This document shows positions 1 to 64,000 of a stretch of DNA of 64,000 nucleotides, piece by piece. A model generated the notes under the pieces. It ran no database searches. It saw nothing but the letters and a program-made list of their open reading frames with translations, and had not been told where the DNA came from. The stretch comes from an uncultured delta proteobacterium (GTDB taxonomy: Bacteria; Desulfobacterota; Binatia; UBA9968): positions 1 to 64,000 of the forward strand of contig CAWJBB010000055.1 in the NCBI GenBank assembly GCA_963840855.1, read 5' to 3'. A program made the position numbers and the translations under genes. How positions within the stretch are numbered: position 1 is the first letter of the stretch; the number at the start of each line of letters is the position of its first letter.

Positions 1-83
1 CTGTCCCGCGAGCCGAGGAACCACCCCTCTACACAAACGGCAAATTTATAGTTAGAATCCTCCCTGATTGGTCCTTCTGGGTC

Positions 84-737
84 ATGAATCAATCGAAAAC
101 CAGTTTTTTATTGATGGCTGGGATCGTGGTCTCGTTGGGGATCGCTGCGGGGACTTTTTTGTGGCTGAAGCTCGCGCCCAGGCCGCCGGCGTGGAACGCC
201 CCGGCGCTCGAAGGCTTGAATAATTACGGCGCCGTGCCGCAATTTTCCCTCGTGGAGCGCAGCGGCAAAAGCGTGACTTTAGCGGACTTACGCGGCAAGG
301 TTTGGATCGCCGATTTTATCTACACCACTTGCCAGGACACCTGCCCGATGCAAAGCGCGGCCATGACGAAGTTGCAAGAACAATGGGCCGACAAACCAAA
401 TCTCAAGCTGGTATCGTTTTCCGTGGACCCGGAGCGGGATACGCCGGCGGTGCTGTCTCGCTACGCTGAACGCTTCAAGGCGGATAAGGACCGCTGGCTG
501 TTTGTGACCGGCGACAAGGAACAGATCGCGCACCTGGTTCAAGGAGGTTTTCGCCTGAGCGCCGCCGCGCTCACCGACGGCAAAAGCACGGAACCCGTCA
601 TTATTCACAGCCCAAGATTCGTCCTCATCGACCGGAAAAATGAAATTCGCGGTTACTACGACAGCCGCGATAGTACGGCGCTGGAGCGTTTGAATAAAGA
701 CGTTGCGACATTAATCAATGGCAAAGGGAGTAGTTGA
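84..737 (+). CDS. SCO1/SenC family copper chaperone (membrane-anchored)
   Basis: N-terminal TM helix; FIYTTCQDTCP (CxxxC); SVDPERDTP; conserved His in IIHS. Confidence 0.92.
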   Translation: MNQSKTSFLLMAGIVVSLGIAAGTFLWLKLAPRPPAWNAPALEGLNNYGAVPQFSLVERSGKSVTLADLRGKVWIADFIYTTCQDTCPMQSAAMTKLQEQWADKPNLKLVSFSVDPERDTPAVLSRYAERFKADKDRWLFVTGDKEQIAHLVQGGFRLSAAALTDGKSTEPVIIHSPRFVLIDRKNEIRGYYDSRDSTALERLNKDVATLINGKGSS

Positions 738-738
738 C

Positions 739-1617
739 ATGGCGAACGCGGCCAAAGATAGAAAAGGCAAGAGCAAAACCGCTGCGCAAGCGACGGCGCA
801 AGCCGGGCCGAACTGGCCGATACTCGCCCTCGCCGTAATCGGCATGGGCTTGAGCGGTTATTTGACCTATTCCGCCTGGGCGCTCAAGCAACTAGCCGGC
901 TGCACGGAGGGAAGCGCGTGCGACATCGTTCTGAGTAGCCAATGGTCCTCGCTATTCGGCATGCCGACCGCATTCTGGGGCTTTCTCACTTACGCTCTTC
1001 TCGCCGCCATCGCCTGGAACAAGCGCACCGAAGCGCAATGGAAGACCGCGTGGCTAGTATCCCTCTTCGGCGTACTTTATAGTCTTTACTTGACCGGTAT
1101 TTCATTCTATTCGCTGGACGCGGCCTGCCCCTACTGTTTGACATCGTTGGGACTGATGAGCGCGATTTTCGCCGTCACCTTGTGGCAGCGGCCAAAACGA
1201 ATGGTTGGTTTTACTTGGGGGCCGTGGCTGGCCAAGAGCGTCGTTCCGGCGCTAGCCGTGATCGTGGCGCTGCATTTGCACTACGCCGGCTACTGGGGCA
1301 AGACCGCCGCCGCGGAAGATCCCTGGATCCGCGGTCTGGCGGTCCATCTAACCAAGATCGACGCCAAGTTTTACGGCGCCTTTTGGTGCCCACACTGCAA
1401 GCAGCAAAAAGAAATGTTCGGCAGCTCGGTTGACCGAGTACCCTACATCGAATGCAGTCCCGGGGGACAGAGGGCTCCGGTGGCACAAGTTTGCAAGGAC
1501 GCGCGTATCGACACTTACCCCACCTGGGTGATCACCGGGCAGCGCTACAGCGGCACCCAAACTCTGGAGGCTCTGGCGCAGCTTAGCAACTATAAACTGG
1601 ACGGCGCCAAGCGATGA
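739..1617 (+). CDS. Vitamin K epoxide reductase (VKOR) family protein fused to a thioredoxin-like domain
   Basis: Loop Cys pair CTEGSAC, membrane CPYC, C-terminal WCPHC and YPTW; ATG at 739 directly after the SCO stop. Confidence 0.9.
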   Translation: MANAAKDRKGKSKTAAQATAQAGPNWPILALAVIGMGLSGYLTYSAWALKQLAGCTEGSACDIVLSSQWSSLFGMPTAFWGFLTYALLAAIAWNKRTEAQWKTAWLVSLFGVLYSLYLTGISFYSLDAACPYCLTSLGLMSAIFAVTLWQRPKRMVGFTWGPWLAKSVVPALAVIVALHLHYAGYWGKTAAAEDPWIRGLAVHLTKIDAKFYGAFWCPHCKQQKEMFGSSVDRVPYIECSPGGQRAPVAQVCKDARIDTYPTWVITGQRYSGTQTLEALAQLSNYKLDGAKR

Positions 1618-2087
1618 GAAATATGGTAATGCCGCTCAAGGTAACGATGGCCGTAGCATCCGCGCTCTTCGCCATTTTGACGCCGTGGCCAATCCAAGCC
1701 GATCCGGCAAAATATCCGCAGTTCGCCCAACAGAAACCGGCTGAGAACATCAAGCTGCAATTCATCTCGGTCGACGACCTGGTTGCGGACATAAAAAAGG
1801 GCGCAAAGCCGCTGATCATCGACGTGCGCTCAGCGGAAGAATTCAACGAGTCGCATATCTTGGGTGCCCGGTCAGCGCCGTTGGCGCAATTTCGCGATCA
1901 CATCAAAACTATTCCGCGCGATCGCGTCACGATTCTATATTGAGCTTGCCCACATCACCTGGCCAGTTTGGCCTATGGCATCCTCTACGAAGAAGGCTAC
2001 CGCAACATGAAAATTCTCGACGAAGGAATCGTCGGCTGGCAAGATAAGCGCTATCCGATGGAGGGGACGAGAATCCCCAAACCCTAG
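1614..2087 (+). CDS. Exported rhodanese-domain protein, probable selenoprotein (TGA 1941-1943 = Sec; 157 aa)
   Basis: Signal peptide; [18 protein letters not shown]; ILY-TGA-ACPHH then the frame continues ...[24 protein letters not shown]... to TAG 2085-2087, completing the rhodanese fold 2 nt before queC. Confidence 0.88.
1944..1980 (+). promoter_or_regulatory. Putative bacterial SECIS hairpin
   Basis: GGCCA-GTT-TGGCC (1961-1973) starts 17 nt after the TGA, with G first in the loop; outer TGCC(1947-50)/GGCA(1977-80) pairing. Confidence 0.6.
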
Positions 2088-2089
2088 CG

Positions 2090-2824
2090 ATGGCCAGCAA
2101 GCGGGCAGTCGTTCTTCTGAGCGGCGGCATCGACTCCGCCACCGCCGCCGCGATGGCGCGCCAACAAGGCTTTGAGATTCATGCCCTTAGCTTTCGATAC
2201 GGGCAGAGACATGAATGCGAACTCGCGGCGGCGCAAAAGGTCGCGGCCTTTCTCGGCGCCGCTTCACACCGCGTCATGGAGTTCGATATGCGCGTCATCG
2301 GCGGTTCGGCACTTACCGACCGGATGGATGTTCCCAAAGGACGGAGCTCGGACGAAATCGCCCATGGCATCCCCATAACCTACGTGCCGGCGCGCAATAC
2401 TATATTTCTCTCCTTCGGTCTGGCCCTGGCGGAACGCATCGAGGCGGAGGATATTTTTTTCGGCGCCAACCAGTTAGACTACAGCGGCTATCCCGACTGC
2501 CGCGAAGAGTATATGCAAGCCTTTGAACGGATGGCGAATTTCGCGACCCGGGCCGGCGTCGAGGGCCGCAGCCGCATCAAAATAAACGTTCCTTTGATTC
2601 ACATGACCAAAGCCGAGATCGTCCAACAAGGACTGGCGCTGGGCCTCGATTACGCGCTCACCTGGAGTTGTTACGATCCGGCCCCGGATGGCCGCGCCTG
2701 CGGGCTCTGCGACAGTTGCCAGTTGAGATTAAAAGGCTTCAAGTGGCGGCGGGCATTCCGATCCGATTGCCTATGCCATATAAAGTATTGGCTGTTCAAA
2801 TTCGACGTTCCTGAGGTCTTCTAA
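2090..2824 (+). CDS. queC: 7-cyano-7-deazaguanine synthase QueC (3' frameshift; natural end probably DPIAYAI* at 2783)
   Basis: [47 protein letters not shown]. Confidence 0.93.
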
Positions 2825-4796
2825 AGTTACCACTCGCTTGATGCGCTTTTCCGAGTCTACGATGGGGATTACCTGCAAATTGTGCCTGGTAAAAAGGTCT
2901 CTCAGTGCTTTTTGATCCAAATGCTCCGGCGCTGTGATCACGTCGGTGCGCATAACGTCCTGGACGGTTTTGTCGCCGGGAGTTATCAACAAATCCCTGA
3001 AAGTGACTGTCCCCAGCAGTTGCTCTTCAGAATTGGTAACGTAGGCGTAATAAAGAGTTTGACCCCGATCACGCGCATCTCTGCGTAGAAAACTTATAGC
3101 CTCGTCTACGCTCATATCAGGTCGCAAACGGACGTAGCGCGGATTTACTAGCCCTCGAGAATTTTCCTCGGCATAATCCATAAGCCCTTTGACTTCCCTG
3201 CGGGTCTTGTCATCGAGCAACGATAAAAGTCCAGCGCGTTCTTGTTCGGGGGCTTCCTGGATGACGTCCAGTGCTTCGTCAGGGGCGAGGAGCCGGATCC
3301 ACAATCTCCGTTCTCCGATCGGCAGAACTAGAATCAACTGCGCCTTATCCCTGGCACTCAGGTGCAGAAAAAAATTCTCCGCGTCATCCTGCTGGAGCAA
3401 CAAAAAGCCGTCGGCTCGCTCCCGCACAGAGAGGACAGGCCAGGCCTCGTACAGGTCGGCCAGCGCCAAGCTCTTCTCAGTCGCCTTGTCAACACCACTC
3501 TCCAAGTACATTTCCCCGGCGATGTCGTCGTACGCGAACAGCTCGGCATGGCGTCCCCAACTGATTGCGATATCTAGCTGCTTTTCGGCCTTGTCACCAA
3601 AATCAGCTTGCAGCTTGTCGTGAAAATAATCCCAAGCGACCCGCCGGTTGTCGTCCTGTTGGAGAGTTTCGTAGATCCAGGCAATGATCGGCAAGCGCAG
3701 GACCCGCCCCGCGATGATTGCTTTGCGGCCCAGAATGGTGGCGTCAGCGTAGGCGCGCCCAAGCGGCGTGAGTAACAGATCGCCCTCGTGAACCGTAATG
3801 AAACCCAGTCAGGTCCCCCGACTCCACAATGGGTAGGAGGTCATCGAGTTCGAGGACCAAATCACCGCTTATCCGGTAGAGGTCGACCCGTCCTCCCTCC
3901 TCTACGAGTTTCTCGAGCAAGCCGGCGAGGGCGCCGAGCTGTGCATTCGGTAACGCTCGGGTTACACCAGGCTGTCCAGGTTGAGTGCCAAGCGTTTCTT
4001 CTTTGGGCTTGGATTGACCGGCAACGGCTGCATACACTTTATCTACAAGGCCCTGGAAAGCGGTATCTTTGCGTTGCCGCGGCTGGCGAAGTCTGACGGG
4101 AATCTCCGTTACGATGTGACCAGGGTCTTTGCCCATGATCACGATGCGATCGGCCATCAACACGGCTTCCTCAATATTATGCGTAACCATCAGGATAGCC
4201 TTTGTAGGGATTTTCTTCTTGAGCCATAGTTCCATCAGCTCGCCCCGCAAAGCCTCGGCGGAAAGCACATCCAGGGCTGAAAATGGTTCGTCTAAACACA
4301 ACAATTCCGGTTCGACGGCCATGGCGCGGGCGAAACCAACTTTCTGTCGCATGCCGCCGGAAAGTTCGCGCGGGTAGGCTGACTCAAATCCATCCAAACC
4401 GACGATATCTATGAGTTTCAAGGCGCGTTCCCGGCGCTCAGCGGGCGCTACGCCGCGCGCTTTCAAGGCAATTTCCACGTTCTCTTGCACCGTCAGCCAG
4501 GGGTAAAGCGCAAATGTTTGAAAAACAATCGTCGTGTAGGGATTGACGCCTTTTAATGGCTGGCCATGATATGAAACCACGCCAGAAGTAGCGGCGTTTA
4601 ATCCCGCGATGATCCGCAGTAGCGTCGATTTCCCGCATCCGGATGGCCCGAGCAAGCAGACAAATTCACCCGGCTTGATATGGAGATCTATGTCTTTGAC
4701 GGCGAGAAATTCCTTGGTTTCCAGCCGGTAGGCTTTGGTGACACTTTGAAGGTCCAACAAATCGTCGGCGTCGTGGAGTGTTGTTGCAGTAATCAT
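2771..4796 (-). CDS. NitT/TauT-like ABC ATPase with AAA-associated C domain fused to MgtE N-domain + CBS pair (1-nt frameshift ~3809)
   Basis: [24 protein letters not shown]; removing one A gives [22 protein letters not shown]...[13 protein letters not shown]; then [16 protein letters not shown]...[15 protein letters not shown]...[22 protein letters not shown] (MgtE-like). Confidence 0.8.
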
Positions 4797-4815
4797 GGGA
4801 TACCTCCGATGCAGA

Positions 4816-6543
4816 TCATTCCATGCGGTAACGTTCTTCAGCCAATCTATAGAGACGACGCCAGAATGTTCGGTTAATAAAAACAACCGTGATGACCAAG
4901 GCCAATGTCGCTGCCAGCAAGAGCGCATAATCGCCGGTGCCGGTTGCCTGCGCAATCAGCGCGCCGACTCCACTCGTGGCGTGGGTTTGGCCGCCGAATT
5001 CGACATGTTCCGCCACAATGCTGGCATTCCAGGCGCCGCCGCTGGCTGTGATGGCTCCGGTGATGATGTATGGAAAGAGCGCGGGCAGGATCAAAGTCCG
5101 CCAGCGGTCGAGTGATGAAAGGCGGAGCAGATCCGTGGTGTAGAGTAGGTCTTGGGGAATGGCCGCCGCTCCGGCAATGACGTTGAACAGGAGATACCAC
5201 TGCGTTCCCATCAGCATAAGGAGCACAGCGGCGATGTTTAAACCGCCCGGCGACTGCAACAGCGCCAGCAACACCACGGGAAAAAGCGCCGTAGCCGGAA
5301 TAGATGCAACAACTTGCACGATTGGCTGAAGAAGTCCGGCGAGACGCCGGTTGGTTCCGATAAACACGCCGACCGGAATGGTCCAGATCAAGGTTATTGC
5401 CAGTGCAACGCTCACCCGGAGGAAAGTGGCGACGATCCCTTTTCCCAATTCCGCCCATGCCGAACCGGGGAGGGTAACCAACAGGGTTGCTGCTCGATAC
5501 CCTCCGTATAAAGCCAGCAAGCAAGAAAACACTTAGGATTCCCATCGCCAAGCGAGAATGTCCCGCTTCGGCGAACGGTTCAGGTGAAGTAATGAATCCG
5601 CTCGTGCGCCGTTGAAACCCTCTGTCTACCCATTCACTAAAGGGTCGCCATATGTAGGTGCCAAATTGCTCTATGAGCCAAGCGCGTGAAATCAGATCAA
5701 GAAACCACGACCTCGGCGGTTCATCGCCTTCGACCATGTCCACTTTGAATCGATCGGTCCATGCAATAAGAGGGCGCCAGACGAATTGGTCGAGCAAAAC
5801 GATCACCAAGACCAGGGTGATCACGCCCAGAAGAACAGCGTGCAGATTCCCCTCGTTAGCGGCGGTTTGTAAATACGAGCCGAGTCCCGGCAAGCGAAAA
5901 TCACGACTCCCGACGTTGAAAATTTCAGCGGCCATAAGGAAAAACCAACCCCCCGACCAACTCATCATGCTGTTCCATAGCAATCCGATGGCGGCGAAAG
6001 GGAGTTCAACTGCTTTGAATCGTAACCAGGGATCGAAGCGAAACACGGCGGCGGCTTCACGCATTTCGCTCGGAATCGTGGTCATGGATTGATAAAAACT
6101 AAAGGTCATATTCCAGGCTTGAGATGTGAAAATAAGGACGATAGCCGCAAGTTCGGCCGCAAATACTTGGGGCAGGACGGCACTAAAGCTAAGCAGGACC
6201 ACCGGCAAGAAAGAGAGAATGGGCACACTTTGTAGCACGTCCAGCACGGGCATGAGCACCGTTCGCGCAGTGCGGTTGCGCGCGGCCGCGTAACCATAGA
6301 ATAAGCTGAACAGCATGGACAGAAAATATGCAGCCGCCATCCGTCCGACGGAGAGCAGAGCATACCAAGGCAACGCAAGAGGCGAGAGAGATATATCCGG
6401 CCCTGCGATAACTGCAGGAACCCGGATGGCTAGACGTATGCCCGCGTAAAGTATGGTGGCGATGCCCAATACTCAGGATCGCATCGCCAAGAGTGAACGT
6501 CAGGGCGTTCAGGAAGAGCCGGACTAAAACGGAATGGCCGCAT
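4816..6543 (-). CDS. ABC transporter permease with two fused BPD_transp_1 domains (frameshifts ~5530, ~6470, ~6500)
   Basis: LDVLQSVPILSFLP, FTSQAWNMTFSFYQS, WNSMMSWSGGWFFL, ASIPATALFP, GTQWYLLFNVIAG, ASGGAWNASIVAE; ORFs 4874..6469 and 4816..5532 join across an indel. Confidence 0.82.
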
Positions 6544-6618
6544 GATCGACCCCAGGCTCAAGGACCGTCCCGTACTCCGGAATGACAGCCAAGCCCGAGA
6601 GGGGTGCGGCGTCAGGTA

Positions 6619-6669
6619 TTAAACGGGACGATAGTTGCTACGTAAATGTGGATTATCGGACGAATCCAT
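6619..6669 (-). CDS. Putative leader peptide MDSSDNPHLRSNYRPV
   Basis: ATG 6669 to TAA 6619, just downstream of a sigma70-like promoter; its last codons overlap one arm of an 8-bp inverted repeat (6623-6630 / 6566-6573). Confidence 0.5.
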   Translation of the reverse strand: MDSSDNPHLRSNYRPV

Positions 6670-6682
6670 ATATTCTCGTAAA

Positions 6683-6711
6683 ACAATAAGCCCACGTGAA
6701 CTGCGAGTCAA
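6683..6711 (-). promoter_or_regulatory. sigma70-like promoter of the ABC operon
   Basis: Minus strand TTGACT-17 nt-TATTGT. Confidence 0.55.
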
Positions 6712-7127
6712 GGCAAATTTAACGACTTGCGTGGTTGCAGACATACAACAAGTAAGTCCGGATAATTTGGCTAAGCAATGTGATTCAGAAAACGTTTTCT
6801 ACGTCGTCAAATACTTTGCGGGCAGGCAATCATATTGGTCAACAGAACGGTAACAGGAAAAGCGATTTTCTACGACCTGCAAAAACGAGTCCGCCAGGGC
6901 GACTGCACCGATCAGCATGAAACTCAAGTTCGGTCTAATCCCGGTGGCGATAGTGTTCGCACCGCGACCGCGGCGACCGCAATGTTCGCCACTTGGCCGC
7001 AAGCATCATGCGCCTTTGACTTTACCCTTTGGTAGTTTCTCTCTTTGAGCCTATACTATGTCTTCGTTATTGTAGATATAATGGCAACGGGACGAGATAA
7101 CATCTCCGGATAAATGAGATTCATTGC

Positions 7128-8021
7128 ATGTTGCCCGAACCGTTTACTCCAGCTTTCTTGAGCCAGCTCGAGACCCTCCGGTTGCGCACGCGCAAGGAAT
7201 TTCTCGGCGGCCACTCCGGCAGCTATGGGTCGCCGCGGCGCGGCACCAGTTTGGAATTCGCCGACTACCGCCGCTATGCTCCCGGCGATGACCTGCGTTA
7301 CCTGGACTGGGGCATCTATGCCCGCAGCGACCGGCTTTACGTCAAATTGTTTCGCGAGGAAGTAGACCTTTTTGCGTACGTCTTCATCGATGCCAGCGCC
7401 TCTATGGCGTTCCCTTCGGTGCGGGAAAAATTCTTGCCGGCGAGCCATATCGCCGCGGCGCTCTCCTATGTCGTGCTGGCCAACCACGATCATGTGAAGA
7501 TTCATCTCTTGGGCGAGCCATCGGCCAGCATCTCCTCGCCGTTCTATCGCGGCCGGCGCCGGATGGTGGACTGCGTGCAATTTACCGCGGCAACGACACC
7601 TTCCGGTCGGATGGATATGGCGGCATCGCTGGCGCATCATTTGCAGAAACTGCGCCGGCCCGGAAAAGCAATTCTAATTTCCGATTTTTTGATCCCGGCG
7701 GCATCTTACCAACAGGGATTGAATCTCCTGCGCGCTTTTAATCTCGATATCGCCGTCATTCAGGTGCTCACCCGCCTGGAAGTGGAGCCACCCTTTGCCA
7801 GCGGTGGGGTAAATCTCATCGACAGCGAAACCAACGCCGAGATCAAATTCCAATGGGACGATCGCGCGCGTCAGCACTACCAGGCGAAGCTGGCGCAGCA
7901 TAATTCAGAAATTCGCAGCTTCTGCCACCAGAGCGGCATTCATTACTCGCTTTATGTCACCGACCGCGATTTCAGCGGTTTCATCTTCGCGACGCTACCG
8001 GCCATCGGGCTCTTCAAATAA
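7128..8021 (+). CDS. DUF58 domain protein (MoxR-associated vWA-like)
   Basis: GTSLEFADYRRYAPGDDLRYLDW, IDASASM, ILISDF. Confidence 0.92.
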   Translation: MLPEPFTPAFLSQLETLRLRTRKEFLGGHSGSYGSPRRGTSLEFADYRRYAPGDDLRYLDWGIYARSDRLYVKLFREEVDLFAYVFIDASASMAFPSVREKFLPASHIAAALSYVVLANHDHVKIHLLGEPSASISSPFYRGRRRMVDCVQFTAATTPSGRMDMAASLAHHLQKLRRPGKAILISDFLIPAASYQQGLNLLRAFNLDIAVIQVLTRLEVEPPFASGGVNLIDSETNAEIKFQWDDRARQHYQAKLAQHNSEIRSFCHQSGIHYSLYVTDRDFSGFIFATLPAIGLFK

Positions 8022-9838
8022 TGGAATTCCTCAATCCCATCGCGCTCTATGGGCTTTTCACCCTGCCGCTATTGCTGATCCCGTATCTATTGCGGCGCAA
8101 GCCGCGGCGCTATGTTTTTTCCAGTTTGCTGATTTTCGCGGCGATGGGTGCCGACCCCACTGTCCGCCCTTGGGGACGACTGCGATTGCCGCTGATATTT
8201 TTCCTTCAACTGCTGCTCCTCGCTCTGATGATCATCGCCCTGGGAGAGCCGGTCTTCACCGCGCGTCCGAGCAGGGTCGCCATCGTCATGGACAACTCGG
8301 CCAGCATGCAGGCCCTGGAAGATGGCAAGCCGCGCTTTGTCCTGGCACGGGAAAAGGCAGCGGATATCTTCGCCGAATTGGGCTCCGGCGCGGTGTTGGA
8401 CCTCTATCTCACCGCGCCGCGGTTGGAGCGCTTCGGTGGCGTGAGCTTCTCTCCGTCCGAAGCCGCCCGCGCGCTCCATGGTCTAAAGCCCGTCGATCTT
8501 GGCGAAGCGCCGTTGGATTACAACAACGCCCTCGGCCAACTGGCGCGGGAACAAAAGTATGACCGCGTCTATCTCATCACCGACCGGCCGGCGCGCGGTC
8601 ACAGCGGGGCGGCCCGCGTTGTGACGGTCGGACGACCGCGGGCCAATTTCGCGATTACTTCCTTTGGCGTGCATCATGGTTCGCTCGCGGACGCGCGCTT
8701 GAACGCAAGCGCCGAAATAGCCAACTTTTCATCCAGCGACGCGCGCTTAAAAATAACCCTCAGGGGCGGCGGCGCGCCGCTTGCCACGCGAGATCTGGCC
8801 ATCGCCGCCGGCGGCTATGCCAGCGCCAGCTTCGAGGGACTGCCGCTCCATGCCTATTTTGAAGCGGAAATCGATTCGCGCGACGCCTTGGACCTCGATA
8901 ACCGGAGCTTTGCCGTAGCCTCCACCACGAAAATGCTGCGTATCCTGGGAATATCGCCGCGGCCACAGGAACTTAACAGCCTGCGCGCCATCACCGGCGT
9001 CGACCTGGACATCGTCGCGCCCGCCGATTACGAGAAAAGCGACCGCTCTCGTTACGGCTTGGAGATTTTTCATTTCGCGGCGCCCGCCGTTCTACCGCGC
9101 AACTCGGCATTGTTCATTCTCCCGCCGAACCAAAGCGAGTTGGTGGATCTACGGGAATGGGCCACCAACCTGTCGGTGTCAGGATGGCGCGAAGGCCATC
9201 CGCTAACGCGTTACGTGAATTTCGCGCTCTTTCGGCCCCGTTACGCCCGCCCGCTCAAACCAAAATTGCCTGGAGAAAATATCGTTCTAAGCGCGGAAGG
9301 ATCTCTGGTTTTCGCGACGATGAAACATGGCCTCCGTTATCTGGTTCTAGGCTTCGATCCCTTTCCCTTCCTGGGGCAAGAGAATCTCCCCATGTCTATA
9401 TTTACCGTGAACATGATCGACTGGTTTTTCGCTTTTTCCGGCGCGCGCGGCAAAGCCACGGGCCAACCGATCCCGGTGAGCGCCGCCCAGTCCGGCGACC
9501 AAATCATCACGCCGGCCGGCGAGAGGTTTCCCCTTCGCCCCGGCGCCACTGCCTTCCAGGCGACCCGATATCAAGGTATCTATCAATTGATGCGCCAGAG
9601 TGAGAAGAGCCTCATCGCCGTGAATCTGCGCGATGTCAATGAATCAGACCTACGCCGGCCGGCCCCCATCGAACTCGGCGGCGAAAGCGATGCCAGGAGC
9701 AGCGAATCCACCCTAATGCCGTTCTGGCCCTATTTCTTGTTGGCCGCCTTGCTATTACTCACGTTGGAATGGTTCATCAAGCCGCGCATGGCGCGCTCCA
9801 GCCGGCGCTTTGAACTCCGGCGCAGGCATGCCGTCTGA
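8021..9838 (+). CDS. BatA N-terminal + vWA domain membrane protein
   Basis: MEFLNPIAL...PLLLIPYLL; MIDAS DNSASM; LITD; C-terminal ESDL...LEW TM segment. Confidence 0.85.
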   Translation: MEFLNPIALYGLFTLPLLLIPYLLRRKPRRYVFSSLLIFAAMGADPTVRPWGRLRLPLIFFLQLLLLALMIIALGEPVFTARPSRVAIVMDNSASMQALEDGKPRFVLAREKAADIFAELGSGAVLDLYLTAPRLERFGGVSFSPSEAARALHGLKPVDLGEAPLDYNNALGQLAREQKYDRVYLITDRPARGHSGAARVVTVGRPRANFAITSFGVHHGSLADARLNASAEIANFSSSDARLKITLRGGGAPLATRDLAIAAGGYASASFEGLPLHAYFEAEIDSRDALDLDNRSFAVASTTKMLRILGISPRPQELNSLRAITGVDLDIVAPADYEKSDRSRYGLEIFHFAAPAVLPRNSALFILPPNQSELVDLREWATNLSVSGWREGHPLTRYVNFALFRPRYARPLKPKLPGENIVLSAEGSLVFATMKHGLRYLVLGFDPFPFLGQENLPMSIFTVNMIDWFFAFSGARGKATGQPIPVSAAQSGDQIITPAGERFPLRPGATAFQATRYQGIYQLMRQSEKSLIAVNLRDVNESDLRRPAPIELGGESDARSSESTLMPFWPYFLLAALLLLTLEWFIKPRMARSSRRFELRRRHAV

Positions 9839-9849
9839 AACAGTAGCCA

Positions 9850-12416
9850 ATGTCCGCTTACATTCCTGACATTCAGTTCATCCAGTTCGTCCAGTTTGGC
9901 AGGCCGGAGTTTTTCTGGCTCCTCGCCGCGCTGCCGGTTCTATGGTTACGTTTTCACGACCGGCGGCTGCTGGTCACGCTCGCACATACGCTGATCGCCA
10001 CGCTGCTGATCTTCGCCTTGGCTGATCCGCAGACGGTCACTAAGCAAACCGTGCACGAGGAGCGGCTCTTTGCCTTCGATCTCTCGCGCAGTATCGCGCC
10101 GAGCATGCGCCGCTGGATGGATCGGTACGCGCAAGGCGAGCTGGCGCCGGGCGCTAACGACCGCGTCTTTTTGTTTGGCGCCGCAGCCGTACAAACAAGC
10201 AACTGGCGCGAAGCATTGGGTAGCGGCAGCGAGAATATCTCCGGCATTGACCCCCAGAAGACCAACCTGGAAAAATTGCTAACGACATTATTGGCTTTGC
10301 CGCCCCGGCCTCGGAGTCTTTTTTTGTTTACAGACGGTTGGGAAACCGAAGGCAGCGTCGAAAGACTGTTACCACTCATTGCCGGGTCGGGGCTGAAGAT
10401 TTTCCCGATTGTGCCGGCCGAGCCGCCAAAGATTGCCAACGTCGCCGTGACCAAGCTCCAGGCTCCGAGCCACGGCAATAGCGCCGAATTGATTAATCTT
10501 AAAGTCGCGCTGGAGAACTACAGCGACCGTGACGTCGACGGGAGCCTGGCCATTGAGCGCAACGGCCGACAATTTAAAATCGACCGGATAAAACTCAAAC
10601 CGGGTAGCCATCTCTTCACTTATCCAGCCACACTGCCGGAAGATGCCGTGGCGTCTTACCGAGCAACCTTCACCCCAAGCCGATCGGAGCTCGACAACTA
10701 CGCGCCGGATAATCACGCGGTCGCTTCAGTGACGGTCAGAACCAAGGCCAAAGTGCTGCTCTTGAACGGCCGCGGTGGCGCTGGGCGTTACCTGGAGGAG
10801 GTCCTCAAACGCCAGGGATTCGACATCACCTCGCGCACGGCGGAGTCGGCGCCGCCGCCGGCGGGATTCGGCGTGGTCGTTTTCAATAACGTAGAGCGGG
10901 ACAGGTTCCCACCGGGCTATCTCGCGGCCGTGGAAAAGCATGTGGGGGCGGGCCATGGCTTCGTGATGCTCGGCAACGAAGCGAGCTTTTCGCCGGGCGC
11001 TTACCGCGGAACTCCCATCGACAGCCTTCTTCCGGTGGAACCCAAAGAACCGCCGAAGCGCGAGGAAAAGAACCGGGCCGTCGTTCTAGTCATCGATAAA
11101 TCGGGGAGCATGCGCGAGGACAATCGTATCCTCTACGCCCAGGAGGCCGCCAAGGCGGTGGCGCGCCAGCTTAATGACAACGATTTCATCGGCGTCGTCG
11201 GATTCGACATCAGCCCCTTTGTCATCATCCCCTTGTCCCAGGTCAGCAGCGTGCGCAGGGGGTTTGACGCGGAAATCGCGCGGCTCAGACCCGGCGGCCG
11301 GACTTATCTATTACCGGCTATCAACGAGGCAAAGCGGCAACTCCAACGCCAGGATGCCGCCCGCAAGCATGTCATTATACTGAGCGACGGTGAAACCGGC
11401 GGCAGCGGCGGTGACTACATCGACCTCGTGCATGTCATGCGCACCGAGCTTAAAATTACCGTCTCCGCCGTGGCCGTCGGGGCGGAAGCTAACCTGCCTT
11501 TGATGAAACGCATCACCCAATACGGCGGCGGCTTTTTTCATCATACCTTTGATCCCGCCTCGCTACCGCGCATCGTCCTGCAACAGATCCAGGAGACACC
11601 CCAAAATGAGACTCCAAAAGAACGGGAACTAATTCCCGTGCAGGAGCGGCGGTCAGAAATTCTCGGCAGCGTTACTCAGCGCGCCTTTCCGCGGGTGATT
11701 GGATATATGGAGACGGAGCTCAAGCGCGGCGCTGTTTTAGACCTCGCCATTCTGAAGGATGACGGCCGCCCACCGCTACTCGCCTCCTGGCGCTATGGCC
11801 GTGGCAAGAGTGTCGCCTTAACCATGGACATGGAAAGCCGTTATAGCCGCAACTGGATTCCGTGGAGCGGGCTGCAAGGCTTCTGGGACAATGTTCTCGG
11901 CTGGCTGCGGCCTGAAGTGGAGCCCATTCCGCTCCATGAAGCGCGCGTCAGTCTGATAAACATGCGCCCGCTTCTCGATCTTTACCTTTACGAGGAGGCA
12001 AGCGCCAACAGCCAGTTCAGCTTTTCGATTGCCGGCAAGAACGGCAAAACGGCATGCTCAAGAAACTCGCGCCCGGTCATTTTCAAACCGATCTACCGAT
12101 CAGCAAGCCGGGGGATTACAAGATCGAACTGTGGGAGTTGCGGCGCGAGCGCCGAATCGCGTTCCCCGCCGTGAGCTATTCCCTGCCCTATGACCTCAAC
12201 GGTGAACTTCCCCGGCCCGGATTCAACACGGCCCTGTTGGCCGAGCTGGCCCAGGCGTCGGGTGGGGAGATCAATCCGCGACCGCGCGATATTGCGCAAG
12301 AACCAGCGGTTACGAACCGTTTAGAGCCTAAACGCTATCCGCTAATTGCCCTGGCCTTCCTTCTTTTCCTAATTGAGGTGGCTTTGCGAAAGTTTGTCCT
12401 CTCTGAAGCCGATTAG
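9850..12416 (+). CDS. vWA domain protein with glutamine-amidotransferase-like domain (frameshift ~12050)
   Basis: DLSRS and DKSGSM MIDAS motifs, LFTDG, ILSDG, PLLASWRYGRGK; 12054..12416 supplies the C-terminal LAQASGG + TM. Confidence 0.8.
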
Positions 12417-12541
12417 TGCTTAAATAGCCTTTCCTGTCATAACACAGGTCAAAAAGTCGATAGATTATCGGATTTTACGTTTGACAGCGGCTAGATAATC
12501 GCTTATTAGTGGTAAGATTTTTGCTTCTGAGAGAGTAGCTC

Positions 12542-13933
12542 ATGAAACCAAGCGCGTGTAACAACATCCGCGTAGCCAGCTGGCGGCGATTGCGATTTTA
12601 CAATGTAATTAGAACCTTGCTATGGTTCTCGGCCTGTGCCGCGGTGCTGAGCTTGATCCCCTCTAAGTCCCAAGCCGCCAGACAAAAGAGTCTTAAAACT
12701 ACAACTGTGAAGGGCAAATCCGACACCCCTCCTGTGCGCAAATTGGCGAAGCCGCCCGTTCCAAGACTGTTTAATAGAGAAAAAACGAATCCAGACATCG
12801 AACCTCTGGAAATCCGGGAGCATGTGGTTCATAGAGCCGGGCGGAACGAGACACTGCCGGGAATTCTCAATCAATTCAGACTGTCGCACACCGAAAAACA
12901 AACATGGAGTCGATCAATATTGGCCAGTTTCGGCGGGCAACCTCTGCCCAGGGGAAAGGAAGTCCATTTTTATTTTGCCAAGGGTGCAGGGGTGGGGCGC
13001 TTCAACTCTCCGGTGCAGTTGACGGCGGTGGAGATGGATCAGAGCGACGCCATGTCCCTGATATGGGAAAAGGACGGCCAGACGATTCTCTTCCAAAGAC
13101 TTGAAAGACCCTATGACGTTGAAGTTCAAACCGTCAGCGCCCAAATCGAGAGTTCCTTATATGAGGATGGGCGCAAGGCTGGAATAGAACCGGCCTTATT
13201 GTCGCAGCTGACCGATATCTTCACCTGGGACCTGGATCTGGAAAAAGGCCTGGGTAATGGCGATAGCGTCAAGGTTCTTTACGAGAAAAGGACCCGTAAG
13301 CTCAAGCAGGCCAAATCGTCCTTGCGGATCTTGGCTGCTGAACTCGTCAACGCCGGCCAGAAGTTCACAGCGATCTATTTTGAAAAGCAAAAAGGTATGG
13401 GCGGGTATTACGATCTGGACGGTAGAAGCCTCGCCCGCAGCTTTCTGAGATTCCCACTGGAGTTTGCCGATATAACGTCCCATTTTGGTGAGTCGCGGTT
13501 TCATCCTATCCTGAAAACTCATGTGCCTCACACCGGCGTCGATTTTGCGGCCGAAAGAGGCACACCGGTGCGCGCCGTGGGCGACGGAGTAATTGCCCTG
13601 GCCGGTTGGCAGGGGCGCTACGGCAAGGCCATCGACCTGCAACATGACGCCAGGTATATGTCCCGCTATGCTCACCTGCAAAATTTCGCCGATGGAATCC
13701 GCAACGGTGTCGAAGTAAAGAAGGGCCAGATCATCGGTTACGTGGGTTCCACGGGCAGGAGCACCGGCCCCCATCTACATTTTGAACTCTACAAAGACCA
13801 GCAATACGTCAACCCGCTCAGCGTCGATTTTCCCGCCGAGGATACCATCGAGCCCGGCCTGCTGAGAGTGTTCGACAACCAGAAGCGCACCTATCTCGTG
13901 GAACTCTCCGCCGCGCTCCATACTGGATCATAA
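12542..13933 (+). CDS. M23 family peptidoglycan DD-metalloendopeptidase (MepM-like)
   Basis: HTGVDFAA, YAHL, GSTGRSTGPHLHFE. Confidence 0.92.
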   Translation: MKPSACNNIRVASWRRLRFYNVIRTLLWFSACAAVLSLIPSKSQAARQKSLKTTTVKGKSDTPPVRKLAKPPVPRLFNREKTNPDIEPLEIREHVVHRAGRNETLPGILNQFRLSHTEKQTWSRSILASFGGQPLPRGKEVHFYFAKGAGVGRFNSPVQLTAVEMDQSDAMSLIWEKDGQTILFQRLERPYDVEVQTVSAQIESSLYEDGRKAGIEPALLSQLTDIFTWDLDLEKGLGNGDSVKVLYEKRTRKLKQAKSSLRILAAELVNAGQKFTAIYFEKQKGMGGYYDLDGRSLARSFLRFPLEFADITSHFGESRFHPILKTHVPHTGVDFAAERGTPVRAVGDGVIALAGWQGRYGKAIDLQHDARYMSRYAHLQNFADGIRNGVEVKKGQIIGYVGSTGRSTGPHLHFELYKDQQYVNPLSVDFPAEDTIEPGLLRVFDNQKRTYLVELSAALHTGS

Positions 13934-14079
13934 AAGGGGCCGGCGCCCGACACTGCCGGCCGGGTACTTTATTCAACCGGAACTGAGCTGGCTTCTCTTG
14001 GTTGGGCATCGCCTCCACTATATTTGACTTTTCGGTTATGGGTGGCATCCGCCACGCGCGGCTATCGCCTGGGTGCTTA

Positions 14080-14541
14080 ATGCGCGCTATCACTTTGCTC
14101 GCCGCCACCGGCGCAGGGGTAGGATACCTGCCGTGGCTGCCTGGAACTTTCGGCACTTGCCTAGCTATTCCCTTTTCCCTCGCCCTCAATCAGCTGGCCA
14201 CCCAGTCGTTTTACAGCGCCCTCGTTGCGCTGGCGGGATTCACGGCATTCGCTATCTGGTTGTCAGGCAAAGCCTCAGCGATCCTGGGTCTTAAAGACCC
14301 GCAAGTCATCGTGATCGATGAAATCGCTGGGTTCCTCATCGCCAATTTTCTCAACCAGCCGAAGCTCTCCTCATTGATCCTGGCTTTTATTCTGTTTCGC
14401 TTTTTCGATATTGTTAAACCGTTCCCAGCCGCCAAAGCCGAAAGGCTGCCGGGCGGTTTCGGCATCGTCCTCGACGATGTAGTGGCCGGTTTATATGTTA
14501 TTGTGACCTTATATATGTTGGCCCGTTGGAGTTTGGTGTGA
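14080..14541 (+). CDS. pgpA: Phosphatidylglycerophosphatase A
   Basis: PGTFGT, KDPQVIVIDEIAG, FRFFDIVKPFP, GIVLDDVVAG. Confidence 0.93.
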   Translation: MRAITLLAATGAGVGYLPWLPGTFGTCLAIPFSLALNQLATQSFYSALVALAGFTAFAIWLSGKASAILGLKDPQVIVIDEIAGFLIANFLNQPKLSSLILAFILFRFFDIVKPFPAAKAERLPGGFGIVLDDVVAGLYVIVTLYMLARWSLV

Positions 14542-15269
14542 GTGAAACATCGGGGATATCCGGTGCCGCGGTTGAGGCCCTAGGGACCTGGGTGTTTAAG
14601 GTCTGCGGCTTGTCTGAGACCGAGTTGGGCGAGCTATTGGCCCCGGTCGATTTCGGCCGCGACGCCAGGCTCTCCATCATCGCTCGCTATCCGGACTTAA
14701 CTGTGCGGCTGGCGGTTGATAACGGGGACGAACAAAAATCGACGCGCCTGCGCGAGCAAGTCCGCGCTATTCTAGGTTCTCACGTTTACGCCGAAGGCGA
14801 GCGAACCTTGGAGGAAGTGGTCGGCGAGTTATTGCTCGCGAGACAACAGACTCTGGCGCTGGCCGAGTCCTGTACCGGCGGCTATATCAGCCATCGCATT
14901 ACCCGGGTTGCTGGCAGCTCGGCTTATTACTTTGGCGGCGCTGTGACCTATTCCAACGAAGCGAAAATGCTTTTCCTCGGCGTCAAATCCGAAACCCTGG
15001 AACGACACGGAGCGGTAAGTCGGGAAACCGCGTTGGCAATGTCCAAGGGAATAAGAGAGCGAACCGGCGCGAGCATCGGTCTCAGTGTTACCGGCGTCGC
15101 CGGTCCGAGCGGCGGGAGCAACGAGAAACCCGTGGGTACCGTATGGATCAGCATCGCGCGCGAGGCCGATCACGAGGCCCGCCGGTTTCAATTCCGCGGC
15201 GAGCGCGAGGGGATTATTTTCGGGACCTCGCAGGCGGCGCTGGACTGGCTGCGCCGGTGCCTTCTTTAG
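14538..15269 (+). CDS. cinA: CinA/PncC family nicotinamide-nucleotide amidohydrolase (lacks the N-terminal MoCF domain)
   Basis: LALAESCTGG, GSSAYY, YSNEAK, HGAVS, VTGVAGPSGG, KPVGTV; pgpA-cinA-thpR-recA synteny. Confidence 0.85.
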   Translation: MSETSGISGAAVEALGTWVFKVCGLSETELGELLAPVDFGRDARLSIIARYPDLTVRLAVDNGDEQKSTRLREQVRAILGSHVYAEGERTLEEVVGELLLARQQTLALAESCTGGYISHRITRVAGSSAYYFGGAVTYSNEAKMLFLGVKSETLERHGAVSRETALAMSKGIRERTGASIGLSVTGVAGPSGGSNEKPVGTVWISIAREADHEARRFQFRGEREGIIFGTSQAALDWLRRCLL

Positions 15270-15281
15270 CAGAAGACGCCG

Positions 15282-15359
15282 GTTCAATGTTCAAAGTTCA
15301 AGGTTCAACGTTCGGATTCGGAATCACAACCTTTGAACGTTGAACCTTGAACTTTGAAC
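15282..15359. repeat. Heptamer (GTTCAAN)n inverted-repeat element
   Basis: Perfect 25-bp stem 15289-15313 / 15335-15359 built of 7-nt units. Confidence 0.9.
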
Positions 15360-15377
15360 TATACCGGGTGAGCAATC

Positions 15378-15941
15378 ATGATACGAGCCTTTGTTGCCAT
15401 CGAAATCGATCAAGCAATCATCCAGGGGATTTTTGCAACCACGGATGAATTGAGACAAAAGATCTCGGGCATCCGTTGGACTCCCCAGACCAATTGTCAC
15501 CTCACGCTGAAGTTCCTCGGCGATGTCGACGCGGGGCAAATTGAAGCCATCGGCCAAGTGCTTGAGCGCGAGATAAGCCTCTTTCCGCGCTTCACCATAA
15601 GTGCTAAAGGTTTAGGAGTATTTCCGGATGCGACGAGACCGCGCGTCCTGTGGGTCGGTGTCGAAGGCAAACCGTTGGCCGAATTGGCTGAGAGGGTTGA
15701 AAAAGCGCTGGTGACGCTTGGTTTTGCGCGGGAGAAGAGAAAGTTCACGCCCCATTTAACCATCGGCCGGTGGCGGCAGTTCAAGCGCTCGGAAAACAAT
15801 CTCACGGATGCTCTGGCCAAGTGCCAAGACCGTGACTTCGGCAGCTCCATCGTGCATGAAGTCGTACTGTTTCAAAGCATCCTGAATCCAAGCGGCGCGG
15901 AGTATCGCCGGCTCAAGGCCGCGCTGCTCTGCGACCCATGA
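15378..15941 (+). CDS. thpR: RNA 2',3'-cyclic phosphodiesterase
   Basis: [14 protein letters not shown] and PHLTIGR (two HxT motifs). Confidence 0.92.
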
Positions 15942-15978
15942 GCGTTTGCTTGACGAAATTCCAAGGAGGCGGACAACT

Positions 15979-17034
15979 ATGGATGTCAATCGGGAAAAAG
16001 CCATTGATCTCGCGGTAAGCCAAATCGAGCGGCAATTCGGCAAAGGGGCCATCATGAAGCTCGGCGAGGGGAGCGTGCCGAAGGACCATCCGGTAATTTC
16101 GAGCGGCTCGCTCGGCCTTGACATTGCTCTCGGCATCGGCGGCGTGCCGCGCGGGCGGGTGATCGAAATTTACGGGCCCGAGTCTTCCGGTAAAACCACA
16201 CTGGCGCTCCATATCGTAGCGGAAGCGCAAAAACTTGGAGGCATGGGCGCTTTCATCGATGCTGAGCACGCCCTCGACATCGGCTACGCCAAGAAGCTTG
16301 GCGTTAAGACCGACGATCTCCTGATTTCCCAGCCCGATCATGGCGAGCAGGCCCTTGAAATAGCCGAGACGTTGGTGCGCAGCGGCGCCATCGACGTCCT
16401 GGTCATCGACTCGGTAGCCGCGCTGGTACCCAAAGCCGAAATCGAAGGCGAGATGGGCGACGCTCATATGGGACTCCAAGCGCGGCTCATGTCTCAGGCC
16501 CTGCGTAAACTCACGGCGACGATTTCACGCTCGAACACCGTGGTCACTTTCATCAATCAGATTCGCATGAAGATCGGCGTCATGTTCGGCAACCCGGAAA
16601 CCACTACCGGCGGCAACGCGCTCAAATTCTACGCTTCGGTGCGGATGGACATCCGGCGCATCGGCGCTCTCAAAGACGGCGATACTATCGTCGGCGGGCG
16701 CACGCGGGTGAAGGTCGTCAAAAACAAAATGGCGCCGCCGTTCAAGGAAGCGGAATTTGATATCCTATACGGCACCGGCATATCCCGCGACGGCGAAATT
16801 ATCGATCTCGGCAGCGATATGGGCGTGGTGGAAAAAAGCGGCGCATGGTATTCCTTCGGCGGCGAGCGCATTGGTCAGGGGCGTGAAGCGGCCAAGCAAT
16901 TCATGAAAGAACATCCGGCTACCGCGGCCCAAATAATGGCCAAAGTCATGGAAAAGACCGGGCTGAAAAAAGCTGAAGCGCCCGTGCCGGCGGCGGAAAA
17001 AAAGGCTCAAGGGAAAGTGCCACAAAAGGTTTGA
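15979..17034 (+). CDS. recA: Recombinase RecA
   Basis: [38 protein letters not shown]; RBS AAGGAGG. Confidence 0.99.
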
Positions 17035-17041
17035 CGCAGTT

Positions 17042-17530
17042 CTGAAACCGCAACGGCCCAGTTCCAAACCGATTAACGCCTCCGGAGAGGCACTCAAGAC
17101 GGCGCTTCGTTTCCTCGGCCGGCGCGCGCGCAGCGAAGCGGAAATAACCGAGCATCTAAAACGCAAGGGTTATGCCCCGGCTCTGGCAACGCTGACGCTG
17201 GAACAGCTCCGCCGATCGCGCTATGCCGGCGACGAAGGTTTTGCGCGCGATTGGGCGCGCTCGCGCGCCGATGGTCGCGGTTACGGGCCGCGCAGAATCG
17301 AACTGGAACTACGCGCCAAGGGCATCGATGAGCCGCTCATCCTCGATGCGTTACGCGAAACCTTCGGCGCCAATAACGAGCGTGAAAGGGCCAGGCTAGT
17401 TCTGGAGAAACGCTTCCGGCGCGAAAGGCTCGACGATGGCAAAATCTTGCGGCGCGCCGCGGCTTTCTTGCAGCGCCGCGGCTACAGTAAAACTGTGATT
17501 CTAGATCTCTTGCGACAACACGAAGATTGA
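17042..17530 (+). CDS. recX: Regulatory protein RecX (non-canonical start, absent from ORF track)
   Basis: Manual translation: ALRFLGRRARSEAEITEHLKRKGY...DEGFARDW...GYGPRRIELELRAKGI...AAFLQRRGY; stop TGA 17528-17530; lies between recA and alaS. Confidence 0.88.
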   Translation: MKPQRPSSKPINASGEALKTALRFLGRRARSEAEITEHLKRKGYAPALATLTLEQLRRSRYAGDEGFARDWARSRADGRGYGPRRIELELRAKGIDEPLILDALRETFGANNERERARLVLEKRFRRERLDDGKILRRAAAFLQRRGYSKTVILDLLRQHED

Positions 17531-17537
17531 CAAAGGC

Positions 17538-20174
17538 ATGATGACCGGCAACGACATCCGCAAATCCTTCCTGGACTATTTCATTAAACAAGGCCATACG
17601 GCGGTCAAAAGTTCGTCGCTAGTGCCCGACAAGGATCCGACGCTCTTGTTCACCAACGCCGGCATGGTCCAATTCAAGAACGTGTTCCTCGGCCAGGAGC
17701 GGCTACCCTATGTGCGCGCCGCCAGCTCGCAAAAATGCCTGCGCATCAGCGGCAAGCATAATGACCTGGAAGCGGTGGGAAGGGATACCTACCATCACAC
17801 GTTTTTCGAGATGCTCGGCAACTGGTCCTTCGGCGACTATTACAAGGCCGAAGCCATCGAATGGGCGTGGGAGCTGCTCACCAAAGAATGGGGCTTGCCC
17901 AAAGATAAGCTCTGGGCCACGGTCTATCTGGACGATGATCAGGCGGAGAAGCTGTGGGCTAAAATCAGCGGCCTGCCCATGGAGCGGATTTGCCGCTTCG
18001 GTGAGAAAGACAACTTTTGGGAGATGGGCGAGACCGGTCCATGCGGCCCGTGCAGCGAGATTCACCTCGATCGCGGCCCGCAAGCTTGCGACAAGCAAGG
18101 CCGCGCTGGGCATGAATGCCGCGTGAATGGCGACTGTGCCCGTTATATCGAGCTCTGGAATTTGGTCTTCATCCAATACAACCGTCGTGAAGACCGCAGT
18201 TTATCCGAGCTGCCGGCCAAGCACGTCGACACCGGCATGGGGCTCGAACGCATTACCGCAGTCTTGCAGAACGTTTTGTCGAACTACGACATCGACTTCA
18301 TGCGCGCTCTGACTGCCGCCACGGAAGCATTAACCGGGAGGAAATACGGCGCCGATCCGGCGGCCGATATTTCGTTTCGCGTCATCGACGACCACGCGCG
18401 GGCGGTCAGTTTTTTGATCGCCGACGGCGTTATGCCGAGCAACGAGGGGCGCGGTTACGTGCTGCGCCGGCTCCTCCGCAGAGCGGCGCGCCATGGCAGG
18501 TTAATCGGCTTGAAAGAACCGTTCTTGCACAAGGTCGCAACTACGGTGGCGGCTGTGATGGGAGACGCTTATCCCGAATTGCGCGCTGAGGAACAACGCA
18601 TCGGCGAAATCATTCGCAGCGAAGAGGAGCGTTTCGGCGAAACCTTGGATCGCGGCCTTGTGCTGCTCGAAGAAGCCACGGCGAAACTGAAAGCCGCAAA
18701 ACAGAAAACCTTGCCCGGTGAGGTCGCCTTTCGGCTTTACGACACCTATGGTTTTCCGCTGGATCTCACCGAAGACATTCTGAGCGGCGAAGACATGGTC
18801 GTCGATCAAGCCGGCTTCGGAAAACTCATGGAGGAGCAAAGAACCCGCGGTCGCGAAGCGCGCGAAGCCACCAGCATGGAATCGAAAATAGTGTTGGACC
18901 GCGCAGTGTGTTTCACCGGCTACGACCGCTTGGAAGGAGACTCGACGGTACTGGCGATTTACGGCAACGGCGAAGGCAAGCGGGAAGCCGTTGAAGGAGA
19001 GGAAATCGAAATTCTGACCGCCGAGACGCCTTTTTATGGCGAATCGGGTGGACAGGTGGGTGACCGCGGCACGATCCAAACCTCGCGCGGCGATATTGTC
19101 GAAGTTATCGACACCCAACACCCGACTCCGCAGCTCATTGCCCACCGGGCGCGAGTCAAGAAGGGGCGCGTTCAGGTTGGCGATAAAGTAGGGTTGTCGG
19201 TCGACCCGAAGCACCGGCGACGGACCATGCTCAATCATTCGGCGACTCATATTTTGCATGCGGTGCTGCGCCGCGAGTTGGGCGCCCATGTGCGCCAGGC
19301 TGGATCGCTGGTGGCGCCAGACCGGTTGCGCTTCGATTTCCATCACACCGGCGCGATTGCCGATGAAAAGCTCGCTCAGATCGAAGCCCAGGTTAACGGC
19401 TACATCCGGGCGGACGCCGACGTGAGAATCGACGAGATGAACTACCAGGAGGCCATTCGCGCGGGCGCGTTGGCGTTCTTCGGCGACAAATACGGCGATC
19501 GGGTGCGCGTCGTCAAGATCGGCGGCTTTTCCACGGAGCTTTGCGGCGGCACCCATGTCGAGCGTTCGGGAGAAATCGGCCTTTTCAAGCTTCCCTTCGA
19601 ATCCGGCGTCGCCGCCGGCGTGCGCCGCGTCGAGGCCTTCACCGGCGAAGGCGCGCTTGAGTTGGTCAGCAGCTACGAGCAGCGGCTCAAGGAAATCGGC
19701 GCTCTGGTGCGTGGCAGCGCCGATGACGCCGTCGACAAAGTGAAAAAACTACTGGAACGTCAAAGAGAACTGGAAAGGGAAATCGAAAAGCTGCGCGGCC
19801 AGTTCGGAAAAGACCAGATTCCTGAGCTGCTCGATAAAAAGCAGTCGGTGGACGGCATAAATATCTTGGTCAGCCGGGTAGACGGACTGGACGCCAAGCA
19901 GTTGCGCGACATGGCGGATCAAATAAACGAAAAACTCGGCTCCGGCGTCGTCGTCCTGGCCAGTGCGGGCGAGTCCAATGTCAATCTAGTCGCGTCGGTC
20001 AGCAAAGACCTGACAAAAAAATATCACGCCGGGAATATTATCAAGGAGCTGGCGCGCATGGTCGGTGGCGGCGGCGGCGGCCGGCCCGATTTCGCGCAAG
20101 CCGGCGGCAAAGAGCCGGGCCAGATCGCCGCCGCTCTAAAGCGCGCCGAGGAGCTCATCCGTCAAGCAAATTAA
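17538..20174 (+). CDS. alaS: Alanine--tRNA ligase
   Basis: LLFTNAGMVQFK, HHTFFEMLGNWSFGDY, DTGMGLER, HSATH, ELCGGTH, GGGGRPDFAQAG. Confidence 0.99.
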   Translation: MMTGNDIRKSFLDYFIKQGHTAVKSSSLVPDKDPTLLFTNAGMVQFKNVFLGQERLPYVRAASSQKCLRISGKHNDLEAVGRDTYHHTFFEMLGNWSFGDYYKAEAIEWAWELLTKEWGLPKDKLWATVYLDDDQAEKLWAKISGLPMERICRFGEKDNFWEMGETGPCGPCSEIHLDRGPQACDKQGRAGHECRVNGDCARYIELWNLVFIQYNRREDRSLSELPAKHVDTGMGLERITAVLQNVLSNYDIDFMRALTAATEALTGRKYGADPAADISFRVIDDHARAVSFLIADGVMPSNEGRGYVLRRLLRRAARHGRLIGLKEPFLHKVATTVAAVMGDAYPELRAEEQRIGEIIRSEEERFGETLDRGLVLLEEATAKLKAAKQKTLPGEVAFRLYDTYGFPLDLTEDILSGEDMVVDQAGFGKLMEEQRTRGREAREATSMESKIVLDRAVCFTGYDRLEGDSTVLAIYGNGEGKREAVEGEEIEILTAETPFYGESGGQVGDRGTIQTSRGDIVEVIDTQHPTPQLIAHRARVKKGRVQVGDKVGLSVDPKHRRRTMLNHSATHILHAVLRRELGAHVRQAGSLVAPDRLRFDFHHTGAIADEKLAQIEAQVNGYIRADADVRIDEMNYQEAIRAGALAFFGDKYGDRVRVVKIGGFSTELCGGTHVERSGEIGLFKLPFESGVAAGVRRVEAFTGEGALELVSSYEQRLKEIGALVRGSADDAVDKVKKLLERQRELEREIEKLRGQFGKDQIPELLDKKQSVDGINILVSRVDGLDAKQLRDMADQINEKLGSGVVVLASAGESNVNLVASVSKDLTKKYHAGNIIKELARMVGGGGGGRPDFAQAGGKEPGQIAAALKRAEELIRQAN

Positions 20175-20249
20175 TGAACGCCGATCATCCTTCCGTGATT
20201 GATACACTTATATTTTGCATGCGCGCGCGACGGCGACCCGAACGATTCG

Positions 20250-20365
20250 GTTCAACGTCCAAAGTTCAAGGTTCAACGCCTGCCCTGAGCTTGTCGAACG
20301 GGTTCAAGGTTGGGAGATTGAACCCGAAATCCGAAACATTGAACTTTGAACATTGAACCTTGAAC
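20250..20365. repeat. Heptamer (GTTCAAN)n inverted-repeat element with nested CCTGAGCTTGTCGAA REP-like unit
   Basis: GTTCAAC GTCCAAA GTTCAAG GTTCAAC ... ATTGAAC TTTGAAC ATTGAAC CTTGAAC. Confidence 0.85.
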
Positions 20366-20404
20366 TCTAAGCCGGCACCAAAGTGCCGGCACTGGAGAGA
20401 GCGA

Positions 20405-21430
20405 GTGAAAGAGGAAAACGAAAAAGTCACGAGCATTCTCAGCAAAGTTGAAAGCCGCCGCCTGGAGTTCAACGATCCGCGCTTGTTTCGCGATCTGCTC
20501 GGTCAGCACGACCAGCATGTCAAGATCATCCAGCATACTCTGCAAATTAAAATCCGCGTGCGCGGCTCGGCCGTCGAGATCGAAGGCGACCCGCTGCAAG
20601 TGGAGCTGGCGAGCCAAATCATCCGGCAACTTTATGGGCTGCTGGAAAAGGGTTATCCGGTTTACGCCAGCGACGTCGACTATGCCATCCGGATTTTGAG
20701 CGGCGATGGCCGCGCCCGGCTTCAGGATATATTCCTCGACACGATTTATATCTCCGCGCATAAGCGCACCATCACGCCGAAAAGTATCGCCCAGAAAGCC
20801 TATATCGACGCCATCCGCAAGCACGATATCGTATTCGGCATCGGACCGGCGGGAACCGGCAAGACCTATCTCGCCATGGCTATGGCGGTTGCGGAGTTGA
20901 TGAAGAATAACTGCGTGCGCATTGTTCTCACCCGCCCCGCGGTGGAGGCCGGGGAGAAGCTCGGCTTTTTGCCGGGCGATCTCGCCGAAAAAGTCAATCC
21001 ATATTTGCGCCCGCTCTACGATGCGCTCCACGACATGGTAGATTTCGATCGCGCGCGCAAACTCGTCGAACGCGGCACCATCGAAGTCGCACCCCTCGCC
21101 TTCATGCGAGGACGCACGTTGAACGATTCTTTTGTGATTCTCGACGAAGCGCAAAACACAACCCCGGAGCAGATGAAAATGTTCCTGACCCGCCTGGGTT
21201 ACGGTTCCAAGGCGGTGATCACCGGCGACGCAACTCAGATCGATCTACCGGCGGGCAAACCGTCGGGGCTCAAGGAAGCCTCGCGGATTCTGAAGGGCAT
21301 CCCCGGCATTCGCTTTGTGACCTTTACCGAAAAAGACGTGGCGCGCCATCACCTGGTGCAAGAGATCATCATGGCCTATGAACGGGATGAGGCGCCAGCC
21401 GGCGCCGCCGACCGCTTTGAAAAAACCTGA
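20405..21430 (+). CDS. PhoH family ATPase (PhoH-like/YbeZ)
   Basis: GPAGTGKTYLA, LTRPAVEAGEKLGFLPGD, LAFMRGRTL, ILDEAQN. Confidence 0.95.
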   Translation: MKEENEKVTSILSKVESRRLEFNDPRLFRDLLGQHDQHVKIIQHTLQIKIRVRGSAVEIEGDPLQVELASQIIRQLYGLLEKGYPVYASDVDYAIRILSGDGRARLQDIFLDTIYISAHKRTITPKSIAQKAYIDAIRKHDIVFGIGPAGTGKTYLAMAMAVAELMKNNCVRIVLTRPAVEAGEKLGFLPGDLAEKVNPYLRPLYDALHDMVDFDRARKLVERGTIEVAPLAFMRGRTLNDSFVILDEAQNTTPEQMKMFLTRLGYGSKAVITGDATQIDLPAGKPSGLKEASRILKGIPGIRFVTFTEKDVARHHLVQEIIMAYERDEAPAGAADRFEKT

Positions 21431-21653
21431 CAATCGTTTTCCCGAGAGCAGCAGCGGCAACGCTTTCTAGCTCCCAGCTCGAAGACCAGCCCCAAGTCAA
21501 ACCGTTTGCCGGAAACTCCAATTCTATAGTAATAAGTTACCGGCGCCGGGCGCCCATATTAGTTTTTAGTCTCGAGTCTAAACTCGAGTTACAGGCGAGA
21601 CTCTAGACCAAGACCTATGAGGCTTTTTCAGCATTCCGCCAGGGAGAGAGAGG

Positions 21654-23225
21654 ATGAAGGCCAACGACGCGGTTACACAGACACTTCCGTCGCCTATAAC
21701 ACTCGACCATTACAACGCGGCGGAAGATTTGTTAGAGCGCAATATCGCTGCCAGGCCCAACAAGACCGCCTATATAGACGAGCGTGGCAGCTATAGCTTT
21801 GCTGAGCTCGCCGAGCGTGTGAATCGCTCCGCTAATGCTCTCACCGGATTGGGGTTAGCACAGGAGGCCCGCGTCATGGTTTGTCTCCTCGACACCATCG
21901 ACTTTCCTGCGGTGTTTCTCGGCGCCGTCAAAGCCGGCCTGGTGCCGATCGCGGTCAACACCTTGCTCACCGCTGGCGATTTCGACTTCATGCTGCGCGA
22001 CAGCCGCGCCCAGGCGCTGATCGTGTCCGAAGCGCTGCTGCCGGTCTTCACACCGATCCTCGAGCGGCGGCCATTTCTTAAACATGTCGTCATATCAGGC
22101 GAAAAAGCGTCGGCTTATCCGTTATTGGAAAATCTGACGGCGCAAGCGGCAAGCGAGTTTGCCGCGGCGCCGACCCGTCCGGACGACGCCTGCTTCTGGT
22201 TGTATTCCTCGGGCTCCACCGGCACGCCTAAAGGCGTCGTTCATGTACAGACGAGCATGATCCGCACCGCCGAACTTTACGCTCAGCCGGTACTAGGAAT
22301 TCAAGAAAGCGATATCGTCTTCTCGGCGGCAAAACTGTTCTTCGCCTACGGCTTGGGCAACGCGCTCAGCTTTCCGCTCTCCATTGGCGCCACCACGGTT
22401 CTCTTCAGTGACCGTCCGACACCGGCGGCGGTTTGCCGTATTCTGCGCGAATACCGGCCGACGATCTTCTACGGTGTGCCGACGCTTTACAGCGCTTTGT
22501 TAGCCAGCTCTGAATTGCCCAAACGCGATGAGCTCAATCTGCGCCGTTGTACCTCTGCCGGCGAAGCGTTGCCACCGGACGTTGGACGTCGATGGCTCGA
22601 ACATACCGGCGTGGATATTCTTGACGGGCTTGGCTCCACCGAATTGCTGCATATCTTTCTTTCCAACAGACCCGATGACAATCGCTACGGGACCTCCGGG
22701 AAGCCCGTGCCGGGTTATGAAATCCGTCTGGTCGGCGAAGACGGCAGCCCCGTCGCCAAAGGCGAGATCGGCGAGCTCCAAGTCGCCGGTCCGACCAGCG
22801 CGGCTTTTTACTGGAACAATCGCGACAAGAGCCGCAACACTTTTTTGGGCCCATGGACCAAGAGCGGCGACAAGTACACCGAAAGCGACGACGGCTACTT
22901 CACTTATTGCGGCCGCGGCGACGATATGCTCAAAGTGAGCGGCATTTGGGTTTCGCCGTTCGAAGTCGAGTCGGCGCTGGCGTCGCACGAAGCGGTGCTC
23001 GAAGCCGCCGTGGTAGGTCAAGCCGATGAAAACGGTCTCATCAAACCGAAGGCTTTCGTCGTGCTCCGTCCCAATTCGCCGCAGACGCCGCAGCTCGCCG
23101 CCGCGCTCCAACAACATGTAAAGGGCCACCTTGCGCCCTACAAGTATCCGCGCTGGATCGAATTCGTCGCCGAGTTGCCCAAGACCGCCACCGGCAAGAT
23201 TCAACGTTTTAAACTGCGCATTTGA
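21654..23225 (+). CDS. Benzoate-CoA ligase family protein
   Basis: WLYSSGSTGTPKG, AAKLFFAYGLGN, LDGLGSTELLHIF, KVSGIWVSP, PKTATGKIQR. Confidence 0.93.
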   Translation: MKANDAVTQTLPSPITLDHYNAAEDLLERNIAARPNKTAYIDERGSYSFAELAERVNRSANALTGLGLAQEARVMVCLLDTIDFPAVFLGAVKAGLVPIAVNTLLTAGDFDFMLRDSRAQALIVSEALLPVFTPILERRPFLKHVVISGEKASAYPLLENLTAQAASEFAAAPTRPDDACFWLYSSGSTGTPKGVVHVQTSMIRTAELYAQPVLGIQESDIVFSAAKLFFAYGLGNALSFPLSIGATTVLFSDRPTPAAVCRILREYRPTIFYGVPTLYSALLASSELPKRDELNLRRCTSAGEALPPDVGRRWLEHTGVDILDGLGSTELLHIFLSNRPDDNRYGTSGKPVPGYEIRLVGEDGSPVAKGEIGELQVAGPTSAAFYWNNRDKSRNTFLGPWTKSGDKYTESDDGYFTYCGRGDDMLKVSGIWVSPFEVESALASHEAVLEAAVVGQADENGLIKPKAFVVLRPNSPQTPQLAAALQQHVKGHLAPYKYPRWIEFVAELPKTATGKIQRFKLRI

Positions 23226-23248
23226 AGCGCACTACTTATTTATATGGA

Positions 23249-23356
23249 GTTCAAAAGTAAGCAGCCCTAAAGGCGCTGACCGAGGAGTTCAAAGTTTGGG
23301 ATCGTGCTTACTCGGTTCATAAACGATCGAAATACGTTGAACATTGAACTTTGAAC
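23249..23356. repeat. Degenerate heptamer (GTTCAAN) repeat element
   Basis: GTTCAAA ... GTTCAAAGTTT ... GTTGAAC ATTGAAC TTTGAAC. Confidence 0.65.
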
Positions 23357-23384
23357 CAGAGTATTTCCATTGATGGAGGAAACC

Positions 23385-24575
23385 ATGAAATGCGCCCCTG
23401 ACGTTAACCGGCGGCGGTTTTTGACTCAATCCTGCCTGCTCGCCGCTAGCGTTCTGTTGCCTGAGTCCAGCGCCTTCGCACAAGCGCAAAGGCTGCGCGT
23501 CGGCCTGATGCTGCCGTACACCGGCACCTATGCCCAACTCGGCACCGCCATCACCAACGGCTTCAAGCTCGTGGTGAGCGAGCGCGGCGGTAAACTCGGC
23601 GGCCGCGAACTCGAATACTTTACCGTGGACGATGAATCCGACCCGGCAAAAGCGCCGGAGAATACCAACAAGCTGGTGCAGCGCGATAAAGTCCATGTGC
23701 TGGTCGGCTCAGTGCACAGCGGCGTGCAGATGGGCATGGTCAAGATCGCCAAAGAAACCAATACGCTTATGATCATTCCCAACGCGGGGCTGGACGCCGC
23801 CACCGGCGCCCTGTGCGCGCCGAATATTTTCCGCTCGTCTTTTTCCAACTGGCAGCCTTCCTATCCGATGGGCAAAGTGCTTGCCGACCGCGGCATCCGC
23901 AACGTTGTGTCCCTCGCCTGGAAGTATGGCGCCGGCGAAGAAGCAGTGGCTGGTTTCACCGAGGGATTTATCAAGGCCGGCGGTAAAACCGTGCGCGGCT
24001 TGTGGATACCGTTTCCGAACGTGGAATTCCAGGCGCTGCTTACCGAGATCGCTTCGATCAAGCCCGACGCCGTGTTCGTCTTTTTCGCCGGCGGCGGCGC
24101 TGCGAAGTTTATCAAGGATTACGCCGCGGCAGGGTTGCGCAAAACCATTCCACTGTTCGGCTCGGGATTTCTTACCGACGGCGTGCTCGATGCGGTCGAT
24201 AACGCCGCTGAAGGGCTCGAAACCACGCTGCATTACGCCGACGGGCTCGACAACAAACGGAATAAGGAGTTCCGCGCCGCATACATGAAAGCTTACAAGA
24301 TCGAGCCTGACGTCTACGCCGTGCAGGGCTACGACGCGGCGCTGCTCCTTGCCACTGGCCTCGACGCCGTCAAAGGCGACGTCGGCAGGCGCAACGAAAT
24401 GATCGGCGCTATGGAGAAAGCCAGGGTCGATAGTCCGCGCGGCACCTGGACGATGTCGAAAGCACACAACCCCATTCAGGATATCTATTTGCGCAAAGTC
24501 GTCGGCCGCGAAAACAAGTTCGTCGGCATCGCCCACAAGGCCCTCGCCGATCCGGCGCGGGGATGTAAAATGTAA
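23385..24575 (+). CDS. Liv-type ABC substrate-binding protein (aromatic acid/benzoate), Tat signal
   Basis: NRRRFL; GLMLPYTGTYA, VDDESDP, VHSGV, NIFRSSFSNWQ. Confidence 0.9.
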   Translation: MKCAPDVNRRRFLTQSCLLAASVLLPESSAFAQAQRLRVGLMLPYTGTYAQLGTAITNGFKLVVSERGGKLGGRELEYFTVDDESDPAKAPENTNKLVQRDKVHVLVGSVHSGVQMGMVKIAKETNTLMIIPNAGLDAATGALCAPNIFRSSFSNWQPSYPMGKVLADRGIRNVVSLAWKYGAGEEAVAGFTEGFIKAGGKTVRGLWIPFPNVEFQALLTEIASIKPDAVFVFFAGGGAAKFIKDYAAAGLRKTIPLFGSGFLTDGVLDAVDNAAEGLETTLHYADGLDNKRNKEFRAAYMKAYKIEPDVYAVQGYDAALLLATGLDAVKGDVGRRNEMIGAMEKARVDSPRGTWTMSKAHNPIQDIYLRKVVGRENKFVGIAHKALADPARGCKM

Positions 24576-24585
24576 GACAGGTCGT

Positions 24586-25040
24586 TCACCACGAAGGCGC
24601 GAAGAACACGAAGGAAAAGCGGTAGGGTGTGAAATTCGACGAATTGTCGAATCGAGTTATTGGCTGCGCAATCGAAGTTCACCGGCAGCTCGGGCCGGGA
24701 TTGTTAGAATCGGCCTACGAGCAGTGCCTGAGCTATGAACTCAATCAATCTCACCTACCGTTTCAAACGCAATGCGCGTTACCGGTGAAATACAAACAAA
24801 TTGAGTTGGACTGCGCTTATCGTATCGACATGCTTGTCGATAATCAGCTGATTGTAGAGCTAAAAAGCGTGGATCAATTGTTGAAGATTCATGAGGCCCA
24901 AGTTTTAACGTATATGAAGTTGGCGAAAGTAAATGTCGGACTCCTGATTAACTTTAACGTCGATCTTCTCAGGAAAGGCATCAAGAGATTAGTTCTTTGA
25001 TTCGAAATAACCCTTCGTGTCCTTCGTGCCTTCGTGGTGA
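24586..25040. mobile_element. Putative GxxExxY element bounded by 29-bp inverted repeats
   Basis: TCACCACGAAGGCGCGAAGAACACGAAGG (24586-24614) vs reverse complement of 25012-25040, 27/29 identical; lies between SBP and permease genes. Confidence 0.65.
24629..25000 (+). CDS. GxxExxY protein (PD-(D/E)XK nuclease-like)
   Basis: LGPGLLESAYE, YRIDMLVD, IVELKSV, HEAQVLTY, GLLINFN. Confidence 0.93.
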   Translation: MKFDELSNRVIGCAIEVHRQLGPGLLESAYEQCLSYELNQSHLPFQTQCALPVKYKQIELDCAYRIDMLVDNQLIVELKSVDQLLKIHEAQVLTYMKLAKVNVGLLINFNVDLLRKGIKRLVL

Positions 25041-25050
25041 GGCATTCATC

Positions 25051-25908
25051 ATGGTGCTTCTTATACAACTTTTGAACGCCGTACAGTATGGTTTATTGTT
25101 ATTTCTGCTGGCGAGCGGCTTGACCCTGATCTTCGGCATCATGGGCGTGATCAATCTCGCCCACGGCAGTTTCTATATGGTCGGCGCCTACCTCGCCTAC
25201 TGGCTCGCCAGGCACACCGGCAGCCTCTGGCTGGCGATTCCATTTGCAGTCGTCATCGCCTTCGGCATAGGTCTCCTGTTGGAGACGGCGATCTTCAGCC
25301 GCTTATACAAGCGCGACCATCTCTATCAAGTGTTGCTCACCTTCGGCCTGATCCTGGTCTTCGAAGAACTGCGTAGCATTCTATTCGGCGATGAAGTCCA
25401 TGGCGTGGCGATTCCGGCGCTGCTCACCTCTTCGATCCCACTCACTGACACCCTGTCGTATCCGGTTTACCGGCTCTTCGTCACCGCGGTGTGCCTGGCG
25501 ATCGCGGCCCTGCTGTATTTCGTGATCCACAAAACCCGCGTTGGCATGATGATCCGGGCCGGCAACAGCAACCGCGAGATGGCCGCTTCGCTCGGCGTGA
25601 ATATTCCCCTGCTGTTCGCCTTGGTCTTCGCATTCGGCATGGCCCTCGCCGCCTTCGCCGGCGCCGTCGCCGCGCCGATCTCGTCGGTATTTCCCGGCAT
25701 GGGAAACCAAATCTTGATCATCTGCTTCGTTGTCGTCGTGATCGGTGGCATAGGCTCGATCAACGGCGCCATGATCGCCTCCCTCGCCATCGGCCTCGCC
25801 GACACTCTCGGCAAGGTAGTCGCGGCGGAATACTCCAGCGTCGCGGTTTACCTGGTCATGGCGGCAATTCTCTTGTGGCGCCCACAAGGCATCGCCAACA
25901 AGGCGTAA
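25051..25908 (+). CDS. Branched-chain/aromatic ABC permease (LivH-like)
   Basis: GLTLIFGIMGVINLAHG, GMMIRAG, VVVVIGGIGS. Confidence 0.92.
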   Translation: MVLLIQLLNAVQYGLLLFLLASGLTLIFGIMGVINLAHGSFYMVGAYLAYWLARHTGSLWLAIPFAVVIAFGIGLLLETAIFSRLYKRDHLYQVLLTFGLILVFEELRSILFGDEVHGVAIPALLTSSIPLTDTLSYPVYRLFVTAVCLAIAALLYFVIHKTRVGMMIRAGNSNREMAASLGVNIPLLFALVFAFGMALAAFAGAVAAPISSVFPGMGNQILIICFVVVVIGGIGSINGAMIASLAIGLADTLGKVVAAEYSSVAVYLVMAAILLWRPQGIANKA

Positions 25909-25911
25909 CCG

Positions 25912-26919
25912 GTGAGCCCCATCATCTTGCCGCGTTCGCTATTGATCGCCGCCGTGCTGCTGCTCGCCCTGTTTCCCGTGTTTGGCGCGACTTTCTATAT
26001 ACAACTTGGCGCCAAGATCATGATCATGGCGATCTTCGCCCTGAGTCTCGACCTGTTGGTCGGCCACACCGGGCTGGTTAGCTTGGGACACGCCGCTTAC
26101 TTCGGCCTCGCCGCTTACGCGTTAGCGATAATCTCGCCCAGGTATGAAGCGGCCAATCTGTGGCTTACCCTGCCCGCGGCCATGGCTGGCGCCGCGCTGG
26201 CCGCCCTCGTCATCGGATTTCTCGTCGTCCGCACCGCCGGCATTTACTTCATCATGGTCACCTTGGCTTTCGCGCAGATGCTTTATTCCTTGTTTCATGA
26301 CACGAAACTCGGCGGCGGCTCCGACGGCATCTATATTCAGGTGCGCCCGGAATTGACTCTATGGGGTTTCAAGCCTCTCGATCTGGAAAACCCCGCGCAA
26401 TTTTATTACTTCGTGCTGATCATGCTGATCGCGGTCTATATATTTCTCAATCACGTGCTGCACGCGCCTTTGGGCCGCGCGCTGGCCGGTATCAGGGCCA
26501 ATGAACAGCGTATGCGTTCCATCGGTTTTCCGGTCTTCGCTTACAAGCTCGGCGCGTTCGTGCTCGCGGGCGCGCTGGCGGGGCTCGCCGGTTATCTCGC
26601 CGCTTGTCAGTTTGGCTTCGTCAATCCGGACATCATGGCCTGGCACCAGTCCGGCATCGTGCTCATGATGGTGATTCTCGGCGGTATGGGCCGGCTGCAT
26701 GGCCCGGTGCTCGGCGCCTTCGCTTACGTGCTTATTCAAGAACTTCTTTCCGCGCCAGCGTTGCTTGGCCCTTACGCCAAGCATTGGCAACTCGCCATGG
26801 GCGGTTTGATTGTTACGATCGTGCTGGTTTTACCGCATGGCATCGGCGGCTTCATTGACATCGCTTTGCGGCGTTACTCCTACCGCCGCGTCCAAACGAA
26901 CGGCGCCGCCGAATCATGA
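25912..26919 (+). CDS. Branched-chain/aromatic ABC permease (LivM-like)
   Basis: GHTGLVSLGHAAYFG, YFIMVTLAFAQ, GIRANEQR. Confidence 0.92.
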   Translation: MSPIILPRSLLIAAVLLLALFPVFGATFYIQLGAKIMIMAIFALSLDLLVGHTGLVSLGHAAYFGLAAYALAIISPRYEAANLWLTLPAAMAGAALAALVIGFLVVRTAGIYFIMVTLAFAQMLYSLFHDTKLGGGSDGIYIQVRPELTLWGFKPLDLENPAQFYYFVLIMLIAVYIFLNHVLHAPLGRALAGIRANEQRMRSIGFPVFAYKLGAFVLAGALAGLAGYLAACQFGFVNPDIMAWHQSGIVLMMVILGGMGRLHGPVLGAFAYVLIQELLSAPALLGPYAKHWQLAMGGLIVTIVLVLPHGIGGFIDIALRRYSYRRVQTNGAAES

Positions 26920-27674
26920 GCGACGCCCTCCTCCAAGCGCGCGGGTTGAGCAAGAGTTTCGGCGGACTTGCCGCCGTGGATAATTTGTCCCTCGAAGTCA
27001 GAGTGGGCGAACTACACGCGGTCATCGGCCCCAACGGCGCGGGCAAAACGACGCTGATCAACCTGCTTTCCGGTGAGCTGCCCGCCAGCTCCGGAGACAT
27101 CATCTTTGGCGGTAACCCTATTTCCCGGCTGGCGCCCGAGAAACGCGCGCGCTTGGGCATGGGTCGAAGTTATCAGAAGACGAATATTTTTCTTGGCTTC
27201 AGCGCGTTGGAAAATTGCCGGCTGGCGGCCCAATCGCGCGAGCCGCGGCCATTGAATTGGCTGCGTAACGCGCTCTCCTACGAAAGTGTCATGGCTCAGG
27301 CGCGGCGCGCCCTCGATGCCGTGGGCTTGGCGCACCGGGCGAGCGACGCAGCGCTGGCGCTCAGTCACGGCGAGCAGCGCCAGTTGGAAATCGCCATGTG
27401 CCTCGCCACCGAACCGCGCTTGTTACTGCTCGACGAACCGCTCGCCGGCATGGGCATGGAGGAATCATTGAAGATGGTGGAACTCATCCGCCGTCTCGGT
27501 GAAAGTCACGCCATCCTGCTGGTCGAGCACGACATGGATGCGGTCTTTCAGTTAGCCAAAGTGCTGACCGTAATGGTCGATGGCAAAAAACTTGCCTCCG
27601 GCGCCCCCGAGGAAATTCGCGCCAACCGAAACGTCCAGGTTGCATACCTCGGCAGCGATAACGAGTTGCGATGA
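26916..27674 (+). CDS. ABC ATPase (LivG-like)
   Basis: GPNGAGKTT, LSHGEQRQLE, LLLDEP, VEHDM. Confidence 0.93.
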   Translation: MSDALLQARGLSKSFGGLAAVDNLSLEVRVGELHAVIGPNGAGKTTLINLLSGELPASSGDIIFGGNPISRLAPEKRARLGMGRSYQKTNIFLGFSALENCRLAAQSREPRPLNWLRNALSYESVMAQARRALDAVGLAHRASDAALALSHGEQRQLEIAMCLATEPRLLLLDEPLAGMGMEESLKMVELIRRLGESHAILLVEHDMDAVFQLAKVLTVMVDGKKLASGAPEEIRANRNVQVAYLGSDNELR

Positions 27675-28387
27675 CCGACGAGCCGATCATCGAAGCGCGC
27701 GAGCTGCACACTTACTATGGCGCCAGCCATATTTTGCACGGCGTCGATTTCACCGTGCGCGCCGGCGAAGCCGTGGGGTTGATGGGGCGAAACGGCATGG
27801 GCAAGACGACGCTCATTCGATCGTTAATCGGCCATGTTCCATCACGCCGCGGTGAAATTAAGATCAACGGCCGGGTGATGACCCACGCCGCGCCGCATCA
27901 GATCGCGCGCCAAGGCATCGCCTACGTTCCCGAAGGCCGCGGCATTTTTCCCAATCTCACGGTAAAAGAAAACCTCGTCATGGCCGCCCGGCCAGGCGCT
28001 CACGGCAAACACGACTGGACCCTCGCACGCGTGCTGCAAACTTTTCCACGGCTGGCCGAGCGGCTGACCCATGGCGGCCAGCAACTTTCCGGCGGCGAGC
28101 AGCAGATGCTGTCGATTGGCCGTGCGCTGATGACCAATCCAACATTGTTGATACTCGACGAAGCCACGGAAGGTCTCGCGCCCATCATCGCCCAAGAAAT
28201 CTGGCGCATGGTCCGCACGATTCGCGAATCCGGCATCGCCGCGATCATCGTCGACAAAAACTTCGCCGCCGTCTCGGCGCACACCGACCGAAACGTCATT
28301 CTGGTCAAAGGCCGCATCGTGTTCGAAGGCACCGGCGATCAATTAAAAGCCCAACCGGAGTTGCTACGCCAGCATTTGGGGATCTGA
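27671..28387 (+). CDS. ABC ATPase (LivF-like)
   Basis: GRNGMGKTT, YVPEGR, LSGGEQQML, LDEATEGLAP. Confidence 0.93.
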   Translation: MTDEPIIEARELHTYYGASHILHGVDFTVRAGEAVGLMGRNGMGKTTLIRSLIGHVPSRRGEIKINGRVMTHAAPHQIARQGIAYVPEGRGIFPNLTVKENLVMAARPGAHGKHDWTLARVLQTFPRLAERLTHGGQQLSGGEQQMLSIGRALMTNPTLLILDEATEGLAPIIAQEIWRMVRTIRESGIAAIIVDKNFAAVSAHTDRNVILVKGRIVFEGTGDQLKAQPELLRQHLGI

Positions 28388-28622
28388 CCAAATCGCAAAT
28401 CATACTCCCGCCACCCGCGTTTGTCGGGTGAGAGATTGACAACGCGTAATCTCATGATGGATAGTGCGGCAGATTTGTTTTTCTCAGAATGGAAAAAGCA
28501 CAATACATTCCCGGAAGAGCCGGCATTAGACTTAAGCGCGAGGGGCTACACCGTATGCCGATGACTAATCTTCTAGTTCAATACGTTAGGCATTAGGCTA
28601 CAGCCCAAGAAGGAAGGATACC

Positions 28623-29162
28623 ATGTCCAAGACACCCAAGGTCACGGCCTTCTTGCTCACCCTCCTCGTCGCCGCCTGCGCAAGCCTGCAACCACCGACG
28701 TCTATGGTCAAGGTGCCGGATAAGCTCAAACCCGGCGCGAACGAATCGTTGACGATGATCGTTCCCGCAAAGGGCGTGCAGATCTACGAATGCCGTGCCA
28801 GAAAGGATCAAGTCGGGGCATATGAATGGGCGTTCGTAGCTCCCGAAGCTGATCTCTTCGACGCGCGTGGAAACAAGATCGGCCGACACTATGCTGGCCC
28901 ACATTGGGAATCGACCGACGGCAGCAAGATCTTGGGTACGGTGAAGGAACGTGCCGACGCGCCAGTGGCCGACGCCATCCCTTGGCTGCTGCTTGCCGCG
29001 AAGTCCGTCGGCTCGGAAGGCTCGTTCAGCAAGGTCACGAGCATACAGCGCGTAAGTACCGTGGGCGGCGTGGCGCCTAACGCCGGTTGTTCTCAAGCCG
29101 CGGCCGGGACGCCCGCTCGCATAAACTACACGGCGGACTATTACTTCTTCACCGCTAAGTAA
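28623..29162 (+). CDS. DUF3455 domain lipoprotein
   Basis: Lipobox VAAC; GVQIYEC, APEADL, GRHYAGPHW, AIPWLLL, IQRVSTVGG, YTADYYF. Confidence 0.88.
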   Translation: MSKTPKVTAFLLTLLVAACASLQPPTSMVKVPDKLKPGANESLTMIVPAKGVQIYECRARKDQVGAYEWAFVAPEADLFDARGNKIGRHYAGPHWESTDGSKILGTVKERADAPVADAIPWLLLAAKSVGSEGSFSKVTSIQRVSTVGGVAPNAGCSQAAAGTPARINYTADYYFFTAK

Positions 29163-29223
29163 TCTGGTGCGGTGCCCCGCTCTCGCGTCAGCGGTCGCGG
29201 CCGGCCGCGGCCAGCTCGATGAT

Positions 29224-29270
29224 GCCTAACATGGTAGAGCGGACCGGCCCCTCACCATAAGCGTTTAGGC
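29224..29270 (+). other. Short degenerate attC-like site
   Basis: GCCTAAC...GTTTAGGC ends with inner ATGGTAGAG/CTCACCAT pairing, between two cassette-like genes. Confidence 0.45.
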
Positions 29271-29336
29271 CGACGGCCGGTTTACCGAGCCGGAGGGTTT
29301 CTTTGACCGCGCCCGAAATGTTCAAGTGGAGGTGTT

Positions 29337-30395
29337 ATGCAATCACACATAGCTAGTATCGGCGTAGTGCTCGCTATTGTTGCCGGTCTTAGCGTGAACG
29401 GCGTGTTCGCGCAGCAGTCCCCGGTCAAAAGGAACTTCGAGGCGGAGATCCAGGCCGCCCTGCAGTCGGCCAAGACCGCAGCCGGGTTTGAGTTCCTCGG
29501 TACCTTGGTCCGGACATGCCTGTTGCCTCAGAGCGGCGGCGAAAACACCAGCGACAACGCGCCGGGCTATATCACGAACCCCGGCAGTGCGCCGGCGCGT
29601 GACACCTGGTACGCTGAACCCGCTAAGGTCTTTGACAATCTCTATTTCGTCGGCGGCAAGCTTCACTCGGCCTGGGCTTTGACGACAAAGGAAGGGATCA
29701 TCTTGATCGACACGATTTATCCCTACAACTCAGAGGAACTGATTATCGGCGGGATGCAGAAAGTCGGCCTCGATCCGAAGAACATCAAGTATGTTCTCAT
29801 CTCCCACGCTCATGGTGATCACATCGGGGGCGCCGAGATGCTGCAGACTCGGTACGGGGCCCGCGTTGTCATGGGCGGGCCCGATTGGGATCTGGTTGCG
29901 AAGTATCCGAACCGGTACAAAACAATGGCGCCGAAACGCGACATCGTCGCCACCGACGGCATGAAGATAACGCTCGGCGATACAACCGTGACCATCTGGC
30001 TCACCCCTGGCCATACGCCGGGCACGCTGTCCTACACTTTTACCGTGTTAGACCGTGGCAAGCCGGTCAACGTGGCGTATTCGGGCGGCACCGCTTTCAA
30101 TTTCGTGAACAACACGCCGGATCCGGGCGTCAAAAATTTCCAGACCTATATCGAGTCGCAGAAGCACATGGCGGCAAAAGCTGCCTCTACCGGTGCGACC
30201 GTCCTCCTTTCGAACCACTCGGAGTTCGACAATGCGTTCAACAAGAACAGAATGCTCGCCGGGCGCGGTGAAGGTCCGCATCCATATGAACTCGGGGCCG
30301 ATTGGGTCCAGCGCTATTTCCAGGTCATGCAGGGTTGCGCCCGGGCGGCGCAGCTGAGGCTGGAACAGAAACTGGTTGAAACAGCCATGCCGTAG
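29337..30395 (+). CDS. Exported MBL-fold metallo-hydrolase (subclass B3-like)
   Basis: Signal peptide; PAKVFDNLYFVG, HAHGDH, PGHTPG, SNH. Confidence 0.88.
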   Translation: MQSHIASIGVVLAIVAGLSVNGVFAQQSPVKRNFEAEIQAALQSAKTAAGFEFLGTLVRTCLLPQSGGENTSDNAPGYITNPGSAPARDTWYAEPAKVFDNLYFVGGKLHSAWALTTKEGIILIDTIYPYNSEELIIGGMQKVGLDPKNIKYVLISHAHGDHIGGAEMLQTRYGARVVMGGPDWDLVAKYPNRYKTMAPKRDIVATDGMKITLGDTTVTIWLTPGHTPGTLSYTFTVLDRGKPVNVAYSGGTAFNFVNNTPDPGVKNFQTYIESQKHMAAKAASTGATVLLSNHSEFDNAFNKNRMLAGRGEGPHPYELGADWVQRYFQVMQGCARAAQLRLEQKLVETAMP

Positions 30396-30417
30396 AGAGC
30401 TCGGGCGCCGCGCCATA

Positions 30418-30508
30418 GCCTAACGAGGCGCTGCACCCGTCGGGGCCGCGAGCTAAATCGGCGCAATTGACCCACTGCGGGTCGCGGGGGAGCGACAGGG
30501 TGGTAGGC
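30418..30508 (+). other. Degenerate integron attC site
   Basis: R'' GCCTAAC, L'' GCGCTGCACCC, L' GGGGAGCGAC, R' GGTAGGC (one change from GTTAGGC), 22 nt after the MBL stop. Confidence 0.65.
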
Positions 30509-30834
30509 GTTTCCGCTAACCTCGCAACATTTCACTTCGGTGTGGACTGTCACTCGACAAATGTAAGCTCGCGCCGCGCACCCGTCCCGCAGCGTCATTC
30601 GCTCATCATTCGGTTCCGGGCTTGCCTGATCCCATTGCTACGAAGTCCCTCTGCCTACGACGCGCGCTTCGAGACGCCCGAAGAGCGCCCCACCAACTCA
30701 CAGTCTCTGCGCTAGACAGCCAAAGGAAAAATGAGGCCTCGGTAAGATCATCGCGCGGGGCTTGCCGCGGCGTCCCGTTTGCAATATATGAATCTGAAAA
30801 GTAACCCTATCGAGCAGACGGGAGGAAATGAGAC

Positions 30835-31968
30835 ATGAAAGACGGATTTAAAGTTATCGATGCCGACCGGCATATCCTTGAGCCGTCGGATTTGTATCAG
30901 AATTATTTGCCCGAAAAGTTCAAACACCGGGTGCGCCTCGCCGGGCCGAACCAGACCGTGCGCGAAGTGGACGGCAAGCCGGTCTCTGACTCCGCCCTGC
31001 GTCCCGGACGAGAGACAGTGGATTACGGTTATATTTTTTCATCGTCCAAGCGCTGGCGCGAGTGCTTCGCCGATGCCTACGCGAATAAGTTCGACCCGGC
31101 GTCCAATCTGCGCGATATGGAGCGCGAAGGCATCGACGTCTCGGTCCTGTTCCCAACCATCGGTCTTTACATTATGTGGCGGGACGATATCGACCCGGAG
31201 CTGAGCGCCGCGATTTGCCGGGCTTACAACACCTGGCTGGCGGATTACTGCGATCATGACCGCAAGCGCCTCTACGGCGTTATGCTTCTGCCGCTGCAAG
31301 ATCCGGCGCGCGCCGTTGAAGAACTGAAATACGCGAGAGAGAAATTGGGTCTGGTCGGCATTTTCTGGCGGCCAAACAAATTTTGCGGCCGCACTTTCGC
31401 CAGCCCCGATTACTATCCGATCTACGATGCCTGCTCCGAGCTCGGCGTGACGATCTGCGTCCACGAAGGCGCGCGCACCGTTCTTCAGCAGGCCGGCTCC
31501 GACCGCTACAGCGAATTCGGCCGCCATGTGGCTTGCCATCCGCTGGAACAGATGCTTGCTTGCCTGAGCTTCTGCGCCGACGGCGTGCTGGAAAAATTTC
31601 CCAAGCTGAAGGTCGCCCACCTCGAATCAGGCTGCGGCTGGGCGCCGTTCTGGCTGGAACGCATGGACGAACACTGGGAACATGAATCCCACGGCTCGGC
31701 TAAGATCACGAAAGAAAAACCGAGCTATTACTTCAAGCGCAACTGCTGGATCAGCTGCGAGGCTGGCGAGGAGCTGGCGCCGGTCTTCGTCGACCACGTC
31801 GGCGACGACTATTTGATGATCGCCACCGACTATCCGCACAGCGACGCCATCGATAAGTTCCCGGACAAGACCGTCGGCGCGATCAGCGGCAACGACAAAA
31901 TTTCCCGTCAATCGCGCGCCAAGATTCTCTGGGATAATCCGACCAAGGCGTTCAGCTTGGGAGCTTGA
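30835..31968 (+). CDS. Amidohydrolase_2 family protein
   Basis: VIDADRH, DMEREGID, AYNTWLA, VHEG, LESGCGW, ATDYPHSD. Confidence 0.92.
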   Translation: MKDGFKVIDADRHILEPSDLYQNYLPEKFKHRVRLAGPNQTVREVDGKPVSDSALRPGRETVDYGYIFSSSKRWRECFADAYANKFDPASNLRDMEREGIDVSVLFPTIGLYIMWRDDIDPELSAAICRAYNTWLADYCDHDRKRLYGVMLLPLQDPARAVEELKYAREKLGLVGIFWRPNKFCGRTFASPDYYPIYDACSELGVTICVHEGARTVLQQAGSDRYSEFGRHVACHPLEQMLACLSFCADGVLEKFPKLKVAHLESGCGWAPFWLERMDEHWEHESHGSAKITKEKPSYYFKRNCWISCEAGEELAPVFVDHVGDDYLMIATDYPHSDAIDKFPDKTVGAISGNDKISRQSRAKILWDNPTKAFSLGA

Positions 31969-32015
31969 AGCTAACGAAATTAGATGTATTTGAGTCTTCG
32001 CCTGGGAGGTAAATC

Positions 32016-32408
32016 ATGATCAAAACTCAAGGCGTGCTCCATTTCAGTTTGCCGGCCACCGATCTCGACCGCAGCGCGAAGTTTTATCACGAGTTGCTCG
32101 GCATGAAGATTGTCGAGCAAACGCCGCGGATGGTTTTTCTCCAGAGCGGCGAGAATTATTTTATTATGGCTAAGGGTAATGCGCCGGTGAAATACGACTC
32201 GCCCCAGAGCACTCCGGTGCATCATGCGTTCAAAGTAAAGCCGGAAGACTTCGAGCCGTCGATTGAATTTTTGCGCAAGAACGGCGTCGATGTTTTTCAC
32301 ATCGAAGACCGTAACGAGGGAGTCTTCTGGGGCAAGCAGGCGTACTTCCTGGACCCGGACGGCAACAAACTCGAAATCTACGCGGGCCCCGGCGCGAAGA
32401 AAACCTGA
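32016..32408 (+). CDS. VOC (glyoxalase) family protein
   Basis: LHFSL, HHAF, YFLDPDGNKLEI. Confidence 0.9.
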   Translation: MIKTQGVLHFSLPATDLDRSAKFYHELLGMKIVEQTPRMVFLQSGENYFIMAKGNAPVKYDSPQSTPVHHAFKVKPEDFEPSIEFLRKNGVDVFHIEDRNEGVFWGKQAYFLDPDGNKLEIYAGPGAKKT

Positions 32409-32419
32409 GTTTTAGATGC

Positions 32420-32458
32420 AAAAAACCGAAGCACGCCCGCGGGGCGCGCGCTTCGGTT
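32420..32458 (-). terminator. Intrinsic terminator between convergent genes
   Basis: AACCGAAGC...GCTTCGGTT stem with A-tract at 32420-32425 (U-tract on the minus strand). Confidence 0.7.
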
Positions 32459-32523
32459 CGTGCGCATTAGAGAACGGCGGCGGATTCTCACTGTAGCAAC
32501 CTTCCGCCTTCATCCTTTCCGGA

Positions 32524-33340
32524 TCATTTTCCCGCTCTTGTCGCGCTCCATTTATTGCCGCCGGCGGTGCCCTCCATCGAGTTGCCGCTAACGCGCCCGC
32601 TGTACTGCACGTTGCCGGCCGTGAATGTGATCTGATCGCCGTTCAATTTCCCACTGACCTGCGTGGCGGCGTTGCCGTTCTTGAGCGTGCCGGAGATCAT
32701 CTGAAAAGTCTGTTTGAGCGTCAGCTCGCCTTGTGGCAAGTTTCCACGATCCCTCCACTTTCGCCGGGACGATCCAGAGATGCGCCGTGCACCAATTGTT
32801 GCAGCCTTCTACCGTCGCCGTTTCGTCGGGCTTCCACTCCTCCATGTCAAAGGAGTTCGAAACTATCCTCGTGCCGGGCTTGAGATCGAGAATCTTCGGC
32901 CGTAGCTTGACATTGATGCTCGGCAGCAAGAACATCGTAATGACCTGGGCCTGCGAGAAGTCGCTTTCGAAAAGATCGGCTTTCACGAAACTCGCTTTAT
33001 CGCTCACGCCTTCTTTGGCGGCGCTTCGCTTCGACAGTTCCACCATGTCCGGGTTGTATTCTATGCCAAGAGCTTTGGAGCCCCGCTTCGCTGCCGTGAT
33101 GACCGTGCGCCCGTCACCGGAACCCAGATCGATGACGTAATCCTTCGGCGTCACCTTGGCCATGTCGAGCATCTTGTCCACCAGGGCCTGGGGCGTCGGC
33201 ACCCAAACGACGTCTTTGCCAGCTTGCCCGACTTCGGGCTCGTATTCTTTAGCCGGCTGCGCCTGAGCAATACCGCTCGCAAGCGCGACCGACAACGATA
33301 GCGCCAGTGCAAATTGTCTGTACAAATTCAATCTAGTCAC
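32524..33340 (-). CDS. Class I SAM-dependent methyltransferase with signal peptide, copy 2 (frameshift ~32740)
   Basis: DVVWVPTP, IDLGSGDGR, GIEYN; the 32524..32739 frame completes the C-terminus seen in copy 1; GTG at 33340 with RBS GAGGAG. Confidence 0.85.
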
Positions 33341-33432
33341 AAATCTCCTCCCGCTTTGAATTGATATATTGCTGCTTCTAGTTTTCACTTGGGCCGACTC
33401 AGTCGCAAGGGGTCAGTTCAACCACTTGATTG

Positions 33433-34245
33433 TTAATTTGCTCCGCGCGACGCGCTCCAGTTCCCGCCGGACTTGAGCGTTCCTTCGATAGAGTTGCCAT
33501 TGACCCGGCCGGTGTATTGCGCCTCGCCGGCAGAAAAGCTGATCTCATCGCCGTTCAGCTTACCCGTGACCGGCGTGGCCACGCTACCGCTCTTGAGCGT
33601 GCCGGAGATCATCTGAAAAGTCTGTTTGAGCGTCAGCTCGCCTTGTGAAGTTGTCCAGACGCCGCCGACTTTTGCCGGGACGATCCAAAGATGCGCCGTG
33701 CACCAGGAGCTGCAACCGGCAAGGTTGGCCGTTTCATCGGGCTTCCATTCGGCCATATCGAAGGTATTCGACACGATGCGCGTGCCCGGCTTGAGGTCGA
33801 GGATCTTAGGCCGCAGCTTCAAGTTGATACTGGAGAGTAGAAACATCGTGATGACCTGGGCCTGTGAGAAATCGCTTTCGAATAGATCGGCTTTCACGAA
33901 ACTCGCTTTATCGCTCACGCCTTCTTTGGCGGCGGTTCGTTTCGATAGTTCCACCATGTCCGGATTGTATTCGATGCCAAGAGCTTTGGAGCCCCGTTTC
34001 GCCGCCGTGATGACCGTGCGCCCGTCACCGGAACCCAGATCGATGACATAATCTTTCGGCGTCACCTTGGCCATGTCGAGCATCTTGTCCACCAGGGCCT
34101 GGGGCGTCGGCACCCATATGACATCTTTCCCATCCTGGCCGACTTGCGGTTCATATCCTTTTGCCGACTGCGCGGGTGCACCCACCGGAAGCGCCGCAAT
34201 GCAGATTGCCAATAGCACGATTCGCGAAAATCTCGCCGCTATCAT
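33433..34245 (-). CDS. Class I SAM-dependent methyltransferase with signal peptide, copy 1
   Basis: DVIWVPTP, IDLGSGDGR, LKPGTRIVS; C-terminal beta-rich domain. Confidence 0.88.
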   Translation of the reverse strand: MIAARFSRIVLLAICIAALPVGAPAQSAKGYEPQVGQDGKDVIWVPTPQALVDKMLDMAKVTPKDYVIDLGSGDGRTVITAAKRGSKALGIEYNPDMVELSKRTAAKEGVSDKASFVKADLFESDFSQAQVITMFLLSSINLKLRPKILDLKPGTRIVSNTFDMAEWKPDETANLAGCSSWCTAHLWIVPAKVGGVWTTSQGELTLKQTFQMISGTLKSGSVATPVTGKLNGDEISFSAGEAQYTGRVNGNSIEGTLKSGGNWSASRGAN

Positions 34246-34369
34246 TTATCCCTCCATAAATTTGATCTAAATTCGAAGCGAACCCTATACGAATACTCCA
34301 CGGCACGAAAAATGTCTAGAAAGGCGGGCCAATCCCCAGGATCCTGTCGAAGTCGTCTTGAGCAGATTC

Positions 34370-34440
34370 AAAATCCCTCTGAATCTCCCTTTACAAAGGG
34401 AGACTTTGCATTCTCCCTTTGAGGGGGAAATGGGGAATTT
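34370..34440. repeat. REP-like palindromic repeat (AAATCCC...CTCCCTTT..AAAGGGAG family)
   Basis: TCTCCCTTTACAAAGGGAGA hairpin; relative at 47272-47310. Confidence 0.65.
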
Positions 34441-34549
34441 CGGACAAACGCGATTTGTGAATTCAAGTCAGTAAAATGATACTTACTTTGACGTTGCCCT
34501 GGGCCGGTCCCTGATTGCAACAATTTGACGATTGAGCAAGCGAAAACCA

Positions 34550-35836
34550 CTAACTTTCAAGAGTACGGATCGCCGGGATGCGCCAGGCGACGAGCAGAGT
34601 TAGCAGAATAACGATGGCGCCCATTGTCGCCACCGTCATCGGCGCGCCGATGAAATGCGCCGCGGTGCCGGCAAATAACGCCCCCGCCGGCATGAAGCCG
34701 CGATCGAGCATGTAGAGGCTCATCACCCGGCCGCGCAATTCGTCGGGGACGACAAGCTGAAGCATCGTGGCGGTACTGGCAAGAAAAAACATTTGGAAAG
34801 CGCCCGCAATCACCAGAGTGATGAGCGCCAGCGGCAATGAAGTCAGTTGAGAAAAGACGATCAGAAAAAAGCCGAGGATGACGATGCTGCCGACCAGCAA
34901 CAAGCCTTGGCGTTTGATGCGATGGCCGAGCGACGCCAGCGTCAGAACGGCGATCACCGCGCCGACGCCGGGCGCCGCCATTAATAGACCCAATCCTTCG
35001 GGTCCGACATGCAGCACGTCTTTCTGAAACACGGGCATCAATGTTTGGTACGGTACCGCGAAAACCCGCGGCACATATGCGAGCATCATCAGCGCTAGCA
35101 CGGCCGGCGTGGACCAGACGTAGGCAACGCCTTCCTTGAGATTGGCGAAGGCGGTCGCGCGCTTCGCTTCGGCGGAGTGGGGCGGGATGTGCATCAGATA
35201 GATCATCGCCAGCACGCCGATGTAAGCAATGCCTTGGACGAAGAAATTGTCCGCCGCTCCGAACCAAGCGATCATGGCGCCGCCGAGCGCGGGACCGATA
35301 ACTTTCATCAAATTGAAGCCGCCGGAGTTGAGCGCGATCGCGTTGGCCAGATCTCGTTTCGGCACGACGCTGGGGATCATGCTCATCCGCACCGGTTCGG
35401 TGATCGTCCAGGCGACGCCGGTGATCAACGTGAAAAGAAAAATATGCCAGACATGTAAAAACGGCGAAGCGACCAGCGCGCCCATGAGAATCGCGGTGAT
35501 GATCAATACCCACTGTGTGTATAGGAGCAACTTGCGCCGGTCCATGCGGTCGGCGGCCACCCCCGCCATGGGCCCGGTGACCAAAAAAGGCAGGGCACGC
35601 AGACCATTCAGCGCGCCGAGCAGCATCGAGTTGCCGGTTAGATCGTAAAGCAGCCAGCCAAGCGTCACTTGCTGAACCCACTGGCCGGTGCTCATCATCA
35701 AGGTGCCGGTCCACAAATAGCGATAGTCGGCATGGCGCAATGAAGCGAAGATTCGAGGACGAAACCGATGTGCCGCCGTTTTGGCTCTCTCGGTTTCAAT
35801 TCCCGGCGTAGCAGGCTTTGTAAATTCGTCTTTCAA
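34550..35836 (-). CDS. MFS transporter
   Basis: ~12 TM; GVAADRMDRRK motif A; VPDELRGRVMS. Confidence 0.92.
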   Translation of the reverse strand: MKDEFTKPATPGIETERAKTAAHRFRPRIFASLRHADYRYLWTGTLMMSTGQWVQQVTLGWLLYDLTGNSMLLGALNGLRALPFLVTGPMAGVAADRMDRRKLLLYTQWVLIITAILMGALVASPFLHVWHIFLFTLITGVAWTITEPVRMSMIPSVVPKRDLANAIALNSGGFNLMKVIGPALGGAMIAWFGAADNFFVQGIAYIGVLAMIYLMHIPPHSAEAKRATAFANLKEGVAYVWSTPAVLALMMLAYVPRVFAVPYQTLMPVFQKDVLHVGPEGLGLLMAAPGVGAVIAVLTLASLGHRIKRQGLLLVGSIVILGFFLIVFSQLTSLPLALITLVIAGAFQMFFLASTATMLQLVVPDELRGRVMSLYMLDRGFMPAGALFAGTAAHFIGAPMTVATMGAIVILLTLLVAWRIPAIRTLES

Positions 35837-35916
35837 GGAATTTGTTCCGGCTTGGAGGGGACTGATTGGACCAATTCATTAGTATCAAGATTCGCCGCGA
35901 CTTACTATCGACGTCG

Positions 35917-36199
35917 GCGCCGGGTAGTGGTTCAGTTTGGGAAAGATCCCTCTCTTCGCCAGACGGTGTGAAAACTCCGTTCATGGTTCGACTGGGCTCA
36001 CCACGAACGGATATCGGACATTACAAATCAAGCATTTAGCCGTTCGCCCTGAGCTTAGTCGAAGGGCTCCTAATGAGTTTTCACACAGTCTGTCGTTCGG
36101 GATGACAATTCACCATGCCTGTCATTTCGAGCCGAGCGAGAAATCTATCTTGCTATCCAGATGCGGGGCCGACTTCTAATTGAACCACTAGCCTGCGCC
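35917..36199. repeat. Nested composite repeat (outer IR > REP pair > 133-bp MITE > inner REP pair)
   Basis: TAGTGGTTCA/TGAACCACTA outer arms; CAGACGGTGTGAAAACTC (35960-77) / GAGTTTTCACACAGTCTG (36075-92), 17/18 IR. Confidence 0.75.
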
Positions 36200-36317
36200 G
36201 ATGAAATCGCTTCGGCTATGCGATGAGTGTTTCAAGCGGTGGTATAACAAGGTAAGTTAAGAGTTGATTTACCGAGTGGAAGGAGCGAAAAATTTTGTCG
36301 CTCTGCCGGTTCCTACC

Positions 36318-37169
36318 ATGACTACCCGTGTCGATTCCCAGCGGTTACGCCGCCATCTAGATATGATCGTCGGCGAGCGCAGCCCGTTCCGCGGCCAACG
36401 TCACCTGGCCGCGGTGGAAAAATTTATCGAACAAGAATTCGCAAGCTGCGGCCTCGACGTCGAGAGCGATTATTTCCCTTACGGCGGGGGTAGATTTCGC
36501 AATATCATCGCCCGCAGGAGGCCAACAAGAGGCGGCCCGATTATTATCCTCGGCGCCCATTTCGATTCGGTGCCGGGCAGTCCCGGCGCCGACGACAACG
36601 CCAGCGGTGTGGCGGTGCTCCTCGAAGCGGCGAGGCTGCTCTGTCAAATCGAACGGCTGCATTCGCAAATACTATTCTGCGCCTTCAATCTCGAAGAACT
36701 GAATATGATCGGCAGCGCGGCCTTGGCAAAAAAACTCAAAGCCGCGGGAGCGAAAGTCGAAGCGATGATTTCGCTGGAAATGGTCGGCTATACGGACCCG
36801 CGGCCCGGCAGGCAAAAGTATCCGGTGGGGCTTAGTTGGATGTATCCTGACCGCGGTGACTTCATCGGCGTCATCGGCAACTGGAACTCGAACATCTTGC
36901 TGCGCCGATTCGCTGATTCAATGCGCCAGGTGTCAGGGCTGCCGATCGAAACCCTTTCCGTACCCGGTAACGGCATGTTGATTCCCGCCGTGCGCCTCAG
37001 CGATCATTCGCCGTTCTGGGACCTGGGTTATCCGGCGCTGATGGTCACCGACACATCTTTTTATCGCAATCCACACTACCACGGTCCCAGCGATACCATC
37101 GACACTTTGGATATGGACTTTATGGCAAAGGTCTGCGAGGGAGTGATTCGCGGGGCGACGGCGCTGTAG
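36318..37169 (+). CDS. M28 family metallopeptidase
   Basis: GAHFDSV, GADDNASG, FNLEE, ISLEMVG, SDHSPF, YHGPSD. Confidence 0.92.
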   Translation: MTTRVDSQRLRRHLDMIVGERSPFRGQRHLAAVEKFIEQEFASCGLDVESDYFPYGGGRFRNIIARRRPTRGGPIIILGAHFDSVPGSPGADDNASGVAVLLEAARLLCQIERLHSQILFCAFNLEELNMIGSAALAKKLKAAGAKVEAMISLEMVGYTDPRPGRQKYPVGLSWMYPDRGDFIGVIGNWNSNILLRRFADSMRQVSGLPIETLSVPGNGMLIPAVRLSDHSPFWDLGYPALMVTDTSFYRNPHYHGPSDTIDTLDMDFMAKVCEGVIRGATAL

Positions 37170-37360
37170 CCATCCCCGCCGCCCACTCTAAACACCGTAT
37201 ACGCCCGGCGGCCAAAGACGCGGTTGACTGCCGGATTACTCAGGTGGTAGATGGCACTTACGGAGTTCGCAGATTGATGGTTTCCCGGGGCGATTTTTTG
37301 GAAGTCACTTTAGCGGGCTATCGCTGCCAACCGGAACGGTTGAGTAATAAAGGAGGATCT

Positions 37361-37762
37361 ATGATTACTACGAAAGGCGTCTATCATCTCGGCATTCCCG
37401 TCAACGATGTCGAGCGCGCGGTCAAATTTTATACCGAGATTCTTGGGATGACGATCGCCAAGCTCAACCGCGACGACATGGGCGATCACTTGAACCGCGC
37501 CGATCTTCGCTCCGGCGATTCGATGGTCGTCTTGTTCCAACGGCCCGAGCCCATCGAGAAAGACGCCGTGAAAGAAGACGGCGCCACGCACCAGGCCTTC
37601 ACCGTCTCGCCGGAAGACTTCGAGCTGGCGGAGAAAAAAATGAAAGATTGGGGCGTGAAGGTTTACAACATCCCGACCGTCGAACGCCCCTCGGGGAGAG
37701 GTTTTTACTTTTTCGATCCGGACGGCAATCTCTTGCAACTCTACGCCCCGCCGCGGAAATAG
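37361..37762 (+). CDS. VOC (glyoxalase) family protein
   Basis: YHLGIPV, THQAF, FYFFDPDGNLLQL; RBS AAGGAGG. Confidence 0.9.
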   Translation: MITTKGVYHLGIPVNDVERAVKFYTEILGMTIAKLNRDDMGDHLNRADLRSGDSMVVLFQRPEPIEKDAVKEDGATHQAFTVSPEDFELAEKKMKDWGVKVYNIPTVERPSGRGFYFFDPDGNLLQLYAPPRK

Positions 37763-37773
37763 TTATTTTCGGC

Positions 37774-40056
37774 ATGAAACCTTTCAGGGTTGTCGGCAAA
37801 CCACAGCCGCGACTCGATGGTCCGGAAACAGTGACGGGCCGCGCCCCCTACACGGTTGACGTCCTTTTGCCGGGAATGCTTCACGCGAAGTTATTCCGTA
37901 GTTCCGTACCGCACGCTAAAATCCGGCGCCTCGACGCGAGCCGCGCCCGGTTGCTTACCGGCGTCGCGGCGGTTTTGACGGCGAGTGACGTGCCGCGCAA
38001 GCGTTTCGGCTTCACAGTCCAGGATGAAGAACTCTTCGCCGGCGAAAAAGCGCGTTACATAGGCGACGTCATCGCGGCGGTGGCGGCCAAAGACGAGGAA
38101 ACCGCGGAGGCGGCTCTGAGCCTGATCGACTGTGACTACGAAGAGCTGCCCGCCGCTTTGTCACCCGACCAAGCTCTGAAAGAAAATGCCCCGTTAATTC
38201 ACGAAAACTTCGACTCCTACCGGCTGAACGACATGCTGGCGCGCAGTTGGCATCCGGTGGCGGGAACCAACATCGCGCATCAAGCAGTTTACTCCAGGGG
38301 TAACATCGATCAGGGCTTTGCCGAAGCCGATGAAATTTTCGACGACCGGTTCAGCTCGCAGCAGGTTCAGCATTGTTCGCTCGAGCCCCACGCCGTGGTG
38401 GCGCACTGGGACGGCGAGCGGCTGATGTTGTGGACCAGTACGCAAAAAGTCTTTCTAGTGCGCTCCGGTCTGGCGGAACTCTTCGGCTTACCGGAAGAGA
38501 AGATCCGCGTGATCGGTAGCAAGATTGGCGCTGGTTTCGGCGGCAAAAACGCGATGCGGCTTGAGCCCTATGCCGCCGCTCTCGCGCTCAGAACCGGCAA
38601 GCCCGTACGGCTCATCAACAGCAGAGCGGAAGAATTTGCCGCCGCAGCGGGCTCGGTGCCGGCCACGGTCCGCGTCAAAACCGGCGTCAAGCGCGACGGC
38701 ACGATCACGGCGCGCGCCATGGAGTTTATCTGGGACACAGGAGCCTACGCCGAAGGATTGCCCGGCAGCAATCGCGCGCTAAAAGACGGCGTTGGACCGT
38801 ATAGGATTGCCAATCTTCGGGTCACGTCGACGCTGGTCTATACGAACAAACTGCGCGGCTGTCCGTTTCGCGGCCTGGGCATCCCGGAGGCCGTCTGGGC
38901 CGGCGAATCGCAGATGGATATCATCGCGGCAAAGTTGGGCATCGATCCCGTGGCGCTCCGGCTCAAAAATTGTCTCGACACCGGCGATGAAACGCCGGCC
39001 GGCGACCGCGCCAATCATATCGCCCTGCGCCAGTGCTTGCTGGAAGTTTCCAGAGAACTCAAGCGCTGGAAAAAACGCGCGCCGTCGGACCATGGCTTCG
39101 GCGTGGCGCTGATTCACAAATCACCGACCACGTCGGCGGCGTCATCGAAAGCGCTCCTGCGCATTCGCGCCGACGCCGGCGTAGAACTCATGATCGGCGC
39201 CACCGACGTCGGCGGCGGAACGGGCACGACCCTCGGGCAAATCGCCGCCGAGGAACTGGGGATCGCGCCAACCGACATCCGGGTGGTGATCGCCGACACC
39301 GACTTGACTCCCTTCGATCACGGCACCTATTCCAGCCGCGTGACGGCCTACGTCGGGGCGGCCGTGAAGCTGGCCGCCACGGATGCGCGCCGGCAACTGA
39401 TCGAGGCATCTGCTCGTCTCTGGAATCTTTCGCCGGAAAAGTTGCGAATCAAGGGCAAGAAGGTCGTGGCGAGCGGGCGGCGCTCGATGACCTATGGCGA
39501 AGTGATCAAGAAATCGAAATTGGCGGAAATCCTCGGCAGCGGGTCATTCGAAAGCAAAAGGTCATGGGCCGGCGATGCTGCATCGAACAAGCAAGATTCC
39601 GCCGCGGCGGGATGGCCTTTCGGCGCGCAGGCGGTGGAGGTAAAAATCGATCGCGAGACCGGTGTCATCAAGCTCGTCCGCGTCGCGTCGGCGCACGATG
39701 TCGGCAAAGCGATCAATCCTATGGCCGTTACGGGCCAGATCCAGGGCGGTATTGCCATGGGGTTAGGATATGCCCTCTTCGAAGGTTTGCAGTTCGAAGC
39801 AGGAAAAGTCGCCAACGCCAGCTTCGCGGACTACAAGATCGCAACCGCGTGCGATATGCCGGGCGCCACGCCGAGGATCGTTGAAAAACTTTACGCGTCG
39901 GAACCCTATGGCGCCAAAGGCGTCGGCGAGATGTCCATATTCGGCATCGCGCCAGCCATCGCCAATGCCATCGCGTCCTTGACGGGGAAGCGCATCAAGG
40001 ATCTCCCTATGTCAGCGGAGAAATTATTCGAACAGCTCAAACAAACTGCGAAGTAA
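37774..40056 (+). CDS. Xanthine dehydrogenase/Mo-hydroxylase family molybdopterin-binding subunit
   Basis: PGMLHAK, PHAKI, LEPH, GAGFGGK, FRGLG, GQIQGG, AKGVGE. Confidence 0.92.
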   Translation: MKPFRVVGKPQPRLDGPETVTGRAPYTVDVLLPGMLHAKLFRSSVPHAKIRRLDASRARLLTGVAAVLTASDVPRKRFGFTVQDEELFAGEKARYIGDVIAAVAAKDEETAEAALSLIDCDYEELPAALSPDQALKENAPLIHENFDSYRLNDMLARSWHPVAGTNIAHQAVYSRGNIDQGFAEADEIFDDRFSSQQVQHCSLEPHAVVAHWDGERLMLWTSTQKVFLVRSGLAELFGLPEEKIRVIGSKIGAGFGGKNAMRLEPYAAALALRTGKPVRLINSRAEEFAAAAGSVPATVRVKTGVKRDGTITARAMEFIWDTGAYAEGLPGSNRALKDGVGPYRIANLRVTSTLVYTNKLRGCPFRGLGIPEAVWAGESQMDIIAAKLGIDPVALRLKNCLDTGDETPAGDRANHIALRQCLLEVSRELKRWKKRAPSDHGFGVALIHKSPTTSAASSKALLRIRADAGVELMIGATDVGGGTGTTLGQIAAEELGIAPTDIRVVIADTDLTPFDHGTYSSRVTAYVGAAVKLAATDARRQLIEASARLWNLSPEKLRIKGKKVVASGRRSMTYGEVIKKSKLAEILGSGSFESKRSWAGDAASNKQDSAAAGWPFGAQAVEVKIDRETGVIKLVRVASAHDVGKAINPMAVTGQIQGGIAMGLGYALFEGLQFEAGKVANASFADYKIATACDMPGATPRIVEKLYASEPYGAKGVGEMSIFGIAPAIANAIASLTGKRIKDLPMSAEKLFEQLKQTAK

Positions 40057-40115
40057 CGCAGAGCGCGCCAATATGAAGAAAATGACAAATTTCGGATTTT
40101 GATAAGGGAGGCATC

Positions 40116-41138
40116 ATGCTCTGCCAACTGTGTAAGGCGATTTGTCTTTCATTACTTCTGCTCGGCACAACGTTCGTGCCGCTCAACTCAGCCCAGGGGC
40201 AGTCCGAGGACGAACTGGCGCGCGGGGCAAAGAAAGAAGGGAAAGTGGTTTTCTGGAGCTCCATGCGCATTGAGGATTCGCGGGCGTTGGCGGCGGGCTT
40301 CGAGGCAAGATATCCGTTCATCAAAGTCGACATCTTTCGCGCCGGCGGCGAACAGATCGTCAACCGCGCCCTCGCGGAACATCTGGCGGGCAAAACGACC
40401 TACGATGTGCTCAACGCCTTCGCCCTCAAGGTAGTGCAAAACAAAGGGCTCTTGCAGGCCTATGCCGCGCCGGAAGCAACGTATTATCCTACCGGGTTTA
40501 AAGATCCGCAGAATTATTGGGTGTCGCTTTACAGCGGCTACAACGTGATCGGCTACAACACCAAGCTGGTAACCAAAGCCGATGCGCCGAGAAATTGGGA
40601 CGATCTTTTGCACCCGCGCTGGAAAGGTAAACTCGGCATGGATGATGAAGAATATTTTTGGCACGCGGGCATGCTCAAACACTGGGGCGAAGAAAAGGGC
40701 AGAAAGTACATGGAAGTGCTGAGCCGGCAAGGGCTTCAGTTCCGTAATGGCCACGCGTTGCTCGCGGACTTGATGTCGGTCGGCGAATTCCCCGCAGCCG
40801 TGGTTGTTTATCCGGACCACATCGAACAAATGAAAAACAAGGGCCAGCCGGTTGAGTGGATCAAGAGCACCGATCCGATTCTCGTCAACCTGGCGCCCGT
40901 CGCCGTTGCCGCCAAGGCGCCACAACCCAACGCCGCGAAGCTGTTCATGAACTACAGCATCTCGAAGGAAGGCCAGGAAATCCTGCAAAAAGCCCGGCGC
41001 GCCTCGGCGCGGCACGACGTTGCGCCTCTCGTCCCCGATATGGACCCCAGGAAGTTGAAGCTCGTGCCCCTGGACCCGGACATAGCGACCAACGCGGATC
41101 ATATAAAAGATTTTCGCCGAGTCTTCGGTTTAAATTGA
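40116..41138 (+). CDS. Extracellular solute-binding protein (Fe3+/polyamine-like cluster)
   Basis: Signal peptide; AKKEGKVV, YNTKLV, APRNWDDLLHPRWKGK, PNAAKLF. Confidence 0.85.
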   Translation: MLCQLCKAICLSLLLLGTTFVPLNSAQGQSEDELARGAKKEGKVVFWSSMRIEDSRALAAGFEARYPFIKVDIFRAGGEQIVNRALAEHLAGKTTYDVLNAFALKVVQNKGLLQAYAAPEATYYPTGFKDPQNYWVSLYSGYNVIGYNTKLVTKADAPRNWDDLLHPRWKGKLGMDDEEYFWHAGMLKHWGEEKGRKYMEVLSRQGLQFRNGHALLADLMSVGEFPAAVVVYPDHIEQMKNKGQPVEWIKSTDPILVNLAPVAVAAKAPQPNAAKLFMNYSISKEGQEILQKARRASARHDVAPLVPDMDPRKLKLVPLDPDIATNADHIKDFRRVFGLN

Positions 41139-41189
41139 TTTTAGCCGAAGATATTTGAAATTTTCGAACGAATTCTGCAGAACACAAAT

Positions 41190-42671
41190 ATGACATCACC
41201 AGAACAAACCATACACACCGATGAAGGCAATCTGCCGCGTCCCTACAACGACGTGAGGGAATGGCTCGACCTCGTCGAATCGATGGGTGAGCTCAAGCGC
41301 GTCGATGGCGCCGACTGGAATCTCGAGATCGGCACGATGGCGGAGCTTATCTATCGTGAGCGCGGCGGCACCATTCCGGCGTTGCTGTTCGACCGCATCA
41401 CGGGTTACCCCGAAGGGTTTAGAATTCTTTTCGGCCAGCAGACTTCCTACCGGCGTCTCGCGCTCATGGCCGGCTTGCCGATGGACAGCGTGGGGCTGAA
41501 GCTGGTCAGCCGGTTTAAAGATAAGCTCAACACGCTCCGGCCGATTCCGCCGCGGATAGTTACGACGGGACCGGTTTTCGAAAACAAGATGGCCGGCGAT
41601 CAGATCGACGTGCTCAAATTTCCCGCGCCCAAAGTTCACGAGTTGGACGGCGGCCGATTTATCGGCACGGCTTGCATCGCGGTCACGCGCGATCCAGAGG
41701 AAGGCTGGCTCAACCTCGGCACCTACCGGGCGATGGTGCATGACGCGAAATCCGTGGGTCTTTTCATGTCGTCCGCGGGCAAGCATGGACGCATGCACAT
41801 GGAAAAATATTTCAAACAAGGAAAGCCTTGCCCGGTTGTCTTGTGCGTCGGCCAAGACCCACTGCTGCTTCTGGCCGCGGGCAATCCAATTGAGTTAGGT
41901 TATTCCGAGTACGATTACTGCGGCGGCATCAGAGGCAGACCCTTCGATCTCGTCAAAGGGGAAGTTACCGGTTTGCCCTTTCCTGCCCACACCGAGATCG
42001 CCATCGAGGGATTTCTTCATCCGGGAGACATCAAGCCCGACGGGCCCTTCGGCGAGTGGCTCGGTTACTACGGCACCCGAATGGAAGATACGCCGGTGCT
42101 CCGGATCGAACGGATTTATTATCGCAACGACCCGATCTTATGCGTCGCGCGCCCGGGGCGCCCGCCGACGGATTACTCGCTCTCCAAAGGCATGATTCGC
42201 GCCGCTCAACTATGGGATCGCGTCGAAAAAGCCGGCTTGCCCAACGTAAAGGGCGTCTGGTCCCTCGAATCCGGCATCGGTAGTCTGTTTAACGTCATCT
42301 CGATCAAACAAGCCTATCCCGGCCACTCCCGCCAGGCGCTCTTTCTCGCGTCTCAGTCCCTCGGCGGCGCCTACAACGGGCGCTTCGTCGTAGTAGTCGA
42401 TGAAGACATCGATCCGACGAGCGAATTCGACGTGCTCTGGGCGATGGCGACACGCTGCGACCCCGAACAAGCGGTCGAAATCATCCGCCGCGCGGCGAGC
42501 GGTTCGCTGGACGTCTGCATTCCACCCGAGAACAAAGGGCACAGCTCGCGCTGTCTGATTGACGCCTGCATGCCCTACGAACGCCGGCATCAGTTCCCGC
42601 CCATCGCCGAATCGAGCGAGGAGCTAAAAAACCAAATCCGCGCGAAATGGAAAGCCACGATCTATGAATAA
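41190..42671 (+). CDS. UbiD family (prFMN-dependent) decarboxylase
   Basis: DWNLEIG, DGGRFIGT, NLGTYR, DGPFGEWLGYY, VVVVDEDID, WAMATRCDP. Confidence 0.92.
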   Translation: MTSPEQTIHTDEGNLPRPYNDVREWLDLVESMGELKRVDGADWNLEIGTMAELIYRERGGTIPALLFDRITGYPEGFRILFGQQTSYRRLALMAGLPMDSVGLKLVSRFKDKLNTLRPIPPRIVTTGPVFENKMAGDQIDVLKFPAPKVHELDGGRFIGTACIAVTRDPEEGWLNLGTYRAMVHDAKSVGLFMSSAGKHGRMHMEKYFKQGKPCPVVLCVGQDPLLLLAAGNPIELGYSEYDYCGGIRGRPFDLVKGEVTGLPFPAHTEIAIEGFLHPGDIKPDGPFGEWLGYYGTRMEDTPVLRIERIYYRNDPILCVARPGRPPTDYSLSKGMIRAAQLWDRVEKAGLPNVKGVWSLESGIGSLFNVISIKQAYPGHSRQALFLASQSLGGAYNGRFVVVVDEDIDPTSEFDVLWAMATRCDPEQAVEIIRRAASGSLDVCIPPENKGHSSRCLIDACMPYERRHQFPPIAESSEELKNQIRAKWKATIYE

Positions 42672-42732
42672 AAGTTTTCGCGGATTGCGCAAATTTTCTG
42701 GGGATCTGGAATACTCGAACCTGGGGAATTGA

Positions 42733-42880
42733 CTCCCGCCAAGGCGCAAAGCACGCCAAGTTCGGAGGGAAGAGATGAATTATCTTGGAGAATTTTTCAC
42801 CGTTATTTTCCGACCTTCGCGACCTTTGCGCCTTTGCGCGAGATATTCCGGCTTTTGGTTGCGGCTATGTCGCGCTGTGC
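42733..42880. repeat. CGCAAAGGCGCAAAG-type inverted repeat pair overlapping the SBP start
   Basis: CTCCCGCCAAGGCGCAAAGCACGCCAAG (42733-60) vs CTTCGCGACCTTTGCGCCTTTGCGCGAG (42815-42). Confidence 0.75.
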
Positions 42881-43821
42881 TCTTTGTGGTTAATTTTATT
42901 CCTTCGTGTCTTTCCGCGCAGGAGCCGCTGCGGGCCGGAACCATCTTCAGCGCCACTCAGGCGCCGCTTTGGGCGGCTAGAGAAGGCCGCTACTTCGAGA
43001 AGTACGGAATAAAGAACCTGGAAGTGATCCAGTTTTCCGGCGGCCAACCGGTGACCCGAGCACTGATCGGCGGGGACATTCAAATCAGCACCACCGGCGG
43101 CGCCGCGGTGGTCAACGCCCGGCTGAAGGGCGCCGATACAATAATCATCGCCAGAACCGTCGGCGTATTTCCGTATACGTTCTACGTCAGCAAGGAAATC
43201 CGCGACCCGTCGGAGCTAAAAGGGAAGAAGCTCGCGGTGAACACGGTGGGCGGCTCAGGCTACGTCGCCATGCAGTATGCTCTTAGAAAACTCGGCTTGG
43301 ACCCCGACAAAGACGTCGCGATGTTGCAGGTGGGTGACTTCGGCACCCGCCTCGCGTCGCTGGCGGCCGGAACGGTTCAAGGAACTTTGCTCCTTCCGCC
43401 TTTTACGTTGCGCGCGAAAGAACTTGGTCTGAAGCCCCTTTACGATATGGTGGGCAGCGGCATCCAATACCCGATCAATCAAATCACCACGCGGCAATCC
43501 TTCATCAAGTCGCAGCGCGAAACAGTGAAGAATTTCATGAGAGGTTTTGTCGCGGGCCTTGCGAAATTTCGCACGGACCGGGAATTTGGCTCGCGGGTGT
43601 TGGCCAAGAATCTGCGCGAAAGCGACCCGAAAATTCTTCAAGAGACCTATGAGTTCTGGTTGAAAGTTTTTCCGCGAGTCCCCAACCCAGGCCCCGAAGA
43701 CGCCACGGTTTTCTTGGAGCTCATGCAAGTCAAAGAGCAGCGCGACTGGAAAGACTTCGTCGACACGAGTGTCATGGACGAACTGGAGCGCGAAGGATTT
43801 CTGACCGCCGTCTACAAGTGA
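42775..43821 (+). CDS. SsuA/NMT1-like ABC substrate-binding protein
   Basis: PLWAAREGRYFEKYG, LKGKKLAV, LGLDPDKDV, DFVDTS; start uncertain. Confidence 0.85.
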   Translation: MNYLGEFFTVIFRPSRPLRLCARYSGFWLRLCRAVLFVVNFIPSCLSAQEPLRAGTIFSATQAPLWAAREGRYFEKYGIKNLEVIQFSGGQPVTRALIGGDIQISTTGGAAVVNARLKGADTIIIARTVGVFPYTFYVSKEIRDPSELKGKKLAVNTVGGSGYVAMQYALRKLGLDPDKDVAMLQVGDFGTRLASLAAGTVQGTLLLPPFTLRAKELGLKPLYDMVGSGIQYPINQITTRQSFIKSQRETVKNFMRGFVAGLAKFRTDREFGSRVLAKNLRESDPKILQETYEFWLKVFPRVPNPGPEDATVFLELMQVKEQRDWKDFVDTSVMDELEREGFLTAVYK

Positions 43822-43910
43822 GAGCGTTCTTCGCCAGGTTCTTGTGTCCCGATTCGATGATAAGCCCTTAAAGGGAATCCATCGTTTGGCAAACGATATA
43901 AGGGGCAATC

Positions 43911-44864
43911 GTGAGCCGTTCAATGACTAATATATTGATGATTTTGCTCACATTCCTATCTTTTCCCGGGTCGGTCGACGCGGCGGACAAGGTTCGAATC
44001 AGCATCTCCAACTTGAGCGGCCAGTTTATGACTTTCCCTCTGGCGCACAAAAGAGGCTTCCTCAAAGAAGAGGGCATCGAAGCCGAGATTATCCGGGTCA
44101 CCGGTGGAGCGGGCAGCGCGGCGTTGAGCAGCGGAGATTTGGACTACGGTACTGGTATGGCGGTCGGAGGCGCGATGACCGGACTACCCGTCAAGGTGGT
44201 GGCCTGCTTTGTGCCGGCTCCTGTTCTCGCGCTGGTTGCACGGGCTGAGGTCAGGTCAATCCACGAACTCAGGGGCAAGACAGTGGGGATTTCGACCTTT
44301 GGCGGTGTCTCGATTTTCGCGGCGCGGGTCATGGCCAAGCATTTCGGGCTTGATCCCGATAAGGATATGAAGTTTGTCGCCGTCGGCGCAGTCGAGGCTC
44401 GCTTTATCAGGCTCACCCAGGGCTTGATTGATGCGGCCATACTGGCTCCCCCGTTGGATTCCGAGGCGAAGAAGCGGGGCTTCAACATTCTCGCCAAGGC
44501 TGAGGATATACTCATCTTCCCCGAGACGGGTTTGGTAGCCGGCGTGAAGAAAATCCAGGACAAGCCGGATGAAATCAAGCGCGTCATCAAGGCGGGCATC
44601 AAGGCCAACCGCTATATTCGCGGCAATCGCGACGGAACCATTCAGTTCATCATGGAGTGGCTAAAGGTCAGTAAAGAGGTCGCCGCGGCTACCTACGACG
44701 GTGTGGCCAAAGTCTACAATGAGGATCCAAGCGTTTGTGAAAAAGGACTGCGCGTGACGATTGAAGAGAGAAAGCAGGCCTTGAAGATCAACCGGGATGT
44801 TCCCCTCAGCGAAGTCGCTGACCTCTCACTTATCAGAGAGGCGCTGAGGGAATTGCAAAAATAG
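43911..44864 (+). CDS. SsuA/NMT1-like ABC substrate-binding protein
   Basis: Signal peptide; RGFLKEEGIE, LRGKTVGIS, GLDPDKDM. Confidence 0.85.
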   Translation: MSRSMTNILMILLTFLSFPGSVDAADKVRISISNLSGQFMTFPLAHKRGFLKEEGIEAEIIRVTGGAGSAALSSGDLDYGTGMAVGGAMTGLPVKVVACFVPAPVLALVARAEVRSIHELRGKTVGISTFGGVSIFAARVMAKHFGLDPDKDMKFVAVGAVEARFIRLTQGLIDAAILAPPLDSEAKKRGFNILAKAEDILIFPETGLVAGVKKIQDKPDEIKRVIKAGIKANRYIRGNRDGTIQFIMEWLKVSKEVAAATYDGVAKVYNEDPSVCEKGLRVTIEERKQALKINRDVPLSEVADLSLIREALRELQK

Positions 44865-44894
44865 CTTCCCGTTTCACAACAGGAGGGTACAAGC

Positions 44895-46001
44895 ATGCCG
44901 CCCGTAGAACAAGACAAGCTTAAACGCTCTGGAATTGGACTGCGCGCATGCGATCACGAGCGCGCCTTTCCCGGCTACACATTGTTTGCGCCGCAAAGCG
45001 GCGGTGGCAAGGTTTACCTTATCGACCTTGATGGTAACCCCGTCCACACTTGGCAGATGCCCTATCCTCCCGGCAACTATGGCTATCTCACGGAACGAGG
45101 CACCCACTTTTATAACGGCCAGATCACCGAGGACTCGAAGCGCTTTATCAGCAAAAAACCCTGGAAAGGCGGCGTGGCCCTCGAAGCGGATTGGAACGGC
45201 CGCGTCCTTTGGGAAGTGCGCCACGCGGACCACCATCACGATGGCATACGACTTCGAAACGGCAATGTACTGTTAATTTGTGTAGCTCACCTGCCGCAGC
45301 ATCTTGTTGCACGGGTTAAAGGCGGCCGGGCCGGCACCGAGCACAACGGCGAGATGTATGCGGACTACCTCGTCGAGATGACGACCGATGGACGAGCCAT
45401 GTGGGAATGGCGTTCCTGGGAGCACCTCGATCCGGAAACTGATTGCATCACGGCGACACAAGATGAGCGGGAAGACTGGACCCATGCTAACGGTCTCGCC
45501 GAGCTGCCGGACGGCGATATTGTCGTGAGCTTTCGTCACATCTCGACCGTCATCATCATTGACCGTAAATCCGGAAACATTATTTGGAAGCTCGGCGCCC
45601 CGCCGCTATCCGGCCAGCATGCGCCGATGCCGCTTCCGAATGGCAACCTCTTGCTCTTCGACAACGGCCCGCACCGGCTTGATCATACGATGACGTTTTC
45701 GCGCATCATCGAAGTTGAATTGGCGACCAAGCGAATCGTTTGGAAATATCAAGAGAAGCGGGAGTATGAATTTTACAGCCCGCGCATGTCCAATGCACAA
45801 AGGTTACCCAACGGCAACACGCTCATTTGCGAGGCGGACTTCGGGCGCCTCTTCGAGGTCACAAGCACAGGCGAATTGGTTTGGGAATACGTCAATCCCT
45901 ATTTCGGCGAAGGGCCCAACGGAGCAAACAATCGCGTCTTTCGCGCCTACAGATATAGCGCCGAGGAGATCGCGAGAGCGAAAGCGACTGGAGGCGCGTG
46001 A
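44895..46001 (+). CDS. Arylsulfate sulfotransferase (ASST)-like beta-propeller protein
   Basis: GYTLF, HHHD, DWTHAN, SFRH, GQHA, LFDNG, AQRLPNGNTLICE. Confidence 0.85.
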   Translation: MPPVEQDKLKRSGIGLRACDHERAFPGYTLFAPQSGGGKVYLIDLDGNPVHTWQMPYPPGNYGYLTERGTHFYNGQITEDSKRFISKKPWKGGVALEADWNGRVLWEVRHADHHHDGIRLRNGNVLLICVAHLPQHLVARVKGGRAGTEHNGEMYADYLVEMTTDGRAMWEWRSWEHLDPETDCITATQDEREDWTHANGLAELPDGDIVVSFRHISTVIIIDRKSGNIIWKLGAPPLSGQHAPMPLPNGNLLLFDNGPHRLDHTMTFSRIIEVELATKRIVWKYQEKREYEFYSPRMSNAQRLPNGNTLICEADFGRLFEVTSTGELVWEYVNPYFGEGPNGANNRVFRAYRYSAEEIARAKATGGA

Positions 46002-46040
46002 TGAAAAACACTATTGCCACCGGCCATCCACTCTTTTTAT

Positions 46041-46250
46041 CCTCACGCCAAGCCTGTCCAGAGCAAGTCGAAGGGACGCCAAGAATGCCAAGTGACGGGC
46101 CAAAACCCGTTATCCCGAGCGAATGCGAGGGATCTAAGAAAGATTTCTCCCGACGTTTATCCTGAGCTTGCCGAAGGGGTCGATGACAAAGCGTTCCTTT
46201 GCGCCTTTGCGCGAGATATTTCGGCTTTAGTTGCGGCTCGCCGCGCTAGA
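46041..46250. repeat. Nested composite of three repeat families
   Basis: CACGCCAAG.../CTTTGCGCCTTTGCGCGAG arms enclosing GTTATCCCGAGCGAATGCGAGGGATCT and AGATTTCTC..[CCTGAGCTTGCCGAAGG]..GATGACA. Confidence 0.7.
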
Positions 46251-46314
46251 TCTCTATGGTAAATACTCCTTTACAGTAAACCTGGAAGAACCAAAGTTTT
46301 TAAGGAGCAATCAC

Positions 46315-47268
46315 ATGGCATTGAAACTATTTATGAGCTGCGGTCCCTACGACCGCGCCAAGGCGCTAATCGACGGCGCTGTGAAGCCGGAAGGCATCGA
46401 TCTCGAAGTTTATGTCAACCCGGATCCGGGCCGGCACACAGAGGTCGACGGCAGGGAATTCGATATCGCCGAGTTTTACTCCGGCCTCTACATCGCCGAC
46501 CTGCACTACAAATCCCTCGGCTACACTGCGATTCCGATTTTCGTCAAGCGGATGTTTCGCCACTCCTACATTTATATCAATAAGCGAGCGGGAATCCGCT
46601 CACCCGCCGACTTGAACGGGAAGCGCATCGGCGTGCAAAACTGGCTGACAACGACGGCGGTGTGGGCGAGAGGTCTCCTCGAAGACGAGTACGGTCTCGA
46701 CCAAAAATCCGTTACCTGGTTTACTGAACGGATGCGAAGCGTGGGGCAATGGAAGCCTCCGGCGTGGCTCAAGATGGAGCTTATACCTCAGAGTCGCACT
46801 CAGTTTGATCTACTCGCCGCCGGCGAAATTGATGCCGGCATTACCACTGAAACATGGGCGCCCAACGTTCACCCCGACATCGATTTTTTGTTTCCCAATT
46901 ACGCCGAGCTGGAGCGGGAGTATTTCAAGCGCACCGGTTTCTTCCCGATCATGCACACCTTGCTGATCAAAACTTCGCTCCTGGAGCAAAATCCCTGGGT
47001 GGCGATGAGCATGTTCAACGCCTGGGAAGAATCGAAACGGAAATGCTACGAGTGGCTCGAATGGCAACGCGTGCATCAGACTTCGCTCTGGTACCGAGCG
47101 TTGTGGGAGGAAGAGCAGGCCGTCGCGGGTCCCGATATTTATCTCTGGGGCTTTCAAAAAACCCGGCCCGAGGTCGACAAGTTACTGGATTACTGTTATC
47201 GCCAGGGCCTGACGACGCGCAAATTCGCACCTGAGGAGATGTTTCACCCGAGCACGCTGAAAACGTGA
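46315..47268 (+). CDS. 4,5-dihydroxyphthalate decarboxylase-like / PBP2-fold protein
   Basis: CGPYDRAKALIDGAVKPEGI, AIPIFVKRMFRHS, YFKRTGFFPIMH. Confidence 0.78.
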   Translation: MALKLFMSCGPYDRAKALIDGAVKPEGIDLEVYVNPDPGRHTEVDGREFDIAEFYSGLYIADLHYKSLGYTAIPIFVKRMFRHSYIYINKRAGIRSPADLNGKRIGVQNWLTTTAVWARGLLEDEYGLDQKSVTWFTERMRSVGQWKPPAWLKMELIPQSRTQFDLLAAGEIDAGITTETWAPNVHPDIDFLFPNYAELEREYFKRTGFFPIMHTLLIKTSLLEQNPWVAMSMFNAWEESKRKCYEWLEWQRVHQTSLWYRALWEEEQAVAGPDIYLWGFQKTRPEVDKLLDYCYRQGLTTRKFAPEEMFHPSTLKT

Positions 47269-47476
47269 CACAAAATCCCTCCTAACCTCCCTATACAAAA
47301 GGGAGGAAAGAACAGCTCTGAGCTTGCATCCCCTTTACGACGCGCGCGTATGCGTTGATTATTATCCCCCTTTGAAAAAGGAGAAGCTGGGAAAAAATTG
47401 AAAAATGTCTTGTCATAGCTAAATAACAATGCAAAAGTCGACTCCAGAATCATTTCGTCGAGCGGAGGTGCTTTGC

Positions 47477-47680
47477 ATGGGATATCTAACCGAGGTCCAA
47501 GTGGTCGAACGGGCCAACGGGCAGCGACAATTCTATCTGATATGTCCGGCGCCTTTGGCTAAAGCTCTCGAGAGGGAGAAAGGTGAGAGCATTGAGTGGG
47601 TGATTGAGAATAAGTGGATCCTTCGCATAACACGCACTGAAGCTCGAAGGGCGTCGCGGAGCTCGCATGCAAAACGATAA
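47477..47680 (+). CDS. Small AbrB/MazE-like protein inside IS1182
   Basis: RBS GGAGG; MGYLTEVQVVERANGQRQFYLICPAPLAKALEREKGESIEWVIE; overlaps transposase start. Confidence 0.6.
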   Translation: MGYLTEVQVVERANGQRQFYLICPAPLAKALEREKGESIEWVIENKWILRITRTEARRASRSSHAKR

Positions 47681-49216
47681 AGCTCTGGAGAGATCTAAGA
47701 CGCAGAAGGTGGCGTCTTGGTTGCGCTGCAAGCCCGTGGAGCGCAATCAACTGTTGTTGCGGGCGGTCGATGTGGAGAAGCTGGTGGGCGAAGAGCATGC
47801 GGTGCGAGCGATCTGGGAGTTGGTGGGTCAGTTGGATCTCACCCGGTACTACAGCGAGATTGGCGCCTTGGAAGGGCAAGCCGGCCGGCCGGTGTGGGAT
47901 CCTCGGGTACTGATCAGTTTGTGGATTTATGCCTATAAGGACGGGGTCAGTTCGGCGCGTGAGATTGCGCGTTTGTGTGAGTTTGATCCGGCCTATCAGT
48001 GGCTGACGGGGATGGAGGTGGTCAATTATCACACGCTGGCGGATTTCCGCATTGAATACGAGCAGGCGCTCAACGGCTTGTTTGTCGAAGTGTTGGGAGT
48101 GCTCAGCGACCAGGGACTGGTCACGCTTAAGCGGGTCATGCACGATGGGACCAAGATCAAGGCTTGCGCATCGGAGAAGAGTTTTCGGCGCAAACAAACC
48201 CTGGAGGCTCATCTTAAAGAGGCTGAGGAGCAGGTTAAAGCGATGGGAGATCCGCTCTCGGAAAAACTCAGTCAGCGGGTTTTTCGGGCGCGCCAGCGAG
48301 CGTTGCGCGAGAAGCAGGAGCGGCTTAAAGAGGCCCTTCGGGAGTTGGCGCAACTTAAGGCTACGCAGTGCGAGACAGCGCAGGATGAGCCCACAGAACA
48401 GGCAAAGAAAAAAGCAGCACGTGCCAGTAGCACCGACCCGCAGGCGCGCGTGATGTTGGGGGCCAAAGGGGCTTATGGGCCAGGCTACAACATCCAGATT
48501 TCCACCGACGCTCAGGCTAAGATCATCGTAGCAATGGGCGTGATGCAGTCCTCTAGCGACGCGGGGGAATTGGCAGGAGCCGTAGAACGAATCGAAGCGA
48601 ATCTTGGGCAAAAGCTCGGGCTGAAGGTGGTGGACGCAGCTTACTCGACGCACCAGGCCATTGAGGCGATGGCAGACAAAGAGATTGATTTGATTGGACC
48701 GCTGAGAGAGGGAAAAAAGATCCGTGGAATGATCCATTGAAACGTCGCGGTATTAGTCCAGAGTTTTATCCCGAGGCCTTTGGCTATGATCCGAGTACTG
48801 ACCATTACCGGTGTCCGGCAGAAAAGCTGCTTAGTTTTGAAACCGAGGAACGAAAGCCCGGTTGGGTGAGTCGTCGCTACCGGGCGCGACTGGCGGATTG
48901 TCGCAGCTGTCCTTTTCAGGCGCAATGTTGTCCCAAGACCAAAAAGGGACGTTCCTTGCTGCGTATGAAGAAGACGGCTCCACTGATGGCCTTTGAAGCG
49001 AAGATGCAGACCGAACAGGCGCAAAAGATCTATAAGCAGCGAGCCGGGGTCGCGGAGTTTCCCAATGCCTGGATTAAAGAGAAGTTTGGTTTGCGCCAGT
49101 TTCGCTTGCGCGGTGTGGTTAAGGTGGGACTGGAATCTCTTTGGGCCTGTCTCACCTACAATATTTGCCAGTGGGTGCGGCTTTGCTGGAAACCCCGGCG
49201 GTTGGCTCAAGCTTAG
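47667..49216 (+). CDS. IS1182 family transposase (-1 frameshift at A6G 48713-48719)
   Basis: GRPVWDP, YAYKDGVSSAR, HTLADFR, HDGTKIKA, STDPQAR, DAAY, YKQRAGVAEFP. Confidence 0.88.
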
Positions 49217-49471
49217 AGGAGACTCGGACAAACAAACCCGGTGGCGTCCATTGGGGCCGCAATACAGAGCTAGTGAGGGATCAATGATGGCTTAAAACTA
49301 TTCATGACTGATAGGGCGTCGAAAGTCCATCGCAAAAAAATCGCATGCAGCGAATCGAACCTCTGTTGTCGTAAAATTTTTTCAAGTTCGGAGGGGGACC
49401 AAGGGGGATTTGAACCACATCAGATACCGCCGCTGTTTGTGAGTCACAAGCCCACAGGATCATAACAAATC

Positions 49472-51459
49472 ATGCTACTCGACTTGTCATTCGACGACGA
49501 GAGCCCTTCGCCAACGGCCATGAATTTCCCATCACCGGCGCCTACGAGAAACTGGTCGGCAAAATCTATGGCGAGGTCGATCCGAAGAATAGGCTCAACA
49601 AGATGATCGTGAATCTCGACAAGGCGCCGCGCAACCGCCGCGGCAGAGTCGAGTATTCGAGCGACTTCTGCATCTTGAAGCCGTTGGACATGGCGCGGGG
49701 AAGCGGCAAGATATTTTTTGACGCCCCCAACCGCGGCGGCAAGCGCATTGTCGCGTTCTTCAACGACGCGCCGCAGAGCAACGACCCGGCGACACTGGAA
49801 GACGCCGGCAACGGTTTTCTGATGCGCCGAGGCTACGCCATTGTCTGGTGCGGCTGGCAGGGCGATCTTATGCCGGTCAAAAACTGGCTGGTACTGAATG
49901 TTCCCGTTGCGACCAATAATGGCAAAGAGATCATCCGTCAAACCCGCACTGAAATCGTCGTCGATGAAAAAGGCGTCAAGTCCCAGCCGCTCAGCGGCGA
50001 TGACCGCGTCAAGAGCTACGAAGCGGCGTCACGGGACAAATTAATCGCTTCGCTCACCGTTCGCGAGAAATCTTACGGACCAAGAATTCCCATACCGCCA
50101 TCGGAATGGGAATTTGCCAGTTGTGTTAAAGATTCACGCTCCGGCAAAGAAACGATCAAATCCAGCGGCAAGCATCTTTACCTTCGCGCCGGCTTCAAGC
50201 CGGGGCATATCTATGAATTCGTTTATGCCGCGAAGAATCCCTTGGTCCTAGGTTTGGGATTCGCTGCTGTGCGTGATCTCGTTTCGTTCTTGCGTTACCA
50301 AAGGAAAGACTCGGCTGGCCGCCTCAATCCCCTCGCAACGGATAGAAAAACTTCTGGCATCCGATACGCGTATGGTTGGGGCCGCTCGCAGAGCGGCCGA
50401 TTCCTCCGCGACCTCCTTTATCACGGCTTCAATGGAGACGAGGCGCATAGAAAAGTTTTGGACGCGATCGCGCCGCATGTGGCGGGGGGCGGGCGCTTGT
50501 TTTTGAATTATGAGTTCGCCCGCCCCGTCACTTCCTCGCAGCAGCACACAAACCAACTTGACCCCGAACTTTTCCCCCACGCTTACAACGTTTTGAAAGA
50601 CGCGCATACCGGACGACGCGACGGCATTCTCAAGCGTCCAAGAACCGACCCGGTGGTTTTCCACACCCAAACGTCGACTGAGTACTGGCAGAAGCGGGCT
50701 TGCCTGGCGCATACCGATGGCAAAGGTCGCGACATCACGCTCCCGGAAAATGTCCGGCTCTACGTCATCGCCAGCGCCCAGCACAACAGTCCCTTCGGTT
50801 CCGAAGCCGTCAAAGAAGACACCCAGCAGCGAATCAATCCGTTGCCCGCCGGCGACGCGCTGCGCGCTCTGATGGTCGCCATGGATCTGTGGGTTACTCA
50901 AGGAATTTCGCCGCCGCCGAGCCAGTATCCGAGAGTGAGTGACGGGACTCTGGTGCGTCCGGATCGAAGAAGCACCGGATTCCCAAATGTTCCTGGCGTT
51001 CGCTACTTCGGGTTTCACAACCGTCAACTCTTTCTCGATTACGGTCCGAACATAAGTCGCGGGCGGCTAGGCGTTCATCCTCCACGGCCAAGCGCCAACG
51101 GCGCCTACGCGATTCTCGTTCCGAAGGTCGACAAAGACGGCAACGACGTCGCAGGCATTCGTTTGCCGGCGATTCAAGTCCCCGTCGGCACCTATACAGG
51201 GTGGAATTTGCGCCCCCGCGGCCTCGCTGAAGATGAGTTGTCAGGCTTGCTCGGATCGTATATACGGTTTGCCAAAACACGATCGCAGCGCAAACAACTC
51301 GGCGACCCGCGCGGATCGATCGAAGAGCGCTACAAAGATCGGGCGGACTACGTGCGGCAAGTCAGCCGCGCAGCAAGATTTCTCGTGGAGCAACGATATC
51401 TGCTTCCAGACGACGCAGAGCGCATTATCAAGGAAGCGAGTAAGCATCGATTGAGGTAG
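49472..51459 (+). CDS. Alpha/beta-hydrolase domain protein (1-nt indel just after ATG)
   Basis: In-frame REPFANG...GAYEKL upstream of ORF 49603; GWQGD, GRSQSGRFLR, PKVDKDGN, SIEERY. Confidence 0.82.
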
Positions 51460-51484
51460 TCAGGTTGTGAATGATTAGAAGGCG

Positions 51485-51564
51485 AGATTCCTCACTCCGT
51501 TCGGGATGACATCGCACGGAGAATAACAACACGAATATGGCATTCCGAGCAAAGCGAGGAATCT
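51485..51564. repeat. REP-like pair (AGATTCCTC..GGATGACA / GCATTCCGAGC..GAGGAATCT)
   Basis: Two inverted palindromic units; same family at ~35944-36146 and ~46110-46190. Confidence 0.75.
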
Positions 51565-51610
51565 CGACTTTCGCACAAAAATTAGCGCTGATTTGTAATC
51601 GGAGGTCGCC

Positions 51611-53640
51611 ATGTTTTCTGTCATAACGATTTTGATTGCATTGTTTTGCCTCCCAGCAACTTCCTCCTCCGAAATCACCAAGATCGTCATCGACAAGCGC
51701 GAGCCGTTCGCGAACGGCCATGAATTCGGAGTTACCGGCGCCTACGAGAAACTCATCGGCAAGGCCTACGGCGAGGTCAATCCCGACACGAAGCACAACA
51801 AAGGCATTGTGAATCTCAAAAGAGCGCCGCGCAACGAGCGCGGCCGCGCTGAGTATTCGATGGACGTTTTTATGCTCAAGCCCATGGACATGAAGCGCGG
51901 CAACCAGACGATCTTTTACGATGTCGTGAACCGTGGCAACCAGGCTCTGCGCGTGAACTACGGCGCCGAACGAAGCAACAACCCATCGACGCTCGCCCAT
52001 GCCGGCGACGGCTTCATGATGCGGCAAGGCTACACGCTGGTCTGGAGCGGCTGGCAGGGCGATGTTCTACCTGGCGGAGGCAGATTAACGACAAGCTTTC
52101 CAGTCGCCAAAAATCCGGAGGGAAGCCCGATCCGTCGCGTGATCACAACAGAGTTTGTTTTCGATAAACCGACCTTCAGCGTCCCGGTCAGTTTCGACCG
52201 TGGATCTTTGGATGTCCAACCCTACCCCCTCGTGAAGGAAAGCATGTCCAAAGCTAAACTCCATCGCCGCGCCGGCCCCCATGAGACGCGGGAACTGATT
52301 CCAACCGACCAATGGTCTTTTGATCGCTGTCCGGACGGCAAAACGAAAACGCCGAGCAACGCCGACGTATGCCTGCCCGCAGGCTTCTCGGCGAACTACA
52401 TTTACGAACTCACCTACGAAGCAAGCGATCCGATGGTGATGGGAATGGGCTTCGCTGCTACACGCGATCTCGTTTCCTATCTGCGTTACGATACCTCCGA
52501 CGGAAACCCGCTGGCGGACAGCAAGGAGAAAAAGTCGCCGCGCTGGGCCATCGGTTTCGGCTCATCACAGAGTGGGCGATTTCTAAAAGATCTCATCTAT
52601 CAAGGGTTCAACCAGGATGAGACAGGCAGAATAGTTTTCGATGGCGCGATCCCGCACATCTCCGCGACACGCCGCACTTTTACCAACTATGAATTTGCCA
52701 TGCCGGGACGTTCAGTAAATACGATTGAGGGCCACTATTATCCGGGTAACGAATTCCCGTTCACTTATGAGACGACTCCTGACCCTTTAAGCAAGAGGAC
52801 GGATGGGTTTCTTGCCCGCTGCCGCCAAGACAAAGCCTGTCCAAAGATTATGCATTGGGATTCCGGCACCGAGGCTTGGCAGGGTCGAAACTCGCTCGTC
52901 ATTACCGACCCGCTAGCGAAGAAAGACGCACCGATTCCTGAAAACGTTCGTCTTTACTATTTTGCCAGCACGCAGCATGGCCCGGCGGCGAAACCGTCGC
53001 GCGGCATCTGCCAACAACTCAGCAACCCCCTCTCGTACCAAGAGACGCAACGCGCCCTGATCGTCGCGCTTCAGTCGTGGGTAACGCTGAGGCGTGTTAC
53101 CACCGCCAAGCCGATTTCCGCGAATTTCTGACGGCACCCTCGTGCCGCCACTGCCGCAGAGCGCACAGGGACTTCCCGGTCATCCCTGGCGTCCGCTACA
53201 AGGGAAAACCAAACGATCTTTCACTTAATGATGGGACCGTTCAGCCGCCCACTCATGTGAAGGCCAAAGAGTATTCGCTGCTCGTCCCCAAAGTGGATAA
53301 AGATGGAAACGACATCGCCGGCATCCGCGCCGTTGGACTGCAGGTTCCGCTCGCCACTCACACCGGTTGGAATCTGCGGGCGAGAGGCTTTATGGAAGAC
53401 GAGCTCTGCTATCTCAGCGGTACCTATGTTCCCTTCGCCAAAACCAAGGAAGATCGGGAAAAGAACGGCGACCCGCGTTTATCAATCGAAGAACGCTACA
53501 AAGATCACGCCGACTATGTGCAGCAGGTCAGCCGCGCGGCGAGAACGCTGATGGATGAAAGATTTCTGCTGCCGGAAGATGCCGAGCGAATCATCTCAGA
53601 AGCGGCGAAGGCGAAAATATTCGCCGAGAAAACACCGTAG
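51611..53640 (+). CDS. Exported alpha/beta-hydrolase domain protein, paralog of 49472..51459 (frameshifts ~53090-53170)
   Basis: Signal peptide; REPFANG, GWQGD, GSSQSGRFLK; 53077..53640 supplies PKVDKDGN...SIEERY. Confidence 0.8.
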
Positions 53641-53742
53641 GAGGATTGATTCTATATGCGAAAGGCACGACGGCCTCGGACATTTATTCTCTGAAACTTC
53701 GTACTATCCGAAGTTGTCGCAGCTTGGGCAAACTCTTAGCTC

Positions 53743-53815
53743 GTAGCCTGGAGGAAATAAAATCAAATCCAGGTAACACTTCCCCCGGATTCCGCTTTGG
53801 CTCCATCCGGGCTAC
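53743..53815. repeat. GTAG-family REP doublet (REPIN-like)
   Basis: GTAGCCTGGA...TCCAGG and CCCGGA...TCCGGGCTAC. Confidence 0.7.
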
Positions 53816-53870
53816 CTCCTGGCCGACAATCAGAAGAGCGTTATTCCCGGCCAGGGGAATCGAGTTCTTT

Positions 53871-53899
53871 CTTCGTGAACTTCGTGTCCTTCGTGGTGA
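53871..53899. repeat. Solo copy of the GxxExxY flanking repeat
   Basis: CTTCGTGAACTTCGTGTCCTTCGTGGTGA resembles 25012-25040. Confidence 0.75.
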
Positions 53900-54626
53900 G
53901 AATTGCCTCACGCCTATTTCTGCTCATAGAGCTTCTTGATGAACCCGCTCTTGTCCAGCTCGGCGATTAACGTCGGGTCCATGAACTCTTCGGGCTTTTT
54001 ATTGCGGATCTCGGGTCTCGTCGCCGCGACATAGTCGTAAGTAGCCTCCAGTCCCTTCATGATCGGATAGGGCACGGAAATGAAATCCTGCCGGAAAATT
54101 TCGTATGAACCTTCCAAGAGTTCCTGATCGTTGGTTCTCAGATATTTGCTTAGCACTTTGATGCTGAAATCTTTGTGCGATTTGAGATACGCGATGCCTT
54201 CGACGTGAGATTTGAGCATGCGCATCACCGTATCGCGATCTTCTTGTACGGTCTTGCGCCTGGTCACCACCGACATCGAAGGATAGACCACCTCTTTCCT
54301 CGCGTCCCACAGTACCCGGTAACCCATTCGCTGCGCCTGAACATCAGTGGGATAGGACAGGTCCGCGGCATCCACCCGCCCCGATGCCAACGCCTGCAGC
54401 CGCTCCTGGGGTGTTCCGATGGAGAGCCAAATGACGTCCCGAATCGGGTCCATGCCGTTTTTACGAATGATGTACTTGAACAGAAAATCGCCCAGCGTGG
54501 CCGATTTCACGGAACGTACCCACCCAATTTCAACGAAGGGACCCACCCCATTTCAGGTGGTTTCCTTCGATTCTGAGCTAAGCGACGAACGATGCTACCT
54601 TGGCCAACTGGAGGAGGATCCAGTTG

Positions 54627-56145
54627 ATGGCCAAAGAGAGGACCAGCGTTCGTATGCAAGCGCAAATCAAAATTCTGTCCGAACAAGGGCACTCAATTCG
54701 CAGCATCGCCCGGATTCTGAGGCTTTCGCGCCGAACCGTGCGCAAGTTCTTGGAATCGATTCCACAGCCGGCTGCTGAGAGCAGCAGTTGGATGGAGACG
54801 GTTGACTGGGAATATGTGCGCCAGGAAGTCTATGGCAAAGGGACCACGGTCAAGCAGATCCAGCGCGAGGTGGCCCCCGATATAGCGTACGTAAAGTTTT
54901 GGCGGGCGTTTCGGGAAAAGGTCAGTGTACAGGCCTCGCCCGATCAAGTGACGATCCGGCTTCATCATAAGCCTGCAGAGAAGACCCAGATCGATTTTTG
55001 TGACGGTCTTTTTCTCACCGATCCTGTGACGGGCAACAAGACCCTTACGCAGTTTTTCCTAGGGGTCTTGCCGTTCAGCTCGTATTTCTTCGGCGAGTTC
55101 GTGCTGGATCAAAAACTTGCCACTTTCATCGGCGTCCAGAGCCGCATGTTCGCCTACTTCGGCGGGATCACTCCCTACGTGGTGGTGGACAATCTCAAAA
55201 GCGGCGTGAACAAGGCCGATCTGTACGACCCCGATGTAAATCCCACCTATTGTGACTTTGCCAATCACATGGGCTTTGCGGTTGTGCCAGCCAGGCCCCG
55301 AAAGCCACGGGACAAGGGCTCGGGAGAAACCCACATCGGAGTGGTCCAGAGGAGTTTTTACCAGGAGGTCCGTAACCGCCTCTTTTATTCGCTCCACGAG
55401 CTCAATCAAACGCTCAGAGACTATCTTCAGCGGCTCAACCACGAGGTGATGAAAGACTACGGGGTGAGCCGTTCTGAGCGTTTCGAGGAAGAGAAAAAGC
55501 AATTAAAGGCCCTGCCGAGTTTCTCCCTTCGAGCTCAGCGAGTGGCGGCAAGCCAAAGTCCATCCCGATTGCCATATCCAGGTGGAGAAAAATTTCTACT
55601 CGGTCCCGTTTATCTACGCCGGCCAGAAAGTCCGGGTCCGACTCACGGAGAAAATCGTGGAAGTCTTCAGTGAGGACAGCCAATCCCTTACCGCTCACGC
55701 AAGACTTAGGGGGATCGGGCAGTTCTCCACCTATGATTTCCATTATCCCGAAAAAAAGCTCAGCGTGGCGCGCTTCGAAGTCCGCCACGCCCAACATCGG
55801 GCCAAACAGCTCGGCCCCCATGTCGAGAAATTGGTCGACCAGCTGTTCGGTGGTTCCCATCCGCTGCGCCATCTACGGCGGGTCCAAGGGATCTTGCGGC
55901 TTTCAAAACGCTATCCGATCACCCCTGAAGCTCTGGACCACGCCTGCCAGCGCGCCCTTAGCTTCAACAAAACACGGCTCGCCTACATCAAAGACTGCGC
56001 CATTTACTTTGTCGCCCACGGTCAAAGACCAACGCTGCTTACCCCACAGAGAAAGCCCGATTGCGTGCATCTGCATCAATACGCCGCCAACTCGGGCGCA
56101 GATTCCGAGCTGTCCTCAGCGTCGGTGGAGGAGGAACTGTTATGA
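54627..56145 (+). CDS. istA: IS21 transposase IstA (frameshift ~55520)
   Basis: HTH SIRSIAR..RRTVRK, QIDF, VVDNLKSGV, PRDKG.GE; second frame VHPDCHI..NFYSVP. Confidence 0.9.
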
Positions 56146-56315
56146 ACACGAGCTTAAAATCCAGCCGCAAAGCCATTTTTAATCATCCAGACAAGCAAGC
56201 GGGAAAAAACGGCCTCCGTATAAGCCCTATAAACGACGATCTCCCCTCGGTTAATACCTTGGGTACCCCCAAAATCAGCCTCTTCTCCCGGAGGTCTCAC
56301 CACCATGATGCTTGA
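56142..56315 (+). CDS. Small ORF (57 aa) between istA and istB
   Basis: RBS GGAGGAGG, ATGA overlap with the istA stop; ends inside the istB start. Confidence 0.4.
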   Translation: MNTSLKSSRKAIFNHPDKQAGKNGLRISPINDDLPSVNTLGTPKISLFSRRSHHHDA

Positions 56316-57075
56316 TCAAGTCAGAAATCTCTCGCACCAGATGCGCCTGTTCGGCATCCATGAAGCCTGCGAACGACAAGCCCAGACAGCCTTGTCCCAG
56401 CAGCTCCATCCCCTGGAGTTCCTCCGACTCCTGCTTGAAGACGAACTGTTATCGCGCAAAGACCGAACTGCCAAAGCGCTTATGACCAAAGCCCGCTTTC
56501 GCTTCCGCGCCGATCTGGAAGATTTAGACCTAACCTTCCACAAGGATCTGACCAAGGCCAAGATCAAAGAGCTCTGTGAATTGAGTTTCCTCCATAACCA
56601 GGAGAATCTTTTGATCCTTGGAAAAACCGGGCTCGGAAAAACTCATCTCGCCATCGCTCTCGGTAAACGGCTGTGCCAGGAAGGCCATCCCACTCAGTTC
56701 CTGCCGGTCAACTTCTTGTTCGAGGAAATCCAGGCCGCCAAGGCCGCCGGACGCTACCTCAATTACATCCGTAGCCTCATCAAGGCCAAGGTTTTGATCC
56801 TCGATGACCTGGGGTTAAGAAACTACACCCACGAGGAGGCCACTTCCCTGATCGATATCCTCGAAGAGCGTTACCACAAGGCTCCTCTGATCGTCACTTC
56901 CCAGGTCGAACCCCAGGGATGGATAAAACTGTTTGAAGATCCGGTGATCGCCGAGGCCATTGTGGATCGGCTCATCCACCCATCTCAGAAAATCACTTTA
57001 AAAGGAGAGAAGTCCTATAGAGAAAAACTTACAGAGAAAAAATCAGGATTGAAAAACCAGGGAGGCTCAGTGTAA
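56305..57075 (+). CDS. istB: IS21 helper ATPase IstB
   Basis: GKTGLGKTHLA, LILDDLG, IVTSQ, AEAIVDRLIH, GEKSYR. Confidence 0.93.
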   Translation: MMLDQVRNLSHQMRLFGIHEACERQAQTALSQQLHPLEFLRLLLEDELLSRKDRTAKALMTKARFRFRADLEDLDLTFHKDLTKAKIKELCELSFLHNQENLLILGKTGLGKTHLAIALGKRLCQEGHPTQFLPVNFLFEEIQAAKAAGRYLNYIRSLIKAKVLILDDLGLRNYTHEEATSLIDILEERYHKAPLIVTSQVEPQGWIKLFEDPVIAEAIVDRLIHPSQKITLKGEKSYREKLTEKKSGLKNQGGSV

Positions 57076-57623
57076 AAGTCAAAATCGCTTCGTCGCTTCG
57101 CTCCGCCGATTTCAATGGTCCCCTTCGTTGAAATCGGGTGGGTCCCTAAAGGAAATCGAACCCAGCGAACCTAAACTCGATGTCGCGATCCTCTTCCCTT
57201 TGATATCTTCTGGCCGTCTAATCTCCTGCTTCACCAGCAGTTTGCTCTGAACTCCGGGCACCGTGTGAGCGATGTTCACCAGATCGGCGCCGGCGAGAAG
57301 AGCGAGCATTACTTGCGGAACCGCAACGGGCGCGGCAAACAGGCTGCCGCCAAGAATCGCCGTCGACGTTTGGCCTGATCCTTTTACCAGGATCAATTCG
57401 ACATCGAGTCCGTATTTCTCGTAAATTTTCGCGTCCTTGGCGAGCCACGGAATCCAATTGGACGCAGACAACGACGTTACGCCCCAGCTGATCTTGTTGA
57501 GCGGCTTGTCCTGCGCGCCGGCGGAACCGAGCCACAGCACGGCAATGATAAGTGTCGCCGAAATGGTTCGAAATCTGCTCATGAACTTCCTCAGGTTTTT
57601 GCGGTTGCCCACCGCCAAGCTGG

Positions 57624-57825
57624 TCACTTCGAGGTTGCCAACGCTTTGACAAGTCCACTTGCTTCGATCTTTTTCAGATAGCTATTGTCGTAAAATTCCT
57701 CCGGGCTCGCCGTCGCCGCTTTCGGCTGGCCGGCGACCAAAAACTGCAACACCGCGCGTACACCGGCTGCGTTGGCATAGGGCATAACCGGCATCATGTC
57801 GACGTAATAGTTGTAGCCCTCTTGC
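57624..57825 (-). pseudogene. 3' remnant of another SsuA/NMT1-like SBP gene
   Basis: Manual translation EGYNYYVDMMPVMPYANAAGVRAVLQFLVAGQPKAATASPEEFYDNSYLKKIEASGLVKALATSK*, parallel to the C-terminus of the adjacent SBP. Confidence 0.72.
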
Positions 57826-57881
57826 CCTTTCCGATCTCTTCCTGTTGATTATCGCCGCAGCTCTGTTGCCGAATTCTGTGG

Positions 57882-58733
57882 TCACGGAGTTCCCTTAGCC
57901 TGCTTGGCCCGAATCGCTTTTGCTTGGACCTCCAGTTTTTCCGCCTCTGCCATTCGGTTCATTTTTCGTAATATTTCCGCGTATCTTTCCTGGATTGTCG
58001 CCACGTCCGGGTAATCGGCACCGAAAACCTTCTCGGCGATCGCCAATGTGCGCTTATAGAAAGGCTCGGCGTCGCTATTCCGCCCTTGAACCTTATAGAG
58101 TTCCGCCAGGTTGTTGAGACTCTGGGCGACCTCCGGATCCTCGGCACCTAACACATTCTCTCGAATTGCCAACGCCCGTTTGTGAGCCGCCTCGGCATCG
58201 GCATACTTGCGTTGAGCCTTGTAGACTTCCGCCAGATTGTTGAGGATCTGGGCCACGTCCGGATCCTCGGGTCCCGCGACTTTTTCAACAATCGCTAGCA
58301 ACTTCCCGGTGAGCGGTTCGGCCTCAGCATACTTGCCCTGAGTCCAGTAAAGTTTCGCCAAACTGTTGAGACTTTGGGCTACCAGCGCATGTTCCGAGCC
58401 AAAACGCTTTTCCAACAAGGCCAACGCTCGCTTCTGATACGGCTCGGCGTCAGAATACTTGCCCTGATTCTGATAGAGTTCCGCCAGGTTGTTGAGACTA
58501 ATGACCAACCGCCCATCTTCAGGACCGAAGCGTTCCGCCAGTTCAAGCCCGCTCTTCCACGTCTTTTCTGCGTCAGCGGGTCGGCCTTCGGCAAAGGCTT
58601 TTCCCCCCGCCTCATCTAACTCCTTCCACCTTTCGTCATCGGACGTTGTGGACTGTGAATGAACTTTAGGGGCAGTGAAGGCAATCGCCAATGTAACGGC
58701 AAGTATGATACTCGCCCTGTTACTATTCCTCAT
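57882..58733 (-). CDS. Exported tetratricopeptide-repeat protein (TPR_12/kinesin-light-chain-like repeats)
   Basis: Signal peptide; repeated [15 protein letters not shown]...RAL.I.EK..G. Confidence 0.9.
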
Positions 58734-60666
58734 ACTGTTCTTTTAACTTCGCCACCACCGTCGGATCCGCCAATGTCGTCGTGTCGCCCATCGCTCGCCC
58801 GTCGGCGATGTCGCGCAGCAAGCGGCGCATGATTTTTCCGCTGCGCGTCTTCGGCAACTCGGCCGCGAAGTAAATCTCATCCGGTCTTGCGATGGGTCCG
58901 ATCTTCTTCGCGACGTGACCTTTGAGTTCGTCCACCAGCGCGCCGCCGCCGTCGACGCCCATTTTAAGCGACACGAAGGCACAGATCGCCTGTCCTTTGA
59001 TCTCATGGGCCTTGCCGATGACGGCTGCTTCGGCGACGCTCGAGTGATCCACCAGCGCGCTTTCCACCTCCATGGTGCTAATGCGATGTCCGGCAACGTT
59101 CATCACGTCATCGACACGCCCCAGCAACCAGAAGTAGCCGTCTTTGTCTCGCTTGCAGCCATCGCCGGCAAAGTATTTCCCCGGGAACCGGGTCCAGTAG
59201 GTTTGCACGAATCGGTCTGGGTCGCCGTAGATCGTCCGCATCATCGCCGGCCACGGCTTCGTCAACACCAGATACCCGCCGCCACCTTTGGGCACGGATT
59301 TACCCTGCTCGTCGACGACGTCGGCTTCGATGCCGGGAAATGGCATAGTCGCCGAACCGGGTTTTAGCGTAGTGATGCCGGGTAACGGGGTGATCAGCGG
59401 ATGGCCGGTTTCCGTCTGCCACCAGGTGTCCATCACCGGACAGCGCCCGCCGCCGATAAATTTGTGATACCACACCCAGGCTTCGGGGTTGATCGGCTCG
59501 CCCACAGTGCCGAGTAATCGAAGGCTCTTCAGATTGTGTTTGCCCGGATGTTCCGTGCCCCAGCGCATGAAAGTGCGGATCGCCGTCGGCGCGGTGTGAA
59601 AAATCGTCACGCCGTATTTCTCGACGATGCGCCATAGACGTTCGCGGTCAGGCCAGTCGGGCGTGCCTTCGTACATGACCTGGGTCATGCCGTTGGCCAT
59701 CGGCCCGTAGACGATGTGCGTGTGGCCGGTGACCCAGCCGATGTCGGCGGCGCACCAGAAAACGTCATCTTCTTTCATGTCGAAGATCCACTTATTGGCG
59801 AGAGCGACGCCGGTAAGGTATCCGCCGGTAGTATGAACGATGCCTTTCGGTTTGCCGGTGGTGCCGCTCGTGTAAAGGAGAAAAAGTATGTCCTCGCTGT
59901 CCATCTTTTCCGGCTCGCACCACATCGGCGCGTCCGCCATCAGCTCATGCCACCATTGGTCTCTGCCCGGTTTCATCTGCGCGCCGGATTGGGCGCCGAT
60001 GCGGTTGACCACGACGACGTGTTGTATGGACGGCGTGTCCTTCAAAGCATCGTCGGAGTTTTTCTTGAGCGGCACGATGGAGCCGCGGCGGTAGCCGCCG
60101 TCGGCGGTGATCAGAACTTTCGCTTGCGCGTCATTGATGCGGTCGCGCAGCGCCTCGGCGCTGAAGCCGCCGAACACCACACTGTGCGGCGCGCCGATGC
60201 GGTTGCAGGCATGCATGGCGATCACTAGCTCGGGAATCATGCCCATATAGAGGCAGACGCGGTCGCCCTTCTTGACGCCGAGTTTTTTTAAAACATTGGC
60301 GAATTTGTTTACCTCGCGCCAAATATCACGGTAGGTCAATACGCGCTCGTCGCCCGGCTCGCCTTCCCAAATGATCGCGGCTTTGTTTTTCCGCCCGCTG
60401 TCAACATGGCGGTCCAGACAATTATAGGAAACGTTCAGCTTGCCGCCGACGAACCATTTGGCCCAGGGAGATTTCCACTCGAGGACCTTCCTCCACGGCT
60501 TAAACCAGTGCAGCTCCTTGGCGGCTTTCGCCCAGAAGGCCTGGGGATTTTTGCGCGCGCTGTTAAAGGTGCCCGCGTTTTTCATGTTAGCGGACTTTTT
60601 GAATTCTTTAGGCGGCGGAAAGTTTCGTTTCTCGTCTAACAGAACCTCAATGGCTTTGTCGGCCAT
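58723..60666 (-). CDS. acs: Acetyl-CoA synthetase (acetate--CoA ligase)
   Basis: [47 protein letters not shown]. Confidence 0.97.
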
Positions 60667-60948
60667 GGCGCTTCCTCCCTTCGGAAAACCTTTATTTAAA
60701 TAGCGAAAATCGCTCGGATTCTAGTTGAGCGGGACCGGGATGGCAAGAGCTGGTGACCGCGCCTAGAGTCTCGGGTCTCAAATCGTTCAAACTGTTCAAG
60801 AGCGACTCGAACAGAGTTGAACAACGATGTTTCTAACTTTGAGAACCGAGGTTTGCGTTCCTAAAACCCGAGATTGGACCAAGGCACTAGACTCTACACC
60901 GCGGGTTGCGGTAGTGAAGAACAGAAGCGGATATCGCAGGAGGAAGCC

Positions 60949-61690
60949 ATGACCAAAATTGCCATCGTAACGGGCGCCGCATCGGGCATCGGTAAAGCCG
61001 TGGTGGAGCGCTTCGCCAAAGAAGATGTCTCATCGATCATACTGGATATCGATGAATCCGGAGGAAAAAACGTTGCCGCCGAGATTCAACAACGGCAAAA
61101 ACAGGCGACGTTCATGCGGCTGGATGTGACCAACGAAACCGAAGTCCAATCGGTTTTCGAAAAAATCAAATCTACTCATGGCCGGGTCGATATCCTGGTC
61201 AACGTCGCCGGCGGCAGCATGCACCGGCATCCGCTCGAGGAATTCACCCTGGCGCACTGGCAAGCAGTCATCGACGTCAACCTCACCTCGACGTTTCTCT
61301 GCTGCCGCGCGGTGACAGGGTTAATGAAAGGCCAAAAGGGCGGCGCCATCGTCAATATTTCTTCCGACATCGGTTTCAGCGGCGACGCCAACCGCTCGGC
61401 CTATGCAGCGGCCAAAGCGGGAATTCTCGGCCTGACGAAAACCTTGGCGCTTGAGCTCGCGCCCTTTGGTGTACGCGCCAACGCTGTGGCACCAGGACGC
61501 ATCGCTACCCCGCGCGTGCGCGCCACCTATTCGGACGCCGAGTGGGAAACCGCCGCGAAAAGAATTCCCAATGGGCCATGCCGGCGAGCCGGAGGACGTC
61601 GCTGAAACCGTAGCGTTTCTCGTCAGCGATGCCGCTAAACATTTCACTGGGCAGACGCTCCACGTAAACGGCGGCAGGATCATGACGTAG
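60949..61690 (+). CDS. SDR family oxidoreductase (frameshift ~61570)
   Basis: TGAASGIG, NVAGG, YAAAK; second frame MGHAGEPEDVA...TGQTLHVNGG. Confidence 0.88.
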
Positions 61691-61755
61691 ATCGCAGCGC
61701 CCGTCGGCGCAGCCAAAAGCCGTTATACCTCCCGCAAAGGCGCGAAGGCGCAAAG
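61691..61755. repeat. CGCAAAGGCGC-type repeat with CAGCGC..GCAGCCAAAAGCCG tail
   Basis: Inverted relative of the composite units at 42815-42880 and 46196-46250. Confidence 0.65.
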
Positions 61756-61823
61756 TTAGGGGGCGTTAAAGGGGACGCAAACCTTTCTTGACGCCATGGA
61801 GTCGATCGATGTAGCGTTGCGCG

Positions 61824-61986
61824 ATGGCCCCGACGAGCACGCATTGCGCCAGGTGAAATAGTCTATCACGCTCTCAATCGCGCGAATGGACGAAATGAAC
61901 TGTTTCATAAGCCGGAAGATTATTCCGCGTTAGAGCGGATTATAATTTCAGCTCATGCAAGTGCGCATCCGCATCAATCACTCTAA
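61824..61986 (+). pseudogene. N-terminal remnant of a Y1 (IS200/RAYT-like) tyrosine transposase
   Basis: M-PRRARIAPGEIVYHALNRANGRNELFHKPEDYSALERII; stops before the HUH motif. Confidence 0.7.
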
Positions 61987-62045
61987 CGCCTTTCCACATC
62001 GTCTTGATCTCCTTTCGGTTGAAGCTTAGCAGCTTGCTTAAAATT

Positions 62046-62083
62046 CCCCGTTCACCTTTCGATAAACTCAAGGCGAACGGGGG
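62046..62083. repeat. REP-like hairpin CCCCGTTC..TTCGATAAACTCAAGG.GAACGGGG
   Basis: Same family as 35977-36010. Confidence 0.65.
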
Positions 62084-62102
62084 AAAGGTCCGGATACCCG
62101 CG

Positions 62103-63221
62103 TTATTTCAACGTCGCCTGGGGAAGGCCGAAAGCGTTGAGCGCATTCTTCTCCCACTTGTTGCTGTTCTGCAGCGTGTCCCAGCTGTTCACGGCGAGTT
62201 TTTTTCCTTGCGTCACTCTGGCCGCTTCGGAGCCGGGCACAAAGACCGATGTCTTAGGCTCGAGGCTCTCGATGATCGTCTGCGCCGCTGGCGAGATCTG
62301 GAACTCAAGCCACAGCAGACCCGCGTGAGAATAAGGCGAGACCTGCGCAATCGTGGTCATTTCCTGGGTACGCACCGGCACCGGCTCGATGAGCTTACAC
62401 TCCAGGGACTTGGAAATGTCCTTTCGTTTTGCCCGGATACACGAGTGATAGTAGGACAAATGCAGCATGGACTGTTCGCCGGTTGTAATCGCGGTAATTG
62501 CACGGCTGATGCCGCGCACCCAGACCGGGTCCTGATCTTTGAGCTTGCGCGCGTAGTCTAACATCCATTCTTCGCCGAGCCCGGCCGCTAGAGTCGCCAT
62601 CCCCGTCGGGCGAATTTCGACCATAAACTTTCGGCCCTTGAATTCCGGCCTAAGGAAATCCTCCCACCGGTTGGGCACCCTTTCCGGGGCAACCAGGCTC
62701 TTGTTGTACGAGAGGCTATAGATCGTGCTGGCGAGACTTATGACGTTGCGGTTCGTCGGATCGATGATTTCGCCCGGGATCTGGAGCACCCCCTGCTTTG
62801 CCATCCCCAGGATATCGAACTTCTTAAGTTGCGGCAGGAAGTCCTGGTACAATTCCTGCGCGACTTCAAAAACGTCCCAGTTGCTTCTCCCGGCCTGCAG
62901 TTCGAGCGCAAACCGTTGCCCTCCTTCGACCCCGGAAATTCTTTCCGCGCGCGCGTCGATGAACGGGTATCGCTTCATGAAAGCCTTGCGCAGCGCTTCA
63001 ATATTGTCCGGGTCCATATTACTCAGCACCCGCACGCGACCTTCCTCTTTCGCCTTGGCAACGATCTCATCCCGGTTGGCATAGAAAACGTAGCCTCTGG
63101 ATTCGGCTTCCTTCTTCGCTTTAGCCAGTTCCGCGCTTTGCGCCGCGCCCGCGCTGTCCGCCAACATCCCTAGGGCTACCGCGCAAAACATAAGCCCGGC
63201 CATTATGAACTTAACCTTCAT
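62103..63221 (-). CDS. Extracellular solute-binding protein (Fe3+/polyamine-like cluster)
   Basis: Signal peptide; AKEEGRVRV, YNKSLV, PNRWEDFLRPEFKG; RBS GGAGG. Confidence 0.82.
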   Translation of the reverse strand: MKVKFIMAGLMFCAVALGMLADSAGAAQSAELAKAKKEAESRGYVFYANRDEIVAKAKEEGRVRVLSNMDPDNIEALRKAFMKRYPFIDARAERISGVEGGQRFALELQAGRSNWDVFEVAQELYQDFLPQLKKFDILGMAKQGVLQIPGEIIDPTNRNVISLASTIYSLSYNKSLVAPERVPNRWEDFLRPEFKGRKFMVEIRPTGMATLAAGLGEEWMLDYARKLKDQDPVWVRGISRAITAITTGEQSMLHLSYYHSCIRAKRKDISKSLECKLIEPVPVRTQEMTTIAQVSPYSHAGLLWLEFQISPAAQTIIESLEPKTSVFVPGSEAARVTQGKKLAVNSWDTLQNSNKWEKNALNAFGLPQATLK

Positions 63222-63651
63222 AAAATAACCTCCTCAGTTATTTTCTCTGCCTTTTAAAGATTTCAATTTCATACAGCGCGTCAAAATGTTTGTTATATCT
63301 ATTTCATTCCTGCTCACTCTACCCTACTCTAACTCCCTGCTGGGAACAGCACCCAGATATCGCCGGACCAGAGAACTGTCAATCTCATTTCTGTTTGATG
63401 AAAATCCCGGTGTTGCTTCGGTCGGCTTGGGCGGCGCAGCGGTCGGACGCGCGCGAAGTGTTCCAGATCGCGCCGCTCGCTCGCACTCAGAGCGAGCGGC
63501 GCCGTCGGCTAGCGTTGGCAACCGGAGGTTGGCTCTCAGATTGTCTGGAATAGATCGAATCGCTGCGCCGGGGAGCGCGGCGGGGCGCGATAGGCCTTCA
63601 ACTTTTTCAAATCCTCGATCCTCACCGCACTCGCGAGACTTAGGCTCGTGA

Positions 63652-64000
63652 TCACTGTGCCGTCGAGAGTATTGCGCTACTGGATCGGTAGCCGTAGCCA
63701 ACACGCCAGTGGAAGTAGCCGACCACCTGTCCGTCCTTTTCGAGGGTTTCCTCGGCGACGTCACCCATTCGCTCGAAGTATTGCGCCAGTGACGGTTCCG
63801 CAAGTTTTTTACGATCAAAATCAATCATTATGAAATTTCTGCCCAACGCCACGGAGCTTGGCAGCCAGAACTCCCACATCAGGCTTCGGCCGCCAAAAAA
63901 ATGAGGACCTCCGGTATTGCGAACGCCGTCACCGTCAAGGTCATAGAAGCTTATTTGGCTCGATATCCTGTATCTATCCATGCCAACGATAATCGGCTCA
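63652..64000 (-). CDS. 3' end of a gene running off the window, possibly a GT39/ArnT-like glycosyltransferase
   Basis: Open frame EPIIVGMDRYRISSQISFY...HFFGGRSLMWEFW...GYGYR; family assignment tentative. Confidence 0.45.
   Translation of the reverse strand, partial: EPIIVGMDRYRISSQISFYDLDGDGVRNTGGPHFFGGRSLMWEFWLPSSVALGRNFIMIDFDRKKLAEPSLAQYFERMGDVAEETLEKDGQVVGYFHWRVGYGYRSSSAILSTAQ

Follow-up and report, generated by a model that had tools for sequence, protein, structure and literature searches.

An MgtE-type sensor fused to an ABC transporter ATPase in Binatia points to a probable, unrecognised ATP-driven Mg2+ uptake system

What does an ABC transporter do with the cytosolic sensor of the MgtE channel? 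The question is raised by a two-gene operon on the minus strand (6543-2771) of a 64,000-nucleotide stretch of DNA from an uncultured member of the Binatia, analysed here over its whole length and referred to as the window. The operon encodes a permease with a duplicated BPD_transp_1 domain and an ATPase-sensor fusion protein.

The fusion gene (2771..4796, minus strand) comprises about 675 codons, from an ATG at 4796 (MITATT...) to a stop codon at 2771-2773. Its product combines, in this order, ABC_tran, AAA_assoc_C, MgtE_N and two CBS domains, and the MgtE membrane domain is missing. This architecture had been proposed in a sequence-only reading of the locus and was borne out by Pfam, NCBIfam and PDB searches. 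The core of the nucleotide-binding domain lies at 4281..4700 (minus strand; ABC_tran, PF00005, residues 86-225 of ORF 3744..4955(-), E = 2.3e-30), and the ATPase translation contains the Walker A, Walker B and signature (LSGGMRQ) motifs. AAA_assoc_C (PF09821) follows at 3527..3899 (minus strand, 5' limit approximate) and is broken by a frameshift at 3809. Its C-terminal half was matched by Pfam to residues 2-56 of ORF 2771..3694(-) (profile positions 64-119 of 119, E = 3.9e-11), and the ten-letter AAA_assoc_C motif singled out earlier is present in the translation. The first half was read by comparison with the intact homologue P0002 and a Tsukamurella ATPase, in which the domain is complete. 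The MgtE intracellular N domain was found at 3164..3460 (minus strand; MgtE_N, residues 79-177 of ORF 2771..3694, E = 1.7e-14) and the CBS pair at 2804..3154 (minus strand; two stretches, E = 2.2e-15). As AAA_assoc_C and MgtE_N both fall within ORF 2771..3694(-), the junction between them lies inside one frame and, as had been claimed, does not depend on any base correction.

A PDB search matched the sensor to T. thermophilus MgtE (2yvy, E = 3.3e-28), with native residues 30-251 aligned and the alignment reaching residue 254 of 2yvy. The C-terminal ORF aligned to positions 33-250 of the 450-position NCBIfam mgtE model (TIGR00400), and its score of 110.9 bits falls short of the 232.75 cut-off; this partial score and coverage indicate that only the cytosolic part of MgtE is present. 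The fusion protein ends about 10 residues past CBS2, where the plug helix of MgtE begins, and Pfam found no match to the PF01769 membrane domain in it; the five-helix membrane domain with the pore aspartate D432 is likewise absent. Identity as an MgtE channel was rejected on the missing PF01769 domain, the missing plug helix and the TIGR00400 score, leaving a sensor only.

The permease gene (4816..6543, minus strand; ATG at 6543, stop codon at 4816-4818) is of the COG4986 type and places two membrane domains on one polypeptide, a feature which, together with an ATPase bearing AAA_assoc_C, characterises the COG4986/PF09821 orphan ABC systems. The double-domain partner suggested by the earlier reading was recovered by Pfam as BPD_transp_1 in both halves, the first of which carries the cytoplasmic EAA coupling loop (EMREAAAVFRF). 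In the related locus L001 the permease homologue is intact, a single ORF of at least 532 aa to which the window permease aligns in two frames. Permease identity to 55 plasmid records covering at least 80% of its length was 31-45%. Motifs are conserved in common with 18 plasmid-borne members: 98 positions are invariant or have one exception across the 19 sequences, among them the paired Q-x-W-N and G-G-x-W-N...E motifs. The intergenic region (6544..7127) separates the operon from divergent DUF58/BatA genes and yielded no riboswitch: Rfam returned no match at the gathering threshold in the whole window and none at E<=1 in positions 6400-7200, and promoter-like sites occurred at chance level in the intergenic region. 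mgtC was absent from the window and from the fused loci examined.

The operon carries four single extra bases, at 3809, ~5517, ~6473 and ~6500. At 3809 the window reads GACCTG-A-CTGGG; the extra base is missing in all six related loci, splits the fusion gene into ORFs 3744..4955 and 2771..3694, and falls where P0002 runs uninterrupted. The one-base correction at ~3809 put forward by the sequence-only reading was therefore confirmed, but the operon needs four corrections, three of them in the permease. Because of the single extra bases at ~6500, ~6473 and ~5517, four frame segments have to be joined to read the permease; translation of 6380-6600 in three frames recovered MRPFRFSPALPERP, FTLGDAILSIG and IATILYAG, and the gaps were visible by blastn against L001 and L003-L005.

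If these insertions were real, the window copy would be inactive. Independently of function, the operon could be a decaying pseudogene in its source organism, which we find somewhat unlikely. Four frameshifts fall within 3.8 kb, against about five detected in the remaining 60 kb, and related loci are damaged as well: L003 has deletions of 97 and 23 nt, L004 a 1-nt deletion with its neighbours intact, and L006 retains only a 3' remnant of 1.5 kb. On the other hand, no stop codon interrupts the reading frames, and at the protein level identity to L001 remains at 83-93% (93% over 332 aa for the N part of the ATPase, 83% over 343 aa for its C part) at 82% nucleotide identity. The cluster of frameshifts also reaches queC, an unrelated convergent gene with two shifts, at its 3' end. 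Neighbouring genes are damaged in like manner in Nanopore-type MAGs from this lineage (L005, L006). Since the VWA, Abhydrolase_10 and IS21 transposase genes of the window are shifted too, sequencing error is more likely than decay, and the four insertions in the operon are probably errors of this kind.

The fusion is not a peculiarity of this assembly. All 120 homologue clusters listed (553-679 aa, 74-87% identical) have the same four Pfam domains, with PF09821 precomputed in each, and the fusion was found in six Binatia/"Deltaproteobacteria" MAG loci, four of which share the synteny of the window. A chimera, raised as a possibility by the earlier reading, was rejected on these grounds. At 50% clustering, the junction was spanned among the best 150 matches only by the full-length P0001 and six short fragments. 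The next-best sensor matches were MgtE proteins (44-64% identical; PF01769 in 11 of the 33 scanned). The closest, an MgtE fragment with 64% identity (P0121), continues into the plug helix and TM1 where the fusion protein stops. In a quick tree, all 17 sampled fused sensors formed one group (SH-aLRT 99) nested within a genuine MgtE clade; judged from these matches and this tree, the sensor was captured once, from that clade. We propose that, on a single occasion in the Binatia lineage, the ATPase gene acquired at its 3' end the 5' portion of a true mgtE, encoding the N domain and CBS pair and cut exactly ahead of the plug helix.

The unfused parent family was sampled as 21 loci from plasmids, 19 of them annotated in the incomplete gene tables of PLSDB. 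Permease and ATPase form a two-gene unit in all 21, and the ATPase of P0002 is 50% identical to that of Tsukamurella over 414 aa including AAA_assoc_C. No gene for a substrate-binding protein (SBP) was annotated in the 19 annotated loci, as far as these incomplete tables go. Similarly, no SBP gene of the NMT1/NrtA class adjoins the operon in L001, L004, L005 or the window, in line with the absence noted earlier. In L003, a SBP_bac_6 gene lies 490 nt upstream; it belongs to a multi-copy orphan family and is 40% identical to window positions 40116-41138. Orphan SBP genes occur 34-57 kb away from the operon in the window, and those of the NMT1 class (42775-44864) mean that a distant SBP may serve it.

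The closest characterised relatives are SBP-dependent anion importers (NrtB/CmpB, E = 1e-14 to 1e-16). The ATPase nevertheless scored below the NCBIfam cut-offs for ntrCD (200-203.3 vs 291.8), TauB (200.9 vs 357) and SsuB (163.6 vs 395), with similar values for the intact P0002, and the permease below that for ntrB (up to 112.6 vs 209.05). With all scores under the cut-offs, curated NitT/TauT equivalog or subfamily identity was rejected. To our knowledge, no BPD_transp_1 importer works without an SBP or carries a bare cation.

The genomic contexts of the unfused relatives provide the link to Mg2+. A Mg2+ marker was present in the same gene cluster in 6 of the 21 loci, and 13 had no Mg2+-related neighbour. 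An M-box lies directly upstream in three (E. gilvus, E. raffinosus and Tsukamurella; L016, L017, L018; 108-133 bits for a gathering score of 44), and a Salmonella-type mgtC leader RNA in one (E. albertii; 65.7 bits for a gathering score of 48). Three loci have mgtC as a same-strand neighbour (Cupriavidus, Aureimonas and Tsukamurella, the last also with the M-box), and Nramp genes are found within 4 kb in two (Mycolicibacterium and T. thermophilus). The three RNA-controlled loci from Enterococcus and E. albertii are distant relatives, with permeases 31-33% identical and ATPases without AAA_assoc_C. A transcriptome paper places a B. breve M-box ahead of a COG4986 ABC operon (PMC5746004), and an L. 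crescens homologue of the permease is listed as essential in Table 2 of PMC4837290. The earlier reading had made its case depend on a family link to Mg2+ genes; the M-box, mgtC leader RNA, mgtC and Nramp genes near unfused loci supply one, and its proposal of a Mg2+-regulated system is well supported by inference from these contexts.

Rfam found no M-box (RF00380) in the window or in fused loci L001, L003, L004 and L005, the leader of L001 lying off the contig. The M-box-free upstream regions of the window, L003, L004 and L005 are complementary in their regulation to those of the M-box-bearing relatives.

The best explanation, to which we give a probability of about 0.5, is that the operon encodes a Mg2+-gated, probably Mg2+-importing ABC system belonging to an uncharacterised, widespread and binding-protein-independent family in Mg2+ homeostasis. 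Members consist of one polypeptide with two BPD_transp_1 domains and a NitT/TauT-like ATPase, usually with a C-terminal AAA_assoc_C, and would most likely import Mg2+ at the expense of ATP. We hypothesise that Mg2+ is the ion transported. Architecture, spread, single origin, partial site conservation and the Mg2+-linked contexts of relatives are established, and we infer substrate, transport direction and gating mechanism. In other phyla, the same logic would apparently operate at the level of expression, via an M-box riboswitch or an mgtC-type leader. More tentatively, SBP-less systems with a duplicated COG4986 permease and a NitT/TauT-like ATPase may form an unrecognised class of primary-active Mg2+ importers with interchangeable Mg2+ controls, and may provide the pump missing as a partner for MgtC where bacteria have no MgtA/B. 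If so, the class would stand beside CorA, MgtE, MgtA/B, NrmT and CorB/C, with three controls: the M-box riboswitch, the mgtC-type leader and, in Binatia, the fused MgtE sensor.

Mg2+ status could instead be the signal only, and the cargo Mn2+, Fe2+, a polyamine or an anion needed under Mg2+ limitation. Homology to anion importers would fit such a cargo, as would the Nramp, VIT and FetAB neighbours, which usually handle Mn or Fe, and low-Mg2+ regulons include many genes other than Mg2+ transporters. Against this, the arrangement of mgtC with an ATP-driven pump mirrors Salmonella mgtCB, and an SBP of any specificity is absent from the operon in the 19 annotated loci. The NrmT of A. capsulatum, which has an MgtE fragment as its partner, acted as a Mn2+ transporter (PMC4072509), and an MgtE-like sensor is therefore no proof of Mg2+ specificity; the same paper, however, describes M-boxes as 'almost always' upstream of Mg2+ transporters. 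We regard a cargo other than Mg2+ as unlikely.

Sensor residues in the 120 fused proteins were mapped via the 2yvy alignment onto the sites given in PMC5882242 and PMC5529423. The acidic ligands of the cytosolic sites Mg4-Mg7 are E59, D91, D95, D226, D247 and D250 (PMC5882242). The positions of D91 (Mg4) and D95 (Mg6) are each D or E in 119 of the 120 proteins. At the E59 position, 65 proteins have D, 54 have N and one has E; D226, a Mg5 ligand, is N in 117; the D247 position is D or E in 75 and absent in 40, and that of D250 is variable. With the plug helix, on which Mg2 and Mg3 are located, and the membrane domain both missing, sites Mg1-Mg3 cannot exist in the fusion protein. Three of the five ATP-site side chains named for MgtE are kept: Y170, R187 and D188 are found in 120/120, F227 is replaced by L in 120/120 and N203 by R in 101/120. 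By alignment, both the Mg2+ and the nucleotide sites are conserved in part.

Each transporter has two ATPase subunits, and a pair of sensor modules would therefore lie next to each other under the nucleotide-binding dimer, just as a pair lies below the pore of MgtE. When cytosolic Mg2+ is high, the ion would bridge the N and CBS domains via the acidic residues equivalent to those of Mg4 and Mg6, and the compacted sensor pair would hold the nucleotide-binding domains inactive, a trans-inhibition of the MetNI/ModBC kind; at low Mg2+ the sensor would relax and allow ATP-driven uptake. It counts against this reading that the ATPase depends on MgATP for its own activity, so that inhibition by Mg2+ could not be a simple matter.

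The invariance of Y170, R187 and D188, with several Mg2+ ligands changed, and weak NCBIfam matches to ProV-type models over the CBS part would also suit a module that no longer senses Mg2+ and responds to adenine nucleotides, energy charge or ionic strength, like the CBS domains of OpuA-type ABC importers; the Mg2+ contexts seen in distant relatives would then have no bearing on the fusion in Binatia. This is improbable: the whole N domain, whose role in MgtE is Mg2+-dependent clamping, and the acidic D91/D95 positions are kept, the adenine-stacking F227 has become L and N203 has become R, and working-type MgtE channels share 44-64% of the module's residues. A signalling or mechanical device driven by the ABC ATPase, perhaps via a winged-helix AAA_assoc_C, is very improbable: section 18 of PMC3688454 voices doubt about transport, pointing to the lack of an SBP and to a winged helix predicted by HHsearch, and no solved structure matching AAA_assoc_C was found, but both membrane halves are importer-type BPD_transp_1, the near-invariant permease positions argue for a transporter, and genes under a riboswitch typically serve transport or biosynthesis (PMC4072509).

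The system has parts in common with several known ones. With the T. thermophilus MgtE channel (PDB 2yvy, 2yvx, 2zy9) it shares the N domain, the CBS pair and the acidic Mg4/Mg6 residues. Unlike the channel, it has neither plug helix nor membrane domain, D226 is replaced by N, D247 and D250 are partly lost, and the sensor would act on an ABC ATPase instead of a pore. OpuA/ProV with its CBS pair, MetNI with its C2 domain, ModBC and MalK are importers gated by C-terminal regulatory domains of the ATPase. In these too the module follows the nucleotide-binding domain and two copies lie under the dimer, that of OpuA being also a CBS pair; the fusion differs in that its module, placed behind an additional AAA_assoc_C, is the entire MgtE N + CBS sensor, and in its presumed ligand, Mg2+ instead of the transported organic solute, ionic strength or c-di-AMP. 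The nitrate/bicarbonate (NrtBCD/CmpBCD) and sulfonate (TauABC/SsuABC) importers are the best-scoring characterised relatives of the ATPase and membrane domains, but they use NMT1/NrtA-type SBPs and single-domain permeases, whereas the window permease is duplicated and has no linked SBP gene. In the Salmonella mgtCBR operon, MgtC is encoded with the P-type Mg2+ pump MgtB. Similarly, mgtC adjoins an ATP-driven membrane system in three of the 21 unfused loci, and on plasmids of E. albertii the ABC operon follows an mgtC-leader-like RNA, but here the system is of the ABC type. Similar in composition is the Liberibacter 'Nrt/Ssu/Tau-like' orphan ABC system (CLIBASIA_02415/02420), which has a COG4986 tandem-domain permease, a PF09821 ATPase and no SBP gene, and for which the account in PMC3688454 proposes no Mg2+ link. 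Its ATPase and those from plasmids (413-459 aa) stop after AAA_assoc_C, whereas the window ATPase adds about 240 residues of MgtE sensor. Stand-alone MgtE cytosolic domains also accompany NrmT, the Nramp-related Mg2+ transporter, and some members are under M-box control (PMC4072509); the Mycolicibacterium locus (L013) has an M-box followed by a PRC+MgtE_N+CBS gene and then Nramp. NrmT thus pairs a pore-less MgtE sensor with another transporter class, but as a separate gene beside a secondary transporter. In the window, the MgtE sensor is covalently attached to an ABC ATPase, a fusion that, together with the Mg2+-linked contexts of its relatives, points to an unrecognised ATP-driven Mg2+ uptake system.

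The window operon comprises two minus-strand genes. The upstream gene (ATG at 6543, stop at 4816) encodes a permease with two BPD_transp_1 domains (Pfam), and the downstream gene (ATG at 4796, MITATTLHD..., stop at 2771) encodes an ATPase fused to a sensor made of an MgtE N-domain and a CBS pair. An extra base at 3809 divides the ATPase gene into two open reading frames. Pfam searches identified ABC_tran in ORF 3744..4955, and the C-terminal half of AAA_assoc_C (2-56), MgtE_N (79-177) and two CBS stretches in ORF 2771..3694. Both sides of the junction between AAA_assoc_C and the MgtE sensor lie inside this single ORF, so the fusion does not depend on correction of the frame, as the sequence-only reading had argued. 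The NCBIfam mgtE model aligned with ORF 2771..3694 over positions 33-250 of 450 (110.9 bits, cut-off 232.75), and a PDB search returned T. thermophilus MgtE 2yvy (E 3.3e-28), matched from the N domain through the end of CBS2. Both the plug helix and the PF01769 membrane domain were absent from this ORF. Comparison with solved structures gave no match for AAA_assoc_C and only NrtB and CmpB for the permease.

The genes flanking the operon are housekeeping genes unrelated to it: SCO1, VKOR, rhodanese and queC converge on its 3' end and a DUF58/BatA/VWA operon diverges from its 5' end. No solute-binding protein (SBP) gene was found among these neighbours, which agrees with the earlier description of the system as lacking one. 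Mg2+ transporter genes were absent from the window ORFs scanned, Rfam gave zero matches in the window at the gathering threshold (and zero in 6400-7200 at E<=1), and promoter and terminator scans stayed at chance level. Orphan SBP genes with no adjoining permease or ATPase gene occur in the window, two of the SBP_bac_6 type (40116-41138 and 62103-63221) and two NMT1/SsuA-like (42775-43821 and 43911-44864), the latter next to genes for UbiD-like and arylsulfotransferase proteins. NitT/TauT importers use SBPs of the NMT1 class, so an SBP encoded at a distance may still serve the operon. Another NMT1-family SBP gene (53914-57627) is interrupted by an IS21-type element carrying a frameshifted IstA-like gene (54600-56145) and an IstB gene (56305-57075); the interrupted SBP gene is on the minus strand, with its N-terminal part at 57112-57627 and its C-terminal part at 53914-54546. 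The window also contains a branched-chain-amino-acid-type ABC operon (23370-28387; Peripla_BP_6, two BPD_transp_2, two ATPases), with a PD-(D/E)XK nuclease gene (24629-25000) wedged between its SBP and first permease genes. In the related locus L003 an SBP gene precedes the operon; it was rejected as a candidate partner, being a paralogue in a multi-copy orphan family that is not conserved with the operon.

A word-indexed search limited to longer proteins gave 181 matches, and the architecture described from the sequence alone (PF00005, PF09821, PF03448 and PF00571) recurred in every one of the best 120, which were examined. These best 120 of 181 were 553-679 aa long, shared 74-87% identity with the query and came from Binatia, Zixibacteria and 'Deltaproteobacteria' MAGs; database names for fused homologues are generic ('NitT/TauT family ATP-binding protein', 'AAA-associated domain-containing protein'). 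A genome scan found six fused-type loci in Binatia and 'delta proteobacterium' MAGs. Four of them (L001, L002, L004 and L005) kept the gene order of the window, and the L001 permease is one unbroken ORF. The domains shared by the best 120 homologues, together with the six MAG loci, rule out a chimera or deletion scar. When 1.84 billion representatives clustered at 50% identity were searched exhaustively, the junction was covered, among the best 150 matches, by one full-length fused representative (P0001) and by six fragments (98-164 aa), indicating that the fused family forms a single tight cluster. The next-best matches were MgtE proteins (44-64% identity), with classic MgtE proteins at about 30%. 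PF01769 was detected in 11 of the 33 MgtE-like proteins scanned; in the nearest MgtE relative, fragment P0121, CBS2 is followed by the plug helix and the first membrane helix. A rapid maximum-likelihood tree built from the sensor region (42 rows; midpoint root for drawing only) placed all 17 sampled fused sensors in one group (SH-aLRT 99), with P0121 as its sister and both nested in a clade with membrane-bearing MgtE proteins. In the simplest history, the 5' part of an mgtE gene would have been captured once, cut exactly where the plug helix begins.

The initial reading had assumed a single frameshift, in the ATPase gene. The extra base at 3809 was confirmed; the operon has four frameshifts, three more lying in the permease gene. 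Each is one extra base relative to homologues. The base at 3809 is missing from all six related loci, and the intact fused homologue P0002 is continuous over this break. In the permease gene, one frameshift maps to about 5517 and two affect the N-terminus (about 6500 and about 6473), where MRPFRFSPALPERP / FTLGDAILSIG / IATILYAG are read in three frames. At the 3' end of queC (2740-2830, plus strand), the final ~12 codons match homologues after two frame changes (KGFK / AAGI / DPIAYAI-stop), and the ORF as sequenced extends 54 nt into the ATPase gene. Six frameshifts, four in the operon and two in queC, are thus clustered at 2745-6500. Programmed frameshifting is ruled out by homologues that are continuous at all four operon sites and by the shifts in L003, L004 and L005, which lie at other positions.

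Sequencing or assembly error probably accounts for the frameshifts in the window. The frame segments of the operon contain zero internal stop codons, and the window ATPase matches that of L001 in 93% (N part) and 83% (C part) of residues, with 82% identity at the nucleotide level. Frames are also broken elsewhere: a 1-nt deletion beside an A-run near 12045 in the VWA gene, a frameshift near 55600 in the IS21-type transposase, and another near 53100 in the second of two tandem Abhydrolase_10 paralogues (49603-53640), which splits profile positions 142-326 and 329-428 between one ORF and the next. It is somewhat unlikely that the window copy is an inactive, decaying pseudogene; the density of frameshifts inside the operon and the damage in three related loci speak for decay. 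The L003 operon (7276-10897) has deletions of 97 nt and 23 nt, the L004 permease gene has a 1-nt deletion at about 7905 among intact neighbouring genes, and in L006 (9364-10865) the ATPase gene is reduced to its last 1.5 kb, beside a rearranged Bat operon. These damaged operons hint at repeated loss of the system within the lineage. The pentamer TCAGG (CCTGA on the coding strand) occurs at three of the four operon frameshift sites (3809, 6473 and 6500) and is absent from the non-operon sites; with 92 occurrences of TCAGG/CCTGA in 64 kb, the coincidence may reflect a systematic base-calling artefact or chance.

Relatives of the system without the sensor, a COG4986 permease paired with an ATPase, were found in a plasmid collection searched by tblastn with the intact L001 permease. 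The search returned 72 records, in 55 of which a single match spanned 80% or more of the permease (31-45% identity), and the hosts spanned Cyanobacteriota, Deinococcota, Actinomycetota, Bacillota and Alpha-, Beta- and Gammaproteobacteria. We examined 21 unfused loci, 19 of them annotated. In all 19, a permease of about 500-670 aa was followed by an ATPase, and no annotated SBP gene was present in the fetched flanks (0/19), the PLSDB tables being incomplete. Among seven ATPases scanned, five (413-459 aa) carried AAA_assoc_C and two (244-259 aa) did not. P0002 shared 50% identity over 414 residues with the Tsukamurella ATPase, AAA_assoc_C included, and 45% over the NBD with the Enterococcus ATPase. 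In 19 permease sequences, each half has strongly conserved polar motifs that invite mutagenesis: the first half carries F-T-x-Q-x-W-N-M, W-N-x-M-x-S and W-F-F...A-x-E, and the second carries G-x-Q-W-Y-L-L-F-N and G-G-x-W-N-A-x-I-x-x-E. On the small, mobilizable Nostoc sp. CENA543 plasmid pCENA543e (30.5 kb), the ABC unit lies between relaxase and transposase genes, a setting which suggests that the two-gene unit moves horizontally as a self-sufficient module. In Methylobacterium (L023) and Cupriavidus (L026), the ABC operon has a same-strand 'carbohydrate porin' gene immediately upstream, which may provide the outer-membrane entry route for the operon's substrate.

Rfam searches of the 21 unfused loci at the gathering threshold identified an M-box directly upstream of the permease gene in Enterococcus gilvus (132.5 bits, 57 nt ahead of the CDS) and E. 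raffinosus (132.7 bits), and upstream of an mgtC-permease-ATPase cluster in Tsukamurella tyrosinosolvens (108.1 bits). The operon on Escherichia albertii plasmid p1RM10507 is preceded by the Salmonella mgtC-leader RNA RF02887 (65.7 bits, gathering score 48); no mgtC follows there, the leader being succeeded by an ORF of 72 codons and then by the ABC operon with its duplicated permease (3136-6384 of L020). On a Mycolicibacterium aubagnense plasmid (1-4257 of L013), an M-box of 148 bits is followed by a small ORF, by a gene for a PRC-barrel+MgtE_N+CBS protein that lacks a membrane domain, and by two successive Nramp genes; this arrangement lies 3.3 kb from the COG4986 ABC operon. The remaining 16 of the 21 loci had no Rfam match. 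The gene mgtC is next downstream of the operon in Cupriavidus taiwanensis and Aureimonas sp. AU20, and an Nramp gene lies just upstream of it in Thermus thermophilus. The sequence-only reading had raised the question of a link between unfused homologues and Mg2+ genes, and such a link was found: counting mgtC, six of the 21 loci have a Mg2+-specific marker in a same-strand cluster; two further loci have Nramp-type neighbours and 13 have no suggestive neighbour. The positives fall in four classes and differ in gene order, and this speaks against one coincidence passed on by descent. The window and the fused loci with a visible leader (L003, L004 and L005) gave no M-box, a small sample that fits control at the protein level replacing control at the RNA level.

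Collectively, three independent lines point to Mg2+: the fused MgtE sensor, the riboswitches or leaders, and the adjacency of mgtC. We favour an Mg2+ importer gated by the fused sensor, with a probability of about one in two; its substrate, direction and gating are what we infer, whereas architecture, distribution and genomic contexts were observed directly. A transporter of different cargo, with Mg2+ acting only as a controlling signal, is unlikely. PMC4072509 reports that one NrmT with an MgtE-cytoplasmic-domain partner acted as a Mn2+ transporter, and that a stand-alone gene for this domain usually accompanies NrmT genes; it also states that corA, mgtE or mgtA is almost always downstream of M-boxes, the rule that led to NrmT.

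As a Mg2+ importer, the system would serve Mg2+ homeostasis with no need for a dedicated binding protein, and cytosolic Mg2+ would shut it off via the fused MgtE sensor. In trans-inhibited ABC importers, a C-terminal regulatory pair acts on the nucleotide-binding domains. By analogy, Mg2+ bridging the N and CBS domains could compact the sensor dimer as in MgtE, and in this compacted state the C-terminal pair would hold the nucleotide-binding domains away from each other. Such bridging and compaction of the MgtE dimer are described in PMC8104411 and PMC5882242.

According to PMC5882242 and PMC5529423, Mg4 in T. thermophilus MgtE is bound by D91/D247, Mg5 by D226/D250, Mg6 by D95 and Mg7 by E59, Mg2 and Mg3 involve E258 and D259 of the plug helix, and ATP is bound by Y170, R187, D188, N203 and F227. 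These sites were mapped through alignment to 2yvy and counted in the 120 fused proteins listed. Sites Mg1-Mg3 cannot form in the fused sensor. The D91 and D95 positions were acidic in 119/120; the E59 position was D in 65, N in 54 and E in 1, next to an invariant E. On the CBS side, D226 was replaced by N in 117/120, the D247 position was D/E in 75 and missing in 40 (shorter C-terminus), and the D250 position varied. The N-domain side of the Mg2+ clamp thus appears retained and the CBS side partly eroded, a pattern compatible with Mg2+ sensing, short of proof. It is distinctly improbable that the CBS pair reads nucleotides instead of Mg2+. In the same 120 proteins, Y170, R187 and D188 showed no variation, which speaks for such a reading; the F227 position was L in all and the N203 position was R in 101, which speaks against it.

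Mg2+ transport reviews name channels, secondary carriers and P-type pumps but no ABC system, and a 2022 review contains neither 'ABC' nor 'ATP-binding cassette'. For a characterised Mg2+ ABC transporter or a function of PF09821/COG4986, open-access literature and preprints yielded only PMC3688454, PMC4837290 and PMC5746004; the sections retrieved from PMC2694998, PMC5481520 and bioRxiv 10.64898/2026.09.15.751765 were not relevant. In the literature searched, the only link of this ABC family to Mg2+ was a one-sentence remark in PMC5746004, where B. breve Bbr_0406-07, whose permease belongs to COG4986, is reported to have an expressed M-box in its 5' UTR. No paper describing the fusion or assigning Mg2+ transport to the family was found in the main texts of open-access papers and preprints. 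PMC3688454, which calls the Liberibacter system a 'possible novel ABC system' with two tandem TMDs and no SBP, predicts a winged helix for PF09821 and questions whether transport takes place; a non-transport function is nevertheless highly improbable. The L. crescens permease is in the essential list of PMC4837290, which reports its Las homologue as 7.24-fold up in planta.

The family has a substantial, if less than even, chance of representing a new class of Mg2+ importers. If true, it would add a transporter class, account for the essential ABC system of Liberibacter crescens, to which no substrate is assigned, and represent the first importer-type ABC system to handle a metal ion without a binding protein. 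One regulatory task would then be solved by an RNA in some phyla and, in another, by a protein domain joined to the transporter. How the MgtE sensor passes Mg2+ occupancy to a wholly different output domain could also be studied through the fusion.

Among known systems, the L013 arrangement matches the NrmT type described in PMC4072509. The window proteins reached no NCBIfam cut-off for characterised NitT/TauT equivalogs. The fused protein is not an MgtE channel, since it lacks the pore. The window system is a sensor-bearing member of the orphan COG4986/PF09821 family.

Follow-up and report, generated by a model that had tools for sequence, protein, structure and literature searches.

A GxxExxY nuclease gene framed by inverted heptamer arrays in an ABC transporter operon: a candidate insertion-type selfish element

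The 455-bp unit and its setting

The window, the whole stretch of 64,000 nucleotides analysed here, comes from an uncultured Binatia-like host. At 24586–25040 it carries a GxxExxY/PF13366 nuclease gene framed by two 29-nt inverted arms. The gene (24629–25000, + strand; PF13366/TIGR04256) has a GTG start and encodes 123 aa. The arms, at 24586–24614 and 25012–25040, are 93% complementary (27/29) and 397 nt apart, and the pair scored 23 in an ungapped test (+1/−2), compared with 9 at most in 20 flank shuffles. The end design is a TTCAC tag, then three heptamers (CACGAAG here), with one or two purines between heptamers. The left end consists of a TTCAC-type tag (TCAC), CACGAAG at 24590, G, CGCGAAG at 24598, AA, CACGAAG at 24607 and a final G (spacing 8 and 9). 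The right end is its inverted copy, with three CTTCGTG units at 25013, 25022 and 25030 (spacing 9 and 8) and GTGA. Unit positions and shuffle test agree with the original prediction of arms identical at 27 of 29 positions and built of CACGAAG units at 8–9-nt spacing. The pattern ACGAAGNNNNCGAAG occurred three times in the 64-kb window, where 0.07 occurrences were expected, and none of 100 shuffles reached three.

The host operon is of the branched-chain ABC type, and the element is co-oriented with it. Upstream is a binding protein (Peripla_BP_6, stop at 24575) and downstream a permease (BPD_transp_2, ATG at 25051), each 10 nt from the unit, confirming the placement about 10 bp from the SBP stop and the livH start. 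As an insertion, the 455-bp element would occupy a spacer of ~20 nt between binding protein and permease. A GGTGAGG at the tip of the right arm lies at Shine-Dalgarno distance from the permease ATG. A promoter and terminator scan of 23200–25300 found sites no commoner than in shuffles, none of which marks the element, which is therefore probably expressed by read-through. Rfam gave no matches in the whole window at gathering scores.

A minimal PD-(D/E)XK nuclease

The protein matched PF13366 (E 4e-45, 153 bits with a cut-off of 22, profile positions 2–117 of 117) and TIGR04256 GxxExxY (E 4e-46, 156 bits with a cut-off of 35, positions 1–116 of 116). Its motifs are G24-L-L-E27-S-A-Y30, D67, E77-L-K79 and Q91-V-L-T-Y95. 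Among 44 GxxExxY sequences 20 columns were invariant; G24, E27, D67, E77, Q91 and Y95 never varied, and Y30 and K79 were kept in at least 90%. A QhxxY motif after the ExK strand is an extra mark of the RecB/Cas4/lambda-exonuclease branch of PD-(D/E)XK nucleases. The predicted structure (pLDDT 95.9) had as top Foldseek matches lambda exonuclease, Cas4 SSO0001 and the AddAB/AdnAB nuclease domains (E 4e-3 to 3e-2, TMq 0.4–0.54). Judged by motifs and modelled fold, the 123-aa protein is a putative minimal PD-(D/E)XK nuclease of the RecB/Cas4/lambda-exonuclease type, with all catalytic residues kept.

All nine tested family members of 263–334 aa had two domains in one chain, which fits with a dimeric working unit. 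A homodimer prediction with two copies gave a score of 0.00 and was used neither for nor against a dimer. The ESM Atlas gave no usable match among look-alikes outside PF13366, and a sequence search of solved structures gave only chance-level sortase matches (E ~0.1). PHROGs had no family for the protein, and 50,697 phage records gave no tblastn match.

The family is very large: from a library clustered at 50% identity, a profile of the 44 members recovered 33,358 cluster representatives (E ≤ 0.001), and 14,549 with the stricter limit of E ≤ 1e-10. Part of the 2012 survey of the PD-(D/E)XK superfamily lists the function of GxxExxY/PF13366 as unknown (PMC3424549).

Other arms and hairpins in the window

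A right-type arm of the CACGAAG class (three CTTCGTG and GTGA) stands alone at 53870–53899. The solo arm first noted at 53871–53899 is thus real; a partner arm was not found, nor was a nearby gene remnant (best blastx E 0.32). Within the 64-kb window, the CACGAAG class consists of one gene and this one solo arm only.

The CGC(A/C)AAG arms belong to another heptamer class, for which the window contains no cognate gene. At 42733–42842 there is a gene-less hairpin of CGCCAAG, CGCAAAG and CGCGAAG units, with 34-nt arms that are 82% complementary and a 42-nt loop. The CGC(A/C)AAG arms predicted there thereby form a real hairpin; folded as DNA it reached −25.8 kcal/mol (z −4.6). A degenerate pair of the CGCNAAG class lies at 46041–46216, with other small palindromes between the arms. 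Its right arm is clear and, with ~45 nt beyond, repeats 42814–42885; its left units are scattered, and the pair was missed by the repeat finder at the thresholds used, so that the arms predicted here are confirmed only in part. A solo left-type arm of the CGCNAAG class (CGCAAAG, CGCGAAG and CGCAAAG, separated by single Gs) was found at 61729–61756, where an arm ending at 61755 had been proposed.

Inverted repeats around GxxExxY genes

We surveyed 80 loci from many phyla in addition to the window, all chosen for having a GxxExxY gene. They were the best 80 of 580 confirmed matches and therefore represent one subfamily (55–77% identity). Cultured carriers encountered were Sphingomonas parapaucimobilis, Bacteroides finegoldii, Stieleria tagensis and Rhodopila globiformis. 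Flanking inverted repeats (score ≥12 between 120-nt flanks) were found at 54 of 82 GxxExxY genes, but at no more than 2 of 243 control ORFs. Within 200 nt, 73 of 86 genes had purine/pyrimidine-skewed arrays of three or more units, and 117 of 172 GxxExxY flank windows bore arrays, compared with 135 of 2181 control windows. In 13 of the 86 genes there was no array within 200 nt, which counts against a selfish element. The more distant members L085 and L086 were flanked by direct, not inverted, repeats, and L088 by nothing clear. Over 55 ends the tag consensus was T31, T39, C34, A52, C52. Left arms were also seen in translation, as HEGHE(G/E)HEG, at the start of 10 of 18 N-terminally extended metagenome homologues.

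Three candidates for other genes framed by such arms were found in the DNA examined. The one in L010 sits within a hairpin array. The L011 candidate was rejected, the sequence inspected having no heptamer arrays typical of GxxExxY ends, and the one in L072 (9010–10142), framing a HEAT-like ORF, was read as two independent arms.

The G + C content was 0.40–0.44 within the unit and 0.58–0.62 outside it. This confirmed that the unit is more AT-rich than its neighbours, but not that the difference argues for recent arrival: gene G + C was below flank G + C in 77 of 79 loci, and such a family-wide trait is no sign of recent arrival of the window element. Gene G + C also tracked host G + C (r 0.88).

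Arm classes, descent and the level of recognition

The heptamers fell into several classes, including CACGAAG, CACAGAG, CATGAAG and CGCAGAG. On an 81-row protein tree the class changed 18 times, compared with 24–31 times in 500 shuffles. The tree itself cuts across phyla, with 30 phylum changes among the labelled rows, and the CATGAAG clade (support 97) covers three phyla. In these sequences the heptamer class appears to go with the protein tree rather than with the host phylum. Co-varying inverted repeats, as the original prediction expected of GxxExxY genes in general, were thereby borne out. The association is inseparable from joint descent of gene and arms; only two independent pairs lie on well-supported branches. 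Residues F3, N8, position 47, Q32 and M96 separate the GA from the AG heptamer classes; as specificity determinants they were set aside, since with only two such pairs they are inseparable from shared descent.

Left and right arms of the same element were identical at 538 of 553 heptamer positions (97%) and at 46 of 88 spacer positions (52%). Mismatches of the G:T class numbered 17 and those of the A:C class 19, and the G:U bias expected of an RNA stem was absent. Conserved heptamers, unconserved spacers and the lack of a G:U bias favour sequence recognition over an RNA stem.

These counts bear on the possibility that the arms act in RNA, forming a stem around the ORF like an rRNA intervening sequence, with RNase III or the encoded nuclease processing the transcript and the conservation reflecting processing or stability. 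We consider this very unlikely. The sense RNA of 24580–25046 is predicted to be closed by both arms (MFE −171 kcal/mol, z −6.4), and purine-only spacers point to a strand-specific constraint; yet spacer complementarity was not kept and G:U did not exceed A:C. Read-through would be kept, as a T-run after the hairpin is absent on either strand, and the element ran in the direction of the upstream ORF at 62 of 76 loci, by crude ORF calls, and in that of both neighbours at all six annotated loci. No Rfam family matched, however, and the fold relatives are DNA nucleases. An RNA role would also leave unexplained the sharp DNA boundaries across phyla, an empty fabD-fabG site, the solo arms, the nesting and the co-variation with the protein.

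Boundaries, insertion contexts and empty sites

To locate the element ends, 84 blastn pairs from 28 gene-in-hairpin elements were compared, 41 of them between different named phyla. The median distance at which homology stopped was 1 nt beyond the left array and 3 nt beyond the right one. Where elements are compact, only 0–3 nt separate the arms from the start and stop codons. Target-site duplications at five assumed boundaries had length 0 in 18–23 of the 28 elements, and the rest were mostly of 1–2 nt.

The contexts were unrelated. No Pfam family recurred more than twice among 76 upstream neighbours, which include ATP synthase a, NuoL, aconitase, OTCase, CarA and KARI. Across the surveyed loci the GxxExxY gene is therefore no fixed part of one operon, the case that would have spoken against the original prediction. 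All six inspected long proteins were unrelated enzymes (HisK, HAD phosphatase, YjeF_N, AcrB, KdsB and Rpe) fused C-terminally to GxxExxY. The linkers consisted of tripeptides in periodic order, as would be expected if the left arm were read through, and these fusions are probably read-through products or annotation artefacts.

Filled and empty forms of one site were found for a sister element of the CGCGAAG class. In Sphingomonas parapaucimobilis it lies between fabD and fabG, with 25-nt arms (92% complementary) and the gene, whereas in S. paeninsulae the two genes are separated by only 33 nt. The fabD-fabG spans of Methylobacterium, Rhizobium and Sinorhizobium are also ~460–490 bp shorter. 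Locus L010 has an array of eight hairpin units of 225 bp each, and the gene occupies one of their loops; with a leader of ~190 nt and a ~45-nt duplication, this insertion is unlike the compact elements. Syntenic copies were shared between related genomes (L032/L036 and L045/L078), and one Binatia copy was frameshifted. Given the host-adjusted gene G + C and the syntenic copies, movement must be rare.

Gene-less hairpins and solo arms

Within a genome, gene-less arms mostly shared the class of the resident gene. Arrays lying over 600 nt away from the gene were in the class of their own locus in 7 of 12 cases for CACGAAG, 10 of 12 for CACAGAG and 3 of 4 for CATGAAG. The locus DNA examined contained 32 gene-less pairs with loops below 150 nt. 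In L010 and L036 gene-less hairpins formed tandem arrays. A search for gene remnants in hairpin loops and around solo arms gave nothing convincing, the best candidates being 17 identical nt shared by an L025 loop with the gene of that locus, and blastx matches (E 0.05–0.3) of an L074 loop. The Sphingomonas arm matched at 26 places, distributed over 14 of the 72,556 records of a plasmid collection. Seventeen of these places belonged to the same strain, on 7 of its replicons, and the only annotated feature beneath any of them was the element's own gene. Nested hairpins combining two or three heptamer classes were among the matching places. One detectable gene stood against at least 15 gene-less arm sites in Sphingomonas.

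Such hairpins might themselves be the mobile entity, spread by a different enzyme or through errors of replication and repair. The GxxExxY gene would then be a guest that invades loops, its product a homing-type nuclease that cuts gene-less hairpins, with the gene copied in by repair and the arms serving as homology. This would account for the frequency of gene-less hairpins and their tandem arrays, and for three hairpin classes in the window with one gene only. The nesting of hairpins in each other's loops marks loops as landing sites, and the L010 gene sits in a loop among otherwise empty units. Moreover, the nearest arrays face outward from the gene in five genes, and whole hairpins lie on both sides of the gene in L019, L024, L027, L032 and L036. 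We nevertheless regard the guest scenario as unlikely. The hairpins have no link to any enzyme other than GxxExxY, and arms of 27–30 bp are short for homology-directed repair. In the compact elements the arms abut the codons, and gene and arms travel together across phyla; the L010 insertion, with its leader and duplication, is unlike them.

The excess of gene-less sites in Sphingomonas would also suit a domesticated system, in which the repeats serve the host as operon punctuation or by binding nucleoid or ribosome factors to Shine-Dalgarno-like units, and the nuclease maintains or regulates the repeats under mostly vertical inheritance. The units are indeed rich in purines and resemble Shine-Dalgarno sequences (GAAGG, GGAG, AGAGG), and in the window the right tip can give GGTGAGG before the permease ATG. 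Host-adapted gene G + C, the strong protein conservation (20 invariant columns among 44 sequences) and the syntenic copies fit as well. Against it stand the 30 phylum changes on the protein tree and the unrelated genomic contexts. Insertions fuse to or truncate the ends of host genes, one Binatia copy is frameshifted, and no host phenotype is known. We judge domestication to be highly improbable.

Comparison with known systems

REP sequences are described, in part of PMC3733652, as imperfect palindromes of 20–40 nt with a GTAG or CGTC tag. GxxExxY elements resemble REP/RAYT systems in having a small nuclease-type gene flanked by short palindromic repeats, gene-less copies dispersed in intergenic DNA, a repeat class that goes with the resident gene, no target-site duplication, and repeats as singlets, inverted doublets and clusters (partly after PMC3337134, PMC3116915 and PMC3733652). 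Here too the gene is flanked by an inverted repeat that is dispersed gene-less in the same genome, with only one further arm of its class (53870–53899) in the window. The enzymes differ: GxxExxY is a metal-dependent PD-(D/E)XK protein, whereas RAYT is an HUH/Y1 transposase with a covalent intermediate. No Y1_Tnp-type match was found among the window ORFs, and Pfam gives PF13366 alone for the gene. Instead of a GTAG/CGTC-tagged stem of 20–40 nt, each GxxExxY arm combines a TTCAC tag with three heptamers; the gene is often inside the hairpin, and the family crosses phyla.

IS200/IS605 elements are likewise very small, of similar size, with hairpin-forming ends and no target-site duplication, and act on single-stranded DNA, which would be the substrate of the GxxExxY element as well. 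They have subterminal hairpins, no TIR and the HUH enzyme TnpA and/or TnpB, and subterminal hairpins and TnpA are absent from the GxxExxY unit. Membership in IS200/IS605 was rejected, as the unit has inverted ends and PF13366 only; by this comparison it shares only the absent target duplication. MITEs and TIR (DDE) transposons share terminal inverted repeats of short binding-site-like units, short gene-less derivatives and nesting, but the GxxExxY element lacks a DDE transposase and a target-site duplication, and the gene-less loops contain no clear gene remnants. The missing target-site duplication indicates that it is not an ordinary TIR transposon. Homing endonuclease genes have filled and empty alleles of one site, the empty one being cut by the nuclease. 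Free-standing ones, including those of the PD-(D/E)XK type, are similar as lone small selfish nuclease genes with filled and empty sites and a conserved protein. GxxExxY, in contrast, is in no intron, intein or fixed target gene, and has its own inverted ends at many unrelated intergenic sites.

With Cas4, RecB and lambda exonuclease the protein shares the fold and the motif set E, D, ExK and QxxxY (Foldseek E ~4e-3, TM ~0.5). Cas4 proper has a four-cysteine iron-sulfur cluster, whereas GxxExxY has only 123 aa with no cysteine cluster seen in the C-terminal part. Cas4 proper was ruled out: the sole PADLOC match was a weak and partial one to a Cas4 profile (E 4e-4, residues 54–100), and no cas genes were found among the window ORFs. 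The repeats of type III toxin-antitoxin (ToxIN-like) systems are tandem, ~36 nt long and followed by a terminator, upstream of an endoribonuclease toxin. A ToxIN-like system was rejected, as the repeats here are of 8–9 nt, inverted and on both sides, with no terminator before the gene, and PADLOC gave only the weak Cas4 match. The 23S_rRNA_IVP ORF is similar as a small ORF enclosed by a long stem from inverted flanks; its protein is called uncharacterised in part of PMC11270868. An rRNA intervening-sequence ORF was also rejected, the unit not being in an rRNA gene (no Rfam match in the window, protein-coding flanks) and the protein belonging to a different family.

A candidate insertion-type selfish element

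Our preferred reading, held with somewhat more confidence than doubt, is that the 455-bp unit represents a discrete selfish element (~435 bp) of the insertion type, copies of which occur across bacterial phyla and whose nuclease acts on its own iteron ends. It is directly supported by the anatomy, its generality, the agreement of arm class with protein clade, the boundaries, the empty site of the sister element, the dispersed and nested arms and the intact catalytic residues. From these we infer that the nuclease, probably as a dimer, would most likely recognise heptamer arrays of its own class. It would cut at or near the TTCAC/heptamer boundary of hairpin-forming DNA, which kinship with Cas4 and RecB suggests to be single-stranded, and the copy or move would then be completed by host replication or repair. 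Gene-less hairpins and solo arms with matching heptamers would be non-autonomous partners or landing sites, in effect a REP/RAYT-like partnership with a different enzyme. Against the selfish-element reading, a metal-dependent nuclease by itself is unable to rejoin DNA, and the element is accompanied by no recombinase or ligase, nor by any second gene. The tree association, inseparable from joint descent, the single gene and single solo arm of the class in the 64-kb window and the lack of clear gene remnants in hairpin loops count against it as well. Overall, the mobile-element interpretation of the original prediction is partly supported.

A bolder and rather doubtful proposal is that GxxExxY elements are a new autonomous class of mobile DNA, among the smallest known (~430–460 bp). 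Their nuclease would read the three-heptamer arrays and move gene-bearing and gene-less hairpin modules between spacers and into loops, by a cut-and-repair route of no described transposase family. In the full texts of open PubMed Central and bioRxiv, nothing was found linking the GxxExxY family to repeats, and the element appears to be a form of selfish DNA that has not been described before.

Ends of self-matching heptamer arrays give the very large GxxExxY/PF13366 family a concrete candidate role. The link explains periodic intergenic repeats, the HEGHEGHEG-type heads and tails of metagenome proteins, and the C-terminal GxxExxY fusions. If the nuclease reads its heptamers, the paired sets of proteins and sites of the many classes could be used to learn how a 120-aa fold recognises DNA, and would be a second, enzymatically unrelated case of a REP/RAYT-type partnership between host and repeats. 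Should the new mobile class prove true, the many heptamer classes would be a natural library of compact nucleases with differing sequence specificities.

The element and its protein

The unit at 24586-25040 was as first described, with 29-nt arms, one enclosed ORF and about 10 nt to each neighbour. The left arm (24586-24614, 29 nt) had the build TCAC-CACGAAG-G-CGCGAAG-AA-CACGAAG-G, and the right arm (25012-25040, 29 nt) was its inverted copy, the two being 93% complementary. The two-unit heptamer pattern occurred three times in the 64 kb (0.07 expected). The sole ORF enclosed by the arms (24629-25000, + strand, GTG start, 123 aa) gave full-length matches to PF13366 (E 4e-45) and to TIGR04256, “GxxExxY protein” (E 4e-46). 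A binding-protein gene (Peripla_BP_6) stopped at 24575, 10 bases before the unit, and the first permease gene (BPD_transp_2) had its ATG at 25051, 10 bases after it. The RecA encoded in the window was 96% identical to proteins named Candidatus Binatia, so the host is an uncultured Binatia-like bacterium. The genes recA, alaS and phoH lie close by and mark the region as chromosomal.

The residues G24, E27, D67, E77, H88, Q91 and Y95 were invariant in an alignment of 44 sequences, and K79 was nearly so. The E...D...ExK...QxxxY set is the mark of RecB-type nucleases, which have DNA ends and single strands as substrates. The structure was predicted with confidence (pLDDT 95.9) to be a minimal PD-(D/E)XK fold. 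Its top structural neighbours were lambda exonuclease, Cas4, the AddAB/AdnAB nuclease domains and archaeal Hjc, all weak (E from 4e-3, TM about 0.5), and a Cas4 profile matched the protein partially (E 4e-4). Among the solved structures, phage families and defence families searched with the window protein, none claimed it. The family is very large: a library clustered at 50% identity contained 33,358 of its representatives at E <= 0.001. Many collection proteins of 260-330 aa (P0241-P0279, P0361-P0374) had two GxxExxY domains per chain, as did all nine long members tested. The second domain of one of them, P0243, had apparently lost the ExK motif.

Periodic arms across the family

The nearest homologues in the protein collection were 74-93% identical and came from several phyla. 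Several had the N-terminal extension HEGHEGHEG, which is the translated left arm. The best 120 included 18 longer proteins, and 10 of these had an extension of this type. The genome loci, the best 80 of 580 confirmed, represent one subfamily (55-77% identity), with hosts from Planctomycetota, Pseudomonadota, Thermodesulfobacteriota, Verrucomicrobiota, Bacteroidota, Acidobacteriota, Chloroflexota and other phyla. Together with the window and second matches they gave a set of 86 genes.

Whether GxxExxY genes in general have inverted repeats had been put forward as a check, and in this set most do. The 120 nt before each gene were matched, inverted and ungapped, against the 120 nt after it. Of 82 genes whose flanks were complete, 54 had a best score of at least 12, against 2 of 243 control ORFs taken from these loci. 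Strand-skewed arrays (at least three units, 7-10-nt spacing) lay within 200 nt of 73/86 genes, and were found in 117/172 flank windows vs 135/2181 control windows. The most frequent heptamer classes were CACGAAG (31 genes), CACAGAG (14), CACGGAG (4), CGCAGAG (4) and CATGAAG (3). CGCTGAG, CGCAAAG and CGCGAAG were rarer, and 24/86 genes had no assignable class.

More distant relatives were also often armed. Three of four paralogues within the same loci (30-48% identity) had periodic arms, of the types CACGAAT, CACGGAT and CGCCAAG. Of eight relatives from the plasmid collection (35-56% identity), four had heptamer arrays (L081, L082, L083, L084), L087 had only one unit, in an inverted repeat of 16 nt, and L085 and L086 had direct repeats of about 50 nt on either side. 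Nothing clear was found in the flanks of the eighth, L088.

Two loci were unusual. L003 had two identical element copies (4347-4718 and 5001-5372) 654 bp apart, whose flanks were nearly identical over >100 nt to the left and to the right, either a tandem duplication of a segment bigger than the element or an assembly artefact. L028 (5001-5352), from a Candidatus Binatia MAG, was the closest Binatia relative among the best 80 of 580 loci (77% identity) and came after a CoA-transferase gene, not in an ABC operon. Its reading frame changes near residue 20, through either a frameshift in this copy or an error in sequencing.

Anatomy of the ends

The commonest layout was a gene within a hairpin: the nearest arrays were forward, then reverse after the gene, in 31 genes, and faced outward in five. 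At the genome loci L019, L024, L027, L032 and L036, whole hairpins stood on either side of the gene. In the compact form, of about 430-440 bp, the last heptamer abuts the start codon, and 0-3 nt separate the stop from the first reverse heptamer. The first heptamer was preceded by a tag with the consensus T-T-C-A-C (31, 39, 34, 52 and 52 of 55 ends). None of the plausible boundaries showed a target duplication.

Between the arms of the same element, heptamer positions were identical at 538/553 sites and the 1-2-nt spacers at only 46/88. On the forward strand the spacers were nearly always purines. Mismatches between arms were no more often G:T (17) than A:C (19) on the sense strand. These counts show that the arms maintain the heptamer sequence rather than a continuous stem, with no trace of selection for RNA pairing. 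A role of the arms at the RNA level, a weaker rival explanation, would fit the predicted mRNA fold, which the arms close, but the spacer and G:U results speak against selection for such a fold.

Signs of a discrete inserted unit

We compared 28 compact elements in 84 blastn pairs, 41 of them across different named phyla. Homology ended at a median of 1 nt beyond the left array and 3 nt beyond the right, with quartiles within 4 nt; the exceptions were syntenic pairs from related hosts (L032/L036 and L045/L078). The upstream neighbours (n=76) were unrelated housekeeping genes, no Pfam family being seen more than twice. By crude ORF calls, the element was co-oriented with the upstream ORF at 62/76 loci and with the downstream ORF at 50/73; at the six annotated loci both neighbours were co-oriented.

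The fabD/fabG spacer of Sphingomonas parapaucimobilis was occupied by a member of 42% identity whose 25-nt arms belonged to the CGCGAAG class. Its left end started 6-8 nt past the fabD stop, and its right end was followed by the fabG ribosome-binding site. The same site was empty in S. paeninsulae (33-nt spacer), and the fabD-fabG spans of Methylobacterium, Rhizobium and Sinorhizobium were also about 460-490 bp shorter.

All six long fusion proteins inspected had a complete unrelated enzyme (histidine kinase, HAD phosphatase, YjeF_N, AcrB, KdsB, Rpe) and a C-terminal GxxExxY domain. The linkers were periodic tripeptides (HEGHEEHEG, PQRSQRAQR, TAETQRTQR and similar), which, judged from the protein sequences, fits a left arm read through. 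An annotated Sphingomonas GxxExxY CDS (L084, 1471-1899) had no stop before the right arm, read through it and ended 2 nt before the fabG ATG. Many of the family’s database “fusions” probably arise in this manner.

Inheritance of gene and arms

On a tree of 81 proteins, leaving out four paralogues of <50% identity and the frameshifted L028 copy, heptamer class changed 18 times; 500 label shuffles gave 24-31 changes. Host phylum changed 30 times among labelled rows, and the CATGAAG clade (support 97) spanned three phyla. Gene and ends are thus passed on together, by inheritance or by transfer. The association of class and protein is no proof of recognition, since it comprises only two independent contrasts on supported branches.

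Gene-less hairpins and solo arms

Arrays >600 nt from the gene shared the class of their locus in 7/12, 10/12 and 3/4 cases for the three commonest classes. Among 141 array pairs scored in locus DNA, 32 were gene-less hairpins with loops <150 nt, both counts being of combinations, not independent events. In the plasmid collection (72,556 records) a 33-nt Sphingomonas arm occurred at 26 places, spread over 14 records; 17 of these places were on seven replicons of the same strain. These 17 coincided with no annotated feature except the element’s own gene, and in that strain tblastn with the window protein (plasmid collection, E <= 1e-5) gave one place, on one replicon. Gene-less pairs had been predicted to be non-autonomous derivatives. 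Shared ends are supported; derivation by deletion is not, because the search for GxxExxY gene remnants in the loops found nothing convincing.

Two of the arm places in S. parapaucimobilis were nested hairpins (L090 400-780, directly 3' of the hisF stop codon, and L091 390-660), with CGCGAAG arms outermost, CGCGGAG arms inside and, in L091, CGCAAAG/CGCAGAG arms innermost. Each inner pair began a few bases within the outer left arm. In a Planctomycetaceae MAG (L010, 4100-6500), eight 225-bp units, each with one CACGAAG hairpin, formed a tandem array. The loop of one hairpin contained a GxxExxY gene and its leader (about 190 nt), as a +624 bp insertion between copies of a roughly 45-nt loop-sequence duplication. 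Under the main rival explanation, the hairpins would spread in some other way and the gene would do no more than home into their loops. The nests and L010 favour loop targeting, whereas a self-contained element is favoured by the compact units of gene and arms found across phyla.

All gene-less hairpins and solo arms of the window lay in intergenic spacers. One further arm of the element’s CACGAAG class was found at 53870-53899. The CGCNAAG class comprised a hairpin (42733-42842), a degenerate pair (46041-46216) and a solo arm (61729-61756). The GTTCAAN class (four units, 8-nt spacing) had two hairpins and a solo arm (15281-15360, 20250-20368, 23334-23357). One hairpin, perfect and with 25-nt arms, lay between cinA and the thpR-recA genes, another between alaS and phoH, and the solo arm just upstream of the binding-protein gene; the window held no cognate gene for this class.

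Two CGCNAAG loci (42814-42885 and 46196-46260) shared about 45 nt more past the right arm (GAGATATTYCGGCTTT.GTTGCGGCT...), so that either this repeat family extends beyond the hairpin or a different repeat was the site where the hairpin landed. Small palindromic repeats at 51479-51570 and 46100-46180 (GAGATTCCTCACTCCGTTCGGGATGAC / ...GAGGAATCTC and TCCCGAGCGAATGCGAGGGATC) were unrelated to the heptamer arrays. A DDE_Tnp_1_6 transposase fragment (48737-49213) and an IstB (IS21 helper) gene (56305-57072) lay close to the solo CACGAAG arm. Three Abhydrolase_10 ORFs (49603-53637) resembled one duplicated and split gene, and two adjacent paralogous methyltransferase genes (32591-34245, - strand) had an identical 23-nt block in common.

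Proposed mechanism and relation to known systems

Most likely, this is a selfish element whose predicted nuclease would act on its own heptamer arrays. By analogy with REP/RAYT and IS200/IS605, and from the Cas4/RecB nuclease kinship, the substrate would be single-strand hairpin DNA. The natural two-domain chains suggest a nuclease dimer as working unit, and host repair or replication may complete the move, there being no joining enzyme with the element. Expression would come by read-through from the host operon, given the co-orientation, the tight fit to the operon spacer and a scan that found no promoter or terminator signals and no T-runs after the hairpin. Since the GC of the gene tracks that of the host (r 0.88, slope 0.8) and related genomes have sites in common, movement must be rare.

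The closest functional likeness is to REP/RAYT. By the membership criteria applied, the element does not qualify as REP/RAYT, IS200/IS605 or DDE/TIR, nor as an rRNA intervening sequence, and the protein does not qualify as a Cas4. A PD-(D/E)XK survey (PMC3424549) gives the function of the family as unknown, and PMC8934634 and PMC12085832 mention it incidentally. Searches of open PubMed Central papers and bioRxiv turned up no link of the family to flanking repeats and no description of these heptamer hairpins. There is a fair chance that GxxExxY elements are a new class of mobile element. We rate the kind, a nuclease gene with cognate dispersed palindromes, as already known and its GxxExxY version as new.
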